The translations under genes and the position numbers were made by a program. DNA of 64,000 nt from Octopus bimaculoides (Eukaryota), in contig NC_068982.1 of NCBI RefSeq assembly GCF_001194135.2, positions 191,210,933-191,274,932 on the forward strand, written 5' to 3'. Positions 1 to 64,000 of the stretch are shown piece after piece; position 1 is the stretch's first letter; each line of letters opens with the position of its first letter. The notes below the pieces were generated by a model. It saw nothing but the letters and a program-made list of their open reading frames with translations. It did not search any database and was not told the DNA's origin.

Positions 1-329
1 CATTTCAGCGACTGGAATGGATGAAGAGTGGCTCTCTTTATGTTCCAAATTCTTTGGTGATGTTGAAACCATTGACGAAAACAAAGAAAAGAAAACAAGA
101 CTGGTTTGATAAGAACTTTTGCACAATTTTGTTGGTTTCTGAATAAACAAACACGGAGGCCCACAGGCCAGTTCTGGACACACTCAAGCACCAACAGTGG
201 CGAGTTCTACGCAATGGAACTCACTCTACACAGACAGCGACTGTACTTGAATCTTTGTACTTTGATTTATAAATAAAACACTTTACACAACAGGGAAGTA
301 CTCTAATTCAACATAACCAGATCCAATCA

Positions 330-1457
330 CGTCAAATAGTAAAAAATAGGCATCCGTCGGTCTCAAGAGGCCAAAAAAATCATGCCAGCTGCTGATGGTG
401 GTGCAGCTTCTGTTGTGGCTGTAGAGACCCACACGGGAGTGGCAGCCAAGCATACAGTGACTGCATTGGAAGCAATTCTTTGCTGGTTTTTCCTTTTGTG
501 GCGAGTTCCTCTTTCTCTTCCGCTCTCTTCATTTCCTTTTCCAGGATTTGCCTCCAGTATGGGCGATCATTTGCGACCTCCTCCCATCTCGGAACGTCCA
601 GATCAAGCGACTTCATATCTTTCGTACAGACGCCCTTGAAGAGAAGACGAGGTCGTCCTCGTACTCTTGTACCGTGGCCAATTCCTCATACAGGAGGTAT
701 TTTGGGATCCTTCCGTCTGGCATGCGATGAACATGGCCGAGCCAACGCAAACGACGCTACTGGAGCAAGATGTGTATGCTGGGTATCTTGGCTCGGTTGA
801 GGACTACGGTGTTGGCGATGTGGTCGGTCCACTTGATGTCCAAGATGCGTCTCAAATTACGATGGTGAAAGACGTTGAGACGCCGCTCCTGTCTAGAGTT
901 GAGGCTCCACGTCTCACTGCCGTAAAGTAGCGTACTAAGAACGCACGCCTTATAGACAGCAATTTTGGTGTTTGCAGCCAGTTTTTTGCTTTCCCAGATT
1001 TTCTTTGTGAGCTTGGCAAATGTGGAGGATGCTTGTTCGATTCGCCTGTTGATGACAGGGTCCAGGGAGAGATCATCAGCGATGGTAGAGCCGAGATAGG
1101 TGAAATGATGCACTACCTCCAGCTTGTAGTTGTTGATGGTGGGGGTGTGATTGACCCATTACTTGGGTCTCCTTCAGACTTGTAGTCAGGCTGAATTCCT
1201 GACAGATGTTTTTAGGGATTGTCCACTTCAGAGTGCGCTGCCAGTGCTGCATCGTCTGCGAACAACATTTCTCTGATGAGTACGTGGCGCACCTTGGATT
1301 TTGCTTTCAGCCTCGACAGACTAAACAGTTTGTCGCTTGATCTGTTGTGGATGCAAATACCATCTGCTGATGTCTCAAATGCATGTTTCAGCATGACTGC
1401 GAAGAAGATAACAAATAGGGTGGGGGCCAACACGCAGCCTTGTTTCACGCCACTACA
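330..1457 (-). mobile_element. 5'-truncated, frameshifted RTE-BovB-type LINE (RT C-half and 3' end)
   Basis: Minus ORFs 1212-1448 (KQGCVLAPTLF...MLFADDAALAAHSE) and 757-1113 (HFTYLGSTI...YKACVLSTLLYGSETW) are RTE-clade RT motifs. Confidence 0.92.
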
Positions 1458-1465
1458 TCAAATAA

Positions 1466-2115
1466 ACTCTGTGTGTGCGTCTGTGTGCGTGCATGTGTGT
1501 GTGTGCGCGCGCGAGAGAGAGAGAGAGTGTGTGCATATGTATACATACATGGGTAAATGGATACGCATATGGATAGATAGTTTTACAGATAGATAGGTAC
1601 ATAGGTAATATGGACAGACGGGCACAAACACACACATACACACATACGTATATACAAATGAAGACTTAAGCACATGACCATATACACACAGGCACACTTC
1701 ACGCAAGGACACATAAGGAGACACACATCCATACATAACAGCCGCACATACATAATCACACAAATCCATACACAGACACACTCAAACATGCACATACAGA
1801 GAGACAGAGGTACACACACAAATACGTACACACACGCACACACACACACACAAACATGAACACACAAGCACATGGAGAGGCAGAATACACGCATACATAC
1901 AAACGTACACACATGCATACATATATATTTATATATATGCATACACACAAACATGCAAAGTACATACATACATGCAAACGTGCACACGTACATAAATCTG
2001 TATATGCAGACACACACACACATACACACACACACACACATACATACATGCATGCATACATACATACATACATACATACATATGTGTACGCGCACGCACA
2101 CTGACACAAATGCAT
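1466..2115. repeat. Compound (CA)n/(TACA)n/(GT)n microsatellite
   Basis: Direct reading; generates the spurious YVCM/THTH ORFs. Confidence 0.95.
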
Positions 2116-2664
2116 GAGTACGAAAAGAAAAAAAAGAACGCAAATTCCGATAACGGACAGAGTGAACGACTATTGAAAAGGTTGCAAGTTACAACGAAAA
2201 TTGTAGTAAAAATAAGGAAGTGGATGATTGGAAATCGCTGAGTGTTAAATTAATAAGGCACTAAAAGTGAACGACTCTCCCCAGACGCAATGATTAAAAA
2301 AAAAATCAGTTTAAGGGAAATAACTCAAAAAGTGTAGCAGAGTTAATTCCCTTAACTGTTTTTTATTCTACTTATTGGATGATGTTGGCTCTGTAGTCGA
2401 ACCTCGGAGATGCACTTTTATTTTTCTAATGTTTTAAATGGTGATTCTTTAACCCTGGCAGGAACACTCGTTTTTGTCACCATTATGATCATCACCACCA
2501 TTGCACCACCATGCTCGTTCATTAGAATCGTTGTTAACAGAGTTCTTACTTTTGAAAATGGTAGTGGTAGGATGGTGGTGGTGGTGGTGACGATGGTGAT
2601 GATGGTGTTGGTGAGCCCTTATACTTGTTATTTTTAACATACCTCCACGCACGCGCGCCTGTAT

Positions 2665-2706
<42 letters not shown>

Positions 2707-2747
2707 ACACACTCACACACACACACTTATATACATACGTACGTTAA

Positions 2748-3090
2748 GACGCATGACTCAGTAGTTAGACTGCCTGGCATACAATCATGGGGAAGTGAGT
2801 TTGATTCCGAGACCGGGCTGTGTGCTGTGTTCTTGAGCAAGACACTTCATTTCTCATCACTCCAGTTTACTCAGCTGCAGAAATGAGTTGTGACGTCACT
2901 GGTGCCAAGCTGTATCGGCCCCTTTGCCTTTCTCTTGGATAACATCGGTGGTGTAGAGAGGCTGGTATGCCTTGGCGACTGCTGGTCTTCCATAAACAAC
3001 CATGCCCGGACTTGTGCCTCGGAGGGGAACTTTCTAGGAGCAATCCCATGGTCAGTCATGACCAAAGGGGGTCTTTTCACTTTTACTCTT
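2748..3090 (+). mobile_element. tRNA-derived SINE with V/Meta-SINE-like central segment
   Basis: tRNA-like head (gactcagtagttaga...gagtttgattcc) followed by tgtgttcttgagcaagacacttcat...ccagtttactcagctg...aaatgagt, resembling conserved SINE core domains. Family assignment is from recall. Confidence 0.65.
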
Positions 3091-3097
3091 TTAAACA

Positions 3098-3101
3098 CAC
3101 A

Positions 3102-3146
<45 letters not shown>

Positions 3147-3273
3147 TCACACACACACATACATGCATGCATACATACATGCATGCATGCATACATACAT
3201 GCATGCATACATACATGCATGCATATATACATACATACATACATACATACATACACACACATACATACATACA

Positions 3274-3307
<34 letters not shown>

Positions 3308-3310
3308 CAT
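3098..3310. repeat. (CA)n/(TACA)n microsatellite (similar tract at 3780-4105)
   Basis: Direct reading. Confidence 0.95.
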
Positions 3311-4724
3311 GCCTAAATACCAATCTTGAGAAATTATGCTTCTCAAAACCAGGAAGAAGAAAGATGATTCGAAAACAACAGATCCAATCCATCACTGGAA
3401 CTGTAAAAATCTGTAAAACTTTCCTCCAGAAGTTTATCCTTTAAATATATATATATGAACATGTCTAGATATGTAACTATATGCATGAGAAGACATACAT
3501 AAAACAAAACACAAATTTGCACGTATACATACATACATACATATACATGTCTATATTTATATTGAATGTTGTTGTACATGTGGTAAATATGTTTGAAAGT
3601 TGTAGTTTATTTGGTATGTTTGTTCCCAAACAGCACTTCTTTTAGTGCTGTTGACACCGCCGGATTGAATGGTACTGCCCAGGTGTCGAAACCATAATGA
3701 TATCCGTGGGGCAGCTGATGATGGACGTATGTTGGAATGTTTTTGTATATGTGGAATAGTGTTATAACACATCCTTTTGATACATACATACATACATACA
3801 TACATACAAAAACACCTTGTCACTGATGTTGAAATTGCAATGAAGGAACCTTGGATCTGGGTTAGAAACCGGTTCTTTCTCTATTGGCAAGAAATCTTGA
3901 AACAAAACGGAATAATGACACACATGCATACATAAATACATATGTACAAAGATACATGCATACATACATACATGCATACATAATACATAAATACATGCAG
4001 ACATGCAGACATACATAAATGCAGACATACATAAACACATACATACAGAAATGCATGCATACATACATACATACATACATACATACATACATACATACAT
4101 ACATGATGGTTGCGATTCGATTGCAATCAACGCCTTCGTTTCATTGTTCTCTATGAGCAATAAAGATGTGACTTTTCTCTTCTGCTAGGGACCAACACAC
4201 TTTTACCTGAATGTAACTACAATGGGTGCCTCTTGCAGCAGACATTCAGAGAGCTTACCATTCATGAAAGCTTACCATTCCTTCATTTCATCATGGAACT
4301 TTTCCTTAAACGTGTTTCCTCTCATGGCGCCATTCAAACACTTAATAGGGATATTAAGAATCGAGTGATGCCTGAATCTTACGATTTTCAAAGTGAAGAA
4401 AGGCCCTGCACAGGTTCAATCCTACCCTTTAAACAACATATATATTGGCCCCCAAAAAAGAAGAACTATTCCACAGCAATGGATGCAAATGAAGGTGTTT
4501 CATGAGAGTTTTTTGTTCTTCCTAGAGAGATGTCTAAACAAAGACTAGGAGACTCTCTCGTTCCCAGATGTTGGATGATCATTGATTAGACTGAGTGCAT
4601 CCAACGTTTGCATTTTCTTAGATGAAAACCATACATATTACCAAGTAGGTTTGGTAGGGTTGCCGGCTTAGTCGCCGACGGCCTCCCGAGGTACACACGC
4701 GTGTGCGCACGCGCACGCACACGC

Positions 4725-4760
<36 letters not shown>

Positions 4761-4828
4761 GTTTACCTTTCTGTATTCGTCTTTTGCAAGATTCTTGTGT
4801 AAACTCGTGTGTTGAAATAGATATTGTT

Positions 4829-5456
4829 GTATTTGGGGACGGTCATGTTGCCAATTTAGCCAATGAAAACACACGCACTATTTATTCGGTATTCGCTTGC
4901 TTCAACCTAAATAGAAAACTAGAATGGAACGCTTGGATACACCCCATACCACAACCTGATGACAGAATTAGATCGCCATAAACTAATAATAATATGAAAC
5001 TAATACAATAGATAATAAATAAGTGGAATTAAGTAATTAAATACATAAACAAAACATAAATTAATAAAAAATTAAGATAAAAACAAACCAATAAATAAAA
5101 TGAATAAAATAAAATGAACGTGAATAAACAGGGGATACTGATGATGCAGGAACCATACACATTTCCCCCCCCCACACACACACACACACACCCTTACCAA
5201 ACGTAGACACACACAGGGATATAGGCATGTGCAAATAAAGACACAACAGGAACACAAAATGGCAGATGGTTAGGACGGAGAGACACACACAAAAAAAGAA
5301 GAAAGCAAAGGATTACTGATGAAGTCACAGAAGTGTGACGAAAGAACTCTGGTCAAAATATAATTAATATGAAATAAAGCTGAAGCAAGCGAACACCGAA
5401 TAAATAGTGCGTGTGTTTTCATCGGCTAAATTGGCAACATGACCATCCCCAAATAC
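4829..5456. mobile_element. Penelope-like remnant with 78-bp inverted arms and a hammerhead core
   Basis: 4829-4906 is the reverse complement of 5379-5456 (4 mismatches). A hammerhead core at 5311-5354 sits just inside the right arm. Confidence 0.65.
5311..5354 (+). ncRNA. Minimal type-I hammerhead ribozyme-like motif
   Basis: GAUUA-CUGAUGA-A-GUCAC(AGAAGU)GUGAC-GAAA-GAAC-UC-UGGUC: intact core, perfect 5-bp stem II, stem I with two G-U pairs, very short stem III, CUC triplet. Confidence 0.65.
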
Positions 5457-7194
5457 ATTATATATATATATATATNNNNNNNNNNNNNNNNNNNNNNNNN
5501 NNNNNNNNNNNNNNNNNNNNNNNNNNNNNNNNNNNNNNNNNNNNNNNNNNNNNNNNNNNNNNNNNNNNNNNNNNNNNNNNTATATATACAGTAAAACAAG
5601 GAACATATCTATATATATTATTTAGAATAGACATAAGAATTACGAGATACAAATACATGTATATTTTTACTTTATGTAATTCTTATTTTTATTCTAAGAA
5701 ACAACTACAACATCACAGCAGGAGGAGGAGGAGGAGGAGGAGGATAATTAGGCATCCCAACGGAAAGGACAGTAACAGAGAGTGCACAGTCAAGGAATAA
5801 CATCCCTCTAAAAAAAAAAACCCATCTCATACCAACTTTCCCCTCCTCTTCCGAATTTTCACCAAATAACGAAGTTGAGGAGGATCGGAGGGGAAGATTG
5901 AATGGGGGGAATTCCAGAAAGGACCCCACCAGAATTCTATAAATATTTGCTGTTAAAATTCCACCATGACATGTAGGTTTTCAAAATAATAATTACCTAA
6001 TTAATGCTGCAGGAGACCTTTCAGGGATCTCTAAAAAGCAAATTGCCCACTTAATCTGAATGTAGGGAAATGAACTCTGACTAATTAATCAATATTGAAA
6101 GTCGGTTGTTTAATGACCACCGGTCACTAGATTTAAATGTGGTAGCGATCAGCGAGACTGGAATTTCCAGGATGAACATCATCGTCGTCGTCGTCGTCGT
6201 TGTCCTCCTCCTCCTCCTCCTTTTTCAATTGTGAACCCTGCTACGCTTATCTCGGATTGATCAGGTGATTATTCATATGATTTGCTTTTATCTCGAAAAC
6301 GCAACCCAGCAGCCACCCACAATTCTCGGCTACCCAGGATCCACTGACTATCGCTTGTGCTTGCACGACTGTGGTGTGAGGGTGTTTATTTTTTATCCGG
6401 ATTTACATATTCGTACACATCAACATAAGAACAAAGGACAGGAAGCAATGAAGGCGTCTGATCCTAACAAATAACACAGACGGGTGCATTTTCTACAGGA
6501 AAAGATAAAGGTGAACGAGAAAATATGTGATAAAAGAGGGTAGATGCATAATCAACATATTTTCCTGCCAAATGAAAGCGTTTACTTGTAAAATGGCGCC
6601 GTAATTGATACTGAATACTATTGACTCGTTGTTCAATTTCTCCTCACAAACAAGACACTGGGAATAGGTCATACTTCTAGTCCATATTAAATGAAGCTGG
6701 ATGATAGATAAAAATCGAAACTCTGTCAACTCTTCTGACTCTTAACTGCATTTAATGAGCCTCTTTTACTTTACAGAGTTGATTCTATGCCATCGCTCTC
6801 ATTAACTAATCCACAACGACCAACTATCAATCTGTACAGACTGCCTGTTAGGGTATTCTCAGTGTAGAGTCTGTCGTTGCGTGTCATTCGCTTCTTCCTT
6901 GCCATAAATCAATTCATTTTGATTGAACTTCTATCTAGAATGTAAATAACGAAGAAATTAACAAAATATAGTCAAGTGATTCATACAGAAATTTCTAAAT
7001 ATTCACTAACAGATCACAAATTTTACAAATGGAGCTAGCGAATGATTTCAAACCATACCATCCACATGAAGTAGTTTCCCTTGTTAATGATTTTAGAACT
7101 CTGTTCGGAGTGAGGTGATCTCCCTTCATTTCACTGGTCTGACTTCAAAGTCGAAATAACCACTTGATCTGCCTTGACCAATTAGAACTAATTC

Positions 7195-7800
7195 CATTTA
7201 TTATTCAACAGTGGATTGAGCATCAAGGACAACTGAAGCTAAATTTTATTGACTTTAAAAAGGCATTTGACTGAGTCCTTGTAGAGAGTTGTCTTTGCCT
7301 ATGGCATTCCTCAACGTTTTGTTTAAACCTTTAAAGAATTTAAGGCAGCGAGTTGGAAGAATCATTTGAATGTCTGGAAAAATGCTTAGCAGCGTTTCCA
7401 TCTTCATGTTCTGAGTTCAAATTCCACCGAGGTCGACTTTGCCTTTCATCGTTTCGGGATGGATATAATAAGTACCAGTTGAACACTGGGGATCGATGCT
7501 TCGTTCGAACAGAAACAAGCAAAATAGACTTCTTCGACATCCTTACTGGAGTGAGTGTTCTAAAGATAAACAATAAACATACTCCATGGAGGAAGACAAA
7601 AGAAACAATAGGCAAAACTGACGTTGCTCGCTAAAGATGATAAAAACCTTACAACAGCTGATGAGGACTGGAAGAAAACGGTGGAAGGATTGCTCTGAGA
7701 ATCAGTATGAAAAAGATCAAAACAACGAACTTTACAGAACGTCAAACAGCAAAGATCAAAAGAAACACGTGATCCAAGTAGCAGAACAATGCCATTCTAA
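7195..7800 (+). mobile_element. Degraded LINE RT fragment interrupted by a SINE (about 7342-7499)
   Basis: 7248-7271 reads IDFKKAFD (RT motif). After the SINE, FDILTGV continues an RT-like pattern. Confidence 0.6.
7342..7499 (+). mobile_element. tRNA-derived SINE family A (other copies about 10190-10292, 15170-15370(-), 19440-19565(-), 22590-22760(-), 33440-33650, 33700-33870, 40870-41060(-), 48360-48580, 60120-60340)
   Basis: Shared core gagttcaaattcc(r)ccgaggtcgactttgcctttcatcctttcggggtcgataaaataagtaccag with B-box, repeated many times in the window. Confidence 0.9.
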
Positions 7801-10790
7801 AGCGACATGAGAGAGGCTTGTAGTGGCGCAAAATTATGGCCGCTATGCTAGGAAGTGCAATTACGCATGTGCAAGGGACTTGCCTTTCCAGAAGCCCCTC
7901 GAGTGCGCATGCGTAATAAACCAGTACTTAAAGCGTTTCGCGCGCTTTCTAACATCTTTAGCGCGATGACTTCGAAGTGAAAACAACTCGCTCCGCTGGG
8001 ATGGCTTAACGAAGTTCTTGATCTCCCCATGCTGTTTACACGTCAACCAGAGGCGACCAGGCTGACTGAAACCGTGTTTGTAAAGCCAAGCAACAACAAA
8101 TAAAACTTATTTATTATGCTGTTATTTGTTCACACCTGCGTTTGTTCTCTGTTTCCTAGTATATTTTATTGAAAGATGATAGAGAAAGACTAATGTCTCA
8201 ATGTCCCTATCAACCTTTTACAGGCTAACATCATGGCTGGATGCTGGAAAGCACGCAGCTGCCCAACGGGTTCGAGAGTAGAGGAGGAACTGAGACTGTG
8301 ATTCTGTATGTGTATGAAACTCGGAGTATTTTAAGAATGACTCGCCAAATGTTTGCCTCCGCATCATATAATGAATGTTCCTTTCTTCTGTGTGGATATA
8401 TAAATGTGTGTGTGTGTGTGTGTGTTGGCGAGTCTTCCGGCGATCTATATCATTGCGAAAATTGGGAATCGGGCCTTTTCGAATGAAGTCCCTTAGTCGG
8501 TGAGATAAACAAATCCATCAGAATAACAGTATTGTAAGATTAACGACGCCATTGTTCGCTTGTTCACTGTGATAATAAACAAATAAATTGATAAATAAAT
8601 AAAATCGCCTCGCCTCTCTCGAAACCCAAATTAGTTTTAAACTGCTGCATTTTGTAATTAAAAAGGCGTAGTCGCATTGTAAATGAGAACTCAGCTATTT
8701 CTTGATATATCATAACAAACGACATATCATAACATATTTGTCTCAAGAGAAATAAATAAACAAAAGCAATAAAAAATATTTCTGCGAATGAAGTAGAAAA
8801 GCAAATATTAATTTAATCTTACGATAATTTTTACCATGATGGGGCGAAATTTCACCCAATTACTAATTATCGGTAATTAGGTGAAATTTATTACCGGTGT
8901 TGTCGCTAACACCGTCTCTGGATTTCTCGTGATTTTGTGTCACTTCTGTTCCTCTTTGCTAAAGTCGCCGTCCATAAACCTAGAATGCGTCCCATTTCTA
9001 AAATCTCTCAGTCCTTCTCTTAAGACTGTCGTCTGCTAAATAGCCATCGCAATCTTCGTTAACATTTGCATATCGCAAAATTACATCGCTGAGTGCTTCC
9101 TGACCTTCAGAAATTCAAAATTTTGTTTTGTGTTATTGAAGACAACTGGATTCCCAACGATAACTGACTGATTGAGAGAAAGATGGGAGAGAGAGGGAAA
9201 GAAAAACAGTGAGAGACAGAGAGTAAAAGAGACAAAAAAAGGTAAGAGAAGGATAGATATCAGTAATATTTCATTAAGAGAGAGAGAGAGCGAGGATGGA
9301 GTAGAAGAGGTGGTGTGCGATGCTAACATTGCACTGTGTAAATGGCTGACATAATCATATTGTTGTTAGAGCAACATAGAGTGACTTTCATTGCAGTGCC
9401 TCAACCGTAACGACAGTCTGTTGGACACGCTTTCTCTCCAACGTGTAATCGCTGCCGGAAGATCAAATGGAATGAGATGTTAGAATTAATTAGAATTTAA
9501 AATATAGGAATACACTTTACTGGTTTCACACCAGATTTTCAAAAGTGTATAGTATATGGAGCTGTGTCGCGATTTGCACCTATTCTGATCGTTGTTATAA
9601 AAATAGTTCGTTTTGAAAGTAGGAATGACTTGAGAATGCTATCCGTTAACGTACAAACTGATTGGTCAACGTTCGTGTATTAAGTTCATCTGCCAGTCGC
9701 ACGAAAAGGTCACATAAAAGCTCATTTCCATATATATCTTATTAAAAAAAAATGAGTAGTGATAGTCGTACCCCAAAGTTTTTCCTAATAGTTCGTCAAG
9801 CGACCTGATGAACAACTACATTTGAAGCTCCGAAGTTACAACTTACATGCATTTCATTTGAATAATGTATTTACACTCTACAATTGTCGATTTACGTTAG
9901 CCAACATTTTCAGTGTTTCTTACAAAGGCATACTACATATACATGCATGTATATAAACATGCATACATATACACATATATGGAGTTTCTTTGTGAAACAG
10001 AAGTCGCAAGACACTGAGACATTTTTTTTATTATCTGTACTTTATCTAACATTGCTCATAAGATGTCGGTGATCTGTTCTTTATCTCTCGAGTTCCAAAT
10101 ATGCTTTGAAAGTAAAGTAGTATTTTTCGGGTGGATATGAAGGAATGAACTTTGGTGTGTATGACTCTTGAAAAAGTACTGTATAAGCAGTATTTCGTCT
10201 GTCTTCATGTTCTGAGCTCAAATTCTGCCGAGGTCGACTTTGCCTTCCCTCTCTCCCGAAATTGCTGGCCTTGTGCCAAAATTTGAAACCAATATTTTCG
10301 CGCTGTGGCTCATGTGGCATTCAATATTTTTTGAGCAGGTATACCTCACCTTAATTTTATTTTTGTTGAACAGCTAGTGGAATTTATGGCTTCTGGAAAT
10401 GTTTTTTAATATCGGTTTTTACACCAATATCATATGGCGGGTTATAACATTTAAAACTTCTTTTCTTAGTAAATCGAGGCAGATTGCTATTCGTGGTTGG
10501 TGAGTGATTTATTTCGAGGTATCGCGGCGATGCTTCATGGGAGTACTTTATAATACTTTGAAATAGTCTCTAGTGCGCTGCAAACCAGATGAAGATAGCT
10601 TTGTCAAAGGATAATGCATTTATCTTCTCACAGGTGTTCACTGTTCGATGTCGCTGGGTGGATAGTTGTGCTTGAGTGGATGCACAAAGGAGTAGATGTG
10701 CAATGGGATGCTGTTAGCTTTCTTAAACAGTTCGTGTGAGTTTACTTCCAGAATGGCGCCCAGGAAGTTTAGTATTGTAAGACGAGCAAA

Positions 10791-10931
10791 TATTCCAATC
10801 TCCAAAAGTTGATACTCTTCAAGGCAGAAGTGAGGCCCGCAATGGAGTATTCGGTCCGAATCTGGGACGTTGCTGTTACTCTACTCGGAGACATCCTGGA
10901 TCGCATCTAGACAAAGACCATTCGACTGATT
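10791..10931 (+). mobile_element. Jockey/CR1-like LINE C-terminal fragment
   Basis: Translates YSNLQKLILFKAEVRPAMEYSVRIWD...ILDRI*TKTIRLI, resembling the LYKAxVRPxMEYxxxIW...LDRIQ post-RT motif; contains an in-frame stop. Confidence 0.65.
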
Positions 10932-11604
10932 GTCTTTTTAACCACTAACAGACACATTCCAGTCTCTGCTCAATGAGTATGCTGTATCCTTTCTCCGTTT
11001 TTTTTTCTTTTCGTTACTACCCCCACCCACGCATCATTCTTGTTGCTTCTACCTCTCACCCTCCGATCTCACACGAATCGTTATGTTCAATCCTTCTTCC
11101 TCAAAACCTAGTCCCACTAGAATCTATTCCTTGCTCATGTCTCTCCTGCAGCTGTTGAGCCACAACAATTTCGATGGAATGTTAGCGACATCAAACTCCA
11201 CTGGTCTTGTAGGATCTGAAAGATCTCATGGACATTTCCCCTCTCCTCAAACTCAACAAGTAAAAAACCCTTACTCGTTCGCTACTTAACATCCTAGGCT
11301 AATATCCTAACTTAACAACACTTCTCACTTACTCTGCTTTCTAACGGTTTTCATGACCGATATTCTATACAGTGTCAATATGTGTCATGTCTATTCAACC
11401 TGTTTATACACATGTAATTTTAGGACAACTATTAATGTTGTCTGTTTTTTTACTGTCTGCTATGAATTAATCAAATCTAACTCTGAAGAGATACAATAAT
11501 CCATATTTTATAATATGCATGAGTTAGTCGGGATATTGCATCGAAATGGTCATAGGTCATAATAAAGTTTTTACAATGGATCACCTTTTAGCTCTTATTT
11601 AAAT

Positions 11605-11637
<33 letters not shown>

Positions 11638-12355
11638 NNNNNNNNNNNNNNNNNNNNNNNNNNNNNNNNNNNNNNNNNNNNNNNNNNNNNNNNNNNNNNN
11701 NNNNNNNNNNNNNNNNNNNNNNNNNNNNNNNNNNNNNNNNNNNNNNNNNNNNNNNNNNNNNNNNNNNNNNNNNNNNNNNNNNNNNNNNNNNNNNNNNNNN
11801 NNNNNNNNNNNNNNNNNNNNNNNNNNNNNNNNNNNNNNNNNNNNNNNNNNNNNNNNNNNNNNNNNNNNNNNNNNNNNNNNNNNNNNNNNNNNNNNNNNNN
11901 NNNNNNNNNNNNNNNNNNNNNNNNNNNNNNNNNNNNNNNNNNNNNNNNNNNNNNNNNNNNNNNNNNNNNNNNNNNNNNNNNNNNNNNNNNNNNNNNNNNN
12001 NNNNNNNNNNNNNNNNNNNNNNNNNNNNNNNNNNNNNNNNNNNNNNNNNNNNNNNNNNNNNNNNNNNNNNNNNNNNNNNNNNNNNNNNNNNNNNNNNNNN
12101 NNNNNNNNNNNNNNNNNNNNNNNNNNNNNNNNNNNNNNNNNNNNNNNNNNNNNNNNNNNNNNNNNNNNNNNNNNNNNNNNNNNNNNNNNNNNNNNNNNNN
12201 NNNNNNNNNNNNNNNNNNNNNNNNNNNNNNNNNNNNNNNNNNNNNNNNNNNNNNNNNNNNNNNNNNNNNNNNNNNNNNNNNNNNNNNNNNNNNNNNNNNN
12301 NNNNNNNNNNNNNNNNNNNNNNNNNNNNNNNNNNNNNNNNNNNNNNNNNNNNNNN
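11638..12355. other. Assembly gap (others: 5476-5580, 14065-14612, 21796-22251, 27394-27944, 36129-36138, 36346-36355, 43685-43694)
   Basis: N runs, mostly next to (TA)n or other simple repeats. Confidence 0.99.
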
Positions 12356-12989
12356 TAGAAAAGAAAAACAGTGAGCACAAACACATGCACATAAATACTG
12401 ACGCACACCGCAATGTGTTTTCGAAACCTCAAGTTTCATTTTGCAGATGTTTGTGAGGCGTGGCAGTGTGTATGGACGCGTGCCTACCTTCTTTCTTTCT
12501 TTCTTTCTTTCTATCGTATTAAATTCCGATATAATTGTAATCTGCACCGTCTGAAAAGTACTTGTAAAAAGGAGGTTATGAGGAAACAAAGTCGACTCGT
12601 GTCAATTTTCCAAAACTCCTCTCCCCACTCACGGAAAATAATTTTTAACTTATTTAGAAAATTTCATTAGAAATTATCCATTTTCCTGAAAGATATGAGG
12701 AAACAAAGTCAGAAGGGCACACTTGTGTAGGTATGCCTATACATACATACATACATACATACATACATACATACATGTATAGACATACACTACATTACAT
12801 ACATGCATGTCTACATCTACGTCTACACACTCTTTATATTACTCCTCTTTTTGTCTCTCATTCTCTTGTCTCTCTGTCTCCCTCCTTCTCTCTCTCTGAT
12901 TCCCTCCCTCTCTCTCTATTACTCTTTCTAACTTCGACGCTCTCTCTCTCGTTTCCATTCTCACTCTCTCCGTTATTGATTCTACTCAC

Positions 12990-13232
12990 TTTCTGGGGAC
13001 GTAATACGTCGAAATACATGACGTCACCTAATTCATTCTCCACCGACCTCAATTGAGTTGGATTACAACATTCTCGCCGCCGCCTCCTTCACCCTCTGCA
13101 GTTGCCACCCTTTTTATTGCCGAGTACCTTTACCAAACAATAAATATTCTAGTTCCAGCTGCGGCTTTCGCTTTCACATTAAATACCTTCGGAACAACAC
13201 ACACTTCCCAACTGTTATATCACTCAACGCAA
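12990..13232 (+). promoter_or_regulatory. Candidate promoter and non-coding first exon of the LITAF-family gene
   Basis: Perfect CRE palindrome TGACGTCA at 13019-13026 in CpG-retaining unique sequence, followed by about 170 nt without ATG ending at a strong donor GCAA|GTAAGT (13232/3). The coding exon at 37205 has an acceptor and needs an upstream exon. The link is inferred. Confidence 0.4.
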
Positions 13233-26787: not shown

Positions 26788-27375
26788 AATTCACAAAAAA
26801 AAACAAAAGACAAAGACAGGTGGTGTAGACAACAAACAGATGTATTAGTTTAATGCTCAGGAAGTGAAAAAGTTTTTAACATTTTGAGCTTATGCTCTTC
26901 CACAGAAAGGAACACAGAAAGAAACAAGGAGAGAAAAAAACAATGTGTAGTGGCTAGCGATCTATCATGGTGAATGCAAGACAGAAGGGTCACACAGGAG
27001 AGCTAGGAAGAAAAAGCAGAAAGTACAAAAAAGGTTTAGAAAATATAAAAAGGTTACGGAAAGTTCAAAGGTTCAAAAGCTTCAGACGTCGTGGTGTATT
27101 CCATCAACAGAAGAGTCCAGTGTAATCCATAGGCAGGAGAGGTGCAGCTGAAGTGTAGAAAGTCCAGTAGAGAATCCGTAGAAGTTTGTGGGTGACACGC
27201 ACACACATATATACATCCATATTTATTCTCTCTCTGTTTATTTCCTTGTGTTCCTTTCTGTTGAAGAGCATAGCCTTGAAATATTAAAGACTTTCTCGCC
27301 TTCCCAAGTCTCAAACTAATGCACCTGTATGTTGTTTATACACCTGTCTTCATCTTTTGTTTTTCTGTAAATTTC
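26788..27375. mobile_element. Penelope-like remnant: about 150-bp inverted arms each with a decayed hammerhead-like motif
   Basis: The reverse complement of 26788-26940 aligns with 27225-27375 (gtgttcctttctgt[g/t]gaagagcata..., aaactaat, acctgtctt). Both arms carry CTG[T]nGA-AGAGC...GAAA/AAAA remnants. Confidence 0.7.
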
Positions 27376-28074
27376 AACCATACATATATATATNNNNNNN
27401 NNNNNNNNNNNNNNNNNNNNNNNNNNNNNNNNNNNNNNNNNNNNNNNNNNNNNNNNNNNNNNNNNNNNNNNNNNNNNNNNNNNNNNNNNNNNNNNNNNNN
27501 NNNNNNNNNNNNNNNNNNNNNNNNNNNNNNNNNNNNNNNNNNNNNNNNNNNNNNNNNNNNNNNNNNNNNNNNNNNNNNNNNNNNNNNNNNNNNNNNNNNN
27601 NNNNNNNNNNNNNNNNNNNNNNNNNNNNNNNNNNNNNNNNNNNNNNNNNNNNNNNNNNNNNNNNNNNNNNNNNNNNNNNNNNNNNNNNNNNNNNNNNNNN
27701 NNNNNNNNNNNNNNNNNNNNNNNNNNNNNNNNNNNNNNNNNNNNNNNNNNNNNNNNNNNNNNNNNNNNNNNNNNNNNNNNNNNNNNNNNNNNNNNNNNNN
27801 NNNNNNNNNNNNNNNNNNNNNNNNNNNNNNNNNNNNNNNNNNNNNNNNNNNNNNNNNNNNNNNNNNNNNNNNNNNNNNNNNNNNNNNNNNNNNNNNNNNN
27901 NNNNNNNNNNNNNNNNNNNNNNNNNNNNNNNNNNNNNNNNNNNNTACCATCTAGATGGTAAATGTTTTTATTTTTATTTTTATTTTTATTTTATATCTTA
28001 ACTACCACAACACCATCAATGAACTATTTTGTATCATATTTGCACAAGCACAAATATGTTGAATGTGTTTATTT

Positions 28075-28110
<36 letters not shown>

Positions 28111-28427
28111 TAATAACATTTTTCTAAGGAACACTTGAGTTCAAGAAAAATAAACACATCTGAGTTGGTTGTAGATTAGCTTAGACGTAGAAATGTCACT
28201 TTGTTTTGGAATTCTCCCCGAGGAAATCTCCAACTGATTGGTTTCGAATATGGGAATTGAATTCTATTTCTGTAATTGAAATGATTGGGTGTAGAAACAG
28301 GAGACAAGAATTTGTATGAATTTGAATGTCTTTAAATAAATAACATCTGTAAGTCAGTTTTATCCATTTAAAGATGTGTGTGTGTACGTACGTGTATAGT
28401 CCTCCAGGCAATAACAGAGGAATTTAA

Positions 28428-29375
28428 GACAGGCTGCCCCTGGGAGCTCCTCTATGCTGATGGCTTTGTTCTTGTAGCTGAATATCACGACCAGAACCAG
28501 AAAACAAGTTTCATGTATGGAAGCAAGATCTAAACTCAAAGGGCATTAGAGTTAACCTAGCAAAAATCAAAGTCTTAGTAAGTAGGAAGGCAGAAAAATC
28601 CCTTCAGGTAGATGACCCTGATTGATCTGTAGAAAAAGCATAGGTATGAACTCCATAAGATTTACCTGGTGTAAGCTTTGGACACATAACAGGTGCAGCA
28701 ATATCAGAGGAAGGTTAACAGGGAAAATAGCTTGTGTGTGTGGAAGATGCACATGTACAATAAACGCTGAAAATAGACTTCATCAACTGCCAAGGGGGGA
28801 GTACGCTAGAGGTAGATAGCTTCCATTATCCAGGTGACCAAGTTAGTAATGGAGGTGGATGCTCTGAGAGCATAGCTGTGAGAATAAGATTAGGCTGTGC
28901 AAAATTCAGAGAGCTCACACCTCTGCTGGCAACAAAGGGCTTCTCTCTCAGAGTGAAAGGCAAATTGTATGATGCTTGTGTGCAAACAGCTTTGCTACAC
29001 GGCAGTGAAACCTGGGCATTAGCCAAGGACATGCGTATGCTTGAAAGAAATGAAGCCAGTATACTTTGCTGGACATGCATGTTCAACAGAGTGTAAGCAT
29101 GTTGAGAGAAAATAGGGCATAAGAGGAATCAGATGTGGTATGCAAGAGAGACAACTGCGCTGGTATGGTCATGTGATGCGTATCAAGGACAGTTGTGTAA
29201 AGAAGTGCTGATCTCTAACTGTGGAGGGAACCAGTGGTAGAGGTAGACCCAGGAAAACATGGGATGAGGTTGTGAAGCATGATCTTCAGACTTTGGGCCT
29301 CACAAAAGCAATGACTAGTGACCAAGAACGTTGGCAATATGCTGTGCTTGAGAGGACCCGTCAAGCCAAGTGAAA
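28428..29375 (+). mobile_element. RTE-clade LINE 3' fragment (RT C-half)
   Basis: GCPWELLYADG (YADD-box remnant), RIRLGCAKFRELTPLLATKG...LYDACVQTALLHGSETW, GRPRKTWDEVVKHDL. Confidence 0.9.
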
Positions 29376-30286
29376 TCATAGTCGTGCCTGATGCTGGTTT
29401 CATGTAACGGGCACCCATGCCGGTGGCACGCACAAAGCACCTTTGGAGCGTTGGGCCTCATGGAGGCAAAGTGGCAAAATGGTTAAATCTCTTCACAGTT
29501 AAAAGTCACTATTTTTTTTAGCCCAAACTCTGCATCGGTCTGCTTCCTGTCTCTTTACATCATTGTGAGCCCAACAAAGGTGACATTATGTGGTTGCGAG
29601 ATCCTGCTAATAATAGCAGTCAGATGTTCCTGCATGTGTGTGTGTGTATGTATATGTGTAAATGTATATGCCTGTGACTGTGTATGTGTGTGTGTATATC
29701 TGTGGTTGTGTGTGAGTGTATAGAAGCAGGATGCATTGCTTAATGATGTAATTGTAGATATATTAGTCTAGAGAAAAGCAGGCTGGTCATGGATGGAACC
29801 CCCTCTGATCATGGTTCTGTTGACCTTCAGTTCAACTCATTCCTGCAACTAATTCCAAGATGGTACTGATCTTTGGCTCTGAACTCTGTCGATGTGTCTT
29901 CATAAATGGACTCTTCCATTAACCTTCCATATTGTTTAACCTCAAGGTAATCCTTGATACTGTTGACCCATAATCAAAGCTTTCCAACCACGACCGTCCC
30001 AACTTTTTGCATATCAGGAATTACATTGTCCATTGTGTTCTTTTTAAAACAGTAGGACTCATTTTGAGGAATATTCGGTGGTTATTTCTAGCTTTGGTGG
30101 TTTCTCTGTTTGCTTATTCTTCATTCATCAGTCAATCATTCATTGTCAGTGTGTGTGTGTGATTTCCTGAGCAGTCGTCCCCATCCCCACTCACCCATTA
30201 TGAAGTGAACAAAGACTGATACAGAGATAACAAATCAATGAAAAACCAATGTCACAGCGACCAGACATAAGTGTTTCATCATCAGA

Positions 30287-30324
<38 letters not shown>

Positions 30325-32274
30325 TGTTAGCACAGAGCAGTGTTGTTCTACTGCAATAGTGTGTCTGTTATGAAGTGTCATAGTTAGTGTCATTAATTAC
30401 AGGCAACCAATCAATGGTTCACTGGTTTTTTTGGTGGCAGTAGTGACAAGGGAGTGTCTGTAACTCGGTGTAGAAGAAATATCACAAAGGACTTCATTCA
30501 AAACTACCGGTTTATTGGCTTTCCCACTGATGTTTGTGTGTGTATTTCTGTGAAAGATACACACACACACACACACACACACTCTCAAACACATAGGCAC
30601 ACACATACTCACACATCATCATCATTATCATCACACTTCCACTTTCAATATTGACTTGGGTTAGACAGATCCTTACAGTCAATCTCAGTCCTTATTTGGA
30701 GTTACTGCCATCCCAAACAGGTTGGTCAATCCCACCTCGCTCCTTAAATTCCTTTTAGTCTTGAATTTTCTGACTGCGTTCTCTTCCTGACGCCAACCAT
30801 GTTGCAGATTCCAGACTATCTTGTGTCCTGGTTGGATTTTTAATGGCCCCCCAACAATAGTGGGGTTGTCTAAAGTTATAAATATCTGCACATACGCATG
30901 CGCTCACACACACACACATGTGCATGCACATTCACGCATACCCATGTGTGCACATGCACACCTTACAGAGTGTACTGGATGCTTTTTAAGTGGTACTAGT
31001 ACCAACAGGCTCACCAAGTACCTTGCAAGGTAAAGAATCTCTCAACTGCAAGGTGGAAGAGTCGTATTGAGGGACAAATGACAGAATTGTGTGTGTGTGT
31101 GCATGGGCATGCATGTATGTATGTGTGTGTGTGTATCTTCTCTTTTCACAGCCTCACAGAGGCAATGACAAAAGACCGAGACCTCTGGAGATATGCCATG
31201 ATTGAGAAGACCTGGCAAATAAAGTGAGTTCACAGCTGTAACCTACACCAGTGTTGCATAACCAGCCCCAGCCCACTCAAAAGTACCTTGAATCGTAGGG
31301 CAACATGCTGTGCTTGAAGAGACCTATTGAGTCAAGTACATCAACATCAAATGGAAATTGTAGTTGTGATCCCTCTGCTGGTGGCACATAAAAAGCACCA
31401 TCCAAACATGGCAGATGCCAGCACCGCCTTGACTGGCTTCCGTGCCAGTGACACGTAAAAAGCACCAACTGATCGTGGTCATTGCCAGCCTCCTCTGGCC
31501 CCTGTGCCAATGGCACGTAAAAAGCACCTACTACACTCTGAGTGGTTGGCGTTAGGAAGGGCATCCAGCTGTAGAAACATTGCCAGATCAGACTGGAGCC
31601 TGGTGCAGCCTCCTGGCTTCCCAGACCCGTCGAACCATCCAACCCATGCCAGCATGGAAAATGGACGTTAAACGATGATGATGATGATGATGTACAAGCC
31701 TACCCCCTCCTGTTTCCATTATAAGACGGTCAGCTTTGGGAGCAGAGACAGTGTAGGGCTATGAGGTCCATTTAGCCCTGCCTCAGGACTGTTTAACCTC
31801 TCAAGTGTTGGTGTCACAAATAAATGTACCCACAACATGTAATGAACTGGCTGATGTGTTAGGAAGAGCATCCAGATGTAGGAACGATGCCAAATCACAC
31901 AAGCATCAGTCTATGGAGACAGTGGTTCCTTGTAACAAATGACTTGAACTGTGATGAACCATCTAACCCATGCCAGCATAGGAAACAGACATAAAATGAT
32001 ATAATAAAAATACTCAAAATGTGTAACAGAGTTAATTTCGTCAAGTGAATGTGTGTGGGTGGAGGTTCATACCTTTGTAAAACCCTGTGCTGTTTGTAAT
32101 TATTTAAGTATTTACCTGTCCACCACCATCATCTTGTCAGTACAACTTTCAAGTCCTTTATACACCATATTTTCTAGCAAATAAGTCAACATCATGTGTA
32201 AACATTCAAATATTGTCACTATCTTTCCAAATCCTGCTGCATTTCATGTGGAATTTTTGGTCTGAAAAATTCAA

Positions 32275-33146
32275 ATTGTAGAGCAGAAAAAATTTTGCAA
32301 TATTTTGGTAACTTTTTTGTTTTATCAGGTTACAACAAAAGCAGACGAGCATTCAAGCGAGATGCCATTGTGTTTACACCATCTGAAGCCACCTTTCTAC
32401 CAGTTCTTTGATCCAATGCTGATATCAGTTCTTGTCTTTTGAGGCAAAGAACTCCATCACTAAACCTTCCATCTTCTCTTTGTTAATGAAGTTTCATAAG
32501 CGCAGGTTGTGAGCCACGGATCAGAACAAATAACATTCCAAGAGAGACACTTTTCCACAATCTTGACATGCATAAGCAGTGGTTAAGCAAGGGCCAGCTT
32601 CTGGAACTTGTTGCCAAACATGGCCATTTCAAACACAAAGTGATGCTTGCTCTGAGTTTGATGGGATTATAAGGAAATAATTCACTGACTTTATTTCGGA
32701 TGGTTGAACTATTGATGCCAACCTGTACTTTGAACAGCTGGAGTGGATGCATGCAATTATGCAGCAGAAATATTCAGCATTGCTTAACAGGAAATGAGTT
32801 CTGCAGCAAGACTTCATATGACCCAATCTCCAGGAACTTGAGGGGAGTCAAACCGATGCCACACCCAGCCTGTAGTCCGGACCTAGCTCCTTCCGATTAT
32901 TATTTGTTCTGTTCCATGACTCTCTTTCTGCACTCACAACACTTCATCAACCAAGAGGAGGTGGAAGCTTCAGTGAAGGAATTCTTTGTGCTGAAGGACA
33001 AGAACTGGTATCAGCATAGAATCAAAGAACTGGCTGAAAGGTGGCTCCTGACGGTGCAACACTATGGCCTCTACTTTGAATGCTCGGCTGCTTAAAGCAA
33101 GTAAGTTACCACCAAAACACTGCAAAACTTTTGATTCAGTACAATA
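32275..33146 (+). mobile_element. Internally deleted, defective mariner (Tc1/mariner) transposon
   Basis: ORF 32700-33095 ends HPACSPDLAPSDYYLF...WYQHRIKELAERW...GLYFE (YSPDLAPSDY motif). Upstream KVML...IIH remnants. Imperfect terminal inverted repeats (attgta...ttttgca...ggtaac; aagcag.cgagcattcaa) end at TA. Confidence 0.9.
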
Positions 33147-34312
33147 CACACCACTATTGATGATTGTCCTTCCATAGTTTGTTCTGTTTACAACAAACTT
33201 GATATACCACCATATTCAAGGTACTGAAACATAAGGCAGCTGATGAAGCTAATCTCTCTGGAATACCCTTCCTATTGGGTTACAAAGATATTAATATTAA
33301 ATATAAGATGGTGGTTAAAAGTAAGTCATCTGGGAATATACATTTGTTGATGGGGGGAAATCTGAAGATTTTTAATCAATTTGTTTTTCTTAGATGAGTT
33401 TCGTTGTTCACCATCAAAGCTTGGTGATTCTGTTGTTGTGGAAGGCAGTGAGCTGGCAGAATCATTAGCACACCAGGCAAAATGCTTAACAGCATACATT
33501 CCGAGTTCAAATCCTGCTGAGGTCAACTTTGCCTTTCATCCTTTCTGGGTTGATATGATAAATCCCAGTTGAGCAATGGAGATGAGGTACTCAACTAACC
33601 CCTCCTTTGAAATTGCTGGCCTTGTGCCAGAGTTTGAAGCCAGTAGAGATTGGCAGAATCGAGCATCAAAAAAGAATATTTTACTGTATTAGTCTCAGCT
33701 CTTTACATTCTGAGTTCAAATCCTGTTGAGGTCAACTTTGCTTTTCATCTTCCCGAGGTCGATAAAATAAAGTACCAGTCAAGTACTGAGGTTAATTTGT
33801 TTGACTAAACTCTTTAAGGTGGTGCTCCAGCATGACCACAGTTCTATGACTGAAAGTAGTAAAAGATTAAAAGATGTATATACAATGGGCTTCTTTCAGT
33901 TTCTGTCTAATGACTCCACTCACGAGGCTTTGGTTGGCTTGGGGCCCACAGGGAAAGACACTTGTCCAAGTTGCTGTGCTGTGGGAATGAACCCAGAACC
34001 ATAGGGTTGGAAAGTGAGCTTCTTAACCACACAGTCACACCTGTGATTTAAAAAAAGATCACCGTTTAACATCCATTTTCCATATTGGCATTGGTTGGAC
34101 AGTTTGACAGGAGCTGTTAAGATTAGGGACCACACCAGGTCCTAGTGTCTGTTTTGTCATGGTTTCTATGGCTGGATGCCCTTCCTAACGCCAACCACTC
34201 TACAGGGTGGACTGGATGCTTTTTATGTGGCACCAGCTCTAACAGGGTCAGATTTTAAAATGAATAATCTTTATACCTGTTACAAATTTTTTTAATTATT
34301 GTTGCTGTTGGC

Positions 34313-34376
<64 letters not shown>

Positions 34377-34687
34377 CTGATCGTTTGTTATTACTAATCA
34401 ATACCCAGTCAGTAATAAACCCCCACCTGTCCACCCATTTCTCCATCTCTTATGCAAACATGGATAATGACTATTTCATTGCTTTTGTTTTGGCAAACTT
34501 CCTTCACTGAAAGCTTATATTGGATTTCTTAAATTACCTGTCAGTCAGGTGTTGTAAACAAGCTAAAGTATTTATTTCCCTAACGATTCTGTTGCTAAGC
34601 AATGGTAGTGGGGGCGGCATTATTATTATTATTATTATCATTATTGCTGTTGTTATCATCATCATCACCATTGTCATTAATATTATC

Positions 34688-34728
<41 letters not shown>

Positions 34729-35878
34729 AACTGCTGCCTTTTCAATGGACAATAATTCGACAATATATAAATATATTTACTTCTTCAGTCAGTTTAATAG
34801 ATGACCTGTCATGTGATCGCTTGACTTGCTGAAAACAACCAACTGCAGTCTGATAGCTTTTAACAGGCTACAGAGGACACATCCGGCCAGTGTAGGTGCC
34901 TCTATGTGGTTTCCCAACCTGCTAAAAACAGCAGCCAAATTGCCTTTAAATCACAACTATCTGTCTTTAAAAAAAAGTTATTTTGGGTGATGCACACTTT
35001 GATGTGTAATTCCAAAAACTGACTAGTTGGTCATATCTGGATTGTCTTCCATCACATATCTATGTAATTAAGATTGAGCTGGGTCTAAACATCATCTGAA
35101 AAATAATGAACTGCAGGGTCCTTCACTGTTTGTAGAATCTGTTAATGGGAGTATCCCAAGGCTTCAATTAATTATATGACTAATTAATAACCAGTTCGTT
35201 AGCTCAAGGTTGACAATTACTCAGGAAATTACTTGTATTTGAAGATTTATGGAACTACAATTCATTCTGCCACCTCTGCCGCACATGTGGAATGCAGAAG
35301 CATCAATCCAATTCCAGAAGCTGACACATCTCATTCTATGAATGGCAGCTGGTTCAGCATCAACGGCAACAATTTGTGTGAAGGAACATGAGTAGTTGTT
35401 GCTATGACAACTACAAATTTAAGTCTTAAGAACCATTAATAAAATGCAAATGTGAAATATCCAAGAATAATTAGTCATGTGACCAATGGATTATTCCATA
35501 TTGTCTGTGGATATTGTTACTGCGTAAAACAGTGGAAGAAGATTGATTGTGGAACCGAGAGTTTTGTCCTAATTTTGATCGAGTTAGAATTGTTTAATGA
35601 CTTCATCTGACATCATTTGTTGGATCCGGTCAAGCGGAACTCTCATTTGAGCCATTTAAAAACCACAGTACGAAGATATTGGTCGTAACCCACCACAGAA
35701 GCACAACAGTTCTCTACTGTTTTTTTTCATCTTTTGTTGGTTCCAGTCATTGGACTGTGGCCATGCCAAAGCAACACCTTTTTAAGCCTGGTACTTATTC
35801 TATCAGTCTCTTTTACCAAACCGCTAAGTTACAGAGACATAAACATACTTTCACTAGTTGTCAAGCTATGGTGAGGAA

Positions 35879-35938
<60 letters not shown>

Positions 35939-36138
35939 TATACACACACACACATACACACACATACACACACACACACATGCTGGGCTTCTTTCAGTTT
36001 TTGTCTACCAAGCACCATCCGAACGTGATGGATGCCAAGCCCGCCTGATTGGCTCCCATGCCAGTGGCATGTAAAAAGCACCCACTACACTCTCAGAGTG
36101 GTTGGCGTTAGGAAGGGCATCCAGCTGTNNNNNNNNNN

Positions 36139-36300
36139 ACTACACTCTCAGAGTGGTTGGCGTTAGGAAGGGCATCCAGCTGTAGAAACATTGCCAGATC
36201 AGATTGGAGCCTGGTGCAGCCCTTCAGCTTGCCAGCTCCCGTCAAACTGTCCAACCCATGCCAGCATGGAAAACAGATGTTAAACGATGATGATGATGAT
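36139..36300 (+). mobile_element. RTE-3'-end-derived repeat family C (many copies, e.g. 17810-17970(-), 20050-20290(-), 20600-20780(-), 31160-31690, 34070-34240(-), 36880-37070(-), 37930-38105(-), 42040-42690, 42950-43135, 44200-44625, 49320-49735, 53630-53835)
   Basis: Shared gagtggttggcgttaggaagggcatccagctgtagaaac...ccaacccatgccagcatggaaa...gttaaacgatgatgatg. Contiguous with RTE ORF ends at 24840-25480 and 42040-42690. Confidence 0.9.
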
Positions 36301-37204
36301 GAAATTCACTCTCAAGGCTTTGTTCAGCCTGAGGCAATAGTAGAANNNNNNNNNNATGATGATGATGAAATTCACTCTCAAGGCTTTGTTCAGCCTGAGG
36401 CAATAGTAGAAGACACTTACCCAAGGTGCCATGCAGTGGGACTGAACCTGGAACCATGTTTGCACCTACTAATAAATAAATAAATAAATAAATAAAATAT
36501 TAAGAAGAAAGTTAAGATATTGCCTTTGTGACTCAGTTTTCATTGGACGATTTTGACATTCCATCATATTAAGAATGGAATGGAAAATTCTGTGGTATTT
36601 CTAGTCCCGTTATTATTTCTGCTGTTGTCCAATCTATTAATTAGTGTTCAGTTAAAACAATAGACTTTGGCGCTATAATTGTTGATTTGCTTAGATTCTT
36701 CTAAATTACCAAAATGATCCGGTTCTGCTATTATTGAACTTCACCATTCCGCATTCTCAGCTGAAGTCTCACCAATATCAATTTTAACTTTCATTTCTTT
36801 TAAGTCTATAATGTTGTTTGACTGATTTCAATCACTTGGCTATGGCCATGTTGGAGCACTGGCTTCAAATTAGCATTATCATCATCATTTAATGTCCATT
36901 TTCCATGCTGGCATGGGTTGGACAGCTTGACAGGAAGTGGCAAGGCTGGAGAGCTGCACCAGGCTCCATTTATCTCCACTGGCATGGTTTCTATGGCTAC
37001 ATGCCCATCCTAACACCAACCACTTTGCACAGTGTCCTGAGTGATTTTTATGTGGCACCAGCACAAATCTGTCACAACAAATTCCTTATGACCCGTACAA
37101 GAATGGAAGAAAAGTGGACATTAAAATCTTTCAACTGTAGTGTTGTTGTTGTTCTTGTTGTTAACAGATTGAATTGTTTTTTATTTTTTGTTTTTGTTCT
37201 TCAG

Positions 37205-37407
37205 ATTCATTTGAAAGAGAGAATTAGTCACCATGAACGACCCACCTCCTCCCTATCCCGGTGCACCAGGAGTTTCCTACCCTCTTCCTGAAAAGGGTGG
37301 GATTCAACCATCAGCCCCAGGAGCCTACTATCCACCCGCTCCTTACCCAACGGCACCTGCTGGTGATATGCAACCCCCACCCCCACAACCAATGATCCAC
37401 CCACAAG
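37205..37407 (+). CDS. LITAF: LITAF/CDIP1-family gene, first coding exon (28 nt 5'UTR, CDS from ATG 37233; 58 aa Pro-rich N-terminus)
   Basis: Acceptor ttttgttcttcag|, in-frame upstream TGA at 37212, Kozak-like CACCATG, donor CAAG|GTAAGT at 37407/8 (phase 1). Encodes MNDPPPPYPG...QPSAPG...YPTAP...HPQ with PPxY, PSAP and PTAP motifs typical of LITAF-family N-termini. Confidence 0.93.
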
Positions 37408-38481
37408 GTAAGTCAAACCCTTACCTTTTCTGGGCCGTGAAGGGAAAGCCCTAATGTCTACACACCACACTTATTGTGTCCTGCTTTTGCTCAAATCATT
37501 GAACTTAATCACCCATTGATGGATATTTGATCTCACTTTACTCTTTACATTCCACTGCTACAACGCTGGGGGGGGGACATAAATATTCATTCCTAGCCTA
37601 TAAGTCTGTATCACCGTTTGTGTGTGTGTGTGTGTGTTACTGTGTCCTTGGCTTCACTTGATGCCATCAAAAAAGTCTTTGATTTCCAATCTTTTGTGAA
37701 AGTATGTCTGATTGAGTGCGGGGGTGGGGGTGGAATATTACTTCTATTAGAAACAGGTGGAGGCTGGTGACAGGAAGAGCATCCAGCTAGATTCATCTCA
37801 ACAGATTTTGTGCTACCCATACATGCAGATGTGGGAAAGTGAATGTTGAACAGCAATGATGACTTTATACACATACACATCCTCACACACACACACGCGC
37901 GCACATGCACTCTCACACACACACACACATCTTTAACGTCCATGTTCCATGCTGACATGGGTTGGACAGTTTGACTGAATCCAATGTGTCCAAGAACTAC
38001 ATCATGCTCCACTGTCCACTTTGGAATGGTTTCTACAGGTGGCCATCCTTCCTAAGGCCAACCAGTTTACATTGTGTGCTGGGTGCTTTTTTTCGTGGCA
38101 CCAACACTAACTGTGCAGCTTGCAAGACAATTGTGAGTGAGTGGTTTTGTGTTTAGAGATGAGAGGTTAAAGTGTGAGAGAAGGGGCCAGAACAGAAAAG
38201 TCCCTTGCTGAAGAAGAGCTACATGGGTGGTGGGGTGATTGGGGAGGTGGAGCTGAAAAGAAATAGAAATAGTGATGAGGTGTGAGGGTGGACCTTTGAG
38301 GTGTTGGGTGAGTAAAAAAAGAGTGGGGACAGGAGAACAGGGAGTGTGGGTGGGTAGAGGTTGCGAGAGTGCATGGGAGAAATGGTGAGGGATGTGTGAT
38401 GCAGGAGAGAGAATTTGGTTGCCCAGCAGGGTGGTCAGTGTAAGATGCAAATAGAACAGACAGCATGAGAAAGAAAGATAG

Positions 38482-38562
<81 letters not shown>

Positions 38563-38976
38563 TATTATATCTTAAACTCTTTTGAAATTAAACTGGCCAT
38601 ATCTGGCCCATATATTCTACCTGTTTTATGTTTGTACTAACCAGATTCAGCCTCTCACACCTACCCTACACTGTCATTAACAATCACATTTTCAAAATCT
38701 TGAAGCTACAAGATAAAGCAGGATTAATTAAAAGCATTGTGATTAAATAAGCATTACATTTGACAGTAATCTGAATGTTAAAGGGTTAAACAAATTATAT
38801 CTGATTGTTATTGCAAACTGTGCCAACTCTGAGTGTGTGTTGCCTGTCGACCCTTGCTACTATGGCACAAACTCTCTCTTTTGCTCCCTTTATAATTCCC
38901 TTTTGTTTTCTTCTCTATCTTTTTCTTCTCTCTCCCTCTCAGTATTTTCTCACACTCATCTTTTAATCTATTTCAG

Positions 38977-39006
38977 AATATGGACCAGCTCCCCTTGGTG
39001 GCCAAG
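38977..39006 (+). CDS. LITAF: LITAF-family coding micro-exon A (30 nt, E-YGPAPLGGQ)
   Basis: Pyrimidine tract + tttcag| acceptor, CAAG|GTAACT donor. 30 nt, phase 1-1, open in frame, Pro/Gly/Tyr composition matches exon 1. Confidence 0.8.
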
Positions 39007-39674
39007 GTAACTATTATCTCAACAATTTCCTTTTAGATTCCTACGCAACAGTTTAACCATGAATGATAGGCCCAATGTCCAAACCCAGCCTGTGTCTCTC
39101 TCGACTCTCCTGGAATTCTGGGATATAAAACATTCAGTGATCCACTCAAAGGAATTTTGTCCAAACTTATATTTTCATCCACACATTCCCGGAACTATTG
39201 CAGAGACAATAGATTAAAACTGTTTATTGTAACAACTTCTAAAATGATAAAGGTTAAGAGTCAGGACCAGAGATTGTGGACAAGTTTCCTCAATAACCGT
39301 TCTCTCTCTGTGAGGAATTCCTGTTACAGTTCTTGTATTGTATTCTTAGACAAAACATTGAAGTCTTCAACTGTTTGGTTTATTTTACTGCTGCCATCAT
39401 TTCAATATATTCTTAACCAAAATATCCAAACTTTGTGAATTATTTATTTCAGGCATTGTATTATATTATTTACCAAACTTTGTAACGTTTAGGACTCGTT
39501 TGGTTCATTGGGAAAACAGATGCCATTTTCCACTGTTTGCAGGAAATTTTCTTGTTTGCTTTTCTTTTTGTGTTATGAGATTACCTAAAACTGGTTTACA
39601 AAATTTAGTTGTGGTTAATTTCTTTCTTGTTCTTATTAACATAGACATCTCTCTCTCTCTCTCTCTCTCTCTCC

Positions 39675-39766
<92 letters not shown>

Positions 39767-42700
39767 AAAGTACATATATATACTTGTGTAGCAAAAGTTA
39801 CAAATGGTTTTTATAGGGGGGTGGAAGTCAAATTCTAGAATGTTCGAGAAAACCTGTCCATGCCATTGCTTCACATTGATTGGTCAGTTTGTAAACCAAT
39901 CACATAAAACTATGGTGGTTTGCTTGTGGTGTCTGACAGTGTATTCAGGGATTCAGTTTCAAATCACCAGTACAGTTTTACTAATAACTTGCTAAATACC
40001 TTCATCAACCTTTGATCATTATTCTCTCAAGTCCTGGAACTTAATAGGGCTGGGCTATCTGGTTTCCATGTTGTATAAGTGACCATGGTCACAACATTCC
40101 CTTCACAAGGGTCCTTATTTACAGCTGAATGGACTGAAGCAGTGTGTATTGGAGTATTTCACTTCAGAACAAACTGCACTGCTTGATCCTGGAATTGAGA
40201 GAAGACCATTATTCTGGGTCTTGTTGAGTTTAGTTTGTTGTATCAATTTATATTCATCCAGTTGTTGCTTAACTGTAGGTCAGTCCTGATCAAATAAACC
40301 TATAATGAAAGACATTCCAGCCATGAGCATCCTGTCTTTTTAGCATTATGTAAGGATGAATGTATTCTTTCCTTGTTTAAGACAATAAGGTGTGATTTTT
40401 AAGGAGAATTTGCTGCTATTTCTAGCAGTTCCAGAGACTATATAGAGACTCTCTTTGCTTGTATTACTTTTGTTCATGATGGAGACAAATCTACCACTGA
40501 TGAATCTATTTTAAGTATCTAAGATGGATATGGATTGACTTGAGGCTGGATGGCCATCTGTGAAGCATTGAAATCAAAGCTGTTTGTATATTAACCAAAA
40601 GGCCTTTGTTATGATAAAAATCGTTTCCCTTTTTGCTTTTTCCAGATTTAACATTATCTAAAACTCTATTTTTTCTTTTAAGGTAAACTGGAACTTTTAT
40701 TTCTTCAAGATTTCAGCTTCATCATCATCACTGCCATCGTCATCTTCCTCATCAATTTCACTAACATCACCACCTCCACCATCACCACCACCATCACCAC
40801 CACCTACAATGTTTCTACTTGTTGTTGTTGTTGTTGTTGTTATATACAGTTCTGATTTCAGATTGTGGGACAAGGCCAGAAATTTTGGAGAAGAGGCTAA
40901 TCAATTACATTGACCCCAGTGTATAACTGGTACTTATTTTATTGACCCTGAAAGGATGAAAGGCAAAGTCCACCTCAGCAAAATTTGAATGCAGTGTGGA
41001 AAGACAAACAGACAGACGAAATTCCGCTAGGCATTTTGCCTGTTGTGCTAACAATTCTTCCAGCTGGATTCTATTACAAATATTAACCAAACTAAGAATT
41101 GTTGTTGTTCCACCAATGCCCTCCCCCCACACACCCACCTTTTCACAGTCCTGTCTGTTGCAGATATTCTGATGATAACTTCCTTCTTCCTCACTTCCCC
41201 ACCCCCACCACATAGTCTTGAGTTGGGGTCTGGGTTGGGGCTCTGTGAAGAGCCACAGACACTGCCCTTTCACCATCCTCATTTAACATCCACTTTTCAA
41301 TGCTTGCTTGGGTCTGGTGGAAATCACTGAAGCAAACTTTTTTTCAGCTGGATGAGTGCCCTTCCTGTCACCAACCCTTCTCTCTTCCAAGCTTGACATG
41401 TTTTCCATGGAAGACTGAAAATGGTACTTATTTATAACTATCCCAGGCTGTTTAGGCAAGGATATTTGTTTCAGTCATTAGACTATGGCCATGCTGGGGC
41501 ACCACCTTGAAGTTTTAGTCAAATGAATCAACTCCAGGACTTATTTTAAGTCTAGTACTTATTCTATCAGTCTCTTTTGTTGAATCGCTAAGTTATGGGG
41601 ATGTAAACACACCAACACCGGTCGTCAAGCAGTGGGGTTGGGGTGGACAAACACAGACACAAGAACACACATGCACATACATATATATGATGGGCTTCTT
41701 TCAGTTTCTGTCCACAAAATCCACTTAAGCCTTTGATTGGCCTGAGGCTATAGTAAAAGACACTTGCCCAAAGTGCTGTGCAGTGGGACTGAACCTGGAA
41801 GCATGTGGTTGGGAAGCAAGCTTCTTACCACACAGCCACATGGTTTGAGGGGAAACTAAATAAAAACAGGTTTCCAAGAATTTCAAATGACTTTTTCAAA
41901 TAAACAGATTAGCAGTCATTTTGTGTAGAATGGTAGAAGCAGCTAGCAGTTAATTGCAATTAATTGCTAATTACAATTAACTGTAATGCATGTAGCCTCG
42001 TTTGTCATCAATTCATTAATCAGGGATTAGAATTACTGTGGTACACTCATGGCATGGATGAGGAGAGCTGTGTGAAGAAGTGTCACACCCTAACAGTGGA
42101 AGGAATCCATGGAAGAGGGAGACCCAGGAAGACACGGGATGAGGTGGTGAAGCATGATCTTTGAACGTTGAGCCTCATGGAGGTAATGGCAAGTGACCGA
42201 GACCTTTGGAGATATGCTGTGATTGAGAAGACCCACCAAGTAAAGTAAGATCACAGCCGTAGCCTATACCAGTGTTGCATAACCAACCCATTTAAAAGTA
42301 CCCTTGGATCATCGGGTGATATGCCGTGCTTGAGAAGACCTATCAAGTCAAATAACATCAAAAATCAAAAGCAAATCAAAACGGAAATTGTAGTTGTGGC
42401 CGATGCCAGTGCTACCTGACTGGCACCTGTGCTGGTGGCACATAAAAAGCACCATCCGTGCTTGGTCAATGCCAATGCTGGCTGACTGGCTCCCATGCTG
42501 GTGGCACGTAAAAAGCACCCACTAACACTCTCAGAGTGGCTGGTGTTAGGAAGGGCATCCAGCTGTAGAAACATTGCCAGATCAGATTAGAGCCTGGTGC
42601 AGCCTTTTGGCTCACCAGTCCTCAGTTAAACCATCCAACCCATGCCAGCATGGAAAAAACAGACGTTAAACAACAACAATGATGATGATGATTGCATTTA

Positions 42701-42839
42701 CAAAGGGCATGGAAACTAATTCATTTATCCTTGTTGTCCTTTTGGAACCAAACTTCCAAGATAAAAAAGGATAGATGTATAATTAGAGTTTGTTGAATGT
42801 CAATATGTTCATCAATTAGACACATTAATATTCTGTAAG

Positions 42840-42916
<77 letters not shown>

Positions 42917-43444
42917 CCTTTTTTTTCATCTTGCAAAGGTATGTGGTGATGGTGTCACATAAAAAGCACCCAGTCCACTCTGTAAAGTGGTTGGCATTAT
43001 GAAGGGCTTCCACCTGTGGAAACCAAAACAGACAGTGGAGCCTGATACAGCCCTCCAGCTTTGCCAGCCTCTTTCAAACCATCCAACCCATGCCAGCATG
43101 GAAAACAGATATTAAATGAGGATTATGATGATGTCAGTGCCACCCCTTACTAATTTCCACAGATTCCAGATTTTATCCTGTAATATATGATCTGCATATT
43201 CAAATCCAATTTAATTACAGTTAATTACTCTTACATTGTAAAACTTAATGGAATATTTTCTTGTATTCAGATGAAGACCAAAATATATTTATTTCATTTA
43301 ATTTTTCAGTATTATTTTAGTTTTTAATAACATCGGTTTTTTTTTCTTTCCCAATGAAGTCTTTCCAAATTCTTCAACCCCCATTGTTCTTCTGTTCTAA
43401 ATACCCTAATTAAGCTTGCTTTTCTTCTAATTCCTGTCTTTCAG

Positions 43445-43474
43445 CTTGGATTCCTCCTCCACCTCCTCCTCATG
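43445..43474 (+). CDS. LITAF: LITAF-family coding micro-exon B (30 nt, A-WIPPPPPPH)
   Basis: ttctaattcctgtctttcag| acceptor with CTAAT branch-like motif, ATG|GTAAGT donor. 30 nt, phase 1-1, polyproline. Confidence 0.83.
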
Positions 43475-45012
43475 GTAAGTCCTTATTCCTCGTCCTCCTC
43501 CTCCTCATCCATTCATGTGGCACACTAACCTAACCCTAATCATGTAGTACATTGCACTGTGTTGAATATTTAAGTCTAAGACCTAGTCTTCATCAAAAGT
43601 CATTATTCAGTGACTTCAATTAATCTTGTGTTTTGTCATCAACCAATTCTAATTTTTCTTTTTTTTCTTTTTTTTTTTTTTTTTNNNNNNNNNNTTTTTT
43701 TTTTTTTTGTTATTTTAAATATCTTACATTCATTGGTACCAACTAAAACCATTGGTTGTACAAAATGGTTGACTTTCAGCTGAAAGCAGTAATAGACATT
43801 GTTTTCAGGAATATTAAAAAAAGCAAATTCAAAGACTCTTTTTCACATGGACAGAAATGGGTGCATAAGTTTTTAAGCATTTACTGCATTCCATTCAATA
43901 TTCACTGCTGGCTAGTAACAGTTTACTGTAAGATGTTTGATATTCATTGATAACTGTCAAACATTCACTGCTGAATGTTAGATATTCACCATTGGCTAAT
44001 AAATGTTCTCTGCAGTCTATTTGATATTCACTGTCGTTTTGTAAATATTTACTACTGAATATTTAACTAAATATTGTAAATGCTAACAAAATGGTCTGAC
44101 CTTATGTGGACCCTAATACAGGACTTTTCAAACGGTGCTCTGAAAATAAAATAATTATATTTAAAAAATACACAAATAAATTTTACGTGTTGTTTTGTCT
44201 GACCTTGATCATTGCCAGAGCAGCTGTCTGGCTTCTGTGCCGGTGACACGTAAATAGCACCATTTGAGCGTGATTGTTACCAGCGTCGCCTTCCTGGCAC
44301 TTGTGCCGGTGACACATGAAAAAACATTTGAGCGAGGTCGTTGCCAGTGCCGCTGGACTGGCTCCTGTGCAGGTGGCACGTAAAAAACACCATTTTGAGC
44401 GTGGCTGTTGCCAGTACCGCATGACTGGCCCTTGTGCCGGTGGCACATAAAAAAGCACCCAGTACACTCTGTAAAGTGGTTGGCATTAGGAAGGGCATCC
44501 AGCTGTAGAAACTCTGCCAGATCAGATTGGAGCCTGGTGCAGCCATCTGGTTCACCACTCCTCAGTCAAAACGTCCAACCCATGCTAGCATGGAAAGCGG
44601 ACGTTAAATGATGATGATGATGTTTTCATAATTATACTTTGGGTAAAAAAATTATTTTAAAATTTATTAATTAAACTAGATAAATCACCCCCTGCCCTCC
44701 TTTTTTTTTAGTATATTACCAAAACCCTGTATAAATGTTTGACTTTTTTTTCACAAAGTGCTCTAAAATACTTTTTCTGTTTGCTCTAACGTTTGAGATT
44801 AACTGCACTAACATGACACAGTGTTCTTACAACATGTAGTTATAACATGTAGTAACAACATGATGCAATTACATGATGTAAAATGAAGAAGAAAGTCCAT
44901 ATTCTTTCAATCTATTTGGAAGCTACATGTTAAGAGATTTTCTCTTTTCAAAGAGCTGTGTATGGTGTGCATGCATTTGTGTGTGTGCTTGTATGCATCC
45001 CCCTGTGTGTGT

Positions 45013-45048
<36 letters not shown>

Positions 45049-46513
45049 ATTTTGCATTTGCCTCAATGTGGAACAAGATGGTTTCTTTATCCAAATTTAG
45101 TCTTTTTTTTCAGATTGTTTTCTTCATAATATTTTTGCTTCTCTTTTATATGGAAACGGTTTCAGTGGAGAAGAGATGACCAACACAAATAACTTGAACT
45201 GACATCTGGTCAGTGAGTCTGCTAGAAACAGTAGCCAAATCTTCTTCTCAATATTCTAAAAACTTTAAAACAAATTTAGGAAAGAAAATACTTATTGCAA
45301 GATTTGGAAAAAGTAAAAAATGGAATGGTCATGGAAGGGAGATCTGGGATCATAGATCTTATCAATTACAACAGATCAGTAAAATAACTTATTTCCCTTT
45401 CTTCAAACTTTTCTGTTACTCTCACCAATTGACTTTGAAAACCAGGGCCACCCCAATCAACATTGTCTGTATTGGGCTAACCTAAGCTAGGTATAGAGAC
45501 AGGTGGGCTTAAATACAGGTGTGTGATGTATTAAGTCAAAGTGTGCTGTGTCCTGTTAAAAGCACCAATCCTTATCTTGGCACCGAAATAAAGCAATCAA
45601 TTTTTAGGTGGTGGCTGCTTGAGAAACTGTAAGTATCTTTTTTTCTAATTCTCAGTCATAGTCAGACGTTGAGGAGAGAGGACAGGTCACTGAGAAGGTC
45701 AGGAATAGCAACAAATAAGACTTGAACTAACGACCAATTGATTGTTTAAGCAGCACATTGGCCCTTTAGCATTTAGATTTCTTTGCCAAATGTAAGACTT
45801 ATTTCTTCATGTTGTTTTGAATTGATCACACATTAACTTGTAACTTCAAGATTTCAATGGTGTGTTTTTAGAATGACATTGTAGGGTAGATGTGAGAGGT
45901 TGAAGCTGGACAGTTTTTACATAAAACTGGTAGAATATTTGGGCTGGATATGACCAGATTAAATGCTAAAGGTTGAAACAAATGATTGAGTTAATTAGTT
46001 TGATATTTAATACAGCATTGCCCTCCATCAGAATCTGAGTACCTCAGCCAGTGTCCAACAAACTCCTCTCATCTTTCTGCCACCTCTTTAGTCAACTATG
46101 ACCCAACATGACACACAATCTCATTTCTCTATCTTCTGAAAATTTGAGACCTTGTATGAAGGGGAGACAGAGATATTTCTACTGCTACCGTTAATCATAA
46201 TTCTGGAACCATTTGATCATAACTCTTTTGTTACCATATTTCTGTTGAAATGCACTGCTTTTGTTTCAATTAATTCTGAAAATAATGAAGAACTTACTAA
46301 AATAAATTTGCCATTATTAAATGAACATTTAGAATTTTAGCATTAAATTTTCATGCAAGGTTTTAATTTATTTAAAACAGAAAACCTGATCTTGGGCATC
46401 TTGGTATCAAACGAGTTAATCTGTTGACATCCTTGCATGAATTTGCATATTAATCATTTTGCTTTTAGTCTCAATGAAATTAATGAAATTTTAACAAATT
46501 TGTTACCCAACAG

Positions 46514-46531
46514 CCTGGGCACCCCCTCCAG
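46514..46531 (+). CDS. LITAF: LITAF-family coding micro-exon C (18 nt, A-WAPPP)
   Basis: ttgttacccaacag| acceptor, CCAG|GTAAGT donor. 18 nt, phase 1-1, resembles micro-exon B (AWxPPP). Confidence 0.78.
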
Positions 46532-47544
46532 GTAAGTCCTTCTGTGCATGGACTTCATTGCAGATTTTTTTTTTTATCACCCCGTGATTGTGATTGTTTC
46601 CTTTGTATACCAATAGTATTGATGTATTGATCACATTGCATGTTCCTCTGGTGAACATTCAATAATACTCCATCTGTTGTTTGTCACTTCTCCTTATTTT
46701 AATCATCTCATGTTGTGAAGCCGTCAATGATACAACAAAAGAATATTTTACTCACTTTTCTTCCTGCATCTTCATTGATTCATGCCTTACACAAACACAC
46801 ACACACACACAAATGCTGAACAGTGAGAAGGAGTGCTCAATACAGCATTGGTGGATAGATATTATTTATTTATGGGTTATCAAGGCTACCAATAGTTTCA
46901 TGTAAACAAATCTTCACAATTGTTCAAGCATGCTACGTGGGAACATTGGTACTCCTCCCCACTTTGGATTCCCATCCAAAATAAAGATGAGTACCAACAC
47001 TTCCATGTGGTATGCTTGAACCATTATGAGGATTTCTTTACATGAAAGCCTCAGTAGCCTTATCAACCCCCAAACGAAGAATAGTATCCCATCAATGTGG
47101 TGTTGAGCACTCCTTCCCACTGTTCAGTATTTGTGTGTGTTCTAGTTCCACTTCTTTAGTTGATTGTAGGTTTAGGCTGTTTATGCACTTGAAGAGTGAA
47201 TTGCAAAAATGAAATGCAGCATCCCAAAATATTTGGTTTACTCTGGCAATTCTATTCTACATAAAAAGGAGAACGAATTGTAAAATCTGTGTAGACATGT
47301 ATTTAGTTCACTCCTGGTTGTCGTTGTTTTCTGTTGATTTCTTTCATCAACCCACCTCCACCTCCTGCATCATTGTGTTTCCTTTGTTTCTCCCCCTCCT
47401 CACTTCTCCAGTATGTTACCTGCTGTAGTATCTGTTGTAGTACAGTGGTAGTAGTTTATATAAAGAAACAGTTTGTGACACAAAGCTAGAAATCACCCAT
47501 CAGTGTTTTTCTTTTACGCATTTTGAACATCTATTATTGTTGTT

Positions 47545-47551
47545 GTTATTA

Positions 47552-47591
<40 letters not shown>

Positions 47592-47755
47592 GAAAGACTC
47601 GAATAGTTCTCACTTACCAGTTATTCTTTACTCGAAAGCAGGCAACAACAAATCCTCAAAGGTTTCAAGTAGTGCCTTCTTCTCCTCTGACTCAAAGAGA
47701 CAATATTCTCCTTAGAATGTGAGCTGTACCCAACAATACTGTCTTCTGGATCACC

Positions 47756-47802
<47 letters not shown>

Positions 47803-47850
47803 TACTATTATTATTATTATTATTATTATTACTATTACTATTATTATTAA
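47545..47850. repeat. (ATT)n microsatellites (others: (CT)n 34315-34375, 39650-39765, 42843-42912; (CA)n 38485-38560)
   Basis: Direct reading. Confidence 0.9.
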
Positions 47851-48633
47851 TAACAAATTGCAGGTTTCAAGTGTTGAAAGTATCTTTATTATACAAATGT
47901 TTTATTTCCTGTTGTTGTACATCAAACATTATATTTATCTCTCTTGATATATCTAATGACATGGTTGTCTCTCACTTTTTAATGTTATTTCAAAAAATAA
48001 ATTACTTTCTTTCCCATAATGGTTCTGAAAATAACTCTTTCATCAGGAATCTCCAATTCATTTTCAGAAACAACACAAAATAACAAAGATATTTGAGGTT
48101 TTGTGGGATTTTTTTCTCTCCAAAATCTTCAAAGAAGAAAACCATCTTTTTTGGTTCCGTAGTCTTTTAGACTTAACAGTTTCTAACTGCATTTCAATCT
48201 TAGAAAAAAACAACTGTTGTCTTGAAGAGTTGAAAGCTCATTTAAACATATTAACGAGTTAAAATATTGATTAGTTAGTTGGTCAAGATTTAGATTAATC
48301 AATAACTGTACAGCATGACCAGTATTATGTTGTAGTTTCACTAAAAATGGCAAACTGGCAGAACTATGAACACACTCAGCAAAATGTTTGATGGTATGTC
48401 TTCTGGTTCTTTACGTTGTGAGTTCAGTTCTGGTGAGGATCACTTTGCTTTTCATCCTTTCAGGGTCAATAAGTACCAGTTGATTGCTGGGGATGGAGGG
48501 GGGGGGGCTCAGTGTAATCGACTTATCCCCCACTCTGCCCCTAAATTGCTGGCCTTGTGCCAAAGGGTGAAACCATTATTATAGTTTCATTCAGTAAATA
48601 ATGTTTATTGGAAATAATCTGGGATTTCTTTAA

Positions 48634-48852
48634 CCCTTTAGCATTCAGATTACTTTGTCGAGTGTAATCCTTATTAATTCCCGTTGTTTTGAATTAATTG
48701 TGCATTATTTGGTACCTTTGAGATTTCAGTGATATAATCGATGATTTATAGAATGACATTGTGGGGTAGGTGTGAGAGGACAGATCTGGCCAGTTTGAAC
48801 AAAAAAAAGAAAAACATTTAGGACAGATATGACCAGTTTGAATGCTTTAGGG
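48634..48852. mobile_element. piggyBac-like MITE family 1 (other copies 38576-38785(-), about 45762-45973, about 52455-52588(-), fragment about 53540-53605)
   Basis: TTAA on both sides; termini CCCTTTAGCATTCA ... TGAATGCTTTAGGG (12/14 TIR). The 38576 copy is also TTAA-flanked. Confidence 0.85.
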
Positions 48853-51101
48853 TTAAAAAAAAAAATAGATAAAACAAATAAAAGCAAGGCTGTGTTGTTA
48901 AGAAGCTTACTTTGGAACCACATGACTTCAGGTTCAACCCCACTACACAGCACTTTGGTAAGTGTCTTCTACTGTAACCCTGGGCCAACCAATTCTTTCT
49001 GAGTGGATATAGTTGATGGAAACTACTTGTGTGTGTGTGTGTGTGTGCCTTTGTATTTGTCTTCCACCACCACTTGACAACTGCTGTTGGTTTGTTTATG
49101 TCCTTATAACTTAGCAGTTCAGCAAAATCCTGAAAGAGCATTTTCTAAACTTCCATATTAGAGAAGATTTTAATGCATGAATTGGTGGCTACTGTCAGCT
49201 TCCAAAAGTACCATCTTTGAAATCACAAGCAAAAACACTCTACTGTGCCAGTCTAATATTTAGGGATCCTCAGCCTTTCAACTGCTTTTCTAAAGAAATC
49301 AGAAATATATAAATGTGCTGTGCGTGAGAAGACCCGGCAAGCCAAGTAAGATCGTTGCCAGTGCCCCTGGACTGGCTCTTGTGCGGGTGGCACATGAGAT
49401 GCACCATTTTGAGCGTGGCCGTTGCCAGTACCGCCTGACTGGCTCCTGTAGGATTTTCGAGTGAGATCGTTGCCAGTGCCCCTGGACTGGCTTGTGCGGG
49501 TGGCACATAAAAGACACCATTTCGAGCGTGGCCGTTTTCGTGCGGGTGACACGTAAAAGCACCCACTACACTCTCTGAGTGGTTGGCATTAGGAAGGGCA
49601 TCCAGCTGTAGAAACTCTGCCAAATTAGATTGGAGCCTGGTGTTGCCATCCGGTTTCACCAGTCCTCAGTCAAATCGTCCAACCCATGCTAGCATGGAAA
49701 GCGGACGTTAAACGACGATGATGATGATGATGATGATAAAAAAACTCTACTGAAACATTAAAAAAACAACATTGGATAAACTCCTAATGATGATACCAGA
49801 CCAGCCAAGCATACAAGGATACACTCGGGGAAGATCAGCTTCTACAGACTCAATCATAGACCAACTTCGTGCCATAAAGTGGCAACAAAACTGTTAGAAA
49901 ATAAAGGCAGTGCTCCAGCATGGTCGTAGTCTTACAGCTGATGTGGTTGGGAAGCAAACTTCTTACCACACAGCTGCCTAGATGCTGTATAACTCCTTGG
50001 GAAAGGTTAAAAGAGCGGAAAGGAAGCAGCTAGAAGTGCCCAGGACACGGAATGGAACCCGTATCAACAACAATAAACAGCTCCTACAACCCTTCATCAT
50101 TGTTTCTGTGGAGTTAAATTACCAAACTACTTAATCTTCTTCATCATCATCATCATTTACATGTACTTCTATTATTCCTGATGTAAAGAATGGTTATATT
50201 GTTCCTGTTGTCGTTAAGGTCATTCCTTTCTCCTTGTCTTGACATCAGAGGATGCCTGTAAACAAGCACCACCGTCCTAAAAGTGTAAACCATCTCTGAC
50301 CACAGGAAGGAAATGTTACCTTTGTTTGGATGCAGGTGAGGATTGGGGATAGAAACGGTGTCTGGCCATAGAGAATCTGCCTCAACAAATTCCATCTGAC
50401 CCATGCCAGCATGGAAAAGTGGACGTTAAATGATGATGGTGCACTCATACCAGTGCCACGTGGGTAGCACTCATGCTGGTTCCATGTGAAAAGTACCCAG
50501 CACACCCTGTAAAATGGTTTAGGGTGGGCGTCCAGCTATAGAAACCATACCAAAACAGATGACTGGAGCCTGGTATGGGCCCTTCCCCACCACTCCCAAC
50601 CTTTCCACCTCCTGTCAAACCATCCAACCCATGCCAGCATGGAAAACGGGTTAAATGATGAACCTGAACCAACCCACTCCATATGTAAATGTATAGACAT
50701 TGGTAAATAAATATAGGAGAGAAGGGGTTGAAGATGGGGAAATAAATAAATGGAAAGAGAAACAAATCAACACTCGTACATGAGAAGCCAAAGGGACCCA
50801 CAACCACATGATGTGAGAAAACTGATCAAGTAATGACTGGGCCAAGCGACATCAATATAACTAGTTGAAGATTTGTACACGTAGACTCTACCGACTTAAA
50901 AATCATGCAACATAGGCTTTTTATTGCAAAAATTCACTTCTCTTGTTTTATTCTCTTGTTTTATATTGTGACTGTGATGTTTTGTGTTTCTGAGTGCAAA
51001 GGGTTGGTGAAGTGACATGCAGACATGTAAGTAGGCCAAGAGAGGTACAGATATGACATGTATATAGCACAGGAATGCAAGTATGATGTATGTATACCAA
51101 A

Positions 51102-51203
51102 AGTACAGATATTACATATATAGGAGTACAGATATTACATGTATAGGAGTACAGATATTACATATATAGGAGTACAGATATTACATATATAGGAGTACAG
51201 ATA
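51102..51203. repeat. 23-bp minisatellite, about 4.4 copies
   Basis: Unit AGTACAGATATTACATATATAGG starting at 51102, 51125, 51148, 51171, partial at 51194; one substitution. Confidence 0.95.
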
Positions 51204-51503
51204 CAATAAACAGGGAACATGCCATACACATACAGGCATTTGGATACAAGACCAACAAAGCTGAATGTAAATTTCAATTTAAATTTCTTTTCCTCGTTAA
51301 AGAAACTAATCAAAATCATTCTGATATGAAACCACATTGCCATTTATGAAATTTCTCATTGTAAAAAATTTTAATTAATTTTTCTCGTTATCTTTTTCAA
51401 ATTTCTAAATTGTAGATGATGATTTTTTAATATTCCAGATATTTTTCTCATAACTGTTGTTGTTGTCATTAATATTGTTATCAAAACTATTTTATATTTG
51501 TAG

Positions 51504-51530
51504 GTTATGGGCCGATGCCAACAGCTCCAG
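51504..51530 (+). CDS. LITAF: LITAF-family coding micro-exon D (27 nt, G-YGPMPTAP)
   Basis: tttatatttgtag| acceptor, CCAG|GTAAGT donor. 27 nt, phase 1-1, carries a PTAP motif, resembles micro-exon A (YGP). Confidence 0.83.
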
Positions 51531-54252
51531 GTAAGTTCACTTCTTCTCTTTCCCTCTCTCTTCTTCCATCCTCACCATCACTCCATGTACAAAGTGTCAC
51601 AGTCTACCTAAATTCATTCACCAAACAATAAGCAATTTTCTTTTACCAAATGTTAGCCTGACATTCATTAGTCAGGTATCATCCCATTATTCATTAGTCA
51701 CACCCCCAACAAAACCACCCCGCCCCTGCCCATATTTAGTGTTGGAGAATAACATTTCCAGCAATCTCTTTTTCTCACAAAAGATTCCGAAATCGTATGA
51801 ACATTCTCTAGATTTCCACCACCACCAAACTCTCTTTTATATTCTCCAATCCCGAGAATATTTTTAGAAACTAAATCCATTCTCCATCATCTCAGATAAT
51901 TCCATTATTCTTCCTGTCTTCTTTCTACAAGAGCTTTTCAGCTCAACTTTTTATCTTATTTATCATTTTTTTTTTTTTTAATATTTCTTTTTCTCTTCAT
52001 TGAATTCGAATAGATTAGGGAACCGGTGACCTGTTTATTGTGTGAGAAATCTAAAAATGTGATATTTTAGAATCGTTGTTGTGCTTCAGACATAATTCCT
52101 TGTCTTGGCTTCAAAGACTAAAATGGGTTTTATTTCTATTTTTAGGCAGTGTATTATTATTGTGAAGATTTGAAGGACATTTGGTTGTTATTTCTAGCAG
52201 GTTGTGAGACTACAGATTAAAAAAGGAAGTTGAAGAATTAGGATGGGGGGAGAAATTCTGTGTCAATGAGAAAGCCTCTAAATGGTCACTTCATCTGCTA
52301 GAAATAGCAGACAAATAACATAACTACCTTAAGAAAATTAGGTCAGGCATAGCCGTGTGGTTAAGGAGTTTGCTTCCCAACAAGTGCCAGTAAGGCGACG
52401 CTGGTAATGATCACACTCAAATTTGACTAAAAATACCCTGACTCTTTTATGTTCAAACTCACCAGATCTGGTCTCTCACACTGACCCTACAAAGTCATTC
52501 TAAAAATAAATCACAACACTGAAATCTCAAAGCTATAAGTTAAAGCATGATTAACTGAAAGCAATGGGGATAATGATTATCTTTGACAAAAGGTTAACGA
52601 CATCAATAACCTACAGATATAATTCTACCTGTCCATCTGTGATTATAACGAAGCTGTTTGTTAATTAGTTATGAGTAATTTTTACTAAAAGAAAGCAAGT
52701 ATTAAAGTCTACACTTGTCTATTTATGATTTAATTGAACGGTGGCACTGAAATGTCTGCAAGTCTTCCTGAATTTCACTAGAAATTCCTGAATGAAGAAT
52801 TCTCATTGCTAAATGGTTCATCAATTCTAAAATCTGCTGAGATTTCTATCAGAAAAGTAAACAGTTTTGTAAGAATTTTAAGGAGTTGCCATTTGCACCA
52901 GTTGAGTTGTATGCCAACACTCCACCACCTCCATCACCTCCACACACACAAAGAGGAAGTCCCCTAAAGAGATAACTTTTGTTGTTTACTGATGAAGATC
53001 AAAACTAAACAAGAAAATAGGTGAAACTAATTAACATTTAATTGCTATTAAGGTTTAATTCTTGATTATAATGTCAGAAATCTTTTAGAGAGAGAGAGAG
53101 AGAGAAGTAAATGCTTTTATTCTCTCTCTCTTCTTTTCTCTCTCATTCTCTCTTTGGAATTTGACTTAGTATACCCCCACCCACATCACTTCCACCCCAT
53201 CACCACCACCACACTACCACCCACACATGTTGTTTTCTCATTGATTTTCTTTGTTTCTTTCTGCAGATTCTCTTCCTCATCTAATTTTGTTATCATTTCT
53301 AATTTTTAATTAATTTTTCTTTTAACTTTAACTTCGATATATTTCCTGTATGTGGATGTAAAACTGTGTGTGTGTGTGTGCATACACACACTCACACACA
53401 CACACACAAGTGCGAAGTGCTGACATAGCTGTTTGGTCTGGAATTTCAATTCCCATCCGCATTGCTTTGGGTTCTGTCCCACTGCATGTCACCTTGTGTA
53501 GGTGTCCAAGTATTCTCTCTGTTTTATGTCCAAGCTGTTAAGATCAGGCCTCTCACACCTACCCTACAATCTCGTTCTTGAACAATCATATCTTTGAAAT
53601 CTCAGCTATGAGAAAATTGAAAGCCAGTGCCGCCTGACTGTCCCCTGTGCCGGTGGCACATAAAAAGCACCCACTACACTCTTGGAGTGGTTGGCATTAG
53701 GAAGGGCATCCAGCTGTAGAAACTTTGTCAGATCAGATTGGAGCCTGGTGCAGCCATCTGGTTCGCCAGTCCTCAGTCAAACTGTCCAACCCATGCCAGC
53801 ATGGAAAACAGACGTTAAACAATGACGATGATGAGAAAGACTAAGTAATACCTTCGACAGAGTAATCCGAAAGCTAAAGGGTTATGCTTAACCAACCAAA
53901 ACCTAGAATGGATTTGGTTGGAAACTGAAAGAAGCCTGCGGTATATGCATGTATGGGTATGTTTTTGTATCTCCTTATCTTGACATCTCACAACATTGTA
54001 AAAAGGCATCAACATCATACGAGTGATGTCCTTCGTTTCCAATCTTCCATGAAAACATGTCTGGCCTGGAAGAAATATTACTTTGCTTGGAAACAGGTGA
54101 GGGTTATCCAGCTCCCTTCCTGCCTCAACCCTCATTCATCATTTAGTAAACTCACACCACTCCTACATCTCTACTCATCCCTTACTTTCTCTGATTCTTG
54201 CAACTCCCACCACCACCACCAGCCACCCTTCCTGTTCTTATACTCCCCCACC

Positions 54253-54332
<80 letters not shown>

Positions 54333-54954
54333 ACATTATTTCTCTTTCCAGCACTACACACATCACTTCTGTCCATTTTTCTATAATGCGAGTAGCCATG
54401 TAGCTCCTTCACAGCAAGAAACCTGTTCATTTCTGGCCCCTTCTCTCATCTCCACAAAGCTGCCTCTCTCTCAACTGTAGCCCCACTCCTTCAAAGGGGT
54501 TCTTAGTACTGCAAGCTGCATGGAAATCTCACTGGTGCTGTAAACAAAGCACCCACTACACTCTTTAAAGTGATTGGCCCTAGAAAGGACATTCAGCTGT
54601 GAAAACTATGTCAAAGGAGACCTTGGAACTTGGTACAGTCCTCTGACTTGTTGGATGCTGTCAAATCATCCAGTTCCTGAAAGATGATAATGCATATAAG
54701 TATAGATACATATGCAAGGTACCTTTTATTTAAGTACCTAATTCAACTGAATTCTGAGTGTGAAAAGATGTTTCCAAAAGTCATTGGGGCTGTGTTGTCT
54801 TTTTCTTTGATTCTGTAAGCATGTTCATGAATGTTTGGTTTATGAAATTCAAAAAGGTGGCCAAGGTTTTTGTTAGGAAGATGGTGAATAATCTTGTGCC
54901 ATCTTCTCACCCCAAATGATACTTACTTCTTCAATTGCTACTCTTTGATTGCAG

Positions 54955-55123
54955 TGCTCCCACAGACGACCGTTGTCATCCAGCAACACCCACAGATTTT
55001 GCATTTTGGTGAATCCTCCGTACAAACTCGTTGTCCCAAGTGTAATGCTGACATCATGACAAGTATTCATTATGAAACTGGGAACCTAAGCTGGGTCATT
55101 TGCCTCCTCCTCAGTTTCTTTGC
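54955..55123 (+). CDS. LITAF: LITAF-family coding exon: N-half of LITAF zinc-binding domain (first CxxC and hydrophobic segment)
   Basis: ctttgattgcag| acceptor (phase 1), GC|GTAAGT donor (phase 2). Encodes V-LPQTTVVIQQHPQILHFGESSVQTRCPKCNADIMTSIHYETGNLSWVICLLLSFF; FG..S....CPxC and GxLxWxxC are LITAF-domain hallmarks. Confidence 0.96.
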
Positions 55124-56145
55124 GTAAGTCAAAAAATAGAAACAAGAAGCAATTTCTTTCTTTTCTGTCCAATATTGATCTTCATTTAAAACTGAAGTGA
55201 TGGGGAAATCCGCCGGGAAAGCAGATGCACAAGAGTTAGTGTATTACTGGTATATAGGCTGTGTGAGGAGAAGCTTTGCTTCCCAGCCACATGGCTCTAG
55301 GTTCAGTCCCACTGTGTGGCTCCTCGGACAAGTGTCTTCTGCTATAACCTTGGGCTGTCCAAAGCCTTCGGAGTAAGTTTGGTTGATGGAAACTGAAAGC
55401 AGCCTCTTTGTGTGTGTTTTCCACTACTTCTTGACAGCTGGTTTACATTTCAGTAACTTAGTGGTTCATCAAAAGACACCAATGAAATAAGTACCAGGTT
55501 TAAAACAAACAAGTACTGGGGTCAATTCATTCAACTAAAGTTTCAAGGCGGTGCCCCAGCATGTCCACAGTCTGACTGAAACAAACAAAAGATAGCTGTA
55601 CCCTAAATAGGGTCCACCTGGAATTCACTGATATGTTGTCAAAAACGTGTGGGTGAGAAAGAGAAAGAGAGAATATGTACACACACACCCATGCCTATAT
55701 TCATACCTATTTTCCACTGCATTAATCCCTTTGAGAAAGGCTTGAATATCACAACATCCTTATTCACTTTTGCCACCTCCGTCTATAAAAAGTAAAACCT
55801 GGATTTATTAACAAACCTTAGCACAAGCATGAACATCACAACAGCTACTTCACACCACTAGAACTCAATACAGTTGATTGTCCAGTGATAGTGTTTGATT
55901 AAATCTATTTTATAAAACCTTTTCTGAAATGTTTTAATGTCTAGGCTTAGCTTCTTGTTAAAATTATCGTTTTTCACATTATTGACCTCATCTTTTGAGA
56001 TAAAACTATAATTTTTGATATTCTATGTGTGGATATGGGCATGGTGCCAGACTGACCGAACCCACCTGATAAAGATTGAAGATCAAACTGATTGACATGC
56101 AGTGTGGATGTTAAAATAGTCTTCATTTGTAAAGATAACGTTTAA

Positions 56146-56362
56146 CCCTTATTCTGTTTCTGTTGACCGATGCTACCTTTGTTTCAATTAATTTTGAAAA
56201 TAATGAAGAATTTAGTAAAATAACTTTGTCATTTTTAAGCTGTCGTTTGAAACGTAAATTAATATAAAATTTTAATGGGAAGTTTTAATTAAGATCCCTT
56301 TAAAACAGGAAACTTGTATCATAGAAACAATAACGGTCTGAGGCAGGTTGGTGTGCAAAGGC
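56146..56362. mobile_element. piggyBac-like MITE family 2 (second copy about 46223-46415)
   Basis: TTAA|CCC start and TTAA end. Shares tttgtttcaattaatt[c/t]tgaaaataatgaagaa...aaaataa[a/c]tttg[c/t]catt with the 46.2-kb copy. Confidence 0.65.
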
Positions 56363-56507
56363 TTAATTAATGCTTCAAACCATTATAATATTATTAATTA
56401 AAACAATTATATTATTATTAATTAAAACAATAATATTTAGTAATTTTAAAATCTCATTCTTACTTTATTTTGTTGTTTATTTGTATTTTTCTTCTTTTCT
56501 TTTCCAG

Positions 56508-56616
56508 TTGTATTTGTGGCTGTTGCTTAATTCCATTCTGCATGGATAGTACCAAAGACATTGTCCACACATGTCCAAACTGTTCTCATTTTATCGGCCG
56601 TTATTCACGCCTCTGA
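56508..56616 (+). CDS. LITAF: LITAF-family terminal coding exon (C-half of LITAF domain, stop TGA 56614-56616)
   Basis: Long pyrimidine tract + tttccag| acceptor (phase 2). Encodes A-CICGCCLIPFCMDSTKDIVHTCPNCSHFIGRYSRL*, with CCLIPFC...KDxxHxCPxC...IG. Total spliced CDS 558 nt = 185 aa + stop. Confidence 0.96.
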
Positions 56617-56624
56617 GATACCAC

Positions 56625-56670
<46 letters not shown>

Positions 56671-57507
56671 AAAAGGAACAAAAGATAAAACCTGAAATTA
56701 TTCCAAAAACTCAAGTGGTCAGTTAAAACCGACCGATAGGTTTAGGATATCCTGTGACAAATTACTGGCACTTCTTTCTTCCTGCAGCTGTTCCCATCCA
56801 AGTCTTCTTCCTCTTCTTCATGCTGTCGTCTCTCCATATTCAATGTCTGCCTTACATTATTTATTTAGACTTTCTGTTTATTTTTTATTTGTAACAGTCT
56901 CTCTCTCTCTCTCTCTCAAAACAATAGTTGGTGTGTGGTAGCAGGGAACACTTGCCCTAAAGATCATGCCCTACAATTACTAAACTTGACACTAATCCTT
57001 AGCCCTATTAACCCAGCTGTTCCCTATGCTCCAGCTTGGGCAACTTAGTGTTACTAACCTTTACCATACTCAAACTAAATTGTATACATAAACACATACA
57101 CACTCATTAATACAGTAATTAATCTTCAGTAGGGAGACAAATATTTGTTAACTCACTAATGAATCATACAACTAATGATTGTGTTATGCAAATGAAGGGC
57201 TCTGATCCATTTTCCAGTTGCAGTTCACCTGGAAAAACCTATGTGTGTGTTTATGTGTGTATATAGATAGATAGATGGATGATAGAGAGATATAGAGAGA
57301 GAGAGACTCCTAAACAGTATATGTATGTGTATGTATGCATTTATGGTGTATCATATATATAGATAACAACATTCCTTTGTATCGCATGAAACTATATTTC
57401 TAAATTTAGCTCCTGTAGATGTAGGGTTTTGATTGTGCTCGTTCATTTACTCTTCTAATTAGGTATAATTTAATGTACATCTCCATGCATAAATACATGT
57501 GTATGTG

Positions 57508-57554
<47 letters not shown>

Positions 57555-60500
57555 AATGTACACAGTATAAAGATAAGGGTTACTAATAGTTTCTTGCTGT
57601 GAAGACATGTTTCCAGGCAGGTTTGAGACACATACCTTGTGTCTCTGAGCAACCTTCAACAAACTATTAGCAGCTCCTATCTTTATACTGTGAACTCATT
57701 AAATGACATCTCTCACAGAATGGAATACATTTTTTGGTTGATCTTACCATAACAGAACAGTAAACTATACATACACACACATATATATATTTTATTTTTT
57801 AAGATCTTTTCTTAGTTGTAGTGCACCTGAGCATTGTATACAACAATTTCCTTCATTATACCATATATATATATATATATTTACACACACACACACACAC
57901 ACCCATGCCAGCATGAAAAACGGACGTTAAACGATGATGATGATGATGATAGTGTTAGGCAAAGAGATGTAATTCATGTTAGCATGAGTTAGAAATGGTC
58001 TTTTCTCTTGCGGCTAATTTTGCCGCTTGTTGCAATCCTTTGTCATTTCCTTCAGGAATTTTGCAGAAATGCAGGATATAAAAACCAGATCCTGGAGTGA
58101 CACAAGACATGCTGACTAATACAGCATTTGTACTTCTTCCTAAAGTACACCAACATAACATAGCTTTTGTTTGCATGTCTTTGATGATTCCTGCCAACAG
58201 GGACCACCACCACTAGTTTGGCAGTTCCTGGAATTTGGCTTGCCTGGTTATATTCTTGTGTGCCAGTGGATGCATGTAGTTTAGTAGTTGTATCTACCTC
58301 CATGGAAAAGGAAGGTTTGAGTGGTGCAGGGGGTAGGCAAGTTCACTGGAGCATGAAAGAAGAGTGGCATATGGACAGAGGGGAATGGCAAATACAGGGG
58401 GGAGACCTGATCAGTTGTGAATATCAACTTCTGGTGAAAGGTAGTGGAAATAGGAGTGAGGTGGGGAGGGGGTGACAGGTTGCAGTGCAGATTATTGGAA
58501 GTGTGTAGGTGTGGGGTGCAAGAGAGAGATGCACTGTGCTAGGGTCAGGAGTACAGAGGGGTGGAAACAGGAGGGGACTACCTTTGGCAAAATGAGATGG
58601 TATACATGGCTGGGGATGAAATGTGCCGTTCCATTGTCATATAATTACAGCAGATGAGAGAATAATAGTGCCGTAGTCAGAAGAATGATGGAGGGGTGAG
58701 TGTTTGGAAGGAAGGAGAATTGTCAGAGACAGATTGGGTGTAGGTGCATAAACAAATGAAATGCTTGTGTGGGTACATATATGCATGCATGTATGTATAT
58801 ATATATATATATATACATACACACACATACATATACACATGCACACATGCCAGTGTCCAATGCATCTCAGCATCATAAAGTGGACATTAAAATGAAGATA
58901 ATTGTCATTTAGCGTCCACTTTTCCATGTTCGCATGAGTTGGATGGAATTTGTTGAGGCAGATTTTCTGCTGTTGGATACTCTTCCTGTTGCTAACCCTT
59001 TATCCATTTCCAAGTAGAGTAATAGTCTTCATGTTTTCATATTAGATTGGAAAAGGACACCACTTGCGTGAGGGTGACATTCGTTTATACCATCATGTGA
59101 TATCTAGACAATGAGGCAGTAACACACACGCTCACACACACATACACACACATATAATAGCCTTCTGTCAGTTTCTGCCTACCAGACCCACTCACAAGGT
59201 TTTGGCCAGCCCAAGGCTGTTGTAGAAGACACTTGCCCAAGGTGCCATGCCATGGGACTGAACTCGAGACCATGTGGTTGGGAGGCAAACTTTTTACATA
59301 CACATGACCACTGGTACCAGTCAATGAAATGCTTAAGATTTAAATTAATGAAAATGATAATAGAGTTTCTTAACTTTGAGGCACATCTGGTCATGACTTC
59401 AAACCTATAATAATTGTGCATTTGGAGAAGACACACAACATATGAAATAATGTTGATCCTGTAAATATGGTAACCTAATTCTTCTTGTAATTTCCAAAGG
59501 AACCACAACACAAGGCTAAAGGATTGGACAGTTAACATGGTTGTTGTTCACCCTTTATTTACTATAGGGCAATGTATATAGGGCTTGTTAAGGAATCTAA
59601 CTTCTAAAATATTGGTCAGAATTATCAACTTTATCTCACTCTCCAGAGACTCTTGGTGGATAAATCAATTGGGCTTACAACCAAAACTCTCAACTCTAAA
59701 CATGTTGATTGGTGTGTTGCCCATGATTCCCACAGTTAAAATTTTGCCTAAATTCAGATTTGAACTCATTTCTAATGAATTCCCCAAAATCCAAATGAAA
59801 AAGGTTGAAGCTTTAAGACAACAACAGTAATTTTATGTTTGTTAGGGATTTGTGAAATTGAGGATTCGTTATTTTTCTTATCACAGATGTGACCTCTGCT
59901 GGTTCTCAATTACCCTCACCACTAGGGTACAGTGAAAAGTTCCCTATTCTTATTCTAAAGGATTAAGTCTTGAGCACTTACTAATTATCTAACTGCTGCT
60001 ACTACTGCTACTATGACAACTACTACTACTGCTACTGCTGCGACTGTCATCCCACTTATTCTATTTCTCCTCGTTCTTGAAATTTTAAGTTCTGATGTTG
60101 ATAATAATTAGCAAAACAAGGCAATAATCTGACGGAATCGTTAGTGTGCCAAACGAGATGCTTCGAGGCATTTCGTCTGTTTTTGTTCTGAGTTCAAATT
60201 CTGCCAAGGTCAGCTTTGCCTTTAATCCTTTCAGGGTCGATGAAATAAAGTGCCAGTTAAGTAGTGAGGTTGATGTATTCAACTATCCCCCCTCCCCCAA
60301 ATGTCAGGCCTTGGGTGGGGGGCAATAGTTGAAAGGATTATTAGTATTGACAATCCTTATTTTGAAAATACATTCCCTCTCCAATTTTTGGTTGACTCAC
60401 CCCCCCTCTCTCACCTCCTACCACTCCCCAGTCTCTTGCCAATAACAACACCACTTTCTCTGTATTTCTCAAGAGTCAAAACCCCCCAAAATGTTTGACG

Positions 60501-62649
60501 CCCCCCTTCACCCCTCTCCCTCACAGCAATTAAACTTCCCCAATTTTCCTATCTATTTTGAGGTTTTCATTTTTTGTGCCGTTTAAATAAACACAATGTA
60601 TGTATGATGGATACATTGTACAGTGTGTATATAATGTGCAAGGTGTGTACAGTGTACAAAATATCAAAGTGCATTGCTGGCCGACAGGCGTTGTTGTACA
60701 TAAGTAGAAAGTTACTGTTGTTATTGTTGTATGATGGAACACAAACAAGTCGATTGTTCTGGTTTTTATCTCCTGCACAAAGCATGTGAAGTGGTGGGCT
60801 TTATGCAGAGCCCCATCTACTTGCATACATTGTGCTTGTTCAGTTGAAACAAAAATATATCATGGAAACAAAGGAAAATGTGAATTTATTAATGGGGGAG
60901 GTGGGAAAAAAATGAGGGCGTTTTGTTTTTTTTTAGTTATATTTTGAACATTAATCTGAGATTCAACTAAAAATACATTTTTATATATTTTAAACTGTGG
61001 CTGCTAACACAAATGGGATTTGTTTGTGATTCAATTACACACACATACACACACGTGCGTGTGTGCAGTCGTATTTTACTCGTTAATGCACATTCAGAGA
61101 TGAGAAGATCTATTGCTGTGGAAATATTTTTGGAAGAAGTTTCTCTTCATGAATAATGTTTGAAGAAAAACAGATTGGGCTACGGATGTCGTTAGTCACA
61201 TGCATTTCTGCATTATTGCATGGCATCAGCTACAAATACGGAACCCATCCTCTGCTGCCGCATCAGGTAACTAAGAACAAATTTAGTATTTATAATTGGC
61301 AAAGCACAACGCAGCAGCCGCAATGCAGGCATCACTTGAGCTGATAGCATCATTCATAACCCAACGTTTCCACAGTAGTGAAAGGGTTTCCTACACCCAA
61401 GCGGACATGAACATGTTAAATATGACAGCACATAAACGTGTGTGGTATGTGTGTATTTATTTATATATTTGTGACTATTCACTGCTAGTTTCGAAACTCT
61501 TAAACATGGAATGCAGCGGTTTCTTGACGTTGGCCTTTAACTTCATGTTGCTTATTGATTTAATTATTTTAGAATTCTTTACTTCAATAGAAAATTAGAA
61601 AAAAATATTCAAATGTTGTTCTTCTTCTCTACCAGTGAAAGCAAAGTAATTTTTTATCACCAATTGTTAAAATTTTAACATATTGTTGAAAAATAGTTAC
61701 TAAAACAAAATTTTAAAACTGCTGTTATAAACAAACAATTTGTTAAGACTTGTTAATGTTTTTTTTAATTTATTGTATGTCATTAGTTACAGTATGTGTA
61801 TACACACACACACACACACACATAGAAAATTGGTAAGCTGTTGAAGCAAATAATTTGCAACCTATTTCTTAATTCTTGGTTGCAGCTCTTTCATTTTTGC
61901 CACTAATAACTCTTGGAAAGGCATGAATGTCATATAATCCTATTCCTCCTGTTCTATAAATATGTGGCTTACTGCCAAACAAAGACACCAGTAATAAGTC
62001 CTTAGAAAGCCGACTGTTTTTACCCAGATTTGCTTCCGTAGTTAAAACCAAATACATTTATATTCGTGTCCGGAAAATTCACCTTAAACATTTCTGCTGT
62101 GGGAAATTTTGCTACAAAAGAGGCACACAAGTAGACTGTAAACTAGATAACTCATTTTAAAGAAATTAACTTTCTCTAATTGGTGGGTTAATTGATGAAG
62201 TTGCCATTTTAAAGAATCGGTGGGAGGAAGGGGTCAATTATTTTTATGGCACTTTCCTACACCAAAAATGTTTACAGTGAGATTTCCTATAAACCATTTA
62301 TATTTCACTGCTATTGTCTTTGAGGAAGGCACCACCCTTGATAATATCCAAATTGTTTTTTATTGTAATGGTTCCTGACACAGCCTTAGACCATTATTCA
62401 TCCATTGAAAGCAATATGACAAATGTCTCTTTTATTGTGGTCAATATGTTGACTATATTTCATTAGCATTAAAGTTGTTTTAATTAACTTTTGTTTACAT
62501 AATGAATATATTTTCTTTTTTATAACCTTTTCTATAAAAAATATCCTTTAACTGTTTTTTAAAACATTCAAAGTAAAATTATTATTTAAGATTACTTGGT
62601 TTTTGTATTTGGTTTGCAAGGATGTGAATTCATGTGACAAAAGAAGTTT

Positions 62650-63288
62650 TGTTGTGTTTTAGGAGGGTTGTTACACCAATCATAACACATGCACTGGTTC
62701 AATATCACTTCTTTATTGTTAGTCAGTTGGTTATATATCTAACCAACTAACTAATTGGTCATTTATTTAATGTGCTGGTTAAACAATCAATCGGCTGTTT
62801 CTTGGTCAGTTCTTTTGTCACCGTTTGCAACTTTTTCAGTGACTCAGCAACTTCCCCTCTCGCTCTAAAGTCTGAACCCTTGAAGAGATCACAGATGGCT
62901 AATTGACACACAAACACAAATGCAGGCAATCACATAGGTGTACACACACAACCACGCACACACGCACATGCAACACAAACAAACTGTTTGCTCTCACCCT
63001 TACTTCCTCTTCTAAGCAAACACATACACACACACAGCCAGACACAAGACCAGTTCTCAGACAGACTTAGAGCAGACCTTGGAGTGAGGGGGAAAGTCAG
63101 TGAAAAGGTCGCAGACAGCAACGAAAGAACTTTGACCAAGAAACAGCCGATTGATTGTTTAACCTGCACATTAAACAAACGATCGCTTAGTCAGTTGGTT
63201 AGATATATAACCAATTGACTGACAACGAAGATGTGATATTGAACCAGTGCGTGTGTTATTGGCATAATGGCCCTCCCAAGACATAACA
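62650..63288. mobile_element. About 640-bp fold-back/MITE-like element with about 220-bp inverted arms
   Basis: 62650-62876 aligns to the reverse complement of about 63072-63288 (e.g. ggttaaacaatcaatcggctgtttcttggtca is identical over 32 bp). Termini TGT...ACA; no clear TSD. Confidence 0.85.
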
Positions 63289-63956
63289 ATATTATTTATA
63301 GTAATACTGTTATTTTAGAAGAATATTAATCTTCATTTAACACATCTGATTTGTAAAATATTTAAAACATTAAAATGGTGAAAAAAAAAATAGAATTTAA
63401 GAGAATATTTTGAGTAAGTAAGCCAGATAAGGTGAGAGGAATGGTTTTTGATGAAACACCTTGTATTTTCTGTAATTCTTTTACATTCTTGACTCAAATC
63501 TTGCCTCTGTTCACTTTGCATACATCTGGTGCCAATAAAATACTACAATTATTTTATTGGAATTGAGTTCACTGAATAATTATAAGTTTATTTCATGATT
63601 TTCCTTTTTTTTTTTTTTTCATTTTCTGCTAATGTTGTTGTTGTTGTTAATGATGATACCTGGCTCTCCATGTGTACTCTTGCAGCAGAGAGGTTAGTCA
63701 GATACTTAGGGTGTGTACCTGAGGTGTGTATATATATATATATATATATATTATGGTTATTATTATTAGTTTGTCACCAAATGACTATGAGTCATAAATC
63801 ACAGTATTTCAACTCTGAATTAATCTAACTCTACTCTATTTCACCAGATGGAGTCCATTTTTCTACTTATTGCACACACATTCATTTAACTGTTTGTTCA
63901 TTATATATAACTGTTTGAATGAACCTTGAGAAGTGAAAGAAAGTTGCCATGAAACT

Positions 63957-64000
<44 letters not shown>

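What the first reader, a model, noticed from the sequence alone, without database searches (positions are those of the whole stretch)
38977..51530. Cassette of four symmetric proline-rich micro-exons in the LITAF/CDIP1 gene
Seen: four tiny exons (30, 30, 18, 27 nt), each with an AG acceptor and GTAA donor, are spread over 12.5 kb. All are phase 1-1 and multiples of 3, and they splice in frame to give ...HPQ|EYGPAPLGGQ|AWIPPPPPPH|AWAPPP|GYGPMPTAP|VLPQ... Known: this region of LITAF/CDIP1 is the disordered docking platform for WW-domain ligases and ESCRT factors. Inference: any subset can be skipped without frameshift (up to 16 combinations), giving a combinatorial set of endosomal adaptor isoforms. 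Automated annotation easily misses such exons, and none appears in the ORF track.
Basis: partly seen in the sequence, partly recalled or inferred. Interest (0 to 1): 0.82.

Follow-up and report, generated by a model that had tools for sequence, protein, structure and literature searches.

The report
Octopus LITAF micro-exons, already annotated
The four tiny proline-rich exons are real parts of the Octopus bimaculoides LITAF gene, but they and their main splice variants are already in the public annotation, and only the two middle exons are seen to be skipped.

Summary
Observation confirmed. The window is Octopus bimaculoides chromosome CM046602.1. Four phase 1-1 exons of 30, 30, 18 and 27 nt (u1 38977-39006, u2 43445-43474, u3 46514-46531, u4 51504-51530) lie between coding exon 1 (ends 37407) and the LITAF-domain exon (starts 54955). 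Spliced together they give a 185-aa protein identical to RefSeq XP_014772878.1.

The N gap (43685-43694) lies in a poly-T run inside the u2-u3 intron. Its flanks are colinear with the gap-free O. sinensis intron, so it does not affect the reading frame.

The claim that annotation misses these exons fails here. RefSeq already lists four isoforms: all exons, minus u3, minus u2, and minus both. O. sinensis and O. vulgaris annotations list three each.

Assembled RNA contigs from 12 runs show:
- u1 and u4 in 12 of 12 runs;
- u2 and u3 both skipped in 8 runs;
- only u3 skipped in 3 runs;
- all four exons included in 1 run;
- no direct joining of exon 1 to the LITAF-domain exon.

This supports 4 isoforms, not 16.

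The same layout of small phase 1-1 cassette exons occurs in Argonauta and abalone genomes. Matching isoform series occur in cuttlefish transcripts and clam annotation. Function is untested. Including u3 creates a second PPxY-type motif (PPGY) at the u3/u4 junction.

The parts
13007..13232 (+). Non-coding first exon (5' UTR). The 3' end at 13232 (CAA|gtaagt) is firm. The 5' end is a minimum only.
   Evidence: In 8 of 8 RNA runs the 30 letters before 37205 are ACTTCCCAACTGTTATATCACTCAACGCAA. This string occurs once in the window, at 13203-13232, followed by gtaagt. The longest contig runs 226 letters upstream of 37205 (X7). The start given assumes a single upstream exon.
37205..37407 (+). Exon with the start codon (ATG at 37233). 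It encodes residues 1-58: PPPY, PSAP and PTAP motifs in a proline-rich region. Donor AAG|gtaagt, phase 1.
   Evidence: Contigs of 8 RNA runs lie exactly on 37205-37407 and continue into u1. Translation, motifs.
38977..39006 (+). Micro-exon u1, 30 nt, (E)YGPAPLGGQ. Constitutive in all the evidence seen.
   Evidence: The 30 letters behind 37407 equal u1 in 8 of 8 runs. The u1 end GCCAAG precedes u4 in 8 runs. 30 of 30 nt are identical in O. sinensis. Present in all annotated isoforms.
43445..43474 (+). Micro-exon u2, 30 nt, AWIPPPPPPH. Alternative cassette exon.
   Evidence: Its end CTCATG precedes u4 in X1, X3 and X10, with 87 nt between e1 and e6. It is included in X7, where 105 nt lie between e1 and e6. 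It is absent in 8 runs, with 57 nt between e1 and e6 checked in X5, X9, X16 and X17. RefSeq isoforms exist with and without it. O. sinensis has one extra CCT.
43685..43694 (.). Assembly gap (N10) inside a poly-T run of the u2-u3 intron. Not part of any exon.
   Evidence: One search gives the position. One search shows colinear flanks against the gap-free O. sinensis intron.
46514..46531 (+). Micro-exon u3, 18 nt, AWAPPP. Alternative cassette exon and the one least often included. It has the weakest polypyrimidine tract (0.55). Joined to u4 it makes PPGY.
   Evidence: Its end CTCCAG precedes u4 in run X7 only, where 105 nt lie between e1 and e6. Present in XP_014772878 and XP_014772880, absent in the X2 and X3 isoforms. 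Two synonymous differences in O. sinensis. Tract values, motif.
51504..51530 (+). Micro-exon u4, 27 nt, GYGPMPTAP, carrying a P(T/S)AP motif. Constitutive in all the evidence seen.
   Evidence: Its first 24 nt are read in the letters before 54952 in 12 of 12 RNA runs. Its last 3 nt, CAG, cannot be told apart from the intron's last 3 nt. One synonymous difference in O. sinensis. Present in all annotated isoforms.
54955..55123 (+). Exon encoding the first half of the LITAF domain: the CPKC knuckle and the start of the hydrophobic stretch.
   Evidence: Contigs of 12 RNA runs lie on it. The joint 55123 to 56508 (GT..AG) is seen in reads and in a contig. Pfam match covers residues 114-182.
56508..56616 (+). 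Last coding exon: the rest of the hydrophobic stretch, the HTCPNC knuckle and the stop codon. The 3' UTR continues beyond 56616 and its end was not determined.
   Evidence: 109 of 109 nt are identical in O. sinensis.

Best explanation
This is the Octopus bimaculoides LITAF/CDIP1 homologue. LITAF is a small endosomal adaptor with a proline-rich cytosolic N-terminus and a zinc-knuckle, membrane-inserted LITAF domain.

Shown:
- The linker between the two parts is built from four phase 1-1 micro-exons.
- The outer two (u1, u4) are included in everything seen.
- The inner two (u2 AWIPPPPPPH, u3 AWAPPP) are cassette exons. Skipping them yields four in-frame proteins of 185, 179, 175 and 169 aa.
- The form lacking both is the one most often assembled.
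- Which form dominates differs between samples of the same study.

Inferred:
- The cassettes tune the length and polyproline content of the disordered linker, and so the spacing and number of docking motifs presented to WW-domain ligases and ESCRT-I.
- Specifically, joining u3 to u4 creates PPGY, a second PPxY-type motif that is absent from all forms without u3.
- The array probably arose by duplication of small exons and is an old feature of mollusc LITAF-like genes. Argonauta, abalone, cuttlefish and clams show the same kind of cassette series.
For: Identity:
- 100% match to XP_014772878.1.
- The window equals GCA_001194135.2 CM046602.1.
- Pfam PF10601 at 87.9 bits.

Annotated isoforms:
- Four in O. 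bimaculoides, three each in O. sinensis and O. vulgaris.
- They differ only by u2 and/or u3.

RNA contigs:
- u4 precedes e6 in 12 of 12 runs.
- The exon before u4 is u1 in X2, X4, X5, X6, X9, X11, X16 and X17; u2 in X1, X3 and X10; u3 in X7.
- e1 continues into u1 in 8 of 8 runs.
- The letters between e1 and e6 number 57, 87 or 105, as expected for these forms.
- The dominant form differs within studies P1 (X1, X3 against X2, X4), P2 (X7 against X5, X6) and P3 (X10 against X9, X11).

Conservation:
- Orthologous exons in O. sinensis differ only by synonymous changes (u3, u4) or one extra in-frame codon (u2).
- Argonauta hians has five phase 1-1 micro-exons of 45, 27, 21, 18 and 30 nt.
- Sepia esculenta transcripts differ only by a 42-nt block, equal to two 21-nt units. 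Proteins of 169, 176, 183 and 190 aa are found.
- Haliotis rufescens has 21-, 21- and 24-nt phase 1-1 exons, skipped in five annotated combinations.
- Mercenaria has 10-aa units in four annotated combinations.

Motifs:
- PPPY 5-8, PSAP 26-29, PTAP 39-42 and 90-93, and PPGY 83-86 spanning the u3/u4 junction.
- PPxY motifs mediate LITAF's binding to WW-domain proteins (WWOX, NEDD4, Itch), and a P(S/T)AP motif mediates TSG101 binding (PMC3033906).
Against: - No function was tested. The region is disordered and evolves by indels: u2 has an extra codon in O. sinensis, e1 lacks 6 nt in O. sinensis, and the number of units differs between genera. Variable inclusion could therefore be tolerated noise.
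- Contigs give only the dominant path per run and no quantification. Tissue identities of the runs are hidden.
- The u3-only form (175 aa) was seen only in the annotation, not in the 12 contigs.
- PPGY binding to any WW domain is not shown. Outside octopods the cassette units do not create a PPxY.
- The flanks of the four micro-exons show no significant DNA similarity to each other, so duplication is inferred from the peptides only.
Confidence: 0.8

Rival explanations
1. All four micro-exons are independent cassettes, giving up to 16 isoforms of an endosomal adaptor.
For: All four exons are symmetric (phase 1-1, multiples of 3), so any subset would stay in frame. In abalone three such exons are annotated in five of eight combinations, including the form that skips all three.
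Against: u1 and u4 are present in every annotated isoform of three Octopus species. They are also present in the contigs of 12 of 12 RNA runs. No e1-to-e6 form was found.
Confidence: 0.07
2. Skipping of u2 and u3 is splicing noise or neutral variation in a disordered linker, with no regulatory or functional meaning.
For: u3 has a weak polypyrimidine tract (0.55). The linker tolerates indels and changes in unit number between species. No functional data exist, and no paper in the library holds both LITAF and microexon.
Against: The dominant assembled form switches between samples within three separate studies, including a full-inclusion sample at depth 40. u2 is skipped in most runs despite a strong acceptor tract (0.85) and a consensus donor. 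The exons, their splice sites and their alternative use are kept in O. bimaculoides, O. sinensis and O. vulgaris. Comparable cassette series exist in cuttlefish, abalone and clams.
Confidence: 0.2
3. The length variants are assembly or annotation artefacts, or allelic indels in a repetitive proline-rich coding stretch, and not splicing products.
For: Proline-rich repeats are prone to misassembly, and the window has gaps.
Against: Each variable block matches one genomic segment bounded by AG and GT, with 3-5 kb between segments. Contig insert lengths are exactly 57, 87 or 105 nt. The only gap in the region is an intronic poly-T run.
Confidence: 0.01

Closest known systems
RefSeq models of this very gene: O. 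bimaculoides LITAF homolog isoforms X1 (XP_014772878.1, 185 aa), X2 (XP_014772879.1, 179 aa), XP_014772880.1 (175 aa) and X3 (XP_014772881.1, 169 aa). Also the O. sinensis and O. vulgaris sets, including the deposited O. vulgaris LITAF protein record AUR53648.1.
   Same: Identical exons and identical products. The four isoforms are exactly the four combinations of u2 and u3.
   Different: Nothing in the exons themselves. Added here are independent contig evidence for three of the four forms, clearance of the gap, and the comparison across molluscs.
Human LITAF (SIMPLE) and CDIP1
   Same: C-terminal LITAF domain (CxxC, about 22-25 hydrophobic residues, HxCxxC). Proline-rich N-terminus with PPxY motifs (bound by WW domains of NEDD4, Itch and WWOX) and P(S/T)AP (bound by TSG101). 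Sources: PMC3033906 and the PMC5095921 abstract.
   Different: To my own knowledge no array of cassette micro-exons is described for the vertebrate genes; this was not tested here. The octopus protein has one constitutive PPxY, plus a second (PPGY) only when u3 is included.
Frame-preserving alternative micro-exons in disordered or interaction regions, as in the bilaterian neural micro-exon programme driven by SRRM4/eMIC (own knowledge)
   Same: Very short (18-30 nt), multiples of 3, canonical splice sites, long flanking introns, lying in a disordered docking region, and variably included.
   Different: No UGC motif lies within 22 nt upstream of any of the four acceptors. Tissue specificity is unknown because run labels are coded. 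u1 and u2 at 30 nt exceed the strict 27-nt limit.
LITAF/CDIP1-like isoform series in other molluscs: Argonauta hians, Sepia esculenta, Haliotis spp., Mercenaria, Ruditapes, Pomacea
   Same: Small in-frame cassette units (7-10 aa) in the Pro/Gly/Tyr-rich linker just upstream of the LITAF-domain exon. In Argonauta and Haliotis they are shown to be separate phase 1-1 micro-exons kilobases apart.
   Different: Unit sequences and numbers differ: AWxPPP in octopods, MYGPPxG in cuttlefish, GQPxYGx in abalone. Exon-by-exon homology was not established.

Membership tests
LITAF/CDIP1 (zf-LITAF-like, PF10601) proteins | Match to the Pfam LITAF-like zinc ribbon model above the gathering score | tested here: met
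   87.9 bits against a cut-off of 23.8, residues 114-182, profile positions 2-69 of 70.
LITAF/CDIP1 (zf-LITAF-like, PF10601) proteins | CxxC knuckle, then a hydrophobic stretch of about 22-25 residues, then an HxCxxC knuckle (definition from PMC3033906, and the PMC5095921 abstract) | tested here: met
   CPKC 120-123, WVICLLLSFFACICGCCLIPFC 140-161, HTCPNC 170-175.
LITAF/CDIP1 (zf-LITAF-like, PF10601) proteins | Proline-rich N-terminus with PPxY and P(S/T)AP motifs | tested here: met
   PPPY 5-8, PSAP 26-29, PTAP 39-42 and 90-93. PPGY 83-86 is present only with u3.
LITAF/CDIP1 (zf-LITAF-like, PF10601) proteins | Zinc binding, monotopic membrane insertion, late-endosome localisation, binding of NEDD4-family ligases and TSG101 | not testable with these tools
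   These need biochemistry or cell biology.
Alternative cassette micro-exons | Very short exon (27 nt or less in the strict sense, about 30-51 nt or less in looser usage) with canonical AG/GT sites | tested here: met
   u3 is 18 nt and u4 is 27 nt (strict sense). u1 and u2 are 30 nt (loose sense). All have AG acceptors and GTAAG or GTAAC donors.
Alternative cassette micro-exons | Present in mature transcripts | tested here: met
   RNA contigs show u1 and u4 in 12 of 12 runs, u2 in 4 runs and u3 in 1 run.
Alternative cassette micro-exons | Alternative inclusion (both the included and the skipped form exist) | tested here: inconclusive
   Met for u2 and u3. Not met for u1 and u4 in any annotated isoform or contig. 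Rare skipping cannot be excluded, because contigs drop minor variants and the raw reads were too few.
Neural SRRM4/eMIC-dependent micro-exons | UGC-containing enhancer close upstream of the 3' splice site, and nervous-system-specific inclusion (own knowledge of the family) | tested here: not met
   No TGC lies in the 22 nt upstream of any of the four acceptors. Tissue specificity could not be tested because run labels are coded.

The most novel reading that the evidence does not exclude
An ancient, mollusc-wide array of phase 1-1 micro-exons in the linker of LITAF/CDIP1-type endosomal adaptors is spliced in a regulated, sample-specific way. This sets linker length and the number of docking motifs. 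In octopods, including the 18-nt exon u3 switches on a second WW-binding PPxY motif that exists only across the u3/u4 exon junction. In the open literature searched, no paper holds both LITAF and microexon.
Probability: 0.3. Interest if true: 0.45.

Novelty: already known. Interest (0 to 1): 0.25.

Why it matters
The finding does not add to the octopus gene catalogue: the exons and four isoforms have been in RefSeq since the first annotation. Its remaining value is as an example. [quoted passage not shown] If the switch changes WW-ligase or ESCRT recruitment, through the junction-encoded PPGY or the polyproline run, it would be a simple, testable case of micro-exon control of endosomal sorting. 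That step is untested.

Tried and rejected
I therefore used narrow stretches on e1 and e6, and read the neighbouring exons from the loose-end letters and from contig coordinates.

2. The raw-read runs X22-X24 were too shallow (2-5 reads on e6), so there are no inclusion percentages. A second run search found no other raw-read runs.

3. I looked for spliced transcript contigs of the octopus isoforms to use as a reference. None is on record for the 179- and 169-aa forms, and only the genome for the 185-aa form. I did not hand in a hand-spliced sequence, because the tool asks for letters copied exactly from the window.

4. A scan of the introns 37408-54954 for a fifth phase 1-1 proline-rich micro-exon found none. 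The other AG...GTRAG candidates encode non-proline peptides.

5. A test for DNA-level duplication between micro-exon flanks found no score above the shuffled maximum: u2-u3 scored 27 against a maximum of 27, and u1-u4 scored 31 against 33.

6. Look-up of Haliotis isoform X3 failed, but isoform X1 worked.

7. Literature: no paper holds both LITAF and microexon. Octopus papers use LITAF only as an immune marker.
Full report
**What is in the sequence**

The window has 38.6% G+C and eight runs of N. Positions 34233-59616 are letter-for-letter identical to GCA_001194135.2 CM046602.1, the Octopus bimaculoides chromosome-scale assembly.

- u1 38977-39006: 30 nt, cag|AATATGG...GCCAAG|gtaact.
- u2 43445-43474: 30 nt, cag|CTTGGATT...CTCATG|gtaagt.
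- u3 46514-46531: 18 nt, cag|CCTGGGCACCCCCTCCAG|gtaagt.
- u4 51504-51530: 27 nt, tag|GTTATGG...GCTCCAG|gtaagt.

All four are phase 1-1. The full coding model joins exon 1 (acceptor 37205, ATG 37233, donor after 37407), u1-u4, exon 6 (54955-55123) and exon 7 (56508-56616). It reads as an open 185-aa frame, MNDPPPPYPG...HPQ|EYGPAPLGGQ|AWIPPPPPPH|AWAPPP|GYGPMPTAP|VLPQ...RYSRL*. The product matches Pfam zf-LITAF-like at 87.9 bits against a cut-off of 23.8. It has the CPKC knuckle, the hydrophobic stretch and the HTCPNC knuckle that define the LITAF domain (definition in PMC3033906).

**The assembly gap**

The N10 at 43685-43694 lies 211 nt downstream of the u2 donor and about 2.8 kb upstream of u3, so it is inside an intron. 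It interrupts a homopolymer (T29-N10-T14).

The orthologous O. sinensis intron (L002, no N) aligns colinearly over both flanks (window 43400-43950 to L002 14595-15172). It has only a short T-rich stretch at that place.

RNA contigs join exons across this intron, with exact insert lengths (see below). The gap is therefore irrelevant to coding continuity and frame. An intron scan found no further proline-rich phase 1-1 candidate exon.

**Already annotated**

A protein search with the 185-aa product returned a 90% cluster of ten named proteins. Aligned, they are:
- O. bimaculoides XP_014772878.1: 185 aa, 100% identical, all four exons.
- XP_014772879.1: 179 aa, minus u3.
- XP_014772880.1: 175 aa, minus u2.
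- XP_014772881.1: 169 aa, minus u2 and u3.
- O. sinensis X1, X2 and X3: 184, 178 and 167 aa.
- O. vulgaris: 184, 178 and 167 aa. The 178-aa sequence also stands under a separately deposited record named LITAF, AUR53648.1.

The claim that automated annotation misses these exons therefore does not hold here. The annotated variation is confined to u2 and u3.

**Transcript evidence**

I instead laid Logan RNA contigs on narrow stretches around exon 6 and exon 1, and read the neighbouring exons from the unaligned letters.

Before exon 6, the first 24 nt of u4 are read in all 12 RNA runs; its last 3 nt, CAG, match the intron end and were aligned there. The six letters before u4 identify the preceding exon:
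- GCCAAG (end of u1) in X2, X4, X5, X6, X9, X11, X16 and X17.
- CTCATG (end of u2) in X1, X3 and X10.
- CTCCAG (end of u3) in X7.

Behind exon 1, the next 30 letters are u1 in all eight runs tested.

Contig coordinates give the number of letters between 37407 and 54955:
- 57 (u1+u4) in X5, X9, X16 and X17.
- 87 (u1+u2+u4) in X1, X3 and X10.
- 105 (all four) in X7.

No contig joins 37407 to 54955 directly.

The dominant form differs between samples of the same study: P1 (X1, X3 against X2, X4), P2 (X7 against X5, X6) and P3 (X10 against X9, X11). This suggests regulated use. Contigs report only the major path, tissue labels are hidden, and the three raw-read runs gave just 2-5 reads on exon 6, so no inclusion percentages can be given.

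The 5' UTR exon ends at 13232. X15 is a DNA run.

**Conservation**

In O. sinensis all four exons lie at orthologous places with intact splice sites:
- u1 is 30 of 30 identical.
- u2 carries one extra CCT codon.
- u3 has two synonymous changes.
- u4 has one synonymous change.

Argonauta hians has five phase 1-1 micro-exons (45, 27, 21, 18 and 30 nt), with the AWxPPP unit present three times.

In Sepia esculenta, assembled transcripts from the same studies are identical except for a 42-nt block. The species was identified through run accessions cited in PMC10442824, PMC10571815 and PMC11917092. The block equals two 21-nt MYGPP(S/P)G units. Proteins of 169, 176, 183 and 190 aa are all found.

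In Haliotis rufescens three units are separate phase 1-1 exons of 21, 21 and 24 nt spread over about 13 kb. They are annotated in five combinations. Mercenaria shows 10-aa units in four annotated combinations. Ruditapes and Pomacea show similar length series.

The layout is thus general for mollusc LITAF/CDIP1-like genes and already visible in public annotation. I found no paper in the library that holds both LITAF and microexon.

**How it most likely works**

Shown: u1 and u4 behave as constitutive exons, and u2 and u3 as cassette exons, giving four proteins that differ only in the disordered linker.

Splice-site strength does not explain the pattern. u2 is often skipped yet has a strong acceptor tract (0.85) and a consensus donor. 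Only u3 has a weak tract (0.55).

Inferred: the cassettes change linker length and polyproline content between the N-terminal docking motifs (PPPY 5-8, PSAP 26-29, PTAP 39-42) and the membrane-embedded domain. u4 itself carries a further PTAP (90-93). Joining u3 to u4 makes PPGY (83-86), a PPxY-type motif that exists only in u3-containing forms. It is conserved in O. sinensis, O. vulgaris and Argonauta.

Human LITAF uses two PPxY motifs to bind WW domains of NEDD4, Itch and WWOX, and a P(S/T)AP motif mediates TSG101 binding (PMC3033906). A switch between one and two PPxY motifs is therefore a plausible but untested mechanism.

**Comparison and verdict**

The gene is a member of the LITAF/CDIP1 family; all sequence-level defining features are met.

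The exons fit the general class of frame-preserving micro-exons in disordered interaction regions. They lack the upstream UGC motif typical of the SRRM4-dependent neural class (own knowledge), and their tissue specificity is unknown.

Novelty is rated as already known. Interest is low to moderate, resting on the untested junction-motif idea and on the conservation across molluscs.

Noticed in passing
window 46531/51504 (u3/u4 exon junction; residues 83-86 of the 185-aa form): The motif PPGY (PPxY type) is encoded across the u3/u4 junction and exists only when the 18-nt exon u3 is included. The same junction motif is present in O. sinensis, O. vulgaris and Argonauta.
   Followed up: partly
L011 (Argonauta hians) 1872-12242; L012 (Haliotis rufescens) 4374-17139; L003-L010 (Sepia esculenta transcripts): The same linker architecture occurs elsewhere. 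Argonauta has five phase 1-1 micro-exons. Abalone has three (21, 21 and 24 nt), skipped in five annotated combinations. Cuttlefish transcripts differ by 21-nt units.
   Followed up: partly
window 56176-56230 (intron between e6 and e7): A roughly 50-nt piece is covered by RNA contigs at word depth up to about 14,000 and by hundreds of raw reads, whose continuations differ. It is a fragment of a repeat carried by many transcripts, not expression of this intron.
   Followed up: no
window 36139-36300, 36874-37065, 42395-42700, 42946-43132, 44200-44640, 49467-49730, 53623-53834: A SINE-like element of about 160-200 nt occurs in many copies and both orientations in the introns. It matches many places in the O. 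sinensis locus at 73-88% identity.
   Followed up: no
window 32700-33095 (+) and 757-1113 (-): Open frames that look like transposon remnants: a mariner/Tc1-type transposase C-terminus (PDLAPSDYYLF) and a LINE reverse-transcriptase fragment. Judged by eye from the ORF list, with no search run.
   Followed up: no
window 37233-37407 against L002; window 43445-43474 against L002: There are in-frame length differences between O. bimaculoides and O. sinensis in the proline-rich coding part. Exon 1 lacks 6 nt (Ala-Gly) in O. sinensis, and u2 has one extra CCT (Pro). The linker tolerates indels.
   Followed up: yes
window 13019-13026: A palindromic TGACGTCA (CRE-like) lies about 200 nt upstream of the donor of the non-coding first exon, near where the longest contig starts. 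It may be a promoter element.
   Followed up: no
window 38484-38555, 39680-39743, 42843-42912, 54257-54331: Long microsatellites lie in the introns: (AC)36, (TC)32, (TC)35 and (CT)21(ATC)11.
   Followed up: partly
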